Source of the DNA: a virus
Lineage: Duplodnaviria; Caudoviricetes
IMG/VR virus record: IMGVR_UViG_3300012344_000017
Location: 32,001 to 96,000 of that record
DNA: 64,000 nucleotides
Reading direction: 5' to 3' (one strand)
How positions within the stretch are numbered: the stretch's first letter is position 1; each line of letters starts with the position of its first letter. Of the stretch, positions 1 through 64,000 are shown piece by piece. The notes under the pieces are model-generated. The model worked only from the letters and a program-made list of their open reading frames with translations, was not told the origin of the DNA and searched no databases. The position numbers and the translations under genes were made by a program.

Positions 1-3000
1 TCACTACCTCCGATAAACCACGATTGTTACGATAAAAAATATAATGATATAAACAAATAGGTTAGCCTAAGTGATGATATGCAGGTTTTTGATGCCACGC
101 ATAAATATATAGGAGGCACCGGAGTCAATATTTCTTGGAGATTTATTATATTACCGCAGGTTGGAGATGCCTGCGAGAAATAGAATAACACAAGAAGTAT
201 AGGCACAATATACAATTATATTAAACGTGGTAATATAAAACAGTTAGATAGCTATTATGTTACTTCAAGCTACGGTGTTTAGAAGGCTTCTGATGGGTCT
301 GGTTTTGACAATGGTATAAAGTCTAACACATACTTGCTAAAATCGCTTAGACGTAACGAAATATATAGATATGGTATCGTTTTATATGATAAATACGGAT
401 AGGCATCACCAGCAAAATGGATAGCAGATATTAGAACACCTAATATAAGTGATCCTTAGTTTAATATATTCACATCAAATACAGTTGTAAACGGCGTTAG
501 ATACGAATTAGTCGTACGTAACCTTGGCATTTAGTTTAATGTTAGTAATCTTCCAGAAGGTTGTGTTGGGTATTAGATTGTAAGGTGCGCTAGGCACGAA
601 TAGGATATCGCTACAATTTCACAAGGTGTGCTTAGTAGTCCTGTCTCGAATGCGTACAGTGCAGAATATAATGCTTCTGGTAGTAATGGGGATTACTAGA
701 TTACAAAATATCACACATATTGCCCAACGGGATTTTTAACAACATGTAAATTTATAGAAGGGTATGACTGCCCAAATCATTTGTCTGAAGATGGGAAAGC
801 TGATGGTGCGCAATGTATGACAAACATAGATAACGATGTTTTATTACAATTTGCATCTAAAGAAGTTTCGTATTAGCCAGAATACTTTAAACAATTTATA
901 AAGGATAAGAAATACTATATATAGACTCCTTTATACTTATTTGGCGCTAGAGGGGATTATAAATTTAACGATGATATATACGATAGCCCAAATAATAGTA
1001 TGTACGGAGATCTTAAAAGCGACATTACAGGTAACAATAATTGGAAATTTATAATCCCTGGTATATCCAATTGCAGCATTCCGACATATAACGAAAATTC
1101 CAACGGAATAAATGCTAATGGAGTAACAGTTGCTAAAGATAGATTAAAGTTTATTCCGTATTTAGACTCTGCGTTTAATGTTGATATGTTTTATAGGGTT
1201 AATCCATAGGCTTTTAAAGCAAACAATTCAGGCAGTGTTGGAGGATACGGAAATAGTAGATCATACTCTTATGCTTTAATAAAAGATTGTATATTAGATT
1301 TTGATAGGCTGTATACAGAAAAAGAATCTAAGGCTATTGCTAGAACTGAAAAAGTTGGTAAATATATTATTCAAAAAGCGTTTGGGTATATTAAATTGTA
1401 CGAATCCAGTAAAACTGCTTCTAGCTTACTTGGTTCATCTATGGTTAATTTTAACGTTTAGGATAACAATAGAATAATATCTGATTTTAAAATCGCAAAC
1501 CATGTAAGTTGGAATGAGGTGTTTAAAAGAAATTTTAATAAAAACGATGAAGAGCAAGCTTCTTCTAAATAGTTTATTAACACAGCAATTTCTTCTGGAG
1601 GAAAATTATTCACCAACGTTATAACTGGTGGGCTGTGTTCTGATTTAGCATCAAATATAATAAGCCAATTTGATAGTGCAAGTGGAGGATTCAGTGGAGA
1701 CGCTACCGGTACACACGGAAAAGAAAAACGTATATGCTGGGGAACTGGAGGGAAATGCTTGTTGCTTACGTGTGAGAATACCGATGATTATATAACAAAT
1801 GTTAAAGGTTGTGCAGAAAACCAAACGTTAGATAACTACAACGGGTCAATATATCCTACTACAGAGTACGCTAAGTATAACGGAATTGTGAAGCCAAGTA
1901 TGCTTGGAACATATTTGTGTAATTTTAGACAAGAAGTAACTCCATATGGTGGATATTCTTTTGTAAATAGGCTGGCTAATACTTATTATGGTGACGGCGA
2001 TTATTTTGACGCTGGGACGACTGGGTGGGTTGATGTGTATAATGGAGATTGCAACATAGAATTATTTGAATACACATCAATGCATAAAATATATGGTGCT
2101 TATACAGAAAAAGGTGGAGGTAGTTTAAAATTGCCTAATACACATATGATAACTTATTCCATACCAACAGAGTCAAATATATGGTGCAAATTTCAATATG
2201 GGTGGCAGTTTAGTATAAATGCACAAGATAACTATGCGTCATTTATATAGGAAGAGCCATGCGAAATAACAGAAGCTTATATGCAAGAAGACCCTCAATT
2301 TGTTTACAATTCTGTATACAGTGTATAGAATACTAGTAGCCCAAAAGTTATATACGATGATCTTAATCAAAATGATTATAATAAGATTGTAGACACAAGG
2401 ATATATTATTCTGATTTAAAATAGAGTGATGAGGTAATTGATAGCTGGTGCAAATTTAGGAGCTCAAACTTTATAGACGTAGATCAAAAATATGGGCCAA
2501 TAACAAACATCTACACATTCAAAAATACTCTTATATTTTACCAGGAGCAATCGTTTGGTGTACTTAGCGTAAACGAGAGAAGTGTAGCAACGGATAACTC
2601 TGGTCAAGATATCGTACTTGGCACCGGCGGTGTGCTTGCTAGATATGATTATTATAGCAATACGTACGGTATGCATAAGTAGCAGTTCTGCTCTGTCTCC
2701 ACAAATGGTGGTTTATACTGGTTCGACAGTCATAACAATGTCATTTGTATGTTTGACGGATAGAGTGTCGTCCAGTTATCTAAGCAAGGAAAGGTATAGA
2801 ATGTTTTAAACAAATATAAGCACAGCGGGTTACCAAGAATGTTTTATAACAATAGATATAACGATGTTATATTTAACGTTTTAAAAGATGGGATGCAAAT
2901 CTCTTATAGCGAGATGCTCGGTAGGTTTACATCTATACTTACACTCCCATTTGATGGTGTTATACAATTCTTTAATGGCGAATATCTTGTTAAAAAGAAT

Positions 3001-3429
3001 AAGTATATAGATATATATCAGTATGACTATTTGGACGGGTTCCCTAAGTCTACAACGCAGCAATTATTAACATGTTCCGTGCAATACGTTGTAGCACAAT
3101 AGCCATTAGTAACAAAGGTGTTTGATAACCAGGAAATTGTTACATACGAGAATCTGTAGGCTAACTCTCCGATTTGCGACGAAGGCGATTATTTTTCAAT
3201 TAATCATAACTATACATGGAAAACTGAGTCTCAAGAAATTTCGTCTACACTTGAAGGATAGATTACGTTAAGAGAAAATAACCATAGATACGCTATACCT
3301 AGAGCAGGTGGGTTGTTTGGTAATAGGCCTAGAGGCAAGGTTATGTTATGCAGTATAGAAGATATTAAGCCAAACCCAGCTGTTGCGATACAGTATATAG
3401 TAACTAAATATAGATAGTCATGGAGCTAA
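1..3429 (+). CDS. Tail muzzle/stabilization protein (crAss-like), 5'-truncated by the window edge; TAG=Gln
   Basis: Track fragments at 1000, 1759 and 2839 are all frame 1 and end in TAG. The frame closes at TAA 3427-3429 (...KYRQSWS*). The motif SLRRNEIYRYGIVLYDKYGQASPAKWIADIRTP and the position before the cargo genes fit crAss tail stabilization proteins. Confidence 0.75.
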
Positions 3430-4220
3430 GATAGAGAAAAAGAATAAATAATCTTCCAAAGTTTTATAGCGGAACAGATCTTGCTGCATTAGACGCAAAG
3501 GTTGGGCTTGGGCAGCAAAATACAGCAAATGATCTTACGAAAATGATTGGTGGTAACGCGCCGATTGGGTCGTCTATAGCCGGCGGTGGTAGTTCTAGTG
3601 CATCATTTAATATAGGGCAAAAGCCTTTTTTGAAATGGAATCAGTCTGGAGGTATTAAAACTGGAGGATTTAACGCATCAAATATAAATGCAGCTGGGGC
3701 TATCCAGGGAATAGCAGGTATGATTGGTGGGTTTAATTCAATGCAAAACGCTGTGAAAGGCGATAATGAATTAATGGCTTAGTCTGGACAAAGAACAGAC
3801 TAGGCTTTTGGTGTTAATTATCAGGCGCATAATGACATTAATAGAGACAAGGCAATGGCTGATATATAGTCATCAAACAAAGCTAATACGTTAGGTATGG
3901 TTGGTTCTGGAGCAGCTGCAGGCGCAGCTATAGGATCTGCGTTTCCAGGACTAGGAACGGTTATTGGCGGTGCGGCAGGAGCTGTTGTTGGTCTTATTGG
4001 AGGATTATTTGGTAGCAAGAAAGCTAGAGAGAAACAACGCAAAAAGATATTTAATGCCCAATAGAAGGTAAATTTAACGAATTAGATTAATCAGTCATCG
4101 GCCGCAACAGAAGGTCTTACATAGCAATACTATTTAGACAATGGAAATACGTACGATGATGTGTTATACGCTAACAGAGGAAAAGATTTAAGAAGACCAA
4201 AATATGTTAAAAGGAAATAA
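3420..4220 (+). CDS. Gly/Ala-rich ejected cargo protein with glycine-zipper TM segments (266 aa, TAG=Gln)
   Basis: ATG 3420 (MELRQRKRIN...) to TAA 4218-4220. Contains GMVGSGAAAGAAIGSAFPGLGTVIGGAAGAVVGLIGGLFG. Confidence 0.75.
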
Positions 4221-5802
4221 AGTATGGACCCCTAATGGTTATTAGGCTGGTCCAGTTAATAGTTTAGTCGGTAAGGGGGAGTCTATTATAGACTATACCA
4301 ATGGTACCGGCACTCTTGTAACAAAGGGTAAGGTTGGCGTAGATAATCAACCCAGTTCAGTTAGAAGAGATGATAATAATGTTATAGCTGGTAATGATAT
4401 AGATTGGAGCAACGGTATGAAATTTTCAGACTAGGTAGCTCCTCTTACAGCCAAACTCCAAATGTATAACGGAATCGAAAAGAGGGTTAACAAGAAACCT
4501 GAACTCAGCTCGCTGTCTAAACAAACAATGGAGCTTTAGAAGAGTCAGTTAGATCGCGCTAAAGCCCCTATTTTGCAAGCTATGAAGAATATTACAGACA
4601 GACAAGAGAAATAGCATTAGGTTGAAGATTATGCGGCCTATGTAAAAGCTAACAGAGGTATGGATAAATTTGACGAGGGAAAGAGCTTTTGGAGATCATA
4701 TACAACAGGCGGTAAAGGTAAGGTGTCAAATCTTATGCTTGATGCAGGATACGCTTTTCCGGCATTATTAGAAACATAGATGCTTAATCACTGGCGTAGA
4801 GAAAATCCTGTTATGCCAAATATCTACGCGGCTAACAGATATGCTCCAATAGCATTGCAGACTATGGCTGGTAATAGAATGTCTGCAAATCCTGTACTTG
4901 AAAAGCTGTACGCACAAGATAGACAAGCTGCTTATTAGTTAGCAAACGCCGGTGGTTATACAGGTGGTCAAAGATAGGCTAATAGAACAGCTTTAGCTTT
5001 AGGTAACTAGAGAAACATAGCTGATGCTCTTATGAATGTACAGGAGAAGAATATCGGTTATAGAAATGCTTATGCAGAAATGGCAGCTCGACTTGGTGAT
5101 AGTGATGCTCAAAGACAGCAATAGGCTAATCAGTATGGTTGGGAAGCTTACAATAAAGCTCATGGTGCTAAGACCAAGGGTATTGAAACCCATTTAGCTA
5201 ATCTTGGTCTTATTGGGCAAAAGTGGTTGTCTCAACGTATTAAGAATAAGTAGTATGGAGATATTCTTGGTATGTATCAGCAGGACATAGATAACAAGAA
5301 TGCTGCTTTAAAGACTATCTATGGTATTGACAGGGATAAAGGTGTCAATACCAGTAATACGCAAGGTAATAACACAGGAGTTTATACTGGTGGTACAGTT
5401 GGTTAGAGATAGTCTAGAACTAGTGTAAATCCAGACGCTATGCCTGGTACAAAATCAGCAGTTCCTACAACACTAAGTAGTTCTATTGGTAATATTGCTC
5501 CAGGATGGACTCCTGGTGGATATAGATTTATATCACCAAACTAGCAATACGCTATGAATAAAGCTGTACAAAATAGCCAAAAGGCATTAGCTACTGCTAG
5601 AAATAAAGAAGCGTTCGATAGACTAATGTATGGAGACTACGGATCTGGTAGAATTAATTTTAATAACACATTGAAAGGTTCTTTGTACACAAATGGATCA
5701 TATCTTAACAGTTTACTTCCATTTGAATGGTGGGCAGGGCCTGATGGAGAGTTTGCTCCTAGATAGCAATATCCTTTAACTTGGGGAGATTATGTATCAT
5801 GA
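4204..5802 (+). CDS. Virion cargo/ejection protein (532 aa, TAG=Gln)
   Basis: ATG 4204 (MLKGNKVWTPNGYQAGPVNS...) in frame 1 to TGA 5800-5802. Includes track ORF 5554. Function inferred from gene order. Confidence 0.7.
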
Positions 5803-7253
5803 TAGGAATGTATGATGAACCAGTAGCGGTCCCTATTATAGACCTACTGGATAGCAATATGATGTCACAGTACATCAGCGCTGCAAGAGAACAATATAAT
5901 TAGGCTGTATAGGAATAGAAGGATTTCGCTAAGGAGTTTGGGGACTTATACAGCCCTAGTGCTAGTTTAAATAAAGCTTACTACGATTAGACCAAAGGTA
6001 GAGTTAATGCTGGTCTTAACCACCTGTATTAGAATGGTATAGATCCGCTTAGATCTGCTGAGGGTAGAGCTTACATAGCTAAGATTATTAGAGAAGCTCC
6101 ATATGATAAAATTTCTAAATGGAAAGCTGACGCTGATAATATGAAGACATTCTAGAAAGCTGCCGCTTCTATGGTTGCTGAAGGAAAGCTTACTCAAGAT
6201 TAGCTTAATTGGCAAATGCAGAAGTATGGGTTGGATTACGATAAATTTGATCCATATACTCAAAACTGGAACACTTTAGCACCTACAAAGATGGATACAC
6301 TCGAAGATCTCACAAAAATCCCGTATAGTGTACTTAAACCAAGTAATCTTACACAACAGTAGGTTGAAGCTATGGGATATAAGTATGACCCAAAGAATGA
6401 TTATACTGGTATTACAGATCAGATGATTATGGATACAGCCGGTAAAGCAATACCTTCTGTAATGTCTATAGCAGCCGGCGAATATTACTACGACAAAGCT
6501 AAACAACAGCTTCAGTAGGCTGGCGTAACTAACCCTACAGATGATTAGGTTAAACAACAACTGCAAGGTACAGTAGCACAACTTTGGGAAGGTAAGAAGA
6601 ATATAGCTTGGGATCCAAATAAATATTCTTTACTTAACTATCAGAACACACTTGCAGATCAACTTGATGCAAGTAAATCGGCTAGAGATCTTGCTAATCA
6701 AAAGGCTCTGATTGATTATAAGACAGAAGATGATGCTAAAAGAGTGTCCTTGGGTATAGATGGGCATGGATCTTCTGGAGATAATTATAAAACAATATTT
6801 GATACAGCAAGAGAGTAGCCATATAAACCTGTTACAACATCAGTAAACAATCTAAGAGAAAATGGTGTTACATTGGTAGATCCTGATGCGCAGTGGACTG
6901 AATACACATAGTCTCAATCATAGGGCGACGGTAACAACAAGTAGAGACAATCTGCTAAATAGCAGATTGTTACTGTTAACGATGGACAATATATAGCTAA
7001 GTCCGGAGCATTTAAATAGTTTAATGAAGGTAGATCTGACAATGTTAACTATGGACTCTATAAGAAGCCTGGAAGAAAAATTACCGCAACAGTAACATCT
7101 GGTCCTACATATAACAAAAAGCTTGACAAGTATTATATCAAAGCCAATGTTATATCTGTGGATAACAATCAGTCAGCTGGAACAGTTGGACAAACAATAT
7201 GGGTCGAAGTTAAACCTGGATATATAGGGAAGGCTCCTAATAAAGCAAATTAA
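5799..7253 (+). CDS. Virion cargo/ejection protein (484 aa, TAG=Gln)
   Basis: ATGA overlap with the previous stop. MIGMYDEPVAVPIIDLL... to TAA 7251-7253. Absent from the ORF track because of dense in-frame TAGs. Confidence 0.7.
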
Positions 7254-7260
7254 TTAAATT

Positions 7261-10200
7261 ATGGCAAACTACAATTTACTTAAGTCCCCATCAGAGGACT
7301 ATTTTAGAGGATAGGCTAAAAGATTTGGTATAACACTACCAAATCAACGCCAATCCGTTCCTAATAAAAGGACTTAGGCTAATGTACCAAGTTATATATC
7401 AAGGCAATCTGGCTCTAGATTGGAGTCTGACATAATGCCTCATGGAGAATGGTATAAGCCTAGTCAAAAATCTATTCAGAGACAGAAAGATGCTATAGCT
7501 GAATATGATTGGAACAAACATATTGATGGCTTATACAAGAAACAATATCAGTCAAACAGACAAAAGATTGATGCTCAAGATGATTCAGAAGGCATGCTTT
7601 CTGACGCAGCTAAAGAGATGCAAACATAGCTTGAGGAAGATAAGCTGTTTGAGGACTTTAAAAAGACTGACATCTACAAAAATTCTGTTGGCTCTGATAT
7701 TGGCGGTATAAATGAACTTGGAAAAGATAGTTTTCAATTCACATTGTGGAAGATTGGCTAGAGAATTGGCTTGTTTTCAAATCAGTCTAGCGATCTTGGA
7801 ATTGAAAGCACAAAGGGTAAAATTGCTCTCGCACAAACAGACCAAGCAAAAGCAGATGCTTGGGCTAAACGTGAACGATTAAGAAGAGATTTAAAGTCAA
7901 AGAAGGACCAATGGAATTATCTTAAAGCTAACCCAAAAGCTCAAGTTAAAGGAGATGCATGGAAAGATACGTATCTTCTTGGACAGGATTTACTTAAGAC
8001 TTATGATTAGTTACAAGATAAAGACCTTAATGAGTTAGCTGATGCTTACAAAGCCGCATGGATGAAAGAGCATAATGGAGACGCTACTGAAAAAGCTTGG
8101 AAAGATGCATTTAAAAACGTTCTTGGTTTAGATAATGCAGTCACAAATGCAGCTTCTTCTATCGCTGGATGGGTATCTAGTTTTATTCAAAATAGAGCAA
8201 GAGAAGCTGGTATGGCGAGCTCTACTATTAATACATTTGATGGTACAGATAGATCTAAAGAACAGATGGCTAGAGATTGGATTGATAATTACAATAAATA
8301 GCTGTCTGATAGATTTGAAAAAGCGCACGCTGGAATGGATTTAGCGCAAAAAGAAACTGAAGCTAAACAATTTAAACAAAAAAGACAGCAAGATTTAAAT
8401 GATTACAAAGAAACCCTTGATGATCAAATGCGTAGAGCTTCAAAATGGAAGAAGTTCTGGAATGTTAGCAAGCATGCTGAGAACCTAGCTAATATACATG
8501 CCGACGATGATCTTTTAACACCAGATTACTGGTTATGGAATCTACCTTAGCAGATGGGTTCTTCTTGGTCTTCTGATACAGGAAATATTGGTAATCTTAT
8601 TACAACTGCTGGTACCGTTGGTTCTTTTGCTTTGGGTGCAGCTGGTCATCCAGAAGCAGGTTTTGCATTGTATAATGCTGCTAATGCGGCAGCTCTTCCA
8701 TTTAATCTATAGGGTGCAGAAGATGAGAACTACGCTGAAATTGCTCAACGTTGGACCTAGAACTATCAGTAGAATCTTAATAAGTATGAGGCACAGGAAG
8801 CATTTGGTAAAGCTAAAGGTATCTCTGCGTCATACAAAGATCTTCAAAAGCAATCTATAAAGTTTGCTATACAAAACGGCATGTCTAAGAAAGATGCTGA
8901 AGAAAGATATGATTTAAAGACGTAGCAAGGAAAGGAAAAAGTTCTTGGAGATTATTTGATGGGTATTACAAAGAGTAATGATCCTCGCTTGTCTAAAGCT
9001 AAGCTTGGCACCACTAAAGGTCTTGAGTAGCAGTTTATGATAGACAACGTTAGAACTATGGGTACAGAAGTTGTACAAAACGTTATATCGTATGTGCAAC
9101 CTTGTAACAGCCTTTCTAATCTATACCGGCAAGCTGTGTATAAGCTTCCAACAACTAAGCTTGGTGCAAAACTTGCTACAAGTAAAGCTGGTAGATTAGT
9201 TATAGGAACAGATTATGCTCTTGCTGGATTAAATGGTGCAGTTGAAAACAAATTTGCACAAGCCGGTCAGTATGTTAACTCTCTTACAAGCGCAGCTGGC
9301 AAAACAGGAGCTAAGATTGGTTCTATAACAATGGACGTACTTGGAGGTGGAGTATTAGGGCACTATGTTGGTGCTGGTATCGGCACTGCTGTAGGAGAGA
9401 CAGCTAGGGGCATTAAAGGACTTGCTAAAGAAGTAATGCCCCAAGCTCTTAAGGACGCCGGCATTATGGCTAGTGAGGCTATTGCAAAGAAAGCTGAAGC
9501 TTTAGCTACAATGGTTGGCGCTAAGACACTAAAGAGAAAGTTATTGAAAGCTGCAGTTAAGAATCCCAACACAATGGCAGTTTTGAAGATGCTTAATAAA
9601 TATGGAGTCAACACTGTTAGAGCTGGTATTATAGATAGGGCATCCGAAGGTAACGAAGAAATTGTGCAGTAGTTGAATGCTAATGCTGCTTAGGAATTCG
9701 CTAAAACGTACGGCTACGGATCAGCTGACTTACTTAGCCTTGCATTCTAGGATATGGCTCATAGCAAAGAGGTTGCAGACTTCTATAAAGGTATGTTTGG
9801 TCTTGGAGAATCTGAGCTTTATAACGACATGGAGATGCTATCAAACTGGCGAGGTGGTTTTGCTATGGGTGGTATGCATCCTATGGTGGTAATGAATATC
9901 TATCATGCTGTTAACGATATAAAGAATACAGTACAAGTAAAGGACGCTATAATGCACAGCGCTCTTCTCGACAGAGAACAAGGAAAGATGAACAGAGCTA
10001 GCAATGCCGTTATCTCAGACCAGATCTCTAGGGGAAGATATAATTAGCTGACTACTGAAATACAGCAGCTTAGAGAGGCTGATTTAAAGCGAGAAAGACC
10101 ACGTTTTGGTGAACAATATTGGAACGACTTGCAGTCTAATGTAGAGCGTATTGCAGCACTTGTAAATAATAAGCAGATTGAACAACAATATCGCCTTAAA

Positions 10201-13200
10201 GGTATCAATAAAGGCACCGAGCAATATAATGTAGCAATAGCTGATAGAGCTAATATAGAACAACAGTTGGCTGCTAATAGAAGAGCTTAGTAGGAAGCAG
10301 AGGTTAGACTACAGTAGATTTATGATCAACAAGGTTATCAAAATCAGGTGGAACAAGCCGTAAATAGACAAGAGTAGTCAAGAGACCATATGTTAGCTGC
10401 TATAAATGCTGCAACAACAAAGACTAGGGCAGTTGAGTCTTACATTAACAGAAAGGTAGAAGAGTATAAGAAGTCACTCGATACTGCGGCTCTACCAAAA
10501 GAAGAGGTAGAAAAATCTGTAACAGAATATAAGGAATCTATCAAAGATGAGGCTAACGAATACGGCGAAAGGTTTGTAGAGAACTCTCAGAGAGAAGAAC
10601 ATGCTAGACACGTAAATAACTTCTAGAGAAATTCTGAGGCTCATAATAGAATGAAAGCCTTGCTTACTCTTAGAGCTAAGATGAATTCTATTGAAGATAT
10701 TTTTAAGTTTGCTCACGATAAGCTTGGTTTAAAGACAGTTAGACCTGATGCTAAGTTATTGTCTGCTAATATAGATAAGTAGATTGCTCGTGCAAAGCAA
10801 AACTTATCTAAAGCTTATAAGAATTTCGATGAGAAGTCTACAGATGAACAGACGTTACAATTCTTGAATAGCTTTAGCGAGTCTGTTGGATTTAATGACG
10901 ACGGGATTCAAGAACTTGAGCAAGCTATGGCTATGTATACAGCTAATGAGTCGTTACTTAATTCTACATTATCTATTCATACAGAAGGTGTTACGCGTGA
11001 TGCCTATGGTAATCTCGAGTACAATCCAGACGAAATTAGATATCAAAGAAAGTAGGCTGAATTAAAGTAGAAGCTTGGTAATAAATACAAGCCAGAAGAG
11101 CATAAAAGGGCAGCTGCTAAAGATGGTTCTAAGAGCAAACTTAATGAGCGTATCACAAAGATTATTGACGCAAATAAGCAGAACGAAAACATCGACTGGA
11201 TGTTGTCTGACATATATGCAGGTGACGCTGTAACAAAGCTTACAGAGGGCTATTAGAATGATATGCTTAAAGCTGCCGAAGAAGACGTAAAAGACATCAA
11301 TGAACAAGCTAAGTAGGCTGTAGACACTACAGAAACATAGTAGAATCATACGGCTACTACAGGAGAGCTACAGAAGCATGCCGAAGAATACAGGCGTCGC
11401 AGAGATAAAGCTAGAGAACATTATAGGAAGAAACGCAAGGCTAGAAGAAATAAAGCTAGAGTGTCATTCTTCCTTGGTTTCGACGAGCTTGCCATGCAGT
11501 CTTTTGACGGTCTTATGGAGAATGCCAAAGTAGGCTTCTATAAGTTCGAGTAGCTTTATAATGATATAAAGACTATCCTCCAAGAAGAGACTGGACAAGA
11601 TGGTGGACCATCTGTGTTAGCTTTGGCTAAAGCGATGTACATTCGCCATTACCTTACATCAACACGTAAAGAAAAGGAGAATATGAATACTCCTATGGAT
11701 GTGTAGTTTTATGGTGCATAGGTTGCTACTCACGCTTCGCAGGATACATCTTTTGATGGATATAGGAGAGCTTTGAAGCAACAGCAAGATAGAGCTCTTA
11801 TTCATTGTTTTCATACAACTATTGCATACGACGACAATAATACATTACATGTATTTGAAAACATAGACGAAATAGATAGACTTGAAGAGCAATCACATTA
11901 TCCAGAGATTGAGGAGAATGTAAATATCTCTGATAAATAGTAGATTCTCGGATATTTGGCTGATAATACAGATAGATTTGGCAGTCAGGATTACTCTAAT
12001 ATTATTGATTCTATATTCTCGCAATCAAACAAAGAAGAATTATTACAAGGGTTTGCTCATTATTTAGCATCAATAGATACAGCTTACTTTAATGCTCAAT
12101 CTATAAGAGATGGTGAAACTATTAGAGAGATGGCTCAAGCTATAATGCTTGGAACAGATGATAGTTTTGCAGACAATCTATTGGATAACCCAAATGGTAT
12201 AACTGAGGCTAAACGGTATGTTAAATCTGTTAGAGACAGAATGCTTAACGGTGGTCAATACAGAGTGCTCGACACAGATATTCCTATCTATGGTTATGAC
12301 GATAAGGGTAGAGCTATACAGTCATAGGCAGATATTATACTTGTAGACAATGATGGGCAACTTCTTGTGATAGACGTAAGGTCTTCTTTTAGACCTGATT
12401 TAAAAGCTAGAATGCTCGGCAATCAAAAGGTTAATGATCGAGCTAAAGAAACGATGATCCAACATGAGTAGAGATAGCTTCAAAGATTAAATTAGATTCT
12501 TTATGATACATTTGGTTCTAATGTAGAAGGTACGTATGTAATGCCGTTCTATAATGATAGAACAGCACATCTTATTGTAGCCGAACCTGTATTTAAGGTT
12601 GAGATGCTTGATTTTAATAAACCTGTAACACCTTATTACAATAAGTCTAATGAAGATATTTCTAATGAAGTTGTTAAGCCTCTACAAGACAAAGTAAATG
12701 AATTAAAGGAAGATTATCAGTAGTTACTTGATAGTATTACAGAAGCTGGTGATAAACAATATTCTGATTCTCATGCATTTAATAATACGTACGATATATT
12801 TAAAGAAGGCTCAAATAAGGATGAATTATTGCTTCAGATAAGAGACCTCCATTCTGCCATAGAATCTATCCAGAGTTTGAAAGAAGACGCTCAGATGCGC
12901 TTAAATTAGCTATTACAACCTAAATAGCATGAGAATACAGTACTGGAGTTTTATCCAGAAGATGCATTTGATCACGTTATTGTAGATGAACAATATTAGG
13001 CTGGCCTTGATACTCTTCACGAAGTTTGTAAGAAACTTGATACGCTGTTAAGCTCTATTACGAATCTTAATATCACAACAGCAGACGAACGAGCCCAAGT
13101 TAATGAACTTATCTACTCTATATACGATGCACAAACAGCTCTTGATCAATTCTACGGTAGCGATTAGTTTAAAGTTGGCGATACTTTACCAGAACAGAAG

Positions 13201-16200
13201 CTTATAGCAGCAGCTATTAACAAACTTGTAAACAATAGAATGATGTATGGAGATGCTGCGAATAAGGCTTTACAGATGTGGTAGACTTAGTTTGCTTCTA
13301 ATATAGGCAATCCTAGCTTTACTTATTTCAATAAGATTAAATCGTTCCTCGCTACATTTGATGGTGAGTTTATGAACAGTCTTGTTGGCAATAAGAGTTT
13401 ACAAAGATTCTGGAGTACAGTAGTAAATAATTAGCTTAAGTTCTTAGCTGACAACGCAAAGAATGTATAGAAGACTAATACAGCTCTCGATGCAGCACTT
13501 ACTGATACCATTTATGACGCAGAAGACTTTATTAGGGAATACAATCAAAGATTCCCTGTGGATCCAAACGTTGACGATGTACTTGATATAAATAATGCAC
13601 AGAGCATCAACATGATCGACGATCAATGGAGAGAATTGTACAGCGATACAACTAAACACTTCCCCGCATTTAGAGCAAAACTTGACCCACATTATTTCTC
13701 TATAGCTCTTGATCCATATTTAATTTACCCAGATGCTTCTGGCAAGTCTGGTAACGCTGAGCTTGTATGGAGAAATAATGAAGTGTAGCTTAAACTTACA
13801 GACTCTAAGGGAAAGACAATCTTTATGACATTCGATCAGGGTAACGATACTGGTCCTAGAGGCGTAGACCCAGTATATTTTGCTAGAAAGAAAGCCGCAG
13901 ATGCCGTATTCGTATAGAAAGTTAAGTATATGCTTGACTTTATGAAGACGCATCCTGGATACCATATAAGCATGAAATTAAGTCGTTCTAAGGGCTCAAT
14001 TAAGAATGGTAGTGAATTGCGGCCTGTAAGTAAATTCTTATTTGCAGGAACGCTTAATCAACACGATTTGTATAACATTACATGTGATGCTGGCAATAGA
14101 ATAGGTTTTCTTAAGACCACTCAAAACGTGAATACCGGCGATGTAACGAAGATGGTGTACGGCGGCCCAGAGTTATCAACTCTAATCAACGGTTTCGATC
14201 TCGAATATGTAAAGCGTACAGCCATAACACAATCTGGTAATATTGTATACTTCTACGATACTGGTCAGGTAGAAAAAACTGTAGATAATAGATGTATTGG
14301 TACACCGTTAATACAACCTAAGTTTACAGCTGGTCAAGGTGGCTAGGCTAATAAACTTGCCGACCTTATCTGGTATAAGTGTTATCAAGGTTTGAATGAG
14401 TATCAAGGTTATTCTATAGACGACTTGCTTAAGCAGGTTCTTTATATTAAGGCTGACAATAAAGTCTTGAATGAGAAATACAACTCTATAGAAGGTCTTG
14501 TTACGTTAGATCCAGCCAATAAGAGAGTTATCATAGGTAATGTTATTTACCCTACGTAGAACCCTAATGTAGATTATGCTAACATCTACAACGCTCTATG
14601 TAATATGTATATGACGAAAGATGCTGCGTTTGTTCAACAGAACATGCAACAATATATACAATCATCACATAATAGCGTATTAACTAAGCTTAATGCACAA
14701 TATGCATCAAATCCAAATCTCGATAAAGTAGAATTACCTAACGGTCTTACATTTACTCGAGAAGACTTTACTCATGATGGCAAAGGTACCACTGGTCTTG
14801 GGTATATGCTACGTAATGGTTATTTAATGTCATATGCTGCTAAACTTGATCCACCTACAGTATATGTAGATAATGTAGAGCTCGTACAAGATCATCCAGA
14901 TGATAGTGCTCAATAGGTATCCAAAACAGTTGCTAAACAAGATATTCAAGAGCAGTAGAAGGAGATCGAAAGTTCCTTTATAGACTTGTTTTACGAACAA
15001 GATTTGTCAGAGTTTGAAGGATAGAAAGAAAAACCTTCGTTTGCTAATGCTGTTGATGAGTGGGTTAAAAAAACTACTGGTATTACTCCACAGTGGGTAG
15101 AAAGTGAAAGATTATCTGATGTAGCTTACAAAAAGAATAGCGCCGTACTTGCTAAATGTACAGACGCTGTTATCCAGATGTCTAATTCCGTTCCTTACAC
15201 CATTGGTTTCCACGAAGGATTCCATAGAGCTTTAGAATTACTTGTAGAACCATCTGTTAGAGAACAAATGTACTCAGCATACAGAAAGTCTCACCCAGAT
15301 GCTGCTACAGAAAGAGATGTAGCTGAGGGTTTGGCTGATTTATTCGTTGATTATATGCTCGGCACAAAGGATGCTAATACAATAAATAAACAAGGTTGGA
15401 TTAAGCGAAGTGTAAAGAAGGTAGCTAATAGATTAAGTATTCTGTGGCATTACAGAAATAATGCTAAAACAATCCTCACTTTATTCAATGACATTAAGTC
15501 TGGTAAATACGCAGACAAGCAAGTAAGCAAAGAACAGCGTGATAGGTTTAAGAAACTATTTGGAGAAGATCTGCACTATGAAATAAATGGTCGTAAGTTT
15601 GATCATATAGGTTCCGCAGCTGAGAAAGAGCATATGGCTAGAGCTCTTGGTTATATCATAGTAAAGTCAGCTAAAGATGCTACAGATATATATGATGCTG
15701 TACACAACTCTTCGGAACTTCCTATTAAATATATACCAATGAGAGTTATAAATAATCTTATTGGTGAACCAGGCTCCGTTAAGCCTGTTTTGAACGGACA
15801 ATATATGTCGATGAGTGCGGTTACTCCTACGCAGCAGGCGTTTAGGGAGATATTCTATGCCGAGCTTAACGATAAAGGCGAGGTTGTATTTCCTAACTTC
15901 TCTGCAATATCGAAAGAAGTATAGAAGTATCTTACTGAAATAATGGACGCTTATGATGGAAAATACAAGCATGACGATGATTCCGAAACTAGTGATCAGC
16001 AAGAGAATGATTATGGTAAATCTATTGAAAGATACGATAAGTCTTCATTTGAGTTTAGTAAGCTTGATTCTGTAAGTAAACCAGTAAAGATGTTCTTTGC
16101 TACAATACCTTACTACAAATTTGACGATAACGGTAAACTAACACTTGATACATCTAAGAATATGTACGGGGTGCCTACATTTATGCCCATTAAGTAGGTG

Positions 16201-19200
16201 TTTAATGTGGTGGTTAGTAAATTACATGACGTTAAAACGCCATTGGATTTATTAAATAGATTACAAGAGTTGTCTACGTAGAACCCTATGTATATGGCTA
16301 TATATCAAAAATACAGTGATCTATACAATTCTGTTTACACATTCAATGATGACGATTAGCTTGAAAAAATAGACTTTGACAAAGAGGCGCTTATGGTACA
16401 AATCTTTACATCCATTAAAGGTCATGAGCATAACTTTATTATCGGTAGATCTATTCGTAATAAGAATGGTGGCGTTGAGGTTAAAATATCTGATGCAAAC
16501 TTTGATAGAGACGCTAGAATGTACCCTAAACTTTGGAATTCATTCTTATCGTCTGGTCAATCAGGTTTGTTACAGAGATCAGTTGGACAGAATGGGCAAT
16601 TACTTCTTTCTACAAAGTACAATACAAAAAACACTTAGGTAGATATGCCTACAACTGTAGCTAGAAACGCCTTTAGATTCATATCTCAGTTCTTCTCAGA
16701 TTTGCAATCGTAGATATTGAATGATTCCGCTAGTGAGTTTAAAATAAACGGTAGAGTTAGAAATGCGGCATCTAATAGCGATATCGAAGTACTTAAGGAT
16801 GATATATGTAAAGAGTTCAATATGCTTGGTATTAACTTTACTAAAGAAATGCTCGATCATATGTTGTCTACAAAGTACAATGGTGTTGGTAGAGATGCCT
16901 TAAAGAAGTGGATTACATCTACCGGTGTGTCTAATATTAACAGCTTTATTGATGCCGTAGGAAAGGTTGTTCAAACTAATGGTTATACAACACAGAAAGC
17001 TGTAGACGAAATATTTAAGACTGGTTTTGTTAGTGAGCTTGGTAATTGGGCTGGAGCTTATATGAAGATTACTACAGACAAAATGTCTAATGGTATGGAT
17101 GGCACTAAGTTGTATAATGAGTCTCAAAACAACAGCATTAGTAACACTACTGAGAATCTTAATAGTCACGATAAGAATAATATGGTAGTAAAGACTATAT
17201 TGTAGTCTAGCTATAACATAATGAACAATAACGGTGTTAATATGGGTTCTATTGTTGCTAAGCAATTGTAGAATGGTGAAGATTTTAATATTAGCATTTA
17301 CACTCCTATTGGTTTTAAATCTGATAATCGTGGCGATAATGGTTCTAAATATAGTAACCTTGCAGAAGCTGAAGACTATATTAATAAGTTTGCGATGCTT
17401 CAGAATGGATATTGTATATTCCCAACGCTTGCAGATAAAGGTACATATATGGTTCTAGGTGGTATAAATATACCAGGAATGGAATTTGGTTAGGCTGAGA
17501 ATGGTGTTTATACAGTATCAGGCGCCCCAAAGATGGTATTCTTGGATAGTATACACTACTATTTGCAGCCTAGTCAGTCTGTATTAAATCAATTTATCGA
17601 CTACGCTTATACAGAACGTGAAGCTATTCTTGATTGTAGAGAACAACTTGGTTTACATGTATATAATCCTAAGGGTTTACCAGTACTGAACGACGAGGAT
17701 AAGATAATGAATTACCACATCGGTAAGAAAGGTAAGCAGCCTGGTGGTATTCAGTTTAAATCACTTACAACACTTAGAGTATACGAGGATGGTTAGATTA
17801 AGCGTTACGAGATAAGTAAGATGTCTCCAGACGAATAGCTTAAGACTCTTAATGAGCAGTTCTTTGATAAATCTAGAGAAGAACAAGAATAGATAATGTC
17901 CTTAACTCTTCAAGAGCAATATGAAAACGAAGTAGATAAAGCCGTTAGCCTTGGTATTGTTTCAAAGGACGAAAAGTTTGGTTATCTTGGGCTTAACAAT
18001 ATAAACCTCAATTAGAGCCAAATAGACGCCGTAGAACGTACTTTGTACACTTAGATGCATAAAGACCTTACGGATAAAGGAATAACGCCTAATACGCAAA
18101 ATTTGCAGCGTACGGCACATAGTATGGCTATAGCTGCTATTCTGCAGGATGCTACGAATAGAGCTATTATTTCTTCTGAGGAAAGCTTACGATTATATAT
18201 TGGTAATCCTGGTTTCTTTAAGAATGTAGAAGATATTCAAAAGCGTATTGGTGGTCTTGTGTCTACCGGTGATGATAACGTTACATCTTTACCAAACTAC
18301 GATGGTTCTGATGGAGAACTTTATAGGTGTGCTGAAATATCAGACTATGAGGTAGCTTCAAATGCTGATATTATGAGCGAACTTCAAGAAAGAATGCGCG
18401 ATGGTGAGTTAAGGGAAATCTACGGAAACCGTTACGGTTTTAATGGTGTTGATGATTTAGATATTGGTGCAGTAAGAGCTAGGCTCGTAGATGATTTTGG
18501 TGAAGATGCTGTTAAAAAGATTGAATCTAGAGCCAATAACTTCTATGAAGCTTATACTGGCGGTATCAATGTAGCAGATGGTGCATCTTATATTACAGCT
18601 GATATGTGTAAGAGAATGCTTAGAGCTAGAGGTGCATTAACAAATGATGTAGCTAAAGCTATCAATATTCTCGAAAGCTCAGACAAGTATTCTTGGATGG
18701 ATCAAAAAGATGCATACAAGCTCATCTATGATAAAGTAAATCTTGTTACAACTAAATATACTGCTTACGGATTTAGAGATCATACAACGAACGGAAAGAA
18801 GGTTTCTAACCTATCTGTGCCATACTATAACAAGTTTGCATTGTTCCCTATATTCGATTGTATAGCTACTGGTAAACTTAAGAATGTGTACGATAAGATG
18901 AAGGAGAATAAGATTGATAACCTCCTTATGACATCTGCGGTAAAAGTTGGTCTTCAAGGTCATTCTGAGTTCGATGGTGAAACCATTAGTAAACCTTTAA
19001 ATGTTTATACACAGAGACTTTCTGCGCTTCGTAGACAGCTTAATACAGACCCTGAGGAAGGTGATGTTGTAGCAGCTGGTACACAGATGATTAAAGTTTG
19101 TTTATCTAGTTTACGTCTTGATAGAATGTATGGCGATATGACTGGAGAATAGCTTAGAGATAAGCTTATGGGTTCTATTAATAAACTTTCTAAACTTGGT

Positions 19201-22200
19201 GTAGATAAGTTTAAAGATAGATTCTATTCTAATGGTATTATAGATCAGAAGAAGCTTAGCGAATATCTTATCGAACAGCTTGGTACTAGAAATGCTAATA
19301 AGAATCTTATAGATGCTCTTACTTATAATCCAGAGACAGGATCAATGAATGCACCTATTGCATCTACAGCTGACGCTAGTTGGATGGAGTCTATGCTTAT
19401 ATCTGCAGCAAATAAGGATATTATTGATATTATGACTCCTGGTAGTTCATTTATTCAGAGATCTGTATTTGCTATTGAAGGAAAGAACGGAGAAGGTTCT
19501 ATACAAGGCCAAGAGATTTATAATGGTAAAAGATTATAGATGATCAACGAAGAAGGTTCTATGGACGCCGTAATATCCATTGATTACTTCCAGGATATTC
19601 TTCCAAAGAACTTATCTTACAACGAGGCTAGACAATGGCTCTTAGATCATAATATAATCGGTGAAAATGCTACATCTAATACGATTGGTTATCGTATCCC
19701 TACACAGGCTCAGTCATCTATACATGCTTTACGTTTTGTAGATGTTGTGCCTGCTGTTAAATCTACAGTAATACTCCCAACAGAGTTTACTAAGATAACT
19801 GGTTCGGATTTTGATATAGACCACCTTTATTTGGCACGTTATAACGTCAATAATGAAGGTAAATATGAATTTGATCCCGAAAGCGCAGAAGGTTTACAGA
19901 ATAGCATTATTGAAAGTATTCTTACTGTACTTAAGGATAAAAAGTCTCTCAACATCTTATATAAGTCTATTGATAATGATACAGAGCTTGTAACAAGTAT
20001 TGCAGACGAGATTCCAGAACAAGGTAACACAAAGAGTGTAGCGTATAACTTTGGCACATTACATGAGTAGGTTACTCGTAAGAATGACTACATTACAGGT
20101 AAAACCGGTATTGGCCCATTTGCGCTGAATGTAACAAACCATATTCTTACAACATTGTATGGTGTTAAGTTTAAAGAATCTAGCTTTACAAAGGTAACAG
20201 GTATAACTGGTTTTGATTAGATTCTTGACGAAGATAACAATCAGATTTCATCTTGGTTATCAGCATTTATTAACGCACACGTAGATATTGTGAAAGACCC
20301 ATATATCTCCAAGCTTAATGTAAACGGCTTTACGTACAATATGATTAACTTACTTGCTAGAAACGGTAAGGGCAAACAAGGACTTTATTTCTTGTGTCAA
20401 CCTATTATTAGAGAGATGGCTAAAGCTGATATTGACGCCAAGTCTTAGTTCACTAGAGACCCCAAGGTGTTTAAATCTGCTTTCGAGATGAGAGATAAGA
20501 GGCTAGCTGAGATATTCCCTAGTGTAACTGGTAAAACAATAGACGACGATTATATAAAAGGCGCTACAGAGCCAAATAAATCTAAAGGTGAGCCTGCTAG
20601 ACGAGCAGAAATAGTAAACTCTGTACTTAATAATATGGATATGCTTTAGAAGATAGCCAAGAATCCAGATTTGGTCTACGCTTAGACAGAAGAAGGAGAA
20701 AGAGCTAGGGTTTTCCAGGTTAACTGCTATATAGCCTGGAAATGTCTTGAGAAGTATTCTAATGCATTAAATAGTTTGGTGTAGTATACTAAGATTGATA
20801 CTCGTAAACAAGGTAAGAATTTCCTTGAAATGCAAGCTTACCTTAGGGGGTACGAGAATCTTACAAACCCAGAAACTGATTAGCTGTTTGATATGGATTC
20901 TATTAACAACCTTATATACGGTACATGGATTGAGTAGAAGACAAGAGATGCTATTCAAGAGCCTATGAGAGTTATGTCTGGGCAATCATTCCAGGGAACT
21001 CCGTAGTTTATAGAACAACTTGTCAACCTGTCTGATGATTTTAAGTATAAAACAAATGATAGAGAGTCTGATTTGCTTAGAAACGCTAAGACCATGAAGA
21101 AGATATCGCAGGCTGCCAGTAGTTAGATTAAGGCTAGATACGCTCTTAGATTAGCCAAATCGTTAGGTATTGATGTTAAGGGTTTATTTGACGGTAACGC
21201 TACGATATTTGATAGGCTTAATTCTATACAGGCTTGCATTCAGCGCGATGCATATGGTCTTGGTAGATTAAAGGATAACTACTTATTATCTCATCTAGCT
21301 CCATACATTTAGGATTAGGATGTATTTGTAGCAGGTAAGATTACAAATAAGCCTAAGTTTATTAGCGTCATAAATAGCATGGATGAGAGTAAGATGTCTT
21401 CTGATATGTTTATAGAGTCTTGGGAAGAACTTCTTAACGACCCGCAAGCTAATGTAAGAAGATTTGCAAACGATCTCATATTATATGCAATACTTACATC
21501 TGGTGATACAAAGGGCTTTAATAAGATTGCAAAGTATATTCCTATGAGCTGGCTCGAGGCTAGGCATGATGAGAGTATAGTACCTTTCTCTGATTACATT
21601 AGAGAGCAACTTGAGGCTCCAGAAATTGATCATGATCTTATAGCTCAAAATAACTATATGGATAGCGATTTAATTAGTAGGGCTACATTTAAAGATTACT
21701 ATTACGCTTTTAATGCTCAGTATTCTCCTGCCGTAATAATTAGTAAGGATTCTCATGAACATGATGCTTTGTATGTATCAGTTCGAAACGATGGAACAAC
21801 ATACAGTGATCCAACATCTTATACTTTGTATAAAAAAGTTGGAGAAGCTATGGTTAATGGATCCAAACGTGCAGTATATGCGTTATTACCTAAGAGAGGT
21901 TGGTCTGACAGAGACGGTCTTAATATATATGAGGCTGGAGATATAAATCTCAACGTAAACGGTATTCCGATGAGTCAAGAGATTATTGGGAACCAGCTTA
22001 ATAAACTTATGATTTATCTTAGCCAAATGAAGCCAAACATTACTGATTAGTAGCGCAACAATTGGATGACATGGTTCAACCAAATGTACTATAACGCTAA
22101 TTCAGAATATCCTACAATATCTAAAGCTGTAGAACAATAGAATACATAGAGTACTGTTGGTGAAGTAAAACTTGATGGTAAAGGTCCTTCTGGACAGACT

Positions 22201-22863
22201 ATCTATATAAGCAAACAGCTATTCTATAAAGATCAGCCTCAGCAACACACTAATGTACAATATGTGTTTACAGATAACGCTCAGGCTTATGCTAAAGCAC
22301 AGGGATTATCTATGCAAGGATTCGCTAATTAGAACCCAGTATTAAATGTAAGCTCTGGCGCTACTGGCACAAACCAAGCTTGTATTAGAACTGGTAGTGA
22401 TGGTAAGGTTACTCCTAATGCATTTGGTCTTGTAGTAAAGGTTAATCAACAAGATGCTTCTGGTAAATGGCTTGCTAAAGACGGCTGTTTCTAGGATAAT
22501 CAAGGCGATATAATGGCGTTTAAGTCGTGGGTAAATCATATGCTGTCTAGAATAGATAAGAATAAACCAATAGTATTCCCTGCCTCTATAGCTCTTGGTA
22601 AAGCAGCCCTTCCTAGAGAAGCAGCAGAATGGCTTAGTGTACAATTGCTGTCTAGATTTAACATTAAGTCTACAGTTCAAGAAAACACTAGAGCTGGTTA
22701 TACTGGTTATGGATTATCTATAGAAGGTGTTGTAGACGATGATTACGCTAATACGTTAATTAAAGAAGAACAATAGAAGCAAGCTCTATCACAACTTAGG
22801 TTAACTAAAGAAGATATTGAGGAAGCTGAAAGAATTAGAAATCATTGCAAAGGAGGTAAATAA
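7261..22863 (+). CDS. Giant virion-associated DNA-dependent RNA polymerase polyprotein (~5200 aa, TAG=Gln)
   Basis: 24 track fragments from 7420 to 22513 are in frame 1 and end in TAG. The gaps I read contain no TAA/TGA. Motifs: HEGFH zincin (~15211), PTLADKG, GYRIPTQ, catalytic GSDFDID (DFDID at 19807-19821), GKTGIGPFALN, NAHVDIVKDP. Confidence 0.9.
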
Positions 22864-25800
22864 TGAAAGAAATATGCCCTAATTTACATAATAAACAAGT
22901 AGCCAAAGAGTTTGGTGAGCTAAAAGATTTGTTTGGAGAAGAGACTGCTCATTTACTCTGGAGCAGAAATAATGGTTATAGTATAGATAAGGCGCCAAAT
23001 GGCGCCGACTCTATATTATTTGGGGAACTTTTGCATGTAGCTAATGGTGATAGAACCCAGGCTCTTATATTGAAAGCAAAAACGTATTCAAACGAATTTT
23101 TTGATTGGTTTGGAGACTGGACATCTGACGATAAAACAAATGTATCTAAGGTTGTTGATAACAATGGAGAACCATAGGTAACTTATCATACAGTTGCCGG
23201 AATATATGATCCGTCTTTTAAAAAGTTCAACACGTATATAGAAGGAAGGCGAACTGCTATATATCATACTGATAGCTACGCAATGTCTGCCAGTTATAAT
23301 AGTGTGTCATAGGAAATAGAAAGAGGAAACCGTCTTGGGCATTATTATCAAGACGATCATTATAGATATACAAAAATTAACTATCTTAATATAAAAAATC
23401 CAAAAGTATTAGACGCTGAAGGAAGAGATTGGAGATACGTACAGAAGTACGGAGATACATATCTATCAACAAGAAACGTTGAGGAAAAATATCTTCTAAA
23501 AAAAGACAAGAAAACAATAAACAGAGCTTAGAATTTATTAAAACTAATACAATCGAATGTTTTAACATACGATAAAGTTAACAAAGAAATAAAACACGGT
23601 AAATCTGTATTTGGCCTTTCGTTTATTAGAGACAATGATATAGGGATATTCTACTAGCTCGCTAACAAAACTGGACGTTTTGTTCCATTTAAAAAACACA
23701 AAGAAGAATTCAAATAGCAACTTACTAAATTTTTAAATGAAGTTATTTCTGAATAGCAATAGATTGAAGATTCGTAGTTTGATGGAATTATTATTAACAA
23801 TGTAATAGATTATGGAAGTGGTTCCGAAAACGACTCTCATACAGTGTACGAATGCATATATAACTCTTAGGTGAAGTCTGCATTCAATAATGGATAGTTT
23901 TCTAATCCAGATGATATGTATGCGTCTCCTCAAGGTGACATTAATCTTGGAGCAGCAAAAAGATTGTCAAATATTCAACAAAAAGGTGATATATCTATAT
24001 TATAGTAGTATCTAAAATCTCATAGAGACGGAATGTCTAGTACGGCGCTAAAGCTTGTTATGGCAGCTGTAAACAGATACTTTAACGATAATAATACTGG
24101 TATAACATATGAGATTGTGAGTAACCTTCCTGGAGGAGAGGCTGCTCATTACGATAGATCAAATAAAGTTATTCGTATAAATAAGAATGCTAATTTTAGA
24201 AACGAAAGTAAATCTACTACTCCGGAAGTATAGACAATTATACACGAAATGCTTCATGCTGTCACAGAGCACGCGATTAGCAACGATTCTAGGATAAGAA
24301 AGTCTTTTACAGACATATTAAATAAAACCAAGAAAGCTCTTGGCGAAGAAGCTAAAGATTATGGCTTATCTGATGTATATGAATTTATTGCAGAACTTAG
24401 TAATGCGCAATTTGTAGAAAAGCTCAAATCCATACAATATACTCGCAAATAGACGTTGTTTGACAAAATTAAACAAGCAATAAAGAAGATATATTCTCAA
24501 ATATTCACAAGTTATAAAGATTTTATAGGTTCTAATAATGTGTACGAAGCTGCTGTTAATGATTTGTTTGCCGTAATGTCTCACAACGAGCAAAAGGAAG
24601 ATAATATCGTAGACGAAGATATTAATGATAGACTGGCTTCTATACAGGCGTCTGAAGACAAAGTTAATTAGATACATCATAGAATAACAGAACTTTTTCA
24701 AGGGTTATATAAAGACTATAAGAAACAACTTAATAAGGGCGCTAATAGACAGCGTAGAGAGGATCAAATATGGTCTACTATACAAGAACTTAAGTCCCAA
24801 GAAAAGAAAGAGTCTTCAAGAATAGCTATACAGTCTGCTTTAAAGACTATTGGTGTATTCGCAAGAGATCCAATTAATAATACTATTTTACAAGCTCGCA
24901 GAGATACTATTTTAGGCTTCTTATAGGAATGTCAGAAGAATAATTTTGATAGCCTTACAGCTGAACAAATACACGATATGAAGTCTAATATTATAGATTT
25001 CTATAACGATCTTGTTAAGACGTTATCCGACAATCAAATTGATCTCGATGCTAGAGATTAGGCTGATGTTGATACGCTTAATGCTACAGTAAGATAGATT
25101 AATCAATTATGGAAAGATGCTGCACAGATTGTAGCAGATAAGATAGTTGATGAGAATGTAGATAAATACATTAATGAGTCTGAAGAAGAGAAAAACAAGA
25201 TAAAAGCTGTAGCTAAAGATTGGCTTCATAAGAATGATATGTATGGAGACGAATCCAAGCTTACGTTATTCTTTAATTATTCTAGACAAAATAGCCCTAT
25301 TATACGCCAGGCGTTCTAGATGATACAAGACGCAGACTAGTAGACCAGAAAAGATTCCCTTCCTGTTATGCAATAGATAGCTAAGGCTTTTAATAAAGCT
25401 AATTCTATTATAGATGATCTAACTCCAGGAAACTGGCAGACCATGTTGATGGAAAGATATACAGACGGTCCTAAGAAAGGAGAGTTTACTGGCTTATTTA
25501 GATCCGCTGTTAATAGAGGTTAGTTCAAACAAGACTAGGAAAACTTTAAAGAAAAACTTAATAAAGAATGGCAAGATAAGTATGGTTATTTCTACTACAA
25601 GGATCCTATTACAGGAGAAACTTTAAGAAGTGACACAGAGTCATCTGTAGAAGAAGAACAATGGATCGGAGATAAAGAACCAAGTTATGTAACATATCAA
25701 AGAAGATATGAGGAGTGGCTCTGTGACCACGCTCACAGAAGATATTCTAAGACATACTTTATGGAGCGCCTTAGTAAACCTTATGATCCAAAGACTAGAA

Positions 25801-28800
25801 CTGGTCACGGTTTGTCTCCAAGAACACTCTCTAGACAACAATATATACAAGATCAACTTAATTATCTATTGCAGAAGTGCTCTGATAAATAGACCGGTTT
25901 GTCTTATCCGGAAAAGCTTAATTCTCATGACTATCAAAAGTTATAGATGTGGAAGGATGCTTTACAAGATTTAGGAAATCCATTTGATCAAGAAGGTAAT
26001 CTTAAGGATGGCGACGCATTACAAACAGCCCTTGAAATACAATCTTGGAACAACTGGCTAGCCAAACAAACTGATTATTCTACAGATTTTGAAGAGTTTG
26101 ATAAAGAATATAAGAACATTGTAGACTAGATTAAAGCTGGAGAAAAGACTACGTAGGATCTATACAAGTTTATTGATGCAAATTCTGAGTACGGCATAAA
26201 CCCAGAATATCTCGAATACATTTTTGGTAAGAATAATTCTGCTAAAGAAAGTTTATAGAGAATGTTTTAGAACTCAATGAAGAAACTTATTAAGACAAAG
26301 AATGGCTTCGTTAAGGATTTTAGTAATGTAATTTTCTCTGAGCAGCCTGATGGTACAGTAAAGATTCCAGATATGTGGTTCTACTCAAGATCTGCAGATA
26401 TTAAGAACAACGAAGAGAACAATGCTACTGGTGTAGATCCAGAAGAATTTAGATCCGCCTTTGATATTATAGAAGTTCCTTATACAGATCCATCAGGAAT
26501 GCAATTAGCTAAAGACGGAGTAACAAAATTTGACCCGCGTAATAATCCAAATGGTATAGAACCTATGTCATGGTTTGAGTATATACTTAAACAATACACT
26601 GATGCAGCTCTTGATGGCAGAATGCCTAGATATATATCATTAGACGGTAAAGTTGGTATTGATTTCGCTACACTTGGTAGTAATCGTTAGGCTGTAGAGA
26701 AATGGATAGCAGAGAATATTCTTATGTACACTAAGACATGGGAAGGCAAAGATGGCACAATGAAAGCCAAGCAAGTACCTCTTACAATATTCTCTCAAAT
26801 AGTTCCAAAGAGGGCTACATTTGGTGACAATTAGCCTACATCTAGATACATACCTAAAGGTCGTTTTACAACAAAGAAAGGATCTTCTACATCTTCTATA
26901 TACGACGATAAGTTCTATGATGGTGATAGAAGCGGTTTACAGCCAGACTTTGATAAGTATGGAGATAAAGACTTTGTTAAGTTTATATAGAATGGCGACG
27001 CTAGAGCATAGTATTACAATCTCCTTGTACAAACTATGGAGTAGCAATGGGATAAACTAGGGTTAGATCCATCGTATAACAGATTTAAACTTCCTCAAAT
27101 AGAAGGGACTTCTAATATTAAGACATCTAGAGCATTAGGTAGTCCTGGAAAATTTGTTAAAAACTTACTTTAGAATGCTACTGGTGCTACATCTGACGAT
27201 ACAAGTATGAGAGATGAAGGAGATTTTGTACAGCGCAATGGTAAATGGGTTCTTAAAACCGCGCCAACACGCTTTATAAACGAAATGGAAGATCCTTCAA
27301 TGATTAGTTCGGACTTAGCTTACACTGTAGGCATGTTTGTAAATATGACTAACAACTTTGTAAATAAATCTAAAGTGCAAGCCAAACTTGAAACGCTAGG
27401 TTATAATTTGTCTGACGAGACAAGGGATTCTGAACACCAAGGAACTGGCACAAGGTAGTAGGAGCGTTACGCAAAGATGTTAAAACAGTTATTTTACGAG
27501 TCTAGGGAAACAAATGACGATCCTGGAGAAAAGCCTTCAAAGAAAGCTATTGCAGCAGCAAAACTTGTAAATAAAACTAGGGGTATTTCTGCTTATCTTA
27601 TGCTTGCAGCCAATATACCATCAATGCTTGTAGGCGTATGGGATTCTTTTACACAGATGCCAGCATAGGCTGCTAGAAATGACCAATTTGGTTTTAGAGA
27701 CCTTATGAAAGCATATCTTTATACAGGATTTGATCTTATGAAAGTTTTAGCCAACATTGGCAATCCTATAGCTAACTGTAAAGCTGTAGCCATGATGCAG
27801 AAAGATGGTCTTGTTAGAACAAACGACGAAACGTTTAAAGATGCTTACCGCAATAGAATCACGAAGGCTTTAAAACAATCTGCTACAGGCGGTTATACAA
27901 TGGGCGATTATATGATGAATATGCTTGCTTAGAGAGCCACGTATAATGCAAAGAAGTACTATCCAGGTAATTCTATTGTTAAAGAAGGGTTTTATACAAA
28001 GGCAGAATTCAATAGACTAATGGTTAACAGTGGTCTTACATAGAAAGAGATTAATAGAGACTGGAAAGATAATCACGGAGAATCTATGTGGGATGCATAC
28101 TATTTTGATCATGGTATAGCTAAAATAAAACCATCGTATGCTAATGTTTAGACATAGGATAGTAAGTTGTCTGCTACTATATAGCAAACTATGGCGTTAC
28201 TTAATGGTAATTCACCAAAGAATGATCAATCGGCTGTTAGTAACAATGTCTTGCATAAGTTCTTTTTCTTAATGCGTAACTTCTTTATACGTAGAGCAGA
28301 GCACTGGTTTGCTGGATATACATCAGATAATGTCGTAAGAGAATTAGAATAGGTTAAAGAAAATGTATAGAGAGGCGGTACTACAACTATTAAAGCTAGA
28401 ACTGTTCGCAAGCCTTTAACAAACGAGTAGAAAGCGCAGAGATGTATGTACGACTATAGTACAGGAGAAGCTAATCCTGCTGTACTTGTAAACCTTATGA
28501 GAGGCGCTCACACTTAGCTTAGATGGTTTAATTAGTAGATGTTTAATCGTTAGGCTATACTTGTAGATCCTGTTAAATTTAATAAGAACGAAGTTAAGTC
28601 TCTTAGAGAATTTTTAACATGGGGTCTTTGTCTTGCGTTACTTTCTGTAGGATGGATGGCATTCCATAGATATGTACAGAGTGATACAAAAGATCTTAAA
28701 CCTAAAACTTACGAAGAGTCTTTGCCTACATTAAAAAACTTTGTAGATTAGAAGGTTTACCTTAGACTTATAGATTAGTGCATGTTTAGAACTATCGACT

Positions 28801-29231
28801 CACAATTTTAGTTATACAACGTCTATTAGTTTGTAGATATGGTTAAGTCTGCCACAACTGTAACATCTGCTGTAGAGAAATTTACAGAAGTACCTACAGC
28901 TATTGCTGATGCTGTTGGATTAACAGGAAATAATCCGACTGACATTATTTCGTCTGACTCGAAGTACAAATACTTCCCACGTTGGTAGAGATCGTTAATG
29001 ACAGCCTCTGGGGTCCTCAACAATATACAAACATGGGGATCCAGTAGAGGTAATGACAAAGTAGGTAGATGGTACTTTGATAACACCGTAACTGGTACTG
29101 TATTCAAGATGGGAGGATATACATGGAAAGGTGACGAAGAAAAGAAACGTAGTTCAGGTAATATGCTTGAAATGGCTCCAATGTAGCCAATGCCAAAAAT
29201 GGCGCCTATGGCACCAATGCCTGGATTTTAA
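22863..29231 (+). CDS. Large ejected polyvalent protein (~2122 aa, TAG=Gln) with N-terminal ART-PolyVal-like and zincin domains
   Basis: TAATG overlap. Ten track fragments share frame 3; ends at TAA 29229-29231. FDWFGDW..SKVVDNNGEP..YH, YLNIKNP, FDGIIINNVID, then IHEMLH at ~24243. Confidence 0.82.
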
Positions 29232-29271
29232 ACGCGTACTAAGACATTTCACATAAACTAAACCAAACAAA

Positions 29272-29308
29272 ATAGGGGAGCAATACCGATAAGGTACTGT
29301 TCCCCTAT
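29272..29308. terminator. Hairpin between the convergent late and early blocks, probable bidirectional terminator
   Basis: ATAGGGGAGCAATACC-gataa-GGTACTGTTCCCCTAT, A-rich on the left and T-rich on the right. Confidence 0.75.
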
Positions 29309-29312
29309 GTTG

Positions 29313-29777
29313 TTATATAAGGCTTTCTAAAAAGAGTGGAGCCTCGTCTGCTAACGGCATAGCGTAATCCGTTTCTACAGACAAGGTGCTATTACATAGC
29401 AACAATCTCCCTATATCTGAAGTAAGACCCCAAAACTGCAAAATTCGAGTCCTTTCTTCTAGCGTTGGAGAGATTACTCCATCTTTCATCTTATATATTG
29501 ATGGCGTCATACCGAATTTATACACCATATATGGTATATTATTGCATCGCTTAGTATAAACGCCCTTTAAACTAGCTGATTTAATAAAACGTCGTGCTCT
29601 ATCTATTGATAAAGCATTTCGTACATCGTCATTTACAACGAAGTAGATACTACGATAATCTCCTGGTTTGTCAGGATCTTCCGTATAGACGTCTATAAAC
29701 CCTGACTCGGCAGAGAAATCATCTAGCTTTAAATTCTTTTCAATCAGAGGCATTACTACCTCTGCAAATCTACTCAT
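29313..29777 (-). CDS. Hypothetical protein
   Basis: 154 aa ORF coupled by an ATGA overlap to the upstream nuclease. Confidence 0.7.
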   Translation of the reverse strand: MSRFAEVVMPLIEKNLKLDDFSAESGFIDVYTEDPDKPGDYRSIYFVVNDDVRNALSIDRARRFIKSASLKGVYTKRCNNIPYMVYKFGMTPSIYKMKDGVISPTLEERTRILQFWGLTSDIGRLLLCNSTLSVETDYAMPLADEAPLFLESLI

Positions 29778-30802
29778 AGGTTTAAGGTTTCGCTACCATC
29801 TCCTTCATAATATATTCTAGTATGATCCCAGTTTCCTGTTCCCATATGCCAAAGTATATCACTCATCGCATTATCTATATCTACTCCTCTAGCAGAAACT
29901 TGAGCCATGTCAAATTTAAAGACACGTATATCATTGCTACCTGTTGTGTCAATAGCAATAATATAAAACTCAAATCTCCAAAGGCTGGGAGCAAGATTAA
30001 GATTATCAAGATACCAATATACTGCTTCTTGGTAAAAACATAATTGACGACAGTAATCAAATTCTTTCATACTATCTTCAAAATGCCAAAGCTTTCCAGT
30101 AGTCTTAATATCCATTATAGTACATACTTTATTATCCCAATCAAATGTACAACTATCTAATAGTGATTTGCAAGCTATCGGAGTAAGTGCATTGTGATTT
30201 AAAACGTCTGGTATACTATATTCCCAGTTTATCTGAAACTCATGGTATATATGTACACTGCCATGATCTCCTGCTCGACGTAAGAGCTGTCTAGCCAACT
30301 TATGTTCTCCAACATTATGTTGAATAGCTGTAAGTTGGTCTAGATTATATTGGGATATAAGTATCTTATTTGTCTTTAGAGCTTCAATATAATCCTTATA
30401 CTCTACGCTCATTTTAAGCGCCTCTGAGAGGATTTTGTCTTCACTCTTACCAACTATACTATAAGACTTACGATAAGCGTCTGAAAGCTGTTTATTTAGC
30501 TCTATTTCGACGGTATTTATTAAGTTTTCACAGAACTTTTGTGCTTGTGCACTTTTAGGTTTTTCTCCTTCAAATAATACGTAATCATCCCAGAACTGTT
30601 CTGGTTGAAGTAGAAATTCATGAATCATGGTTCCTCTACGTAATTGAGGGAGGTCAAGTCCCTTTTCTTCACCATCTAACATTCTACGAAAAAAGGCTGG
30701 ACCCTTATTTAAGAACCAGCCTATAGCACTATTGCTAACGCGTGTGTTATCTTCGTAATACGGAATGTCATATGACAGTATTTTGTACTCTGGGTAATTC
30801 AT
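29774..30802 (-). CDS. PD-(D/E)xK exonuclease (RecE/ExoVIII-like)
   Basis: GTMIHEFLL, CKSLLD...IMDIKTT, YCRQLCFY motifs. Start placed at the TAATG overlap at 30802. Confidence 0.85.
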   Translation of the reverse strand: MNYPEYKILSYDIPYYEDNTRVSNSAIGWFLNKGPAFFRRMLDGEEKGLDLPQLRRGTMIHEFLLQPEQFWDDYVLFEGEKPKSAQAQKFCENLINTVEIELNKQLSDAYRKSYSIVGKSEDKILSEALKMSVEYKDYIEALKTNKILISQYNLDQLTAIQHNVGEHKLARQLLRRAGDHGSVHIYHEFQINWEYSIPDVLNHNALTPIACKSLLDSCTFDWDNKVCTIMDIKTTGKLWHFEDSMKEFDYCRQLCFYQEAVYWYLDNLNLAPSLWRFEFYIIAIDTTGSNDIRVFKFDMAQVSARGVDIDNAMSDILWHMGTGNWDHTRIYYEGDGSETLNL

Positions 30803-31701
30803 TAGCAACCGCAATCACAACATGTGTCAACATTCTTTAACTTCAAACCTTTTAGTTTGTTGTTCGGACGCGTATGAGGTTTAATAGTACCTCCCTTTGG
30901 AGAAAGGTTCATATCCTCAAACAATTCCTCAAATGTAACAGTAGGATAATCATTAGCTTCCTTTACGAAAGAAATGATGTTATCAAAACTACATACCTGG
31001 AAATTGTCCTTAATAAAGTCTGTCAAGAACTTCGCCTCATTCTTGTTATCAAGACGGTCTTCGAGTACCTCCATAATCAACGATGGTGACATCTCTTCAA
31101 ACTCACGCCAATAACGAATACGAGAACAACGATCAATCAGATATTCAGATATTTCATCTGTGTCATTACAAGTAAACAAAATCATATGCTTACCCTTTGT
31201 GTCAGTGCCGTCAAGAATCTGCAATAAAGCAGAATCGTCGTAATCATCGAGGAGTTTATCAAGTTCATCAAACAAGAAACATACACTTGTATCACCAAGC
31301 TTCTCTACTAGAGTCTTTAGAATCCAAGGGCGAATATTCTTATCAATGTTAATGATTGGAAGACCACTCTTATTAGCTATGACTTTCATCATAACTGTCT
31401 TACCAGAACCTTTCAACCCTGCAAGCATTACACCAGTAAAGCCACTATCAGCCAAATTGTAGCTGTTAATAACCTTATTTACGAATCGATTGTCGCGATC
31501 TGTACAATATACCTTAGAAGGTAAAGAAAGAGCTTCTGTTTCTTCAAGTGTGATCTGATCCGTATAGCGGTCTACTTTAATATTGTAAACTACTCCTGGA
31601 GCTAAATCACACTCAAGACCTTCTGTGTTAAACTTAAAACTTATATTCTTACCTACTTTCAAAAATTTCTTTTCCATATTTACTGATATTAAAATACTCA
31701 A
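30802..31701 (-). CDS. AAA+ ATPase
   Basis: Walker A GLKGSGKT, Walker B FLFDELDK, sensor LFTCN, DRCSR. Confidence 0.9.
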   Translation of the reverse strand: MSILISVNMEKKFLKVGKNISFKFNTEGLECDLAPGVVYNIKVDRYTDQITLEETEALSLPSKVYCTDRDNRFVNKVINSYNLADSGFTGVMLAGLKGSGKTVMMKVIANKSGLPIINIDKNIRPWILKTLVEKLGDTSVCFLFDELDKLLDDYDDSALLQILDGTDTKGKHMILFTCNDTDEISEYLIDRCSRIRYWREFEEMSPSLIMEVLEDRLDNKNEAKFLTDFIKDNFQVCSFDNIISFVKEANDYPTVTFEELFEDMNLSPKGGTIKPHTRPNNKLKGLKLKNVDTCCDCGC

Positions 31702-32084
31702 ATATTGGCTTTAATCTCTTCAATCATCTCATCTACTTGTTTGTGGTTTCTAACAAGATAACACTTCATTTTACTTCTGTGTCGTTTGAGATAATACTTG
31801 AAGAGTTTCCACCGAAGTGGAAAGGAGTCCCCCATAAGACCTTTACATTCTACCATGAATCCTTTTCCGAGGAAATCTGGCAGATATGTAATTGGTCTTA
31901 TTTTTTCTCCTAGATACTCGAATTTGTTTAATAAAGTAAAATGCTTTGGCTCATACTTAACAGGTATACCTGCCTTCATAAAAGCTTCATAAGTATAGCA
32001 TTCGAGCTTACTCCTAAAATGGATACCATACTTATCGACTGCTGTCGCATTTTTTACCTTACCTTTACCACTCTTGCCTATCAT
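31698..32084 (-). CDS. PD-(D/E)xK endonuclease (DUF1064 / T7 endonuclease I-like)
   Basis: FRSKLE...YEP...YLPDF...VECKG. Confidence 0.85.
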   Translation of the reverse strand: MIGKSGKGKVKNATAVDKYGIHFRSKLECYTYEAFMKAGIPVKYEPKHFTLLNKFEYLGEKIRPITYLPDFLGKGFMVECKGLMGDSFPLRWKLFKYYLKRHRSKMKCYLVRNHKQVDEMIEEIKANI

Positions 32085-32379
32085 AAGAAAACTTCTTACC
32101 TCTTATCTTAGAGACAATATTTCCTTCAAAATAGACAATATCACCGTCTGTTACTTTAGTAGAATCACCATGATGAACACATGCACATATATTACCTTCG
32201 TCGCTGTAACTATCCCAGATAGTCATACGCATTTTATTTGGTAAATATATACGCAAGAATCCACCTTTCTGTAATGAGATTCGTTTCGTCAGCTTTTTCG
32301 TCAGCCACTTATGCAATAGAGGAGACATTACTGCACCTCCTAGCACTCCAAGCAGGCATGCTATTACTATATCAATCAT
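32065..32379 (-). CDS. Hypothetical protein with N-terminal TM helix
   Basis: 104 aa; overlaps both neighbours in the operon. Confidence 0.65.
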   Translation of the reverse strand: MIDIVIACLLGVLGGAVMSPLLHKWLTKKLTKRISLQKGGFLRIYLPNKMRMTIWDSYSDEGNICACVHHGDSTKVTDGDIVYFEGNIVSKIRGKKFSYDRQEW

Positions 32380-33343
32380 ACTTCTGTAACGTTTTATGTA
32401 ACCAGTCTTTCATGGTGCTAAATCCGTTGTCACGAACAGCATCTGATAGATCTTTGGCTTTGAATTTTTTGTTAATGAAAAAGGCATCTAATTTGTACTG
32501 TTTGCTATACATCCTTGACTTATGAACTCCTGTAGCATCTCTGTCATATAATATGACAATATGTTTCCATTTAGAACGTAAATACTTGAGTATATCGTCA
32601 GGAATGAATACTGTTTCACTAGCTGCGGCTATAGCGTTAAATCCCATTTCGTAACATACCATGACATCTTTCAATGACTTGGTTATTATGAGTAGATTGC
32701 CACCCTCTTTAGGTAATTCGGCTAATCCCTGTACGTGCCGATTAGTCAGATTGGTACGCCATTTAGTATACTTAGAGGCAAGTGGGCGATAAATCTTAAA
32801 CTTATCATACACCTTGTATGCATACATAGGACTAGTTTCTTTGTAGATACTTCGGACGATACTATTACAAAGAAAGTATTTAATGCTGAATACATTGAAT
32901 TTCTTTAACGTATCTATATGAATGCCAAACTGTTTCCAGTACTGTTTGTCTACATTGGTAAACGACTGCCGAACTATTCCGATATCAGTTTCACCTTTCG
33001 GCTTATCGTACGTATTTGCCCTGCACGATGTGTTAGGGTTTATTCTGCGTACGATACGCAATAATTCTCGTTCTAGCTCTTCTCTTGTCGTTATACCTTT
33101 GTATTCTTTTAGGAACTTTATCGCGTTTCCACAATCACCAGTTCCAAGGTCTTTCCATAGCAGTCCTCCGGTTTTGGATTGAAATATTCCAAATGACGGG
33201 TTTTTGTCTCCAGACCTTAATGGGCTATTCATTAGTTTTCCAACTTTGAATTGTCCAATACAATACGTATAGATGTCTAAATCAGTTAACTTGTCTAATA
33301 TGTCTCTTAATGAAACTGTTATTGCTGTTCTAGTACTATACAT
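32372..33343 (-). CDS. dnaG: DNA primase (crAss-type, TOPRIM)
   Basis: SPLR.GDKNPSF N-terminus, ITKSLKDVM, ILYDRDATG, KDLSD TOPRIM motifs. Confidence 0.9.
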   Translation of the reverse strand: MYSTRTAITVSLRDILDKLTDLDIYTYCIGQFKVGKLMNSPLRSGDKNPSFGIFQSKTGGLLWKDLGTGDCGNAIKFLKEYKGITTREELERELLRIVRRINPNTSCRANTYDKPKGETDIGIVRQSFTNVDKQYWKQFGIHIDTLKKFNVFSIKYFLCNSIVRSIYKETSPMYAYKVYDKFKIYRPLASKYTKWRTNLTNRHVQGLAELPKEGGNLLIITKSLKDVMVCYEMGFNAIAAASETVFIPDDILKYLRSKWKHIVILYDRDATGVHKSRMYSKQYKLDAFFINKKFKAKDLSDAVRDNGFSTMKDWLHKTLQKYD

Positions 33344-33357
33344 AACTTATAAGTTAG

Positions 33358-33405
33358 GGCTAGTTGCGGAATCGAACCGCTTCCGTGCACGGATCCAATC
33401 TAGCC
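33358..33405 (-). ncRNA. Mini tRNA-like element (stem + GG loop + T-arm, no anticodon arm)
   Basis: GGCTAG ATTGG A TCCG-TGCA-CGGA A GCGG-TTCGATT-CCGC AA CTAGCC; ends 14 nt before the primase ATG. Confidence 0.6.
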
Positions 33406-33637
33406 ATATAAAATGAGCAGTTTAATGACATGCTCAGGTCTACGTTGACGGACGTATAGCAGTTTACGGAGATGCTAAGCTCGGGGACTACATTTATACA
33501 TCCCAGATCCAATTTAGGTATGGTTCACCATGAGATTTGACAACTCCAGGAGAACTGGAGTATGCTAATAACTAAGTGATAGCCTATCCTCTCGGACCGG
33601 AGTTTTCTGCACATATTTGTATAAATGAAAATTTTGT

Positions 33638-33737
33638 GACTATGCCAGGAATCGAACCTGGCGGAATGGAAAGAAAAGCAACATGCGCGTAAAACAAAAC
33701 CATTCCTGTCTTGTGTCTCACGACACCCCGACTAGTC
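33638..33737 (-). ncRNA. tRNA-like element with T-arm and long internal hairpin
   Basis: GACTA..GTGTC-GTGA-GACAC..GGAATGG..CCATTCC G CCAGG-TTCGATT-CCTGG CA TAGTC. Confidence 0.55.
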
Positions 33738-33935
33738 TTGTTGGGAGCGTTTCACTCCCAGGGGTAACTGAATTACCTATACTCCACCAACACCTGTTCA
33801 TGGCGATATTACCCTCCCAGGTGTAACCACTTGTCATACAGTTTGACACTCCTGCTATATAAACGGTATAAAAACCATTTACCGGATTTCATACAATCAA
33901 GTAGTATTTCTTTTTCTTCTGATGTATAATCTCCC

Positions 33936-34541
33936 TTAAAACGGAAGGCCTGATGCACCAGAAATATTCTCAGTCTCCGGAGTAACGGTTGGTGGCACGT
34001 TAAGCGGATCGTTGTCCTCCTTGTCAGCGACAACTGGGCGCTCCATAAGATCATTCTTAAAGAGCTTAATCTGAGAATTTGTATTAGACATGTCTTCAAC
34101 GAAGATTCCAAGCTTACTTACTTGAGTATAGCCCTTCTTGTCGTAAATGACCTTCAAACGAAGCTTCTTCTTAGTAGCGATCATAGGGTCAAGCATCTGC
34201 TTTGTCCAGTCGATCATCTCCTTAAATGTAGAAAGCTCTGCATCTGGTCGTTGTGGATAAAAACAATCGAGAATCTGGCAAACTCGTCCAAACTGAGCGT
34301 TATCACGCTTCTGCAAGTCCTCGTCTGTTTTGATATACATTCCCTTTGTATTCTTCCACTCTGTCATAGTAGCTATTTGACCATCCTCGTTCTCAAATAC
34401 AATCTCTAGGAAATCGAGACCCTGAGGAGACTTGTTGCAGTTTACCTCTTTAAGAGTGATATTCTGATTAATGCCTACTGGCATATAACTACTATTATTA
34501 AATTCTTCGTTACTTGTTGTGGCTGTCTTTGTACTAAACAT
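33936..34541 (-). CDS. Putative single-stranded DNA-binding protein
   Basis: Acidic/Pro-rich tail ending GLPF; sits next to the recombinase-like ATPase and primase. Confidence 0.7.
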   Translation of the reverse strand: MFSTKTATTSNEEFNNSSYMPVGINQNITLKEVNCNKSPQGLDFLEIVFENEDGQIATMTEWKNTKGMYIKTDEDLQKRDNAQFGRVCQILDCFYPQRPDAELSTFKEMIDWTKQMLDPMIATKKKLRLKVIYDKKGYTQVSKLGIFVEDMSNTNSQIKLFKNDLMERPVVADKEDNDPLNVPPTVTPETENISGASGLPF

Positions 34542-34630
34542 AATTTCTTTATTTTAATATACGTAATGCTAACATATCCATCTTACTCTCAGCGTAATGC
34601 GCTGTGGACCGAATGAATTTATATAACAAT

Positions 34631-36214
34631 TTACTTAAATATTCTATCCCAATGTGTTGTAATCGTTCCATCTTCGTTGCCTTCTGCAATAACTATATCC
34701 TTACCAGCTATATGTCTAGCACGAGCTTCCATGATGGTATCAGATGTACCACCCTTAAAGGATATGTGGGTTTCATTGCCTTTGCGATAGACGTAGCCTA
34801 CCGCATCGGCTAATCCACATACAATCTTACTTAATTTTCCAACTAAGTCTAGTTCTTTTGCAGACGCCTCAACACCATCCTTTTCGGTTATTGTATCTTT
34901 AACGTGGCCAACGAGAATAAATTCGTCACACAAATCTCGGAACATATCAATCACCTTCTTTACTGCATCTCTTAAATACTTGTAGCCTGCACCGTTAGGT
35001 AAAGTTGTAACGTCGGTACCTTCCCACTTTTTCCCCATAGGGGTTTGGCGATCTTTTGCATTCTATATAGTTCGCAAAGCTATATACGTTCTTTTATAAA
35101 CTGCTGTACGTCACCGTACAGAATAGACTATATCATCTCCTTTTACCTTATGCGGCAGTCAGGAGTTCCGTACTTCCATCACCATTAGCTTGTGATGTAC
35201 TCCCTTTCGGGATAGTCGTTGAACACCTATCAACGTGAGTTTTATAAATTTCTCCAATTTTAGAAAACCATTTATCTATATCAAATTTATTTTTCATAAT
35301 ATTACACATCCCGCAACAAGGAACACAATTATCCAAAGTGTAATCTTTAGATGAATCTATCCTATCTATTCCCATTGCGTTTTCTTTTCCGCAATAAAAA
35401 CATTTCGAAGTTAACATTTTTTCTGCTTCTTCTTTAGATAGAAAAGATTTAACAGTCTTTCCTTTTCTGTTACTATTGTGTGTATATTTTGATATTTGCA
35501 TATTTAGCAATCTTTTTTCTTTCGGATACTTTTTATTAGCTGTTTCAACTTGCAAATCACCTACACAGTTAGTGCATGATTTTGGTATATATTTCTTGTT
35601 AAAAAATCTATCACTTCTAACTACGGATTCAGATCCACATCTCGAACATCTTACCTTAAAATATGTCCTTTTTGATTGCTTTTCTTTATCATAGTCTTCA
35701 TGATCTATACCAATACAAGTTAAGACTCCCCACGTTTTCCCAATATACTTTTCTAAAGTCTCTTGTTTCATAATAAATGCTGCTGATTTTCTTTCCTATT
35801 ATGTTTTATATTGCTATAACGATACAAATGGGAAAGAGGTTTCAGCAATTCACGGAATTTTCTGTAGATATTTCTATCTATAGCTCCATTTTCACAGAGG
35901 GTACAAGCATAGCTCATACAAATATCTTCAAGACGTGTAGCATTGTCGATAGTGATATGTTTGTAGAAATTATGACCTACTTCTTTATTCTTGGCACGAA
36001 TGGCACTAGCAGCTTCTCCTAAGTCATTGATCGTACGACACTGGATGGCCATCGCATCAATAAACGTTGAACCTCCCTCGAGATCAATAATAAGATTATT
36101 GTCTAGCTGTGCAAGACATGAGGTCTTACCAGCTTTAGGAAGTCCATACAAGATTAAATATCTTGGATTTTCAGAGAGTGCTGGAATTTTACTTGTAGGT
36201 AATGTTAAACTCAT
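34631..36214 (-). CDS. AAA-family (Sak4-like) ATPase/recombinase split by a group I intron; exons 36214-35896 and 35052-34631, 246 aa spliced
   Basis: Exon 1 has YGLPKAGKT, IIDLEGG, ITIDNAT. Splicing joins CTC T|AT CGC CAA ACC CCT ATG (TLYRQTPM) in frame with exon 2 (GAGY, ILVGH, ADAVGY). Confidence 0.88.
35053..35895 (-). mobile_element. Group I intron (IA-like), 843 nt
   Basis: Exon ends in U. P1 is CUCU|GU-GAAA-AUGGAG with U.G at the splice site. P: AAUUCCGUGAAUUGCUGAAAC; Q: AAUCAGCAGC; R: GUUCAACGACUA; S: GAUAUAGUCU. Terminal G at 35053. Confidence 0.92.
35148..35771 (-). CDS. Intron-encoded HNH/His-Me finger homing endonuclease
   Basis: CSRCG, CFYCG, GIDRIDSSKDYTLDNCVPCCGMCNIMK. The 3' end runs into the intron core. 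Confidence 0.88.
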   Translation of the reverse strand: MKQETLEKYIGKTWGVLTCIGIDHEDYDKEKQSKRTYFKVRCSRCGSESVVRSDRFFNKKYIPKSCTNCVGDLQVETANKKYPKEKRLLNMQISKYTHNSNRKGKTVKSFLSKEEAEKMLTSKCFYCGKENAMGIDRIDSSKDYTLDNCVPCCGMCNIMKNKFDIDKWFSKIGEIYKTHVDRCSTTIPKGSTSQANGDGSTELLTAA

Positions 36215-36242
36215 GATACTGTGATACTTAAGTTATGTTTTA

Positions 36243-36698
36243 TTAAAGCTTAATGTTAATCTCAATAATAATCTTCTTCTTCTCTGGTGCAAGACTAGAG
36301 ATAAAGTCGAAATTATCGAAATCTGAATAGCTATAGAGGTCTGTACCAATTTGGATCTCATCATCGTAGAAGATGATTGCTGTACCATCAGAAAGACGAT
36401 AGAGCTTACCCAAGGTGATACCCTTAGCCTTCTTCTTGTTGTAACCAGCAAGAATCTTGCAAGCCTTAGTGAACAAATCGTCACCCTTCAGAGACTTGCA
36501 GATATAAGTATTATCAATGTCTGCAAACATAGCGTCAATCAAATTTGCCTCCTTCTCCTTCTTTGTCTTAGTAAACAAATAAGAGTTATTCTTCATTACA
36601 GTATCAAGAATAATATTATCAAGCATCTTTGAATAAATGTTACCATTGTTAGTAGTGTTAGCAGTATTGTTGTTAAACTTAATATCAAATGTTGTCAT
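36243..36698 (-). CDS. Hypothetical protein
   Basis: 151 aa ORF with an AT-rich leader. Confidence 0.75.
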   Translation of the reverse strand: MTTFDIKFNNNTANTTNNGNIYSKMLDNIILDTVMKNNSYLFTKTKKEKEANLIDAMFADIDNTYICKSLKGDDLFTKACKILAGYNKKKAKGITLGKLYRLSDGTAIIFYDDEIQIGTDLYSYSDFDNFDFISSLAPEKKKIIIEINIKL

Positions 36699-36723
36699 AA
36701 TTCAGCCTATATATTTTAAATGC

Positions 36724-37650
36724 TTAGCATTCAATCAAGTTGTTATACGCAAGGTCATTCTGGAATTCAAGTATACAGGGCTTTCCTGCATCTCTATTCT
36801 TAAGCATATGTAAATATACTTTGTTTTGAGTCGGCAAATGACTGGGACCATATTCTTGTATACCAAGTATTTCTGGTCTATGAATAACTATTACGTAGTC
36901 GCTGGCTTGAAATAGTGCGTCAGCGGATGAAATGTCGCTTCTCATCGGATAATGCGACAATGGGTTATTAATTCTTTCTGGAGATTCAATATTTCTATTC
37001 ATTTGCGCTAATTGCACAATGGATGTCATAGGATACTTTTTCGCACTGATAAAAACTCTTTCGAGCTCTTGCATTGTCTCGATCACAGAGCCAATAGGTT
37101 TGGTTAAAAGGGCGTGATCATACATAATGACAAAGTGTTTATTAGTACCTTTAACGTAGGTATGATAGAAATACCTAATAATATCTTCTGCTTCCTTGGG
37201 AGTAGTTGGATTATCTACAAAGTAGATAGGATACTCCTTTAGTTGATTAGATACTTGTACGACTTTTCTGAAGGTATCGTCGTCAAGGTCCGTTTCCGAA
37301 CTATACAAAGTCGAAGTCGTTTTCCTAAGCTTACTAGAAAGCGTTCTTCCAACTTGCCTAAATCCAACCATTTCTAATGAAAAAACCAGAATTACTATTT
37401 CTTCCTCCGGGTTCAGATCAATAATATCGGTACTTATCTCGTTTGCAAAACTCGATTTACCACTTCCTGAAATACCAGCTATGGTGTAAACGGTATTTGG
37501 TTCAATACCTCCCATACATTGCTTATTAAACTTCTTCCATCTAGTCTTAAGAGATACTATAGAGTGATCTCTACGACCAGATATATACGTAATAGCTTCT
37601 TGAGCTACTACGGACATTGGTCGTATAAGATTAGATAAGTTCTGTTCCAT
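36724..37650 (-). CDS. dnaB: Replicative DnaB-like helicase (ATPase domain)
   Basis: AGISGSGKS, FSLEM, QLAQMNR, KNRDA. Confidence 0.9.
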   Translation of the reverse strand: MEQNLSNLIRPMSVVAQEAITYISGRRDHSIVSLKTRWKKFNKQCMGGIEPNTVYTIAGISGSGKSSFANEISTDIIDLNPEEEIVILVFSLEMVGFRQVGRTLSSKLRKTTSTLYSSETDLDDDTFRKVVQVSNQLKEYPIYFVDNPTTPKEAEDIIRYFYHTYVKGTNKHFVIMYDHALLTKPIGSVIETMQELERVFISAKKYPMTSIVQLAQMNRNIESPERINNPLSHYPMRSDISSADALFQASDYVIVIHRPEILGIQEYGPSHLPTQNKVYLHMLKNRDAGKPCILEFQNDLAYNNLIEC

Positions 37651-38197
37651 AAGTTGATTCCTCCTGTTTAGAGTTGTCTTGCATTTCTTCCTCAGATTCT
37701 TCCCACTGATGATCTACTAGCCATCGCCACATCGTCTTCATATAACTCAGTTTACCTTCGTTAGTCTTTTTCTTCATTTCAAAGTCAAGACACTGAATAA
37801 GATGTTGAGCCATAGCTTCGCTTTGTCCAGCGTAAACATTGAACAGATGTCTGCACTTATTCACATTGGCTCTTAGATAGTTTTTAGTACCATCTGGTCG
37901 TAGAACATAAATTGGGTACATCTCGTAGAACAGATCGAAATAGTCCTTTTTAGGGCGAACTATATTATTAAGCGTTTCTGTTGCATGATATGTAATTGAC
38001 TTACCTCTCTCTATCGAGGTAATAAGTCCCTGAGAAATTAAGCTTGATACGTCTTCGTCGCTAACTAGGCTGACAATTTTGCGGACGTCTTGATTGTAAG
38101 TTTTTTGATTCTTATCCAGTACCAAGCTTAGGAATATTAATTGATTTGAGTTTATTCCTGGAATATCCAGGAGTTTTGTGTTTAGTTCAATAATCAT
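37631..38197 (-). CDS. Putative replication initiator / winged-helix protein
   Basis: HTH-like N-terminus, FDLFYEMYP and YMK..RWL motifs; adjacent to the helicase. Confidence 0.55.
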   Translation of the reverse strand: MIIELNTKLLDIPGINSNQLIFLSLVLDKNQKTYNQDVRKIVSLVSDEDVSSLISQGLITSIERGKSITYHATETLNNIVRPKKDYFDLFYEMYPIYVLRPDGTKNYLRANVNKCRHLFNVYAGQSEAMAQHLIQCLDFEMKKKTNEGKLSYMKTMWRWLVDHQWEESEEEMQDNSKQEESTYGTELI

Positions 38198-38218
38198 CTT
38201 ATATACGTAGATAAACGA

Positions 38219-40129
38219 TTAATCATCGAATAATGTTAACTGACGATTGATGAACTCACTAACAATCTTGTTAGCTTTACCAATATAATATTGATAGTTT
38301 ATCCATTTGCCAGCTGTATCGCTGTTAATAATGTTGTTAATAATACGAACTCCACAGTCAGTTATTTTTGCTTCTTTGCGAGGTTCGTATTCTTTTTCTT
38401 TAACACGCATTAGGTAACAGCCGCTATTTGACGCGTAATATCTGTTAATCCTTTGAACAGGTTTACCGCCATGTTCAACTTTAAACTCCCTGTTTACGCC
38501 TTGAGACATTAGGAAGTCACGGATATCTCTATCCTCCTTAACAAATTTGTCTATCGGTTGTTTTGCCAAAAAATAGTTTATCACAGCTTTTGGAATAACA
38601 ACTGGTGTCATACTATTGTTAAGACCTATTTCTGTGATAAACCTGCCTTTCTTTTCTATCAGTCCTGGGTCTCTAGATTGAGAGTATCCCTTGCGAATTC
38701 CAAAGTAATTATTCACGTCGTACTGATAAAACGACTCATAGTCATCGGATTCAAAGGTAAGCTGAGTTAGTTGCTCAACGCTCCTAATTGCATCGACTAT
38801 AGCGAAGCGGGCGGACTCGTCAGCAATATAAACGACACCATCTGTGTTGACTTGTACAATCTCACAATTCAACGCAATAAGCTTATCTACTAGCATTAAT
38901 AGTATAAGTTGTCCATTTATACGTATTTTGTATATGCTAAGCGGATCATACGCCCAGCTACCTTCTTGTTGCATCTTTCCGGTAAGAGCATTGAGAGCCT
39001 GTTTAAACGCCTTAGACTTCAATTTCTCTCCACTATGTTTGGCAGTAATCCTCTCTTCGTATAGAGATTTATACACATTCCAAAAATCTTCTCCCAAGTG
39101 GGCAGGCAGCCATTTGTGTATGAGTGCCAATGACGGATACATTGAAGTAACGTCTGAGTGTCCTATAAATTGTCCATCTTTGGGTTTGTATATTCTAGGT
39201 TCGTTAATAGTGTGTATGCCACCCTCACCTATAGAATAGCAATTGTTCGAGAGAACAAACTTCTTCTCGTAGTTTTCTTGTTTCTTGTCGGACTTACATG
39301 GATTGCATGTAGCGTTCTTTACATCCACCAAGACTTCTTTCAACTTTGGATTAGAATATTGTATAAATGGAAGTATAATGTCTTTTAAATGAATATCCCC
39401 GACCTTTCGAGTAATTGCTTTAAGCTCGTCTTTAGACGCTTTGTTGTACTTTCTGTACTCTTTAAGCAATATCTCCTCTCCAAATCGTACTCCACTCATA
39501 GAAAGAGCGTCAAACCCCCATTCTGTTTCTACAGTCAATCGTAGTTCTACTTCGTCTTTTACCTTATTAAGTAAAGCTTCAGTAGCTTCTACGTCGTTGA
39601 CATTGTATGCTATCATGTCGTCAATCTCCTCATTGAGGAGTCTAGAGTCGAAGTCTCCATTAAACTCTTGTACATTTGGCATATTTAACAAGATTTCAAT
39701 TTCCTTAAGACTCTTCTGTTGTTTAGAACTATATAGCATAGTCATAAGGTCGAAAGAATAAAAGTAATTCGCATACTTATATTCTTTAATCCTATCAATT
39801 TTTTCTGTTCTCTCTGAACTTATAATTTCTTTACTCAAAAAGTATAAAGAATTACAAATACGAAGATAACCTAACCGCTTCATAGTACCACAAAATCGTA
39901 TCATGTAGTTTATTATTATGTCATCATAATGCTTATTGTTATATCCACATATGACGTGTTCTACTCTTTTGCAGTAAAAGAAGTCAACTAGCTCTTCTAG
40001 TTGATTTTTTCGGTTAGATATCTCGAATTTATATAGTTTATGACTTTCGGAATCTTTACAAGTACAATGAAAACAGTTAGGAAAAACCTCTATGTCATAC
40101 AGAACTACTGGTCTATCCTTTACTATCAT
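38219..40129 (-). CDS. polB: Family B DNA polymerase
   Basis: YDIE exonuclease, GYNNKHYD, SDVTSMYPS, KQALNALTG, NTDG. Start set to MIVKDR at 40129 because the track extension lies in an RNA stem. Confidence 0.93.
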   Translation of the reverse strand: MIVKDRPVVLYDIEVFPNCFHCTCKDSESHKLYKFEISNRKNQLEELVDFFYCKRVEHVICGYNNKHYDDIIINYMIRFCGTMKRLGYLRICNSLYFLSKEIISSERTEKIDRIKEYKYANYFYSFDLMTMLYSSKQQKSLKEIEILLNMPNVQEFNGDFDSRLLNEEIDDMIAYNVNDVEATEALLNKVKDEVELRLTVETEWGFDALSMSGVRFGEEILLKEYRKYNKASKDELKAITRKVGDIHLKDIILPFIQYSNPKLKEVLVDVKNATCNPCKSDKKQENYEKKFVLSNNCYSIGEGGIHTINEPRIYKPKDGQFIGHSDVTSMYPSLALIHKWLPAHLGEDFWNVYKSLYEERITAKHSGEKLKSKAFKQALNALTGKMQQEGSWAYDPLSIYKIRINGQLILLMLVDKLIALNCEIVQVNTDGVVYIADESARFAIVDAIRSVEQLTQLTFESDDYESFYQYDVNNYFGIRKGYSQSRDPGLIEKKGRFITEIGLNNSMTPVVIPKAVINYFLAKQPIDKFVKEDRDIRDFLMSQGVNREFKVEHGGKPVQRINRYYASNSGCYLMRVKEKEYEPRKEAKITDCGVRIINNIINSDTAGKWINYQYYIGKANKIVSEFINRQLTLFDD

Positions 40130-40132
40130 AGT

Positions 40133-40184
40133 CCCTAGTGAGGGTTTGCACCTCGCAGTCATATCCTTTTGGAGCACACTAGGG
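40133..40184 (-). ncRNA. Mini tRNA-like element directly upstream of polB
   Basis: CCCTAG..TCC-AAAA-GGA..GAGG-TGCAAAC-CCTC A CTAGGG; ends 3 nt before the ATG. Confidence 0.45.
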
Positions 40185-40223
40185 TAACCACTGGTGTCGT
40201 GGTCGATTTTTTAAAAGACTAGA

Positions 40224-40886
40224 TTATGCTGCTATTCGCATTTGTTTATCTGCATTTGGCAGCAGTATTCGTCCAGTCTTTCTGCGATGGTCTCGCAAGT
40301 TTGTACAAACAAGATTTCCACGTTTTGCTTTTACCTTATTTGTTTCCTTGCGAGCCATTTTAATGACTTTACTGTGTTCTGGAAGATTGTTTACTCCTCC
40401 ATACTTTACAGTATCACCATTGTCTTTTATCTGAGCAATTTCTTGCTCTTGAAACTTCTCCTCGGATGATTTAAATCGTCCAATGAGATGTAGTTTGTCA
40501 TACTTAGCGACGATCAGGTCTCTAATATGTTCCTCTGCCGTATTCTTTTGCTCTTCCCATACTGGGAATTGCTGCGCGTAGAAGAGGTCATCTTTCTGTA
40601 CAGGACACGGGTGTTTATGTTCCCACTTTTGCAACTTGTGTTGCACATATCCTTCCATAAGCTCAATCCGGTTAAGCTTCTTACTCTTTGTGCGAGATTC
40701 AATTGTGTTTGAATCACGTTTGAGCAATAAGAACCAAGGTCTCTTACGCTTAAGGCCATGTATATTATGTTCTTTACAGAACTTGTGAGTTGTACCATGA
40801 TGCTTATCAAATTCATCAAGCCATGCCCATTTGATTTTACGGTACTCGCTAACATAGTCTTCCAAATATTGATTATCTGTTTTCAT
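40224..40886 (-). CDS. Hypothetical basic protein
   Basis: 220 aa ORF ending MRIAA. Confidence 0.75.
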   Translation of the reverse strand: MKTDNQYLEDYVSEYRKIKWAWLDEFDKHHGTTHKFCKEHNIHGLKRKRPWFLLLKRDSNTIESRTKSKKLNRIELMEGYVQHKLQKWEHKHPCPVQKDDLFYAQQFPVWEEQKNTAEEHIRDLIVAKYDKLHLIGRFKSSEEKFQEQEIAQIKDNGDTVKYGGVNNLPEHSKVIKMARKETNKVKAKRGNLVCTNLRDHRRKTGRILLPNADKQMRIAA

Positions 40887-40903
40887 AACGTATATTTTTT
40901 AAA

Positions 40904-41890
40904 TTAAGCTGCTTGTTTAACTGACTTTGGTTTAATTTCCTTTACTTGCGTAGGCTTCTTGTTTACAGGTTTGGCTGCATGCTTAAGAGCTCTACGAGCC
41001 TTTCGCCCAGCAGCTTTACTACCATGGCGGAATTCATGCGTAGCTTCTTCTTCTTTCTTCTTAGCGGTCTGCTTTGCACGACGAAGATTATAGAAGTTTA
41101 CATTACGAACCTTAGAGCATTCTACGCTATGGGGAGATCCACCTTTCTTAGGCTTCTTTGTTTTAATTGACTCAATGGGCACGCCAGCAGCATCAAATGG
41201 ATTTACTCCATCTGTACGATACTGATAAAACGTAGCGTTACCTATGAGCTCACGAAGCTTCTCTATTGCACTCTTAGGAACACCTTTAAAGAATGCTGTA
41301 GAGTTTGTAATACTTGCAGCCTTAATACCACAATCCTTTACGATCTTCTCAATCTCCTTACGTTTCTTGAGAGCTGCGTCACAGACTACAACGACATCAT
41401 AGACTGTAGCTGAGTTCCACTGTTTCTTAGCAGCGTCTACAACCTTCTTAGTTGTAGCCTCATCAAGTTTCATTCGAGAACAACGACGTGTAATAGAAGC
41501 AATGTGACGAGCTTCTGCTGTCTTACGACGCTCCTCCTGCTTCTTCTTACGCTCCTCTAGAGTCATTTTAACGACTGCTGGAGCCTTTGTCTTCTTGGAG
41601 TCGATCAACTTATCCATAATGCTCTTTTTACGAGCTTTACGGGTCTCTATGCGAGCCTTAGAGGCTGCGTATTTTTTCTCCTCCTTGAGCTTCTTAGCTT
41701 CTTTCTTAGCAGCTTTAAGCTCAGCGTTCTTCTTGGCTTTCTCTTTGTCAGCCTCGCGACGCTTCTGAATGTTCTCTACTGTATTGTTAGCAGACTTAGA
41801 CTCTTCCTTCTTAGCTGCCTCAGCCTTTGCTGGTGTATTATTTATCTTAGCTTGAACCTTCTTCTGGTTCTTCTTATTCTTCTTTGACAT
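40904..41890 (-). CDS. Lys/Ala-rich basic protein, putative nucleic-acid binder
   Basis: 328 aa, very K/A-rich, ends VKQAA. Confidence 0.75.
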   Translation of the reverse strand: MSKKNKKNQKKVQAKINNTPAKAEAAKKEESKSANNTVENIQKRREADKEKAKKNAELKAAKKEAKKLKEEKKYAASKARIETRKARKKSIMDKLIDSKKTKAPAVVKMTLEERKKKQEERRKTAEARHIASITRRCSRMKLDEATTKKVVDAAKKQWNSATVYDVVVVCDAALKKRKEIEKIVKDCGIKAASITNSTAFFKGVPKSAIEKLRELIGNATFYQYRTDGVNPFDAAGVPIESIKTKKPKKGGSPHSVECSKVRNVNFYNLRRAKQTAKKKEEEATHEFRHGSKAAGRKARRALKHAAKPVNKKPTQVKEIKPKSVKQAA

Positions 41891-41949
41891 AATTTTGATA
41901 ATTAAATGTGTTAATAATGTTATTTTTAAGGCAAGGGATTCCTTATTGT

Positions 41950-42002
41950 AGTTCGTGTAAGTCTCGATCTTACTCCTCTCGGCGACCCAAATGTCTCGAA
42001 CT
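41950..42002 (-). ncRNA. Mini tRNA-like element
   Basis: AGTTCG AGACATTTGG GTCG CC-GAGA-GG A GTAAG-ATCGAGA-CTTAC A CGAACT. Confidence 0.45.
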
Positions 42003-42011
42003 TATTGTAGT

Positions 42012-42560
42012 TTATATAGCCATATCCTGCTCGAACTTACTTACAATATCACCAGTAATCTCAATAGAAGTCTCGTTATTAAACTTCTCAAGATTAGCGT
42101 CGTACTTATTTGCTAGTAGTTGATGCTCATGGATAAGCTGCGCAATCTTTGCTGATGAGAAAATCTCACGCTTAGGCATCGCCTTTAATCCCTTCTTTGC
42201 CTTAGTTGATGGATCAAGTGTCTTGATCATCTTAAGTTGAGCGATAGCCTCCTTAGCCTCACAGGCTGCAAAGATACTATAATTATTTGTCTTCTTAAAG
42301 CCCTCATAAGAGAACGTTGTAGTACCTGTATTAAGAGCCAACAAAATACCCTTAATTATAATACGCTTCTCACTAAGCTGGATAATCTGATTATACAAGC
42401 TCTTGAGATCTAAGCCAGAACCCTGTTTAGCTGCTACGGCCTTCTTTGCCATAAGGTTCTCTGCTCGAATAATTCGCCAATACTTGTTAATAGTTGTGTC
42501 AAGATTCTTGCGAATAGTAATAATATTTGCTGAGTTCAATTTAATTGATTTCTTATTCAT
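42012..42560 (-). CDS. Hypothetical helical protein
   Basis: 182 aa ORF. Confidence 0.75.
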   Translation of the reverse strand: MNKKSIKLNSANIITIRKNLDTTINKYWRIIRAENLMAKKAVAAKQGSGLDLKSLYNQIIQLSEKRIIIKGILLALNTGTTTFSYEGFKKTNNYSIFAACEAKEAIAQLKMIKTLDPSTKAKKGLKAMPKREIFSSAKIAQLIHEHQLLANKYDANLEKFNNETSIEITGDIVSKFEQDMAI

Positions 42561-42840
42561 ATAGTTTGATTAAAATTAAACAATTACTTGAATCCAGCCA
42601 TTTGCCTAGTTCTACAGTTATAAGTTAATATAAAAGTAGATAAAGTGATCCCTTGGTAGTCAAACCCCTCGGGGTTCGACCACCTATTCCCCTCGGGGAA
42701 TGTTTTAGAGATGCACTTTAAAAATGATTCTTTATGATTTTTAATACACTGTTGTATGTTCTATACAAGTCTACCCATTCATGAAATGCATAATTGTCGG
42801 CGCACCGATTCATATACCATTCCCTCGGGAATGTTTCTGT

Positions 42841-43428
42841 TTATGGATAAACTCGTTTAGCTCCTACAATACCATACTCAATCTCAATAAGAGGATCACC
42901 TACACAGTCCTTAAAAGAAAGGACTTTCTTTTTACTTCCGTTGATGTTGATCACAAGATTCTCTGGATAATTACGTTCTGCGTTAAGCCTTGGCCCTTGC
43001 ACCCGGGACCCCTCGGGGTCCGCTCCTACGCCATCAGTAATTTTAGATTTCTGAGCAACCTTGGTAGCAACATCATACAGACGTCCTACGACCCAGTCAT
43101 AAGATTTCTCCTTGACTGCTTTCATCACGATTTCTCGTGATAATCCTTCGATAATAGCGGTTTGGTTTACGCCAGTCGAAAGATTCACTAGTGCTTCCCA
43201 TACCTTGAGAGCAAAGTCTACAAATGATACGGTTCGCTGACAACCAATAAGTTTGTTCCACCATTGAACTTTGGTTTCGCCAAGAATGACGTCACCATTG
43301 TCCATAATAGTGTACATTTTATACTTATCAATGTGATCGAGTTTCTCGAACACTGTTGCCTTAATCTGAGGTTCTAAGAGCAACATACCTACCAGCTTCT
43401 TGCTCTTTTCAGACAAGATAGCTTCCAT
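42841..43428 (-). CDS. Hypothetical protein
   Basis: 195 aa ORF. Confidence 0.7.
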   Translation of the reverse strand: MEAILSEKSKKLVGMLLLEPQIKATVFEKLDHIDKYKMYTIMDNGDVILGETKVQWWNKLIGCQRTVSFVDFALKVWEALVNLSTGVNQTAIIEGLSREIVMKAVKEKSYDWVVGRLYDVATKVAQKSKITDGVGADPEGSRVQGPRLNAERNYPENLVININGSKKKVLSFKDCVGDPLIEIEYGIVGAKRVYP

Positions 43429-43432
43429 AGGT

Positions 43433-44038
43433 CTATGCTGTTACATTAACCTTAACGGATACCTCAGCCTGTGGCTTAGACTTCTCCTTCTCGTCGAAGT
43501 ATGTAGCTACCTTGTTTTCGTTTGCGCTAATGGCAGAAACACACTGAGCTTTTGCCTTGTTACACATCTCGATAATTGCATCGAGACGGGCAATCTCTGC
43601 ACGATTGAGCTGGTTCATCAACAAGCCCATCTTCTTAGGATCAGAGAAGACCATCTTCTTCTCAGGGTTCTTCATAGCCTCACGTACAGCCTCTTCAGTT
43701 GTCTTACCGAAGCTGCTAAGTGTTGCTGCTGGAACCTCGATCTCAAGATCTGTCTCTGGATTAATCTTAAGCACAACTTCACCTGCGATATTCTCAGTCA
43801 CTCGCATGTCTGTCACTGTTGTAGAGAAGACACTGAAGCGACGAGGAGAACGATTGAGACATAAGTCTGCATCTCCACTTGCATGAATGTTAGCTATGAT
43901 CTTCTCATAGTCCTGGTTGAATACACGGGTCTGAGGAGTAAATACATCCTGACCGAAAAGATTACCACCGATCTGACTCAGTGGGGTACGATTTGCTTTA
44001 ACTGTTGTTTCCACGATGTTTACATTAACGTTTTCCAT
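43433..44038 (-). CDS. Hypothetical protein (TAG used as stop)
   Basis: 201 aa; the TAG stop lies 4 nt before the next ATG. Confidence 0.75.
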   Translation of the reverse strand: MENVNVNIVETTVKANRTPLSQIGGNLFGQDVFTPQTRVFNQDYEKIIANIHASGDADLCLNRSPRRFSVFSTTVTDMRVTENIAGEVVLKINPETDLEIEVPAATLSSFGKTTEEAVREAMKNPEKKMVFSDPKKMGLLMNQLNRAEIARLDAIIEMCNKAKAQCVSAISANENKVATYFDEKEKSKPQAEVSVKVNVTA

Positions 44039-44044
44039 ATTAAA

Positions 44045-46185
44045 TCATATCCTTTTTGATATCGTTATTGATTAACTAACGATATGATTATTAACTATGA
44101 CGTATTCTTTGGCCACGTCTTTGCCGTTGTTATTGATTAAGCAACGCTGATACGTAGATACTCGATGCTTGGTATTGTTTTCACAAAGACAGTTCTACTA
44201 TTGTAGACGCTTTAATACAGACTTAGTTACACTCTTCCTATCCCAACAATTGGAGGATAGGCTTGTAACGGGAACTACATACGTATGATGTAGTTAGCAT
44301 TTACTGGATTCATCCAGGCCCATCGTCTAAAGCTTTGAATGCTGTCTTGACATAATCAAATGTCATATGTATGTTTGTTTTGCAGTACTTCTGCTTATAG
44401 ATTTTTCTAACTATAATATCCCTAACCTCGTTGGCAGAATTTCCTTTCGGACTAGTGTTCGTAGAAATTAGAGAATATAAACCAACAAAAAGAGATGTAG
44501 TATTTTCGGTCGTATTTCCCTTACTATACAACGAATATAAACTACAGGTTGTCGATTAAACGCAGATTTCCTCAGCTAATAAGTTTTAAAAGCGCCTAAC
44601 TTATCGAAATGACTCCTCTCTGCGGTACTCGGCTTTTGACATGTACCCAGTGGTTGGTTATCGGAATGTCTCAGGATCAAACCCTTCTCAGACTTTACGG
44701 CTTTTTACATCTTTGCTGATGTTTGTAATTTTATTGTACCGGTATTACTACCTCCTATTTATAGTGCACGAATATTAGGAATTCAACCCATACATTTCAT
44801 CTTGTCACCCACTTATAAACGTAATATATATGTATAGAGACAGTATACACATATAATATACACAGTCGTTTTTACAACATTGAATATAAGCTGCCCATCA
44901 ATTTCTTGTATTGCTTTGAACCTTTGTGTTTACATATACTGTTGCGCAGTATATTTTAGCATGGTTTAGCATATCGGTTGGCACTCGAACTTTCCAGGAG
45001 GGGCCTTCAATACAACAGAAGCGTAGTTCCCATCTGGAGGACATCAATTTTTATTAAACATGTTTGTTTTGGATACTACTAAATTTCCATAATTTATATC
45101 TCTATGTATATACTATATGCATACATAATATGCCAGTTTACTACCCTGTAGAGACTATGTAATATTATATAATAACATACAAATAAACTATTAGTTTAGT
45201 TTCTCTCTGGATCAAGTGGAGGTCAAATGGCTCTGGATGAGCATATCTCGAATCGACTTAAACCTAATTCTTTTACCATTTCTTATTCTAGGATAGTTCT
45301 CCATCAATTTTCTTTGGCTATAACGAAGCCATCGATCATAACCTCGTAAGTTATTTAGTTCTTACGGGATACATACTTTTCATCATCGCTTACCATGATT
45401 ATTATATGTTGAAATAGACTTTCACCGCGGTCTTCATCCGCGTACGATACTTCTAATAAAGCTTCGATTAAGGGGTTGCCCTACCCTTGCGCTTGTTTTA
45501 CTTTTATATACCGCATAAATAAGCAAAGCCTGGCGGTCACAATCAGACACTTCTACCCCATCCCTGGCACCCCTTCAACGGAGTTGTACTGAATCGAACA
45601 GTAAGGTTTTGGTATAGTCAGCAAACTCATTTAGTTTACTCTGTGTGGTATTATCCCCACAGTATAGATGCATTACTTCGGCCCTTGTATTACCCTTGGA
45701 CAGGTAAAAGCACTACCTACAGCTATTGATACTACTATTCGCTTTGGAGTCCTCGGTTCTTCCAGTATCATGCACCATACCATGTATGCAATTCTGTTCA
45801 CCTACTGGGGACGCAAATAGTTGTTTCTCGTGTAACGTTCGTGTATATTTAGTATCATCACATACAATTCCGATACGGTTCATTATGCCCTTCTTGGGAC
45901 TTATGCGTTTTTGAACTTTATAACTTCACCCTGCTTATCTCCAATACGGTTCTCATAAGTCCAGTTATATATTCCTAGGAGTTGATACAACGCTTCTCCT
46001 ACTTGTAGCAAACTTTTCAATGCTTGATACATTTCATCCTACCTTTTGAGTAATCTTGCTCTGCAAGACAGAGTTAACATATTCTCGGATCAAGTTCTTT
46101 TCGTACACAGGCTAATGAGACCTGCTATATGTACTTAGCTGAGTTAAGTATGGTAGGTTCTTATGTTTACTACCATACCTCAGAG
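44045..46185 (-). ncRNA. Candidate large structured non-coding RNA (~2.1 kb)
   Basis: No credible ORF; many inverted repeats, repeated short motifs and a T-loop module at 45581-45628. Strand inferred from flanking genes and T-loop orientation. Confidence 0.6.
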
Positions 46186-46186
46186 G

Positions 46187-46543
46187 TTATTCACTTACTT
46201 TGTGCACATTGTAAGCGTAATCTACACTGTCTCCCTCAACAGGTGTAGCAATGTAAAGAAGTGGTAAAGACGAGATACCATTCTTCTCTACAATTTTAGT
46301 TTTAATTACAGTCTTTACAGTCTGCGATTGATGGTTACAAGGTACAGGTACTGTGTCATGTACTGTATCAGGATTAGCTCTATTCATATTATTGTTGAGT
46401 ATTGAACTCAACGGTAGTTGCGGAACGGTAGATGCTGCTACCGTTTGCAGATTCGTTGGAGGCATATAACCTGCCATGTTAGCTATATTGGAACCAACAA
46501 TGACAAACGCTATCGCCAACAATGATGTAACTAAATTTTTCAT
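46187..46543 (-). CDS. Hypothetical secreted/membrane protein
   Basis: Signal-peptide-like N-terminus MKNLVTSLLAIAFVIVGS. Confidence 0.7.
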   Translation of the reverse strand: MKNLVTSLLAIAFVIVGSNIANMAGYMPPTNLQTVAASTVPQLPLSSILNNNMNRANPDTVHDTVPVPCNHQSQTVKTVIKTKIVEKNGISSLPLLYIATPVEGDSVDYAYNVHKVSE

Positions 46544-46646
46544 ACTTTGATAGTTATTACTTAGTTTTGTTCACTTTGCCACTTGATATCAAGTACTTTT
46601 TTTACTCGACCAACTAGTCGTGAACCAGCTTTCTTAATTGGTCGAA

Positions 46647-48182
46647 TTATTTTTTTTCGACCTTAGACTTAGCCTTGCCCTTAGCAGCTTTCTTGGCATC
46701 CTCCTTAGCCTTCTTCTCGGCAGCCTTCTTAGCCTCCTCAGCAGCGGCATCGTTCTCAGCCTTGATCTCCTCATCAGTCTTGAACTCAAGATCAATGATG
46801 TTGCTCTTAGCAACTCCGGCGATAGGGTCTGAAGGATTACGGAAAAGATTAGAGATTACACCAGCATACTGAGTACAGTTAGCAAGCATAGAATCAATCT
46901 TAACCTTAGCCATCATTTCAGGTGTTACGTCGTTATAGAATGCGCGTTTGATAGAGATGACAGTCTTCTTAGCGAAATTATCACCAGCCTTGAACTTTTC
47001 GCTCAAGTTAGAAACAAAGTCAGAAGGAGCATTGGAAATGCAAGCGAGTACACGCTCAGCATACTTAATGTTCTTCTCACCAGTCTCAATGTGAGGCTTA
47101 ACGCGATCTTTCTCAGGAAGCTTATTTTCCTCATCAATGAGCATCTTACCCTTAGCGTATACCTCATCAGCAGCGATTGACACGATGCACTTAATTACAT
47201 CAGCAATCTCATCTTCAGAATACTTGCACTTACCGGTCTTCTTATCTGTACTATGTGCATAAAGCTCACAGAATGCAGATACTGGAGATCCGGACGCAGC
47301 GGTAACGTTGAATAAGTGAGCGCCAAGACCGTACACAAGTGTGCCGGTACGACCTGTAAGGCTAACAATCTTGCGAAAGGTTTCAGCCTTAGTCATATTC
47401 TTAATAGACTCAAGTTCGGCTTTTGCGTTATCCAAAGCTTGTTCGGCCTTAGCCTTGTATTCCTTATCACTAGTATTCTTCAGGGTTTCTTCTGCAGCAT
47501 CAATCTTACGATTAGCTGAGACCTGAGCCCATGCACTATAGAAAGAAATACACTTACTAACGCTATCCATCAGCTTAGAATCATTGTTAAGAGCTAAGAA
47601 GCTAGAAAGAGCTGTCTTCAATTCCTCCTCGTCCTTGATCTTTGTAGGATCATAGATTTTGCCAGCTGTTTTATTCAACGTCTCAGCATCCTTTGTGAGA
47701 CTATCCTTCGTCTCTTCGGATACCTCAACTGCGGTTGCAGGTACAGACACGGCCTCGTCACCATTTTCAGCAGGAGATGCTGTAAGAAGCTTAGTTTCGT
47801 CAAGAGTAATACCAAGCTCTGTACAAGCTTCCTTGAATTCTGGAAGTGCAGCCTTACGCAGTGTAATAGCGAAGTCGCTATTACCAGAATTAATCTCATT
47901 AGCGTAGACTGTAACCATACCGAGGAAGTTAATATGATTCATTTTGTCAACACTCTCAGGAGAGAGTCCTGTATGTTCAGCTGCGTTAGGATCAAGGAAA
48001 CAGCGCTCGTGAACCATCTTCAAGAGATCTACTTGATGATTACGATCCATTGAGCTTTTACCCAATGTTGTGCTCATCATTGCATCTAGAGCAGACTGGT
48101 TTGCATTTACCTGAACCTGCATATTCTCTTGATTATTTACCTGTGCAGGCTTAACCTGCGCATTTTTATTCTTTTTAGCCAT
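46647..48182 (-). CDS. Hypothetical protein (511 aa, K/A-rich tail)
   Basis: Long ORF with a TTATCAAAATG leader. Confidence 0.8.
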   Translation of the reverse strand: MAKKNKNAQVKPAQVNNQENMQVQVNANQSALDAMMSTTLGKSSMDRNHQVDLLKMVHERCFLDPNAAEHTGLSPESVDKMNHINFLGMVTVYANEINSGNSDFAITLRKAALPEFKEACTELGITLDETKLLTASPAENGDEAVSVPATAVEVSEETKDSLTKDAETLNKTAGKIYDPTKIKDEEELKTALSSFLALNNDSKLMDSVSKCISFYSAWAQVSANRKIDAAEETLKNTSDKEYKAKAEQALDNAKAELESIKNMTKAETFRKIVSLTGRTGTLVYGLGAHLFNVTAASGSPVSAFCELYAHSTDKKTGKCKYSEDEIADVIKCIVSIAADEVYAKGKMLIDEENKLPEKDRVKPHIETGEKNIKYAERVLACISNAPSDFVSNLSEKFKAGDNFAKKTVISIKRAFYNDVTPEMMAKVKIDSMLANCTQYAGVISNLFRNPSDPIAGVAKSNIIDLEFKTDEEIKAENDAAAEEAKKAAEKKAKEDAKKAAKGKAKSKVEKK

Positions 48183-48260
48183 TTTGATAATGTTTTAAAT
48201 TGTTTGTTACTTGTGGATTACCCACGTTAATAAATACTTTCTTGGACAACTAAAATAAGT

Positions 48261-48659
48261 TCAACTTGTGTCGAACATAAAATTCGTTTTTAATCCTTCA
48301 AGTTGTGGTGGCTGCGTGAGCACAGATATATGCTCATCTTCACCAAAGTTAATACTAGCGGTAGTATCTACAGCTACTGAATCCTTACCTGCTGGTTTTG
48401 TCTCAACAGATGTACCAGCGCCCTCTGAGGGTTCCAAAGCCTGAAATGAGCACGTTGGTGCCAGCATGGGAGCAGGAGTAGAATCAATAACGCTAGATTC
48501 ACTTTTATGGTCAGCAAAGGCAGAGCTGACCATTTTGCAACCAGTAAAACCTCCAAGAAGGCTTACAAGAAGGATCCAGAATAGCTTATTGCTCTTATTG
48601 TATCGGGCAAAACCCAATGCGCAAGCAATACATCCGAAGATCATTAAAAGTGAAGTCAT
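48261..48659 (-). CDS. Membrane protein immediately downstream of the sigma gene (possible anti-sigma)
   Basis: Two N-terminal hydrophobic segments; starts 2 nt after the sigma stop. Confidence 0.6.
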   Translation of the reverse strand: MTSLLMIFGCIACALGFARYNKSNKLFWILLVSLLGGFTGCKMVSSAFADHKSESSVIDSTPAPMLAPTCSFQALEPSEGAGTSVETKPAGKDSVAVDTTASINFGEDEHISVLTQPPQLEGLKTNFMFDTS

Positions 48660-48661
48660 TG

Positions 48662-49219
48662 TTAAACGTTTAAATTATTTTTAATTTTCCTACGAGTGCG
48701 ACTTAACGCAGCTTTTATAGTGCCAGTAGGAGTTTTTAGCACTTTACTAATCTCATCAACTGTTAGATCTTCTACATAAAACAAATTAAAGATTTTCTGT
48801 GTCTTCTTTGGGAGCTTTTTAAACTCCTTTAAAAGAGATTCGTACTCAAGAAGATTGACAAGATCTCCTTCTTCTGAAGAATTAGTTAATTCCTCTGGTA
48901 GTCGGCCAGTGTTATCTCCTAATTCCATAGACCTTTCTTTTATTTTGCGTAGATAATCTATAGCTGTTCGATTAGCTATAATTCTCAGCCATCCGCCAAA
49001 AGACGAATAATCTGTGAATGTCGAGAGTTTCTGATGAACCTTTAGAAATACTACATTAGTAAGATCTTTGGCTTCATCCATGTCGTTCACGTAACTAAAG
49101 AGCACGTTGTCAACGAACTCTTTGTAACGGTTAAACAGTTTGTTAAACGCAAGTTCATTTCCCTTTTGCGCTTCTTTTATGGTCTCAATCTCAGATTGGG
49201 TGATACGTTGATACTCCAT
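48662..49219 (-). CDS. ECF-type sigma-70 factor
   Basis: Region 2: AKDLTNVVFLKV...FGGWLRIIANRTAIDYLRK. Region 4: LTVDEISKVLKTPTGTIKAALSRTR. Confidence 0.92.
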   Translation of the reverse strand: MEYQRITQSEIETIKEAQKGNELAFNKLFNRYKEFVDNVLFSYVNDMDEAKDLTNVVFLKVHQKLSTFTDYSSFGGWLRIIANRTAIDYLRKIKERSMELGDNTGRLPEELTNSSEEGDLVNLLEYESLLKEFKKLPKKTQKIFNLFYVEDLTVDEISKVLKTPTGTIKAALSRTRRKIKNNLNV

Positions 49220-49262
49220 AATTGGAGCGTAGGGGAGATTCCTCTCGCCCTACGCCTTGTCT

Positions 49263-49667
49263 CTAGAATGGCAAATCGTATGCGAACTTTTGCTGAAACA
49301 CACTTTGTACATTATGTACAAAGTTATATTGGAGTTGGATTTTTAAATTATCCCCGCCTGTTTTGAGGTCTGTTTTATTTAAGACACCCGTTGCTATACG
49401 TAGGCGAACTCCAACTGTTCTCATTTCAAGAGGTTCGAGGACGATTCTGTTCATAATCCATTTTCCGATTTCTCTTAACTTTGGATTTAAACATACTTCA
49501 TCTAAACACTTGTCATCTAGGTAATCGCCATGACAAAAGATGTGAGGTTCGTTCCAGATTTCCAAATCGGAATTCTTTAACTTGTTTATAACCTCCTCAA
49601 TTGTATCGGCGGAATCGTGACAGGATAATTTTAACCTGTTTCTTAGTATTAAAGGGAAATACTCCAT
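49263..49667 (-). CDS. Hypothetical protein ending DLPF (TAG stop)
   Basis: 134 aa; an SSB-like DLPF terminus directly before TAG. Confidence 0.7.
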   Translation of the reverse strand: MEYFPLILRNRLKLSCHDSADTIEEVINKLKNSDLEIWNEPHIFCHGDYLDDKCLDEVCLNPKLREIGKWIMNRIVLEPLEMRTVGVRLRIATGVLNKTDLKTGGDNLKIQLQYNFVHNVQSVFQQKFAYDLPF

Positions 49668-49673
49668 TGTTTG

Positions 49674-50171
49674 TTATTTTTGGTTGAACGTTCTTTCGAT
49701 GTACTTTATAAAGCCATCCAAATATTCGTCAACGTCTACATGATTACGAATGTAATTCTTACAATTCTCATCAAAGACGCCAGAGACTTGATAAATACAT
49801 TCTATGTACTTATAGTGCTTCTGAAACCATTGCACCCAAGTTTGTACCCATTTCCAAAAAGATAGTTCTCCTTGTTCAAACTTAGGATTAATGCTTTCCA
49901 TATTTATAGAATAAGCAAAATTAAATTCTTGCTTACCTTTATGTATACCAAGAGCCTTCCTTACTGATGAATTTTTTTCATCTTTTGTAATATATATCGC
50001 CACATTCTCTTTGTATACTCTATCTATCCATCGTTCCTTAACTTTGTACGAAACACGATCTTTTGGATCGAGCTGGAGGTTTACTAATCTTCCAAATTCA
50101 GTACACCATTTAAGTGCGAGGTTGACGACATAAGGACATCTGTCCCGGATCATCGCTTTATAACCCTTCAT
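49674..50171 (-). CDS. Hypothetical protein
   Basis: 165 aa ORF. Confidence 0.7.
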   Translation of the reverse strand: MKGYKAMIRDRCPYVVNLALKWCTEFGRLVNLQLDPKDRVSYKVKERWIDRVYKENVAIYITKDEKNSSVRKALGIHKGKQEFNFAYSINMESINPKFEQGELSFWKWVQTWVQWFQKHYKYIECIYQVSGVFDENCKNYIRNHVDVDEYLDGFIKYIERTFNQK

Positions 50172-50178
50172 AACTAAT

Positions 50179-50241
50179 TGGAGAAGAGCAAGGAATCGAA
50201 CCTTGCGAATCTAGCAAAGCTAGTATATACCAGATCTTCTC
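50179..50241 (-). ncRNA. Mini tRNA-like element with encoded CCA, directly 3' of the tmRNA coding piece
   Basis: GAGAAGA TCTGG TATATA CTAGC-TTT-GCTAG ATTCG CAAGG-TTCGATT-CCTTG C TCTTCT CCA. Confidence 0.6.
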
Positions 50242-50249
50242 TCTCCACT

Positions 50250-50530
50250 TAGGTAGGAAACACCTAGACTATACTTACGCTACGCAAGTATAGTCTACAA
50301 TGTTGTTTACATTGTCGTTTGTATTTAGTATAGTGCTTAATGTATTTACTTCCTCTGTCTGTCAAAAGCCAAAACACGCCCGTATAGGTAGTTTTACAAC
50401 ATGCCCAGGTTGCCCAAACGGAGTCTAAACGTAGAAGAGATACCTCTAATAGACTTATCGTAGGGGGAAGAAGAACGTGGACGTGAGGGGAATCGAACCC
50501 CTGTCCAAACAGATTAACTCATACACACTT
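50250..50530 (-). ncRNA. ssrA: Circularly permuted (two-piece) tmRNA: acceptor piece ~50530-50478, coding piece 50381-~50250
   Basis: GGAC AGGGG-TTCGATT-CCCCT CACGTCC A lies upstream of GGGCGTG TTTTGG CTTTTGAC. The 7-bp acceptor stem has G3.U70 and A73. Tag ORF 50322-50275 (TNDNVNNIVDYTCVA*) has its stop in a long hairpin. Outer ends are approximate. Confidence 0.85.
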
Positions 50531-50697
50531 TACTTTCTTTGTAAATGTTCTAATGATCAGTTAGAACATTTGATTTAAGCCATATAGGAGTCGTTCTAAG
50601 ACACTTTTGACAGCATCATGGGTAATTACTCCACTTATCTCCTAGAATGTCTTAGAACGCATTTAAACATGACTAGAAATATATATAGTGACCCTCA

Positions 50698-50991
50698 TGA
50701 TACGAAGATACTTAGAGGACTATATTCAGCATTTTTGATATTCCATGCAGGGTTCGCTAGTTGATGTTATCTCAAGTAAGTGCTCCCCGATACAAAGATA
50801 CACACACGGTCTATTGTTTGATCTACTGGCTCCAATTATGCATGTGGAGTTCATGTCATTCTTTCCCTATCTTGATACGAAGATACTACGATAGGAATGT
50901 TAGCTCATTCTTTTACCCATTGAGTGTCCTGATCGCCCACTGGCATCTGCGCTGTAGTCTATTAGGGTTATGGGCGTGATACGAAGATACT
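50698..50991. repeat. Three exact 15-mers TGATACGAAGATACT (50698, 50873, 50977), each closed by a different stem; one-mismatch copy at 44148
   Basis: Closing stems are CCTC/GAGG, CCTATC/GATAGG and GGGC/GCCC; AAGCA/TGCTT for the 44148 copy. Confidence 0.8.
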
Positions 50992-51007
50992 TGCCCTGGA
51001 AAGAATA

Positions 51008-51499
51008 CTAGTCGCGAAAGTTGTAACGCTCATAGTACCAGTAACCTGGATACTTTGACTGGAGTTCGTTAATATGCTTATCGAACTCAAGGTTGAGATC
51101 GTTCATCTGCTTACGCTGATCGTCATCGATCTTCTTAGAAAGATCCTTGAACTCGTTAGGTGTAATTCGCTGGTCATCAGCGACTGTGGTACCGTCGTCG
51201 TTCTTACCAACGAGTCGAGCTAAGAGCTCCTGGCGCTTCTTCAGAATATCGAGAGTAATCTTGGACTTCGCACGGTCCTTACGGACATTGAGCAACTCAC
51301 GAATACGAAGATAATCAGCGCACTTGATAACTGCCTTGAGCTCTTCAATCTTGCGTTTCTCTTCGTCCTGCTTGATTGACTCTGCAGCCTTATCTGCTAC
51401 ATCTGTAACAAGGTTGCCCTTCTTCAACTGCTCTACAACGTTATCAATAGTTGTGCCGTTCTGCTGCTGTGTAGCAGCCTTTTCATCTTTCTTTGCCAT
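51008..51499 (-). CDS. Hypothetical coiled-coil protein (TAG stop)
   Basis: 163 aa ORF. Confidence 0.75.
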   Translation of the reverse strand: MAKKDEKAATQQQNGTTIDNVVEQLKKGNLVTDVADKAAESIKQDEEKRKIEELKAVIKCADYLRIRELLNVRKDRAKSKITLDILKKRQELLARLVGKNDDGTTVADDQRITPNEFKDLSKKIDDDQRKQMNDLNLEFDKHINELQSKYPGYWYYERYNFRD

Positions 51500-51540
51500 A
51501 AATTTAATTGATTTAAATTGTTTATAAATGTTAATTAACT

Positions 51541-51762
51541 CTATTTGTCTTTTTCTTCAACGATTTCGCCAATACTCCACTCTGGGTTTTGTACTAACTT
51601 TTCACCGCTGTTATCAATTTCACTGTCTATTGGCACCAAGTGCGCGCAATTTGCCATTTGGATTAAAGCAAATCTTGCGTGTCTGGCCTGTTTTTCTGTA
51701 ACGTATTTAGCGTCACAGATTTTCTTTTTACCATTAGACCTCGTTATCGGGATCACGAACAT
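51541..51762 (-). CDS. Hypothetical protein (TAG stop)
   Basis: 73 aa ORF. Confidence 0.6.
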   Translation of the reverse strand: MFVIPITRSNGKKKICDAKYVTEKQARHARFALIQMANCAHLVPIDSEIDNSGEKLVQNPEWSIGEIVEEKDK

Positions 51763-51871
51763 AATCCAATGGATTTAAATGGTTACTAAACTTGTCACGC
51801 TTATAGGCCTTTTGTTTGGCTTCTGCATGACGTGGACGATACACTTTTTTTGTTCGTACAGTTCTACACAT
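51734..51871 (-). CDS. Small basic protein (45 aa), below the track cutoff
   Basis: MCRTVRTKKVYRPRHAEAKQKAYKRDKF...; fills the gap between neighbours. Confidence 0.5.
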   Translation of the reverse strand: MCRTVRTKKVYRPRHAEAKQKAYKRDKFSNHLNPLDYVRDPDNEV

Positions 51872-52292
51872 CTTTTAAGTTCTGGTTAATTTGTTTGAAC
51901 ACTAAAATGTCCTCGTTTGTAAGTCCATATTGTGTACGCATCTTAGTGCTTACACCTTTTGCCAAAGTCTTAATTGCCTGAATTAAAGCCTCATCATGTG
52001 GATGATTAATCACATCCTCACTAACGGCTAATGTAAGCTTAAGACTCTGACCAAAGAACTTACCAAATCTACGCTGAACATAGATGCAAGAACTTTCAAC
52101 TATGGATAATTCTACTGGCGATTGGGCGGTAGCATTCTTTACAAGAATAGAGCATACTTCGGATTCATCCATGCAAATGCCACGTACCTGCCCTGTTGCA
52201 ATACCACTAGTTTGTAGAACGTCGCCAAGTGTAGAAATTGTACCAACTGTTATATTGGCTCCATCGTACGATAATAAAATATACCTCTTCAT
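51864..52292 (-). CDS. Hypothetical protein (TAG stop)
   Basis: 142 aa ORF. Confidence 0.7.
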   Translation of the reverse strand: MKRYILLSYDGANITVGTISTLGDVLQTSGIATGQVRGICMDESEVCSILVKNATAQSPVELSIVESSCIYVQRRFGKFFGQSLKLTLAVSEDVINHPHDEALIQAIKTLAKGVSTKMRTQYGLTNEDILVFKQINQNLKDV

Positions 52293-52294
52293 AG

Positions 52295-52801
52295 TTAATC
52301 CTCTGCAGAATGAGTTATTGTAATTTTAGAATCAGGAGACTCAGATTCTAGAATCTGAACCTTCTTTCCATCAATAATTGTATCTACCACCTTTGTGTTT
52401 GGTATATCCGGCGGAGTCATAACCTGATACATATCGGGCTTGTCTGGCAGATTGAGGTAGACACGTTTATTGTTCATAAACTCATTAGCAATTCCCATCT
52501 TCGTTACAGGGTCTCCATTTTTTTGGAGTACCGATACGATGTTCGGCATTACTTTCTCAGGAATAGAGAAAAAAACAGAATCCTGTTTGCGATACTGATT
52601 CTCGCTACGCTGATACTCAATAACGTCTTTAACCCCGACAAACTCAGGATTATCAATAGCGGTCATCATTTTAACGACCATAGCAGAGTCTGCTTCAAGA
52701 ATTTCTTTCTTGAAGTTCTCCTTAGCATCACATGACCCAAAGGTCAATAATGCGATAAGCGCAATAAGGGATGCACTCATAACCGTAAATAATCTCTTCA
52801 T
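52295..52801 (-). CDS. Putative lipoprotein
   Basis: Signal peptide with lipobox-like TFGS-C. Confidence 0.7.
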   Translation of the reverse strand: MKRLFTVMSASLIALIALLTFGSCDAKENFKKEILEADSAMVVKMMTAIDNPEFVGVKDVIEYQRSENQYRKQDSVFFSIPEKVMPNIVSVLQKNGDPVTKMGIANEFMNNKRVYLNLPDKPDMYQVMTPPDIPNTKVVDTIIDGKKVQILESESPDSKITITHSAED

Positions 52802-52965
52802 TTTGATAATGTTTTTAGAGATTTGACAATTTAGTTAATTATCCGGGATTTATAGATACACGGAATCATCTATTGTGATCTTACGTGGACTTGCACCACT
52901 TTAGTAGGCGTTTAACCTAATAAATCTTGGGGATGTCACTAGGACACCCCCTTGAAATGCAACTG

Positions 52966-53163
52966 CTAATTATCCAACAAATCTTGCCACACTGCCCAGA
53001 AGAATACGCATCCTACTAGCAGTGCTAAAATTAACCATATTAAGATAAACCCAAAAGCGAATATACTAATATTCTCTATTCCTTTTTGAATAATCTCAAA
53101 CAATGGTTCTGCTGATAGTATGATTACAACCATACTAATCACTAAGTTCGTCAGCTTCTTCAT
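52966..53163 (-). CDS. Small two-TM membrane protein (TAG stop)
   Basis: Start placed at MKKLTNLV; two hydrophobic segments. Confidence 0.6.
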   Translation of the reverse strand: MKKLTNLVISMVVIILSAEPLFEIIQKGIENISIFAFGFILIWLILALLVGCVFFWAVWQDLLDN

Positions 53164-53426
53164 GGTCAAGCAATTGTTGAATTTTACTAAAGTCTGAACT
53201 ATGTACAAAATAACATTCTAAGCCTTCGCTTGTATATTCTTTTGTAGCACCGATTTCGTACTCACTATAAGACAAAATACATACATCATCATTGAGCGCT
53301 TCTTCATACTCTAACAATGTAATATTATTATCTCGACACACTTTTGAGCGCTCTTACATCTTTGTGGAATCGACGTAAGTCTAACTCTGATTCGGACATT
53401 TGTCCATTTCTTTTTCTTTTTGCCAT
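53135..53426 (-). pseudogene. Hypothetical gene apparently split by a 1-nt frameshift near 53342
   Basis: MAKRKRNGQMSESELDLRRFHKDVRALK continues as VCRDNNITLLEYEE in the +1 frame at CTCAAAAGTG. Confidence 0.4.
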
Positions 53427-53428
53427 AA

Positions 53429-53623
53429 TTAAGGACGTATAAAGATTATTCCGTCTTCAATGCAAGAGATATTCTCTTTGTCATCTGAGCTTCTTACGTC
53501 TCGTACACGAGGACAAGAAAACAGGTTGTCAAATATACACCCCTTGCAATTGAATTGACGTTTAGCCCTAACAATGACATTTTTGATTTTGTAAATCCTG
53601 CCAGGACTAAGTTTTTTACTCAT
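53429..53623 (-). CDS. Small Cys-rich protein
   Basis: CKGCIF...C...C pattern. Confidence 0.65.
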   Translation of the reverse strand: MSKKLSPGRIYKIKNVIVRAKRQFNCKGCIFDNLFSCPRVRDVRSSDDKENISCIEDGIIFIRP

Positions 53624-54090
53624 GATATATCACCAATAAATGTTAGTTTTACCATCGGATACCCAACTCTTTGTTGTTGGTAATTTCCATTATGCTCATA
53701 GCCAATAGTTTTTATAACTTTTTCAGCTTTAGCCAAATGATAAATTAACCTTTTTCCAGTAGGTGTGTGAATAAACACAATCCATTTTGGCTTTTTGTCA
53801 TATATTCTATCATATGTTTTTGATAGATTATGATAAAACACCCCAATTCCATGCATTTTTTCAAGAGTTGTTAGATCTTGGTCTTTTATTATTACCTTAA
53901 TCGTAGGCTCTTTCACTAAGGATTTAGACGAATACATCATTGCTTTTCGACTAATTCCTCCAACACACACTACTCTGTTTTCTCCGTGGTTATAGCTGTG
54001 TATATACCCCTTAACAATCATTGGTTCCCCAACTTCTGTATTACTAGGTAGCAATCTTCTAACTACATCGCACATTACAAATTTACTCAT
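53620..54090 (-). CDS. Hypothetical protein
   Basis: 156 aa; ATGA overlaps at both ends. Confidence 0.7.
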   Translation of the reverse strand: MSKFVMCDVVRRLLPSNTEVGEPMIVKGYIHSYNHGENRVVCVGGISRKAMMYSSKSLVKEPTIKVIIKDQDLTTLEKMHGIGVFYHNLSKTYDRIYDKKPKWIVFIHTPTGKRLIYHLAKAEKVIKTIGYEHNGNYQQQRVGYPMVKLTFIGDIS

Positions 54091-54491
54091 TTTGGAACGA
54101 ATTTAATTTTATAACGTACAATTGATGAAATAACACCATTTCTCAGCTTAATACCGAGTGTTGGTTTAACAGAGAATTGCTTGCACATATTGATATACTC
54201 AACAACATTCTTTGAGACTGGAATAATCTCTGAGAACCCTGCCTTTGGATCATTGTACACAGCATAGAACTTAGTAGATTTACCATTAGATGTTGGTGTT
54301 TCAACAATCTTTTTGATACATTCTACCTTGCAAACCATAGTGTCAACTCTAACTGGGTCTGCTGCATGACACTTTGCAGTAACAAATAGCATCATTGCTA
54401 TAATAACAAGAGCTATGACCCAACCAGCCCAGTGATTGTCTGGCTTTTCGTACAACTTAATCATAACTATTTGCTCACAAACGATCCACAA
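54087..54491 (-). CDS. Hypothetical membrane/secreted protein
   Basis: TM segment WVIALVIIAMMLFVTA; the true start may be MIKLYEK. Confidence 0.65.
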   Translation of the reverse strand: MWIVCEQIVMIKLYEKPDNHWAGWVIALVIIAMMLFVTAKCHAADPVRVDTMVCKVECIKKIVETPTSNGKSTKFYAVYNDPKAGFSEIIPVSKNVVEYINMCKQFSVKPTLGIKLRNGVISSIVRYKIKFVPK

Positions 54492-54600
54492 CCTGTTACA
54501 GGGTATTTACCACTGCAACTTTTCACACACTTGGTACAAATAGATTTGATAGTAGGAAGAACATCTTTCTCCCACTTTGTTTTGTGATAATTTGCCATAA

Positions 54601-54879
54601 TTAATGAATAACTATAAATTTAACATTTGTCTTGCCTGCTCCTGGAACATCCTTATGCTTGTTGTTAACAAAACTATTAAGTTTGTTGTAAAGAGACATT
54701 GCGTTAACCTTACTTAACCCTGAAGAGAGGATCATTGTAGACCCTCCCTCCTTTGCTACAACCTTGTAGTTTACGTACTCAGCATCTGTTTTACCTTTTG
54801 CTGATTGCGGTTTAACTACTTGGTTATGCGTCTGTGTATTGTGCTTCTTCATCGAACCATGGTTTACAATCCTCACCAA
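54601..54879 (-). CDS. Hypothetical protein
   Basis: ORF in the early operon; start uncertain. Confidence 0.6.
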   Translation of the reverse strand: MVRIVNHGSMKKHNTQTHNQVVKPQSAKGKTDAEYVNYKVVAKEGGSTMILSSGLSKVNAMSLYNKLNSFVNNKHKDVPGAGKTNVKFIVIH

Positions 54880-55231
54880 TGTTTTTAATCACTTCTGGCT
54901 CACTGAGCCTATCTTCTGCGATACTAGCAATAGATACAGCCATCTTCTCTAAGGATTTAATATCTGATACCTTGTTGTGGTTACCATTAATGTCCATTGA
55001 GACAATAATTGACTGTTCGCCCGTCTCTTCGTTGTGAGATGTACCAATTGACTCAAGTGCAGGAATTTTCTTTCTCCACTTGCTCTCAATGTAATTTGGA
55101 CTGTCAAAATCCACATGATCTGGATCAAAGGTAACTGTTGCTACTACCTTTGTTGCAATGCCATCTGCATATACAGACGAGTTTACTTTTGGGTATTTTC
55201 CACCCATCATTCTAGCTAAAATACATTTCAT
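54824..55231 (-). CDS. Hypothetical protein
   Basis: 135 aa with a TTATCAAAATTATG leader. Confidence 0.7.
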   Translation of the reverse strand: MKCILARMMGGKYPKVNSSVYADGIATKVVATVTFDPDHVDFDSPNYIESKWRKKIPALESIGTSHNEETGEQSIIVSMDINGNHNKVSDIKSLEKMAVSIASIAEDRLSEPEVIKNIGEDCKPWFDEEAQYTDA

Positions 55232-55309
55232 AATTTTGATAATTTAATGAATGTTGTTTACTTGTATAAGACTTACCGCTTATACTCGGTTTAAGAATAC
55301 CAAATATCA

Positions 55310-55543
55310 TTAATGATTTCGTATTTCATGATTACGTTGTTTTAAATCACCTAATATAATGAGAAACCCTATTGTTGTACACAATAATAGTATGTATAAT
55401 ATTAATATCCACAATGCTATTGTAAATAACCAATATCCTATCATTGTCAAAATTCCAAACGCACCTATTATAAATAGTATGTAACCACATCCTGTAATCG
55501 GACATGGCTCAGGAATACCTGTTACATCAATATCTTCGTGCAT
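55310..55543 (-). CDS. Small membrane protein
   Basis: Highly hydrophobic; TAATG overlap with the upstream gene. Confidence 0.6.
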   Translation of the reverse strand: MHEDIDVTGIPEPCPITGCGYILFIIGAFGILTMIGYWLFTIALWILILYILLLCTTIGFLIILGDLKQRNHEIRNH

Positions 55544-55836
55544 TACTTAGAGTTTAACGAATCAACAACTGATTTAGCATTCAAATAGTCGGTACCCCAA
55601 TCTGTGGCTAAATCTGTATCCATAAGATCTAAACCACGTGTACCATCGAGAGAGTCAAGCAAAGTTTCAGTACTTCTGTAGTACTCATCGTATGCTTCTA
55701 ACTTAGCTTGTGCTTTACGGTTAAAACCATTTACATAGTTTGTTGCAAAACACGCACCAACAATTAAGCCAACTACACCTCCGACTATAAAGAGGTTAAG
55801 CTGCTCCATAAAAGAATTAGCTTTATTTTCTTTCAT
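55543..55836 (-). CDS. Membrane-anchored hypothetical protein
   Basis: N-terminal TM helix; similar layout to 57316-57555. Confidence 0.65.
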   Translation of the reverse strand: MKENKANSFMEQLNLFIVGGVVGLIVGACFATNYVNGFNRKAQAKLEAYDEYYRSTETLLDSLDGTRGLDLMDTDLATDWGTDYLNAKSVVDSLNSK

Positions 55837-55986
55837 ATTTATATGTATTTATTGATTAATTTACATAATAAAAACACACCTATTCTCGCGAACCAGTGTG
55901 TTATGAGCATCAAATAAAACAATGGCTCCTAAAGTATTTCGGAAGTGATTACTCAAGCATAAAGTCTCCCGAAGGAGACAATATGC

Positions 55987-56715
55987 TTAATACGCTGAAG
56001 TTGTACCTGGTGCTACTGGAGCTGGTTGACCTGTTGGAGGTAACGGAGACTGTGCTTGCTGTTGACCTGTAGGTTGTGCTGGTGCACCTTGGGCAGCACC
56101 TGCCATAAGACTTGTTGGGTCGAATGCATTTTGTTCTGCCTTAGATGTGGCCTGAACAGGATTACGGAAGAAGTGTTGTTCCATACGAGCACCTTGTGCA
56201 TTCTTTGAGTATGGCTCAATGTAGTGAGTTGTTCCGTTGGCATCAATGAAGTCTATCTGTACGAAGACTGCGATACTGTTACGGATAACTCGCTGATTGT
56301 TGCCATCAAGCGTAGGTGAACCGTCAATCTGATTTGCATAGCAAGGGCCTTTTGCAAATTCGTATTCCTCAAAACAGCCGCCAGGGAACTCGAGTAGCTG
56401 ACCCCAAGTTTCTGGGTCAGATGTGTATTCTGGAGATGTTTTGAAGTTTGCTAGATTTACGTCAAAGCCATCTTGATGTGTAGGATCAGCTGATGGTGTA
56501 GCATACTTCTGAAGAACCTCGAATATCTCTGGACTTAGATCGTCATCAAAGAGGACGACATTCTGTTTTTTGCCCAGAAGAGACTTTTTGTTCTTCATGC
56601 CGATTACCAAGAATTTACTGATTTTACCGTCTCTGTTCGCTTTCTTGGCTTGACCGATTGAGAGACTGATTGTTCTGAATGCGCCAATCTGTGCGCCTGG
56701 AATGATACCGTTCAT
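55987..56715 (-). CDS. Early protein with P/Q/A-rich disordered tail
   Basis: 242 aa ORF followed by the hairpin GTCTCC-cgaa-GGAGAC. Confidence 0.75.
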   Translation of the reverse strand: MNGIIPGAQIGAFRTISLSIGQAKKANRDGKISKFLVIGMKNKKSLLGKKQNVVLFDDDLSPEIFEVLQKYATPSADPTHQDGFDVNLANFKTSPEYTSDPETWGQLLEFPGGCFEEYEFAKGPCYANQIDGSPTLDGNNQRVIRNSIAVFVQIDFIDANGTTHYIEPYSKNAQGARMEQHFFRNPVQATSKAEQNAFDPTSLMAGAAQGAPAQPTGQQQAQSPLPPTGQPAPVAPGTTSAY

Positions 56716-57315
56716 AATTCTGCAGTTTTATGTTATTTACGCTATTTATTAATGAGGCATAAACAAAAGAAGATGAGTGAAAGGTTCGATAGACAGGAGA
56801 GAGATAGATTCTCACCCTTATGTCTTCCAATAAGCCATTCTCAACTTAATTTGTTTAATCTCGTCTTTTAGGAGAATTTGTTTATTAGTTGCTAAGCAAG
56901 AATGCCAAGTAAGCAAGGTTGTGTATTGATGGAGGGTGGAAGTGTCCTGCATAATAGTCGTATTTTCTTTCTACCTTCTTGTAGGTATGGAGTATATTTA
57001 TATACGAAATACCTTTCTTAGTTCTTTCTTTTCAGAGAGAAACACAGAAAGAGAATATATAAGAGAAAGATATAAAGAGAGAGTTCATCTCTCTTATTAC
57101 CGTTTTTAAGGAGCAGATGTTTATTAGATGCTCAGCAGCAGCGTGAATACACCCACGTACAAGCAAGAATGTGAATGTTGCCAGCAGTGAGTGTACTAAA
57201 ATATGCTCTCAGACGCATTTTAAGGCACCTACAAGCGCGTATCTCAATCCTACTGAACAATTACCCAGCGTGTACATTTTAATGCCTTAGAGAGCAAATT
57301 AGACACAAGGCCCGC

Positions 57316-57555
57316 TTATTTAGCGAGCTTTGCATCCAACTGTGATGATACGTAAAGGTAAGAACTCATCTGGTCCCCGCCATCCATGTCATAAACATTA
57401 TTGCGATCCATAATAGAATCAGCAAGCCGTCCTTTAAGGATAGCAAGTTTGTATGTTGCTCTGTATCTGGATTTGCATCCATGCCAACCACACTGAACGC
57501 CAAGAACAAATGATACAACACACACTAAAGTTGAGATAATGATAGTCTTTTTCAT
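57316..57555 (-). CDS. Membrane-anchored hypothetical protein
   Basis: 79 aa with an N-terminal TM helix. Confidence 0.65.
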   Translation of the reverse strand: MKKTIIISTLVCVVSFVLGVQCGWHGCKSRYRATYKLAILKGRLADSIMDRNNVYDMDGGDQMSSYLYVSSQLDAKLAK

Positions 57556-57658
57556 ATTGATTATGTTTTAATTATTAATATTAACAAACTTTCTAAGTTT
57601 GCTGTGTCGTTTGATAGATGAAGTTTTTTCTTAGTTGCTAAGAGGATAAGACCCCAGA

Positions 57659-57832
57659 TTACTCTGGGATCATTACCTGCTCTTGGTAGAAACGGACATT
57701 GATGTTCTTGCATGTAGCAAGCCAAGGACCAAAGTCCTTCATTAAGTCCTCAAATGAGTCGTAAGGCTTGCTGTGTTGCCAATAGTTCCTGTTTGTCTCT
57801 GCTGCGATTTTATAAACTGTCTTTGTATTCAT
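57659..57832 (-). CDS. Small early protein (57 aa), below the track cutoff
   Basis: MNTKTVYKIAAETNRNYWQHSKPYDSFEDLMKDFGPW...; follows the motif copy at 57881 with an AT-rich leader. Confidence 0.65.
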   Translation of the reverse strand: MNTKTVYKIAAETNRNYWQHSKPYDSFEDLMKDFGPWLATCKNINVRFYQEQVMIPE

Positions 57833-57909
57833 AATTATAAGTGTTAAACTGTTAATATTATCGCAAGAGTGAAGAATGTGTTTATTAGTTGTTAAGGGAG
57901 AAAGCAGAG

Positions 57910-58104
57910 CTATTTAGCCCTGCAATCCCAGATTATATACCCAATGACAGATAGGAAGATGATAAACATCACATTGAGTAGAATGCGACCAAAGACCCCC
58001 AATAGCATAGTTGGAGAAGTATATGATACATATGAGCCCCAAGCAAACAAGCACTCAAGCGCAATAAGGAGAACGATAACGATAATGCATGAAATCTTAG
58101 TCAT
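57910..58104 (-). CDS. Small two-TM membrane protein (TAG stop)
   Basis: 64 aa; first gene after the motif copy at 58151. Confidence 0.65.
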   Translation of the reverse strand: MTKISCIIVIVLLIALECLFAWGSYVSYTSPTMLLGVFGRILLNVMFIIFLSVIGYIIWDCRAK

Positions 58105-58330
58105 AGTTGTAAATGTTTAAATGTTAATATCATAAGAAAGATGAAGATGATTTATTAGATGCTCAGCAGAACAAAGGCGGGGGTATCCCGGATCGCGTAC
58201 TTGGGGAGGGGGTCGCTATTATACTGTTTCACGTTTTTATACATGCATTACCACTTTAAAATTAGAAAAAATATTTTTGTTCTCCCCTTTATACGCTCAC
58301 TGTAACTTTTAAATTATAAAAAATAAAACA

Positions 58331-58358
58331 AAAAAAAGCCGAGGCGTTAACCTCGGCT
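58331..58358 (-). terminator. Intrinsic terminator
   Basis: AGCCGAGG-ttaacg-CCTCGGCT followed by a T run. Confidence 0.85.
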
Positions 58359-58514
58359 AGCTTCTTTAAATTTTCTAAAGAAATCATTTATTTCTCTCAT
58401 GTATATATGATTATCTCTTTCATACATAATAGAATCTATCCATTCTCCTGTACTATCTTTAAATCTTCCAACTCCAAGATAATTATAACAGTGTCCTTTG
58501 TACTCGTATACCAT
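58347..58514 (-). CDS. DUF1653-like small protein (55 aa)
   Basis: MVYEYKGHCYNYLGVGRFKDSTGEWIDSIMYERDNHIYMREINDFFRKF... Confidence 0.55.
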   Translation of the reverse strand: MVYEYKGHCYNYLGVGRFKDSTGEWIDSIMYERDNHIYMREINDFFRKFKEASRG

Positions 58515-58515
58515 T

Positions 58516-58788
58516 TTAGAACCTCCACCATCTAGTTGTTTCTTTCTTTAACTCTTCGAGACACGCGTCATATTTCTCTTTCCAATACTTCTCCATGCCT
58601 CTACTCCATTCTAAATCATATTTTAGTTGCGCTATAACTGATTGTAGCGATTCTATTACGCTACCATTATTTGTGTCAGATTTGCTATTCTGCACAAGCT
58701 TCTCGTAGTCCTTCTTATCAAGGATAACATAGTCCTTAAGCTGTCTAATTTGCTGTACTAAATCTGTTTCTTTCGTCTCCATCTCCAA
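58516..58788 (-). CDS. Coiled-coil hypothetical protein
   Basis: 90 aa ending RWWRF. Confidence 0.65.
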   Translation of the reverse strand: MEMETKETDLVQQIRQLKDYVILDKKDYEKLVQNSKSDTNNGSVIESLQSVIAQLKYDLEWSRGMEKYWKEKYDACLEELKKETTRWWRF

Positions 58789-58945
58789 AAACCTCCTTAA
58801 ACTTCCAAAATTCTCCTTTTTCGTCCATCTGAAATGCCAGATCTATTATCTGTCTAATATGCTCAGAATCAGGCACTTCTCGCAGATCGTCATATAGTCT
58901 CAGCATCGCTTCCTTGAACTCCGGGTTCATGTGTGACTCCTTCAT
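58745..58945 (-). CDS. Hypothetical protein (extends to 58736 if TAG=Gln)
   Basis: 66 aa ORF. Confidence 0.55.
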   Translation of the reverse strand: MKESHMNPEFKEAMLRLYDDLREVPDSEHIRQIIDLAFQMDEKGEFWKFKEVFGDGDERNRFSTAN

Positions 58946-59111
58946 CTTTTACTTCTTTAAGGGCTTTTATAACCTCTTCTTTAGTTGTTTCTATCTTACT
59001 CTGTTCAGCTTGTTCTACAAGCTCTCTTATCTGCTTTACTGTAGTACCAGCTTTAAGGATAAGATCACCGTCTTTATCGTATAAATTGCTATACTTACTA
59101 ATCTTTCCCAT
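58890..59111 (-). CDS. Hypothetical protein
   Basis: 73 aa, MGKISKYSNLYDKDG. Confidence 0.6.
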   Translation of the reverse strand: MGKISKYSNLYDKDGDLILKAGTTVKQIRELVEQAEQSKIETTKEEVIKALKEVKDEGVTHEPGVQGSDAETI

Positions 59112-59179
59112 ATCTATTACATAATATCCAGGCTAACAATACCGCTGATCCCGGAAGAATTAAAAACATAAAAATTAAA

Positions 59180-59302
59180 TCAAATGGATTCATCGTCATT
59201 ATGTATATCGTAAAAACCTAATTGCCTTCCCCTTTTCTCTGCTCTTTCTATTATCTGAGCCGCTTTAAGGAAGTTTTCATCCTAAGCTATTCTACTCAGC
59301 AT
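59180..59302 (-). CDS. Small protein (40 aa, one TAG=Gln)
   Basis: MLSRIAQDENFLKAAQIIERAEKRGRQLGFYDIHNDDESI*. Confidence 0.45.
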
Positions 59303-59747
59303 GGGCTACGTATTTCGTGCACTCTTCCTCTATAATTTCACCATCGTCGTTACGTGTTATATGTGTGTATTTTTTCTTTGATCTATTGTATTTAAATGCT
59401 CTGAAAGCCTTATCTCGCTCCTGTTTATCATCATAACGATGTATGTATTTCATCATCTATGTAGCATTTACAGAGCCTGCAACACCTAAATTACAGAGGT
59501 TTTTAACAAAACTCTAAGCCCCATCTTCACCAAACTTATGTTTTAGCATACTGTACTCTTTAAGGCTTTTCTAGAACCACTAATTCTCTACATCATACGT
59601 AGGCTCCTAGTCTATTATGTAGGCTATGTTTATAGGGAAGCCGTGTACGAAGAAATATTTACACTATTCCGTACAAGGTCTGTCCTAATACTGTAGAGAT
59701 AAAAAGTCGGCATAATAGAGTACAGCGCTCATTTCTACATAATTCAT
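59277..59747 (-). CDS. Hidden recoded gene (156 aa, 8 TAG=Gln)
   Basis: ATGA overlap with the upstream gene. MNYVEMSAVLYYADFLSLQYQDRPCTEQCKYFFVHG... to TGA at 59279-59277. Confidence 0.75.
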
Positions 59748-60139
59748 GCCTTCTTAGCTGTTTTTTGTACACACTGAGTAAAGTATCCAACTAGATAAGC
59801 AAATACTTCATTTGTATCGTCTGTGAGCTTTATATGGCATGCATCCAATATATCCACAGCTGCATGAAATGATTCATGAGCAAATGTGTTAGCATTCTCT
59901 ATATCGTCCTCAAGCTTGTTTATCACAATAACTTCACAATCTTTGTTGTTCTCTTTATCATACGCCCCTCTAACTGTATATGCTGTAAAATCAGACCATT
60001 CGTCATCAAGGATAGATGTATCATCTTCTCTAAATGAGAACCTCTTATCTACTACAGTCTTATCTGGATTAAGTATGACATACAAATCAAAGCAGTATAC
60101 TGTGTTGTATTTATCTATTATACACTTCTTTTTATCCAT
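59744..60139 (-). CDS. Zincin-like metallopeptidase domain protein
   Basis: FAHESFHAA...NEVFAY. Confidence 0.75.
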   Translation of the reverse strand: MDKKKCIIDKYNTVYCFDLYVILNPDKTVVDKRFSFREDDTSILDDEWSDFTAYTVRGAYDKENNKDCEVIVINKLEDDIENANTFAHESFHAAVDILDACHIKLTDDTNEVFAYLVGYFTQCVQKTAKKA

Positions 60140-60304
60140 ACTATTTATTATTAGTCTTACTATTCTTACTAAGCTTATATATTACACTCTACAATATCTG
60201 TATAGCTTATATAGTCTTATATAGCTGTACTACTAAAGTAGATCTCCTAAAGAGAATATATAAGAGAAAGGGTTCTTAATCTGTCAACCCCCCCTACTAT
60301 CCCC

Positions 60305-60405
60305 CTAACGTAAAAAATGCAAAAAAGTTGCATATCGTACAGAAAAGTACAGTTTGTACAAAATTTTTATACCGTTTGCAACCATTTTAAAAATTTGTTC
60401 GTTAT
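60305..60405. promoter_or_regulatory. Divergent pair of ECF-type promoters (TGCAAC-N16/17-CGTTA)
   Basis: - strand: TGCAAC 60332-60327, 16 nt, CGTTAG. + strand: TGCAAC 60377-60382, 17 nt, CGTTAT 60400-60405. Confidence 0.75.
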
Positions 60406-60430
60406 GGCAGCGTAAAACAATTAAAATTTA

Positions 60431-60856
60431 ATGGATATGACAAAGATTTTAAAGGTTATTAAGCCATTCTTTGTAATGGAAGTTGGCGATACATTCGAGT
60501 ACAACGAGAAGACAAAGGAGTATAAGAGTGTGTATAACGAAGAGCATAATAGCTCAAACGAAGAGAATTCTACGGTTGTTTCCTCATATAATTCAGTTTA
60601 TACAATTTCTGAAGACTATGCAAAGATGCTTGTTGAGAACGACTATCTCGAAGAGGTTATGCCAAACACAGCTAGAGACAAGCAGTTCGTTAATATCTTC
60701 GACGAGATTGAGCACCTGCTTATTCAGTATAACACTGATCTGAATACCCTTTTGAACTCTAAGGACGATACTCCTCAGTGTTTAAAGGTTGAGAAGGAGA
60801 CAGTTCTTCGTAATATGATTAAGTTACTCCAGCACCTTAAATCGTTGAAGAAGTAA
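60431..60856 (+). CDS. Hypothetical protein
   Basis: 141 aa; first gene after the + strand promoter. Confidence 0.8.
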   Translation: MDMTKILKVIKPFFVMEVGDTFEYNEKTKEYKSVYNEEHNSSNEENSTVVSSYNSVYTISEDYAKMLVENDYLEEVMPNTARDKQFVNIFDEIEHLLIQYNTDLNTLLNSKDDTPQCLKVEKETVLRNMIKLLQHLKSLKK

Positions 60857-60857
60857 T

Positions 60858-61286
60858 ATGGAAGACGAGAAGATGATTGACCAGACTCAGTTGGCTGAGG
60901 ATTTGTCAGCAAAGATTAAATACGACTTTGTTAAGCAATTCCTTGTTAAACCACTGGAGCCTGTAATGGTAAAGAAGAAGGTCTCCGAACCTGTGGCAAA
61001 AGATACTAAGCCAAAGAAGGATAAGGATGGGATCGAAGCTGTTGATTATGATGACGTAAAGGAAGAGATTAAAGAGGTTGAGTCAGACTATAGAAGGGGC
61101 GTAGTTCTTAAACTTCCGTTTAATTATACTCATCCATACGACGATGATAAGATTAAACAAATGCCTATCAAGGTTGGCGATGTAATTATATACAAGCCAT
61201 TTAGAACTACTTATTTCGATCTACTTAAGGACTCTCAATTGGTAGAGATTTACGACATCGTTGCAGTTGAAGAAGTTACTAAGTGA
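60858..61286 (+). CDS. GroES-like co-chaperonin
   Basis: FLVKP...RGVVLK...IKVGDVIIY...LVEIYDIVAV. Confidence 0.7.
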   Translation: MEDEKMIDQTQLAEDLSAKIKYDFVKQFLVKPLEPVMVKKKVSEPVAKDTKPKKDKDGIEAVDYDDVKEEIKEVESDYRRGVVLKLPFNYTHPYDDDKIKQMPIKVGDVIIYKPFRTTYFDLLKDSQLVEIYDIVAVEEVTK

Positions 61287-61510
61287 TGAATATTGATAAA
61301 GTTTGCAGAGAGATCGGACATAAGCTCAACGAAGATCCAGAGTTGGTAAAGCAGATAGTTATGCACCAGTTTAAATTTGTTGTAGATGTTATGAAAGACC
61401 CGGATGACACTAGAGATGTGCTGATAAACAAACTTTTCAGATTTAAGCTTAAGGGAAGATTTAAAGATAATAAAACAAAAGATTACAGTCCATATGAAAA
61501 AGATAGTTAA
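61283..61510 (+). CDS. HU/IHF-like DNA-binding protein
   Basis: Two helices followed by VLINKLFRFKLK. Confidence 0.55.
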   Translation: MMNIDKVCREIGHKLNEDPELVKQIVMHQFKFVVDVMKDPDDTRDVLINKLFRFKLKGRFKDNKTKDYSPYEKDS

Positions 61511-61886
61511 TATAGTCCGTACTCCAATTATGATCGACACTGATACACTCGAGGTAAGTACACTTGACAAAGGTCCTAGATCAATTGATGAGATTTATGT
61601 AATTCCCGAGGATGCTACAATCATTTGGAAGAAGGTAAACGCCGAAGCCGAAGATAGGACAGTGGATGTTAAGAAAGGCGATATCATGATTACATTCTAC
61701 GATCGAGATTACAAAAAAGATTTCGTTATCGTTAATGGTGCAGATGAATGGAAGGATGCAATCAATAACTACAAGACCGCTACGCAGAAGCGAAAGGAAG
61801 AGTGGGCTGCTAAACAGAAGTCGCAAGAGCTGTGTTGCGAAGATTGTTCAAACTGTCCAGATTGTGAAGTAAAAGGGTCAATTTAA
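61494..61886 (+). CDS. Hypothetical protein with Cys-rich C-terminus
   Basis: 130 aa, CCEDCSNCPDC. Confidence 0.7.
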   Translation: MKKIVNIVRTPIMIDTDTLEVSTLDKGPRSIDEIYVIPEDATIIWKKVNAEAEDRTVDVKKGDIMITFYDRDYKKDFVIVNGADEWKDAINNYKTATQKRKEEWAAKQKSQELCCEDCSNCPDCEVKGSI

Positions 61887-61897
61887 ATGTTTAAATT

Positions 61898-62218
61898 ATG
61901 AAGAAGGTTACTAAAACAACAAAGAATACAAAGAAGTCTGCATTGGTAGTGGATTTCACGGATGAGTTCAATATTAATCATCCACGATTTGCATTCATTG
62001 AAGCAAAGTTGAAGCAAGGTGTACCATTCACACAGAACGACTTTGACTGTATATGTGATTTGATGAGAGATTATATTCTAAGAGAAATGTTTAGAGAATA
62101 TAATTCTGTAATTAATGTTAACGGGATGCTTATTCATCGTAATGCATTCGAGATTAATATTAAGACAAAGCAGCCTTGGTACAAGAGATTATGGAATTGG
62201 ATTACTCATAAGAAGTAA
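61898..62218 (+). CDS. Hypothetical protein
   Basis: 106 aa ending PWYKRLWNWITHKK. Confidence 0.7.
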   Translation: MKKVTKTTKNTKKSALVVDFTDEFNINHPRFAFIEAKLKQGVPFTQNDFDCICDLMRDYILREMFREYNSVINVNGMLIHRNAFEINIKTKQPWYKRLWNWITHKK

Positions 62219-62228
62219 TCGACCTTTA

Positions 62229-62303
62229 GAGTCTATTAGTCAAACGGTAAAGACAGCCCGATATAAAGGGAATAGTTAGCAGGTTCGACTCCTGCATAGA
62301 CTC
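62229..62303 (+). ncRNA. tRNA-like gene with degenerate anticodon arm
   Basis: GAGTCTAT/ATAGACTC stem, D arm GTC..GG..GAC, T arm GCAGG-TTCGACT-CCTGC. The anticodon arm is only CCC-GATATAAA-GGG. Confidence 0.6.
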
Positions 62304-62458
62304 CGATCATTGTTTCATAATTAAAAATTTGAATTTTTATAAAATTATCTAAGTGGCTTGGTCGTCAGTACACTATAAATAAAAGCTGTATGTATATACA
62401 TGTGAGGCGGCCCCTAATACTGGTTCAACGTAACTCCAGTTAAAAGTTACGTGTTTAT

Positions 62459-62529
62459 CGCGAGATGATGAAAAGGTATCATACGAGGCTCATAACCTCG
62501 ATTTGCTAGTTCGACTCTAGCTCTCGCAA
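62459..62529 (+). tRNA. tRNA-Met (CAT), initiator-like
   Basis: C1.A72 mismatch, anticodon arm CGAGG-CTCATAA-CCTCG, T arm GCTAG-TTCGACT-CTAGC. Confidence 0.88.
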
Positions 62530-62535
62530 CTATAT

Positions 62536-62607
62536 TGCCCTATCGTATATTGACTATTACCTCTGTCTCTAAAACAGAAGAAGTGGGTTTGATTCCTACT
62601 AGGGCGA
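62536..62607 (+). tRNA. Amber suppressor tRNA (anticodon CTA), presumably Gln
   Basis: Acceptor TGCCCTA/TAGGGCG, anticodon arm TCTGT-CTCTAAA-ACAGA (CTA at 62569-62571), T arm GTGGG-TTTGATT-CCTAC. Confidence 0.92.
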
Positions 62608-62626
62608 CTAATAAATAATAATAAAT

Positions 62627-63412
62627 ATGGTAGTAAGATACAGAAATTACAAAGGGATCCCTGGTATATACAAATGGGAAAACCGAATAAACCATAAATG
62701 CTACATAGGACAATCTATTGATTTAAACAAAAGGTTGGCGCATCACTTTAGTAGCATAAAGAATAATAGATACAACAATCCGCTTTATAGAGCTATAAAG
62801 AAATATGGTTTAGAAAATTTCGATGTAACTATCATAGAGGTGTTAGAGACTTCTGATGATTTAAAATCGAAGTTAGACGAAAGAGAGAAATATTATATAC
62901 AAAAATACAACTCGTTTGGTAAGGGTGGTTATAATCAAACGCTTGGTGGCGATGATGGAATATTAGGATATAAGTTTACAGATGAACAAAGAGAACATGT
63001 GTCTAAAAATTCTACGAAAGTTGCCGCAGAAAAAAGTCGACGGGTTTATATGTATAATATAAAAACAAATTGTATTCAAATATGGATTGATATAAAGCAT
63101 ACTGCAGGGTATCTTAAAATGAATGGAGCTACAATTCGCAGAGCTTGCCTTGACCAAATTCATTTAATAAAAGGCGAATGGGTGTTAGGGTATTCTGAAG
63201 AAGATGTTAAAATGAGAGCTAAAGATGTTTTAAGGTACAAAAACACTGGGCGCTTTAAACAGCAATATTGTGGTACATTTATTTATAAAGGTAATAAGTT
63301 TGTAGGAAATATAAAAGAAGCTGCAGAGTGCTTTAAAGTTAGTAAATCTTATTTATATGGAGTTTGTAATAAATCTAGGAAGAGTAACGTTTTATTATTT
63401 ATACCGAATTAA
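62627..63412 (+). CDS. Free-standing GIY-YIG homing endonuclease
   Basis: GIYKWEN...CYIGQS...R...H...EKYYI...GYN, with NUMOD-like C-terminal modules. Confidence 0.9.
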   Translation: MVVRYRNYKGIPGIYKWENRINHKCYIGQSIDLNKRLAHHFSSIKNNRYNNPLYRAIKKYGLENFDVTIIEVLETSDDLKSKLDEREKYYIQKYNSFGKGGYNQTLGGDDGILGYKFTDEQREHVSKNSTKVAAEKSRRVYMYNIKTNCIQIWIDIKHTAGYLKMNGATIRRACLDQIHLIKGEWVLGYSEEDVKMRAKDVLRYKNTGRFKQQYCGTFIYKGNKFVGNIKEAAECFKVSKSYLYGVCNKSRKSNVLLFIPN

Positions 63413-63430
63413 ACAATATTAAAGAATACT

Positions 63431-63976
63431 ATGGAGTTAAAATTTAAGAGACTTGAGGACGATGCCGTCCTCCCTATTCGTGGCACAAAAGGTGCTGCAG
63501 GAATTGATTTGACTTGCATTAAGATTGAAACAGCGCTTAACGAAGCAAATCAGCTAATGTTGGTTTACCATACAGGATTGGCAGTTGAAATTCCTGCCGG
63601 ATATGTTGGTTTACTTATACCACGCTCTAGTATTTGGAAGAAGTCATTGTGGCTTACTGATAATGTCGGTGTTATCGACAGTGATTACAGAGGCGAACTT
63701 ATAGCTTACATGAAGGCTACTACCGATGTAGTTCCTGCTATTTATAAGCAGGGTGAGCGCTTCTGTCAGTTGGTCATTGTTCCAGTACCAGAGTTTACAA
63801 TTACCGAAGCATCAGAGCTCTCGAACACAGAGCGCAATGAGGACGGTTTTGGTTCAACAGGTACTGATAATAAGAAAGTTAGCGCAGCTACGGGAACTGA
63901 GGCACAGGCTAGCGAACAGCCACAGTCCGTACCAGAGCCAGCGGCGGTACAAGAAGGTGCTGAGGCAGGTGAGTGA
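63431..63976 (+). CDS. dut: dUTPase (trimeric)
   Basis: AGIDL, PRSS, GVIDSDYRGE, QLVI, R..DGFGSTG. Confidence 0.95.
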   Translation: MELKFKRLEDDAVLPIRGTKGAAGIDLTCIKIETALNEANQLMLVYHTGLAVEIPAGYVGLLIPRSSIWKKSLWLTDNVGVIDSDYRGELIAYMKATTDVVPAIYKQGERFCQLVIVPVPEFTITEASELSNTERNEDGFGSTGTDNKKVSAATGTEAQASEQPQSVPEPAAVQEGAEAGE

Positions 63977-64000
63977 CAAGCTTGACAAGCCTGCATAAAG

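Follow-up and report, generated by a model that had tools for sequence, protein, structure and literature searches.

A conserved ~2.1-kb intergenic element of Suoliviridae phages is a candidate giant structured non-coding RNA

The locus described here raises the question of what a phage keeps in an intergenic space of more than 2 kb in which no credible gene can be found. The window, i.e., the whole stretch of 64,000 nucleotides that was analysed, derives from a delta-group crAss-like phage of the gut (family Suoliviridae), whose nearest public records belong to the subfamily Oafivirinae. In a plus-strand block (1-29231), the late genes are of giant size and rich in in-frame TAG codons, and a suppressor tRNA with a CUA anticodon is encoded at 62536-62608. 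The candidate element is located within a long minus-strand block leading from the sigma-factor gene (48662-49321) to the DNA polymerase region, the latter placed by annotation in relatives. It comprises 2148 nt and occupies the entire intergenic space from the stop codon of a 118-aa gene to the start codon of a 201-aa gene (Table 1). The permuted tmRNA of the phage is a separate gene at 50275-50528. The first-pass annotation had described the region as the longest non-coding stretch, and it is indeed the longest ORF-free stretch of the window. Another ORF-poor stretch, the runner-up with about 1.9 kb, is found at 56.7-58.6 kb.

The neighbouring genes gave no functional clue. Comparison of both flanking proteins with PHROGs and Pfam revealed nothing significant and a search of the ESM Atlas nothing usable, and the AlphaFold model of the 201-aa protein (pLDDT 45.8) was too poor for structure searching. 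No promoter or terminator was recognisable for the element. In a scan for sigma-70-type promoters, sites were no more frequent than expected by chance, and the Bacteroidota-type promoter pattern TTTG..TAnnTTTG had 0 matches in the window.

The lack of a credible ORF, claimed from the single sequence, was confirmed by a scan of positions 44039-46186, in which no ORF of more than 110 aa was present under any of four codes (code 11, TAG read as glutamine, code 4 with TGA read as tryptophan, and TAA read as glutamine). Some relatives possess plus-strand open frames of 150-220 codons in the corresponding gap, some of which are annotated as CDS. Open frames in the relatives' gaps vary in position and phase, and many of them are broken. 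A conserved code-15 ORF, named beforehand as an observation that would speak against an RNA, did not emerge: the frames shift between relatives and a period-3 signal is lacking. When the gaps were compared with each other by six-frame tblastn, matches appeared in every frame, as they do because of DNA similarity alone. In an alignment of 13 close relatives, the period-3 power of the substitutions was 0.5- to 1.4-fold the median in the gap and 0.7- to 1.4-fold in its four quarters, compared to 50-, 8-, and 43-fold in three flanking coding stretches, and mean variability was 0.13-0.19 in the gap and 0.27-0.31 in the flanking genes. The identity of the 201-aa protein falls to 28-53% in genomes in which the element is still 70-83% identical at the DNA level. 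The element lacks a conserved ORF, evolves as non-coding sequence and is more constrained than the adjacent genes.

Using blastn, the element was detected in seven phage records representing five Oafivirinae genera, each time with 2.0-2.2 kb between the same two flanking genes. A gap of 2.0-2.5 kb is found at the same place in four subfamilies of the Suoliviridae, namely Oafivirinae, Loutivirinae, Boorivirinae, and Bearivirinae. In the latter three (cr4_1, cr56_1, cr53_1, and cr113_1; cr1_1; cr6_1, respectively) it measures 2080-2481 nt and shows the same gene order and the same 5′ core. The syntenic arrangement consists of the sigma-factor gene, a small gene, a gene for a protein of ~500 aa, a gene for a protein of ~120-170 aa, the gap, and a gene for a protein of ~200 aa. 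Further loci were gathered from IMG/VR with two DNA patterns derived from invariant blocks; a search with a single protein query yielded one close relative only. The collection of syntenic regions, which the first-pass annotation had proposed as a check, showed a gap of 1974-2367 nt in 106 of the 108 fetched loci with both flanks and of about 1592 nt in the other two. This size is held even where the sequence match shrinks to ~170 nt. With an nhmmer profile, the element was recognised in 164 loci by full-length or colinear matches.

When eight gaps were aligned, invariant blocks alternated with variable stretches in which compensatory hairpins are visible. Among close relatives, differences are concentrated in discrete modules, and the length of peripheral hairpins varies. 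In a collection of bacterial genomes, all 10 matches were phage contigs or fragments (seven of them of ~100 kb) binned in unrelated MAGs, and thus these 10 matches included no bacterial homologue of the element and held no host information. The element is a real, family-wide and strongly constrained structured nucleic acid located at a fixed site in every relative examined.

The comparative evidence for base pairing was obtained in two lineages. For lineage 1, represented by 30 sequences less than 96% identical, RNAalifold predicted a minus-strand consensus for the whole element with 331 pairs in ~65 helices, and 155 pairs showed at least two pair types differing on both sides. Both-side changes occurred in 197 of the 331 pairs compared to 131 ± 5.7 after shuffling, and the covariation score was 0.378 versus 0.175, with all three thirds of the element behaving alike. 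In the 5′ third, 95.3% of the cells were paired (80.2% shuffled), 44 pairs had changed on both sides (28.3 ± 2.5 shuffled, 0 of 500 shuffles), and 296 cells carried both-side changes (78.8 ± 8.5). The score for this third was 0.465, compared to 0.182 for shuffled alignments and 0.06-0.10 when the partners were slid. Lineage 2, a Loutivirinae-type group from which 13 representatives of 42 loci were aligned separately, had both-side changes in 146 of 398 pairs (81 ± 4.7 shuffled) and a score of 0.283, compared to 0.14 shuffled and 0.055-0.07 slid. A lack of covariation among relatives had been listed in advance as an argument against an RNA; the opposite was found, with very strong covariation in two independent lineages. 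The long-range helices, in which 7 of 24 pairs had changed on both sides, carry little covariation because they are mostly invariant, and the data thus stop short of demonstrating one global fold. Among the predicted long-range helices are those of 46093-46085 with ~45560, 45874-45868 with 44666-44660, and 45530-45525 with 44704-44699. Folding of single sequences gave modest z values of -1.9 and -2.2 against shuffles, so that a lone sequence is suggestive and the comparative evidence is decisive.

The individual modules are listed in Table 1. The 5′ core is the only part that blastn and nhmmer still match in all four subfamilies. The loop of the 5′-most hairpin, AGUAAACAUAAGAACC, is conserved among close relatives, and two invariant segments separated by ~800 nt are complementary to each other (ACUUGAUCC with GGGAU..GGGU). 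The T-loop module and the GATAC-loop hairpin, both noticed in the single sequence, were each recovered with covarying pairs, and the threefold motif CATCAATTT is present in the sequence. The inverted repeats reported there fared unequally: ATATACTG/CAGTATAT and GTATGGTAG/CTACCATAC covary, whereas CCTATCC/GGATAGG and CTCGTAAG/CTTACGGG are present but absent from the family consensus fold; the latter repeat covaries in close relatives. The proposed pairing of GGACTTATG with CATAAGTCC has to be abandoned, since it is not conserved and relatives keep two local hairpins instead. All three copies of CTC(N)GGATCAA exist in the sequence, but only the one at 46085-46094 is family-wide.

Table 1. Coordinates of the candidate element, its flanking genes and its conserved modules in the window.
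Feature	Position	Strand	Remarks
Upstream gene, 118 aa, no known family	46187..46543	-	Always immediately 5′ of the element
Candidate giant ncRNA element, ~2.15 kb	44039..46186	-	No ORF, homologous gaps, covariation, no period-3 signal
5′-most hairpin GTATGGTAG/CTACCATAC, ~10 nt past the upstream stop codon	46148..46178	-	9 bp, 7 covarying
Hairpin with near-invariant loop GGUCUCAUUAGCC and GUAC/GUAC closing	46103..46134	-	Both-side changes in 4/6 pairs; 95.9% paired
Most conserved 5′ core, ACUUGAUCCGAGAAUAUGUUA-hairpin (46055-46077)-CAAAAGGUAGGAUGA	46033..46093	-	Hairpin: 4/4 pairs changed on both sides
GATAC-loop hairpin	45976..46001		7 bp, 4 covarying
Hairpin with invariant loop UGAGAACCGUcUGG and freely variable stem	45934..45959	-	Both-side changes in 4/4 pairs; 5/5 covarying in the whole-element consensus
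T-arm-like hairpin UACUG-UUCGAUU-CAGUA (5-bp stem, 7-nt loop)	45587..45603	-	5/5 pairs changed on both sides
Conserved block GACCGCCAGGCUUU / AUGCGGUAUAUAAAAGUAAAA; contains one long hairpin that covaries and a second hairpin, GGG..CCC	45470..45530	-	
Hairpin ATATACTG/CAGTATAT (stem also given as CAGUAUAU/AUAUACUG)	44934..44954	-	8 bp, 7 covarying
10-bp hairpin with conserved loop CUGUCUC	44827..44853	-	8/10 covarying, 94% canonical
Invariant block GUGGGUGACAAG ... UUCGUGCACU	44763..44809	-	Near-invariant helix; used as search pattern
3′-terminal module	44039..44089	-	Inner hairpin 44063-44081 with invariant loop AUCAA, nested in an outer helix
Downstream gene, 201 aa, no known family	43433..44038	-	Always immediately 3′ of the element; start region paired into the last helix

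Besides the 5′ core, no part of the element is conserved more widely than its last ~50 nt. In the outer helix of this 3′-terminal module, 44089-44081 pairs with 44051-44043, a segment that starts in the conserved AAAAAGGA and runs toward the ATG at 44038-44036. Among 48 distinct sequences from the two lineages, 8 of the 9 pairs of this helix had changed on both sides, with a score of 0.373 compared to 0.160 shuffled (0 of 500 shuffles) and 0.05-0.16 slid; a partner-permutation test agreed. If the inner hairpin were extended in a different way, the start region would be freed; this arrangement received weak support, with a score of 0.172 against 0.136 and 0.149 at a slide of -2. The covariation thus demonstrates a closed 3′ helix at the downstream start region, and a switch between a closed and an open state may be built upon it. 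Since the helix covaries with the start region of the following gene, the RNA appears to be linked both with the sense transcript and with the translation of that gene.

With respect to the strand, the consensus energy was lower for the sense than for the opposite strand both in lineage 1 (-391 vs. -336 kcal/mol) and in lineage 2 (-430 vs. -387 kcal/mol). For helices predicted on both strands, 277 wobble pairs in lineage 1 were G-U on the sense strand, compared to 175 of the opposite kind; this asymmetry was weak in lineage 2 (69 vs. 58). Several near-invariant U-G pairs would become C-A mismatches if read on the opposite strand. The element almost certainly encodes an RNA that is read from the gene-sense (minus) strand, the choice of strand being suggested by these comparisons.

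Contigs of relatives (80-99% alike) were found in four metatranscriptome runs from four studies, where DNA carry-over is possible, and one contig of 2308 nt extended colinearly from the 201-aa gene over ~2 kb of the element. Assembled contigs of this kind show neither strand, ends nor level; they are compatible with transcription and fall short of proof. None of the sequencing runs searched contained more than 13% of the element's words, and the phage itself was absent from them. In two runs depth seemed to be higher over the element; these were contigs of relatives, depth cannot rank genes, and the observation was not counted.

The first-pass annotation had recognised no group I, group II or RNase P core and had suggested an Rfam search. 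Cmscan with Rfam 15 gave no match to the element when the whole window was scanned at the gathering score, no match within 43500-46700 at E values up to 10, and no match within the gap in the loci of 14 diverse relatives at the gathering score. The earlier statement was thus corroborated, and GOLLD and ROOL were likewise not detected. The same run with the relatives did match tRNAs, the permuted tmRNA, RAGATH-9, RAGATH-20, and a group I intron outside the gap; the intron (L115:1964-2253, 75.4 bits) served as positive control. In view of the missing Rfam match, the element belongs neither to GOLLD or ROOL nor to the introns of groups I and II, RNase P RNA or rRNA. It almost certainly represents a new RNA family. 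No description of the element was found in the literature, and the genomic study reporting that delta-group crAss-like phages are rich in group I introns (PMC7886860) does not mention a non-coding region.

The initial reading, a large structured RNA on its own or several RNA modules in an array, is supported by the non-coding evolution and by the covariation in two lineages, and the element is very probably a structured RNA. The best explanation, which we consider likely, is a single folded non-coding RNA of ~2.1 kb that is co-transcribed with the operon, with a 3′ helix gating translation and a body that probably forms a stable particle. Such an RNA would be read from the minus strand within the operon running from the sigma-factor gene toward the DNA polymerase gene and would fold into about 45-65 mainly local helices with invariant loops and junctions and a T-loop arm, and its peripheral hairpins would differ in length like expansion segments. 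The last helix would sequester the bases that immediately precede the start codon of the following gene, and due to this pairing translation of the downstream replication-module genes would depend on whether the RNA is folded, bound or processed. This gating step is a tentative element of the model that we regard as quite possible. The RNA body probably also forms a stable particle, either of RNA only or together with both flanking proteins, as has been proposed for GOLLD and ROOL. Transcription of the element, its existence as one molecule rather than several, and an activity in trans would be parts of this model. A more far-reaching version assumes a single ~2.1-kb RNA machine, universal and essential in the Suoliviridae, that forms a particle alone or with the two flanking proteins, has a catalytic or scaffolding role in replication or host takeover, and uses its 3′ helix for timing the translation of replication genes; we hold this to be possible but rather doubtful.

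Several other explanations have to be weighed against the single folded RNA. A purely cis-acting giant 5′ UTR leader of the 201-aa gene and the replication genes, with no separate RNA function, would agree with the covarying terminal helix into which the start region of the following gene is paired, with the constant position of the element relative to the 201-aa gene, and with the filled intergenic space, because of which there is no room for a promoter or terminator of its own. However, the start region is contacted by the last ~50 nt only and the element is better conserved than its would-be target gene. It also counts against this reading, which we consider unlikely, that to our knowledge no cis-regulatory leader near 2 kb in length is known in which invariant loops accompany dozens of conserved helices. 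If the operon transcript were instead cut into an array of independent small or medium-sized RNAs, one would understand why nearly all well-supported helices are local hairpins, why long-range pairs show little covariation and why the differences between close relatives are grouped in discrete modules, and the T-arm-like hairpin could be a target of host tRNA-processing enzymes. Such an array is nevertheless rather improbable in view of a length kept at ~2.1 kb despite divergence past recognition by blastn, conserved blocks that are colinear across all lineages, the complementarity of the invariant segments ~800 nt apart, and the metatranscriptome contig that is colinear over ~2 kb.

The hairpins might also act in single-stranded DNA, for example at a replication origin or at a packaging or recombination site. 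The location in the replication gene block fits such a DNA-level element, and covariation alone cannot separate RNA from single-stranded DNA. On the other hand, there are no iterons, tandem repeats or turn of the GC skew at the locus, the G-U pairs are asymmetric and favour one strand, a T-loop arm and hairpin loops without variation are what one expects of a folded RNA, the terminal helix involves the region where translation starts, and relatives are present in RNA libraries, which together make a DNA element very improbable. Slighter still is the prospect of an ORF-less self-splicing intron, nested introns or another mobile ribozyme. Group I introns are numerous in delta-group crAss-like phages (PMC7886860) and the positive control mentioned above stems from a relative, but no group I or group II match was obtained in the gap of the window or of the 14 relatives, the upstream gene has its own stop codon and the downstream gene its own start codon with a conserved start region, and, unlike a mobile element, the element occupies the same site in all genomes examined. 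The plus-strand frames of 150-220 codons that are in part annotated as CDS in relatives could be taken as decayed genes or as a gene that relies on frameshifts or an unusual code. These frames are, however, inconsistent in place and phase and often broken, a period-3 pattern is absent, and decay is ruled out by a degree of conservation above that of real genes, so that we give this explanation practically no credence. The single folded RNA of ~2.1 kb remains our preferred reading.

If the more far-reaching version is true, the element would be the largest structured RNA of any virus, ribosomal and intron RNAs aside. It is almost certainly a non-coding RNA, about 2.5-fold longer than the largest known ornate phage RNA and 2.5- to 3.5-fold larger than the ornate RNAs carried by phages. 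OLE, GOLLD, and ROOL are examples of the rare class of large ornate RNAs, and each of them has raised questions on what RNA is capable of without protein. The Suoliviridae are among the most abundant human gut viruses and have been called the most numerous crAss-like family of the gut; as the element is fixed in such a family, its RNA may rank among the commoner large RNAs of the gut. The annotation of public records, which give spurious small ORFs or a blank at this place, can be corrected. With its size, its many invariant loops and natural variants numbering in the hundreds, the element lends itself well to cryo-EM, chemical probing, and modelling guided by covariation. The 3′ helix across the start of the next gene is the sole mechanistic handle so far and suggests a concrete, testable function.

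Regarding known systems, the operators in the mRNAs of phage T4 genes 32 and 43 are translational operators. The element resembles such operators and riboswitch platforms by a conserved hairpin beside a helix occluding the downstream translation start region, a feature that also characterizes cis-regulatory leaders; in contrast to them, this module represents only the last ~50 nt of a conserved fold of 2.1 kb. With rRNA, RNase P RNA, and tmRNA it shares a conserved core, peripheral hairpins of variable length and a T-loop module, but it matches none of their models. Group I and group II introns are likewise large structured phage RNAs, occur in delta crAss-like phages and contain T-loop and tetraloop-type modules. 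The element differs from them by the absence of a match to a catalytic core and of an intron-encoded protein, and it is universal and fixed in place whereas introns are sporadic. Its flanking ORFs are separate genes, the upstream one with its own stop codon and the downstream one with its own ATG and conserved start region, which does not agree with the exons of a group II intron, as these together make up one reading frame. Group II introns often encode a reverse transcriptase, and no ORF is present in the element; their domain V and D1-D4 core was likewise not detected with the Rfam models. The closest likeness in kind is to the descriptive class of large ornate non-coding RNAs, which comprises ORF-free RNAs of several hundred nt or more, as the element has no ORF and shows the covariation typical of this class. 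GOLLD (RF01998) and ROOL (RF03087), large ornate RNAs that are often located on phages or prophages and have been analysed by cryo-EM (PMC12286853), are also phage-borne, ORF-free and very large and possess many covarying helices and invariant loops; the element is a candidate of this kind. It differs from both in size (~2.1 kb compared to ~0.8 kb for GOLLD and ~0.6 kb for ROOL), in its occurrence in Crassvirales of Bacteroidota-type hosts, in its fixed operon position rather than a place beside tRNA genes, and in its 3′ end, which is paired to the start region of the next gene.

In L005, a relative's locus, the 201-aa protein encoded directly 3' of the element was 100% identical to that of the window, whereas the element was only ~91% identical. 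This divergence, including one insertion, was concentrated in three short modules (window 45000-45100, 45500-45600 and 45900-46000), which look like peripheral hairpins that were swapped or resized. At the 3' end of the element, the hairpin with the loop UUAAUCAAUAAC is present in two copies (window 44055-44081 and 44120-44146, minus strand), the duplicate being located 65 nt upstream. This duplication was restricted to the window genome and its Burzaovirus-like relatives.

Public records contain reading frames annotated within the element in cr7_1, Bohxovirus, Dulem virus 42 and cr113_1. None of these showed conservation, and they are probably spurious. The crAss-like contigs L119-L128 from a bacterial-genome contig collection, seven of which are ~100 kb in size, were binned into MAGs labeled Gastranaerophilaceae, Lachnospiraceae, Bacilli, Sphaerochaeta, Intestinibacter, Bacteroidaceae and Segatella copri. 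The placement is likely a result of binning contamination rather than evidence of the hosts.

Features annotated within the element in public records, and other structured RNAs of the window and its relatives (L-numbers, loci of relatives)
Feature	Position	Strand	Source
hypothetical protein cr7_1 gp52	L002:4312-4794		public record
hypothetical protein Bohxovirus ECCNAKDA_00150	L004:3270-3776		public record
twelve tiny ORFs of Dulem virus 42	L118:6858-8866		public record
hypothetical protein cr113_1 gp20	L220:4445-4882		public record
permuted (two-piece) tmRNA, phage-encoded	window 50184-50567	-	Rfam tmRNA_permuted, 56.2 bits
tmRNA_permuted family	L162:2443-2698, L117:1975-2210		
RAGATH-9	L115:489-650, L116:1074-1231, L117:344-516, L162:558-733		
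RAGATH-20	L116:1878-1975		
group I intron	L115:1964-2253		

A second ORF-poor stretch of ~1.9 kb (window 56716-58594), with all ORFs ≤ 80 aa, is located near a strand-switch of the gene blocks; it matched nothing in Rfam at E-values up to 0.01. Loutivirinae relatives carry a group I intron along with RAGATH-9 and RAGATH-20 RNAs upstream of their sigma-factor gene; none of these was found in the window. The permuted tmRNA of the window, whose tag peptide according to ARAGORN is DNVNNIVDYTCVA, belongs to a family also present in Loutivirinae relatives. A tRNA-Met and a suppressor tRNA with a CUA anticodon lie adjacent to each other (window 62459-62608, plus strand). In-frame TAG codons are rare in the minus-strand block holding the element and dense in the plus-strand late genes (window 1-29231), with 88 in the 5200-aa ORF at 7261-22863.

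Follow-up and report, generated by a model that had tools for sequence, protein, structure and literature searches.

A circularly permuted two-piece tmRNA gene of an Oafivirinae crAss-like phage that recodes TAG: anatomy, tag frame and proposed function

Keiler, Shapiro and Williams reportedly described the two-piece tmRNA of the Alphaproteobacteria (Caulobacter) in 2000, and the two-piece tmRNA of the beta and cyano lineages is said to have been described by Sharkady and Williams in 2004. A sequence-only reading of the locus studied here listed the permuted lineages known from bacteria and jakobid mitochondria, and that list is incomplete since it omitted phages although two-piece phage tmRNAs have been published (PMC9004378). 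Among unique phage tmRNAs, 53 of 133 are two-piece (Buchholz et al. 2022, PMC9004378). The marine myophages, namely, OM43 phage Melnitz and the pelagimyophages, are lytic and carry their own permuted ssrA in an early region that has no integrase (PMC9004378); Melnitz also carries a glutamine riboswitch (PMC9004378). Table S1 of Buchholz et al. 2022 holds 14 'CrAssphage' genomes, 13 of them marked 'Permuted', and these entries include cr7_1, cr124_1, cr130_1, cr131_1, cr272_1, and cr273_1 (PMC9004378). The 2025 tmRNA database, for which RefSeq viruses were screened, holds 97,179 sequences, with 79 from phages (PMC11915505); its Table S2 has 48 'permuted' hits in Bacteroidota genomes, which might be mis-binned copies of the phage group studied here. 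Since the gene is annotated as SsrA in the RefSeq relatives of our phage and is marked 'Permuted' in Table S1 (PMC9004378), the novelty implied by the sequence-only reading does not hold; the permuted tmRNA of the Oafivirinae is already on record and the call is right but not new. No discussion of a crAss-like tmRNA gene was found in the searchable literature, and neither the RefSeq Oafivirinae records nor Table S1 go into its structure or its tag or comment on it. How the gene is built, its tag family, its layout for maturation and its place among the lineages seem not to have been described in the searchable literature, and the same appears to be true of the failure of the alpha, beta and cyano models, of the Bacteroidales-like GGC resume codon and of relatives with an intron in the T-loop.

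The window analysed here is a 64-kb stretch of DNA that covers bases 32001-96000 of an IMG/VR virus record; the record has 105,850 bp and an estimated completeness of 100%. Positions given below are those of the window. On its minus strand ARAGORN calls a circularly permuted tmRNA at c[50184..50567] with the tag DNVNNIVDYTCVA*, and the Rfam model RF04321 (tmRNA_permuted) matches at 50528-50275 with 56.2 bits, above its gathering score of 47 (E = 2.9e-08, with the whole 64-kb window as search space). The sequence-only reading had proposed a permuted two-piece tmRNA at this place and had suggested that standard detectors be run on it; two independent tools, ARAGORN and Rfam, concur, and the minus-strand locus is confirmed as a circularly permuted two-piece tmRNA (SsrA) gene. 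The coordinates that had been given could all be read back from the sequence, with A73 at 50478, G1 at 50381 and a 96-nt spacer (50382..50477) between them. Along the minus strand the 3' tRNA-like half comes first (GGAC AGGGG TTCGATT CCCCT CACGTCC A, the last base being A73), then the spacer, and then the 5' tRNA-like half, which begins at 50381 with GGGCGTG and leads into the tag frame.

All features of the locus lie on the minus strand. The core of the acceptor piece (50478..50529) is defined by the ARAGORN 3' tRNA domain, the Rfam alignment and covariation, and it consists of P2c' (AGTG, 50529-50526), P2b' (TGTAT, 50525-50521) followed by an internal loop GAGTTAA, P2a' (TCTGTTTG, 50513-50506), the T-arm AGGGG TTCGATT CCCCT (50502-50486), the acceptor 3' strand CACGTCC (50485-50479), and the discriminator A73. 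For the acceptor piece this gives a minimum length of 52 nt (50529-50478), which rises to about 92 nt when H0, the hairpin upstream of it, is included. H0 (50545..50569) pairs ATGTTCTAA with TTAGAACAT around the loop CTGATCA. The coding piece of 140 nt (50242..50381) is defined by the ARAGORN 5' tRNA domain and covariation, and its 3' end at 50242 was set from where a downstream minihelix begins. It starts with the acceptor 5' strand GGGCGTG (50381-50375) and the D-loop analogue (50374-50362), and continues with P2a (CAGACAGA, 50361-50354), a loop GGAAGTAA, P2b (ATACA, 50345-50341), a bulge TTAAG and P2c (CACT, 50335-50332). After these come the tag frame, which ARAGORN reads as GAC...GCG and the stop TAA (50275..50316) encoding DNVNNIVDYTCVA, and two hairpins. 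The first of these is a P5-like inverted repeat of 15 bp with the loop TAG (50265..50297); the last five codons lie in it along with the stop, so that the stop codon TAA (50277-50275) is inside a hairpin as had been noted. The second is the terminal hairpin H6 (50242..50260), in which TTTCC and GGAGA flank the conserved loop TACCTAAGT.

The 7-bp acceptor stem GGGCGTG/CACGTCC with G3.U70 and A73 is there in the sequence as the earlier reading had it, and with the T-arm and its tRNA-type T-loop it forms a tRNA-like domain that is seen by ARAGORN, by Rfam and by covariation. Both determinants of alanine identity, G3.U70 and A73, being present, the RNA is predicted to be charged with alanine. The proposed pairing of CAGACAGA with TCTGTTTG in helix 2 was also borne out. 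Helix 2 has three parts of 8 + 5 + 4 bp (P2a, P2b, and P2c) and joins the two pieces; P2c, formed by CACT and the acceptor-piece AGTG, follows the TTAAG bulge after P2b.

Searches with blastn against phage records found the locus in the RefSeq crAss-like phages cr7_1, cr124_1, cr130_1, and cr131_1, and a more distant query added cr272_1 and cr273_1. The records of cr7_1, cr124_1, cr130_1, cr131_1, and cr273_1 were examined, and these phages belong to the Oafivirinae of the Crassvirales, in the genera Burzaovirus, Cacepaovirus, Chuhaivirus, and Buhlduvirus. Across these four genera 'transfer-messenger RNA, SsrA' is annotated at a shared syntenic position that precedes a sigma-factor-like gene, and the RefSeq Oafivirinae SsrA (cr7_1, cr124_1, cr130_1, cr131_1, cr272_1, and cr273_1) is the same gene in the same synteny as that of the window. 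The closest of these records have 75-81% DNA identity to the window locus. A conserved 21-nt pattern recovered 43 IMG/VR loci and the neighbouring sigma-like protein recovered 69 loci, down to 45% identity; in nearly all loci recovered in these two ways a permuted tmRNA was found by ARAGORN or Rfam.

Covariation was examined in 37 distinct homologues that were aligned with a structure written by hand. This check, which the sequence-only reading had called for, showed that the helices covary strongly: 94.1% of cells are paired, double-sided changes occur in 26 of the 55 pairs, none of 500 shuffles matched the observed values, and slid controls were only 30-52% paired. Double-sided changes were found in 3 of the 7 pairs of the acceptor stem (P1), 4 of the 5 pairs of the T-arm, 7 of the 8 pairs of P2a, and 4 pairs of the P5-like hairpin (87.6% of cells paired), while P2b (TGTAT/ATACA) is 98% paired. 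P2c covaries by eye (AGTG/CACT, AGCA/TGCT, ACGC/GCGT, and AGCG/CGCT). Loss of G3.U70 in homologues would have spoken against the call and it was not seen, because the pair is kept in 37/37 homologues and in all ten distant relatives that were inspected. The acceptor stems of distant relatives differ from that of the window (GGGCCTG/CAGGTCC, GGGGATG/CATCTCC, and GGGGTCG/CGGCTCC, all with G3.U70), and the same design is found in these relatives despite other acceptor, T-arm and P2 sequences. In H0 99% of cells are paired and 4 of the 9 pairs show double-sided changes; its loop is conserved among the homologues, and a hairpin resembling it is present in some distant relatives. H0 lies just 5' of the acceptor piece and might act as a cap-like stem at the 5' end or as a signal for processing or for transcription.

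These results bear on whether the locus could be a relic, that is, a fragment of a host ssrA gene left by an ssrA-integrating phage (an attP-type copy) or a decaying pseudogene. Phages that integrate into ssrA do carry 3' fragments of it (PMC9004378), and the tRNA-like domain of our locus is close to the Bacteroidales one. However, both halves and the tag frame are present and the order is permuted, which is not what a 3' fragment would look like, the locus persists in four genera and shows compensatory changes there, and the host-type gene is a one-piece gene of 397 nt with another tag. A relic is therefore extremely improbable.

The stem of H6 occurs in 14 pairing versions around the same 9-nt loop, among them TGCAGGC/GCCTGCA, GGACAGAC/GTCTGTTT, and GACC/GGTC, and the loop consensus in relatives is TACC(T/A)AAGT. 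A mutual-information scan gave no partner for this conserved loop, only clade-level splits; the loop could still form a tertiary contact. An early model had CACT (50335-50332) pairing with an AGTG of the 3' tail, and a pseudoknot between GGAAG and TTTCC. It was dropped because, in the distant relatives, TTTCC/GGAGA proves to be the covarying H6 and CACT covaries with the acceptor-piece AGTG. No pseudoknot was seen, neither PK1 before the frame nor PK2-4 after it; the frame is followed by the two hairpins, P5 and H6, and only about 15 nt separate helix 2 from the resume codon. PK1 is important in E. coli tmRNA and the absence of pseudoknots is unusual for a tmRNA. The RNA is compact, as had been claimed, with a coding piece of about 140 nt and the acceptor piece as against the 397-nt one-piece tmRNA of a Segatella copri MAG.

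The open frame reads ...ACA AAC GAC AAT GTA AAC AAC ATT GTA GAC TAT ACT TGC GTA GCG TAA. The sequence-only reading took the Thr codon ACA as the resume codon, and this was rejected because that position reads ACA, TTA or ACT in relatives while the codon two later is always G-initial (GAC/GGC) and stands after AAAC or AACT. ARAGORN places the resume codon at this GAC (50316-50314), two codons past ACA, and the resume codon is most likely GAC, with GGC in most relatives. The peptide DNVNNIVDYTCVA, as predicted from the frame, would be appended after the Ala borne by the tmRNA. Loss of the frame among homologues, another result that would have counted against the call, was not seen; the frame is kept by way of synonymous codons, and it is kept in about 100 loci with a 3-nt in-frame indel. 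The D-Y-T core is invariant whereas its codons vary (GAC/GAT, TAT/TAC, and ACT/ACC/ACG/ACA). Among the 24 distinct nucleotide versions with the D-Y-T core the stop is TAA in 13, TGA in 11 and TAG in none. Synonymous D-Y-T codons, the in-frame indel and the TAA/TGA stops are the signature of a translated frame, and at the level of sequence comparison they demonstrate that the short tag frame is under protein-level selection.

Tags of the window clade have the form [DG]-N-[VAY]-N-(N)-[IV]-[VI]-D-Y-T-[NCH]-[VI]-A, and those of the distant clade G-[NKD]-[YMNI]-N-[IVL]-[AV]-D-Y-T-[GD]-L-[QK]-E-A-A. The RefSeq Oafivirinae tags (DNVNNIVDYTNVA, GNYNVVDYTHVA, and GNINVVDYTGLQEAA) are of the same family as that of the window, and the gene of the window differs from theirs only in sequence, by Cys at tag position 11, where theirs have Asn or His, and by its 96-nt spacer. 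The -VA end that had been pointed out is real in the window but is specific to the clade, since the distant relatives end in -EAA; an Ala-Ala end is not found in the window and its clade, which end in -VA and once in -IA. Bacterial tags vary widely, and an Ala-Ala end is typical of them but not strictly defining.

Conservation of the tag is also what speaks against a decoy, that is, a charged RNA that blocks host trans-translation by occupying stalled ribosomes or SmpB and for which tagging is unimportant. A precedent exists in mycobacteriophage DS6A, whose tmRNA-like RNA without a CDS inhibits the endogenous tmRNA according to a passage in the tmRNA database paper (PMC11915505). Moreover, a phage without an SmpB of its own makes an RNA that must compete for that of the host, and the phage tag is unlike the host tag GENNYALAA. 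A pure decoy, however, needs neither a tag conserved at the amino-acid level nor TAA/TGA stops in all 24 versions, and for this reason we regard a decoy as improbable.

Homologues have spacers of 14 to 180 nt with little conservation outside a small leader hairpin, which lies within the last ~31 nt (50412-50382 in the window) and is present in duplicate in relatives whose spacer is long. Folded alone, the spacer is unremarkable (z -1.0). Such a variable and poorly conserved spacer fits a discarded segment, and presumably it is cut out in maturation. At the other end of the gene an anticodon-less tRNA-like minihelix of 63 nt (50179..50241) adjoins H6 with no gap. It has a 7-bp acceptor stem (GAGAAGA/TCTTCTC) and a T-arm (GCAAGG TTCGATT CCTTGC), then C-A, and no anticodon arm, and its fold has -21.4 kcal/mol (z -3.3). 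Its acceptor and T stems differ between relatives yet still pair. In two relatives (L030 and L038) it is reduced to a bare acceptor + T hairpin, its place is taken in four distant relatives by a genuine tRNA-Met(CAT) that starts 3-4 nt after H6, and three others have the minihelix and then tRNA-Met; the copy in cr7_1 is labelled as a 67-nt 'tRNA-Cys' in RefSeq. In every case an RNase P-type substrate, minihelix or tRNA-Met, is found 0-4 nt past the last hairpin. The minihelix is a probable RNase P substrate that would fix the 3' end of the coding piece, and the finding of tRNA-Met in its place in relatives supports this role. A cut at the minihelix would also release the message of the next gene (ATG at 50171).

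The presence of an anticodon-less tRNA mimic next to the locus could also mean that the tRNA-like halves themselves are mere processing marks of a long early transcript and that the frame is incidental. If this were the case there would be little reason for the halves to pair across a spacer of variable length with G3.U70 always kept, for helix 2, the resume context and the frame to be conserved, or for the RF04321 tmRNA model to pass its threshold. Processing marks alone are a very improbable account of the locus.

In seven relatives (L034, L047, L085, L103, L108, L113, and L118) a group I intron interrupts the T-loop of the tmRNA, which is why ARAGORN misses the tmRNA in them. The intron matches RF00028 with 81-87 bits against a gathering score of 50, is inserted after the first U of the T-loop and has G as its last base; on splicing, the ligated exons would restore GGGGTTCGACTCCCC. 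The longer introns hold an antisense ORF of ~210 codons, 63% identical between L118 and L047. These two copies match PHROG endonuclease families, including EndoVII and HNH, and a Pfam search of the intron ORF gave no match. In the tmRNA database paper 'intron' and 'permuted' are separate gene forms (PMC11915505), and a tmRNA gene that is both permuted and intron-bearing may be unreported.

That the window comes from a TAG-recoding crAss-like phage was upheld, because a tRNA(CTA) is present and the longest ORF grows from 663 to 5201 codons once TAG is taken as a sense codon. The plus-strand late genes have up to 88 in-frame TAGs each, whereas the minus-strand block from ~29,300 to 60,000 needs almost no TAG read-through. 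The tmRNA lies in this standard-code block, flanked by genes of 163 and 165 codons. The suppressor tRNA, whose anticodon CTA reads TAG, is at 62536..62608 on the plus strand (ARAGORN; Rfam tRNA, 46 bits) and heads the TAG-recoded plus-strand gene block; it and a Met(CAT) tRNA are the only tRNAs of the genome. tRNA(CTA) was present in 6/6 tmRNA-bearing genomes that were checked, but as all six form one clade the joint presence is no evidence of a functional link. It was also considered whether a host tag stopping at TAG would be read through by the phage suppressor, which would make a phage copy necessary. The tag of the Segatella copri MAG tmRNA does stop at TAG; however, such a stop was found in only 2 of 24 ARAGORN calls in the genus Segatella (23 credible tmRNAs and one spurious call) and in 7 of the 31 Bacteroidales sampled. 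On these counts it was rejected as a general reason for the phage copy. Another idea is that suppressor-driven read-through together with phage-induced mRNA decay might raise the load of stalled ribosomes. Ribosome rescue or redirected proteolysis during the code switch, as suggested by the sequence-only reading, would be a possible role.

Taking these results together, we propose, with a probability of roughly 0.88, that the locus is a working two-piece tmRNA (SsrA) gene of an Oafivirinae crAss-like phage. The gene would be transcribed along with the standard-code early/middle genes of the minus strand. Host RNase P would make two cuts, one at G1 (50381) and one at the 5' boundary of the minihelix (50241), and host 3' trimming and the CCA-adding enzyme would complete the acceptor piece at A73 (50478). 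The two pieces would stay paired and be charged by host AlaRS, and host SmpB and EF-Tu would deliver the tmRNA to ribosomes stalled on broken or stop-less mRNAs. Translation would then resume at GAC, add (A)DNVNNIVDYTCVA and end at UAA. Probably the phage would benefit from additional capacity for ribosome rescue in infection, with a phage-specific tag. Several features count against a working tmRNA. No pseudoknot was found, the tag has a -VA end where -AA is usual, and CCA is not encoded after A73, where the next bases are CGT (it is encoded in a few relatives, L019 and L102). Among the relatives, one (L032) has a non-canonical T-loop, GGCAGAG, and in several the intron must splice first. Finally, no SmpB gene was found in the 105,850-bp phage genome, and function therefore rests on the host SmpB accepting the phage RNA.

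The tmRNA call itself does no more than show that this genome shares the gene with its annotated relatives, and it is the anatomy that is of potential interest to researchers of tmRNA and of crAss-phages. With ~190-235 nt in two pieces and no pseudoknot found, this RNA is among the smallest tag-encoding tmRNA designs and could serve as a natural minimal scaffold for probing what a tmRNA needs to work. It is fixed across an entire subfamily of abundant gut phages, all of them TAG-recoding; it would depend on host SmpB, AlaRS and tRNA-processing enzymes, and its own tag is conserved. These findings raise the question why a ribosome-rescue RNA should be encoded by the very phage that rewrites a stop codon.

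As to its origin, the sequence-only reading held that the permutation was independent of those already known. What stands of this is that the lineage models fail and that the GGC resume codon and the G-N start of the tag are Bacteroidales-like; the independence itself is plausible. With this genome the alpha model RF01849 gave no match at E<=10 (gathering score 50), and the beta model RF01850 and the cyano model RF01851 stayed below threshold with 40.6 bits against a gathering score of 84 and 33.9 bits against 70, respectively. Membership in the alpha, beta or cyano permuted lineages was rejected since all three models fail. The statement that Bacteroidota have one-piece tmRNA held for all of the 31 Bacteroidales and 23 same-genus (Segatella) tmRNAs. 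The resume codon is GGC in 26 of these 31 Bacteroidales and in 23/23 of the Segatella tmRNAs. Bacteroidales tags start with G-E/N-N, for example GNDYNYALAA and GNVDYALAA, and phage tags with a GGC resume codon start with G-N-Y/V-N. The GGC resume codon and the G-N/E-N start of the tag are common to both. The tmRNA of the Segatella copri MAG is one-piece, has 397 nt and the tag GENNYALAA; its D-loop analogue ACTGGATTTGAC is identical in one phage relative (L094), and its 3' half is identical by eye at 31 of 32 bases in another (L114). On the other hand, Bacteroidales tmRNA has the standard order, about twice the size, a tag ending in ALAA, and a long pseudoknot region which the phage form is without. 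Comparison of these sequences makes descent from a Bacteroidales-type tmRNA with a separate permutation event plausible, although the tRNA-like domain is conserved in all bacteria. A fuller proposal, which we hold to be rather unlikely, is that the Oafivirinae tmRNA is an independent lineage in which a one-piece tmRNA of Bacteroidales type was permuted within the phage, stripped of its pseudoknots, matured by tRNA punctuation and adapted to rescue during the TAG switch. If this is true, the D-Y-T tag and the strict TAA/TGA stops would suit a cell that is turning TAG into sense, and the rescue could cope with read-through of TAG-terminated messages.

With the two-piece tmRNAs of the alpha, beta and cyano lineages the phage form has in common the permuted order with a tRNA-like domain made from two RNAs, a helix 2 between the 5' region of the acceptor piece and the coding piece, the G3.U70 alanine identity and an internal tag frame. 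Unlike them, it passes the general RF04321 model only, is much smaller with no pseudoknot seen, has GAC/GGC and not GCN as resume codon and a tag that ends in -VA, and the 3' end of its coding piece adjoins a tRNA or a tRNA mimic. The tmRNAs of the marine myophages are reported to be alphaproteobacterial in type (PMC9004378), whereas the tmRNA of the window is of no known lineage, and our phage differs from those in being a gut phage, in its predicted Bacteroidales host and in recoding TAG.

The phage tmRNA lies in a minus-strand block (window 29300-60000) that has almost no in-frame TAG. Across the whole phage genome (G000), TAG recoding is limited to plus-strand genes, namely, the late genes, the structural genes and the virion RNA polymerase, and the highest count, 88 in-frame TAGs, is in one plus-strand ORF of 5201 codons. 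The suppressor tRNA lies where a plus-strand block starts. An ORF-free stretch, a further ~440 nt, separates the upstream gene from the tmRNA (window 50693-50996). The subfamily Oafivirinae, to which this phage belongs, is placed in the family Suoliviridae in RefSeq records versus a family Darmviridae in the taxonomy dump of 2026-09-30.

The spacer between the two tmRNA pieces carries a small leader hairpin on the minus strand (window 50382-50412), directly 5' of G1 of the coding piece. Its consensus is TAGGCA...TGCCTA flanking the loop TGTTGTAAAAC, and compensatory changes such as C-G to A-T and G-C to A-T were found in it among the relatives. In relatives with a spacer of 135-180 nt the leader hairpin is doubled and in those with a spacer of 14-16 nt it is missing. 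At the other end of the coding piece, the last hairpin has a conserved 9-nt loop, TACC(T/A)AAGT (window 50247-50255, minus strand), which is kept in both tmRNA clades while the stem around it varies freely. Since the loop is conserved and the stem changes freely, this sequence pattern suggests that the loop binds a protein or makes a tertiary contact. A covarying partner for this loop was looked for and none was found.

Directly after the last hairpin there is a minihelix without an anticodon (window 50179-50241, minus strand). The anticodon arm is absent from the minihelix in most relatives, and some copies consist of nothing more than an acceptor and T hairpin. The copy in cr7_1 (L001:3311-3377) is labelled in RefSeq as a 67-nt 'tRNA-Cys' (ARAGORN anticodon ACA), a label that appears to be wrong. 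Distant relatives instead have a true tRNA-Met(CAT) in this position, 3-4 nt past the last hairpin of the tmRNA.

Contigs bearing the phage tmRNA were also found in three bacterial MAGs (L122, which is JAJXAL010000002.1, L120 and L121), which are labelled Segatella copri, Azospirillaceae and Succinatimonas. The Segatella-labelled contig is 101,041 bp and the IMG/VR phage record of the relative L094 is equally long, the two being compared by length alone. As pointers to the phage host these MAG labels are a weak hint. Mis-binned phage contigs of this kind may be behind the permuted tmRNAs that Table S2 of the 2025 tmRNA database paper (PMC11915505) lists for Bacteroidota genomes, of which 18 are classed as 'alpha', 23 as 'beta' and 7 as 'cyano'.

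The T-loop itself is altered in some relatives. In L032:7479-7895 it is non-canonical (CGCGG GGCAGAG CCGCG) and ARAGORN did not call this tmRNA; the permuted tmRNA is otherwise intact with a compensated helix 2, and this copy may either be decaying or represent a variant that is tolerated. A group I intron splits the permuted tmRNA gene within the T-loop in seven contigs of related phages (L034, L047, L085, L103, L108, L113 and L118), as in L034:7931-8203, and these introns score 81-87 bits against Rfam RF00028. In all seven the insertion point is after the first U of the T-loop and the last base of the intron is G. The longer intron copies carry an antisense ORF of ~210 codons, the product of which resembles endonucleases (phrog_3322, EndoVII/HNH-like). 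Among the tmRNA forms listed in the 2025 database paper, none combines a permuted gene with an intron (PMC11915505).
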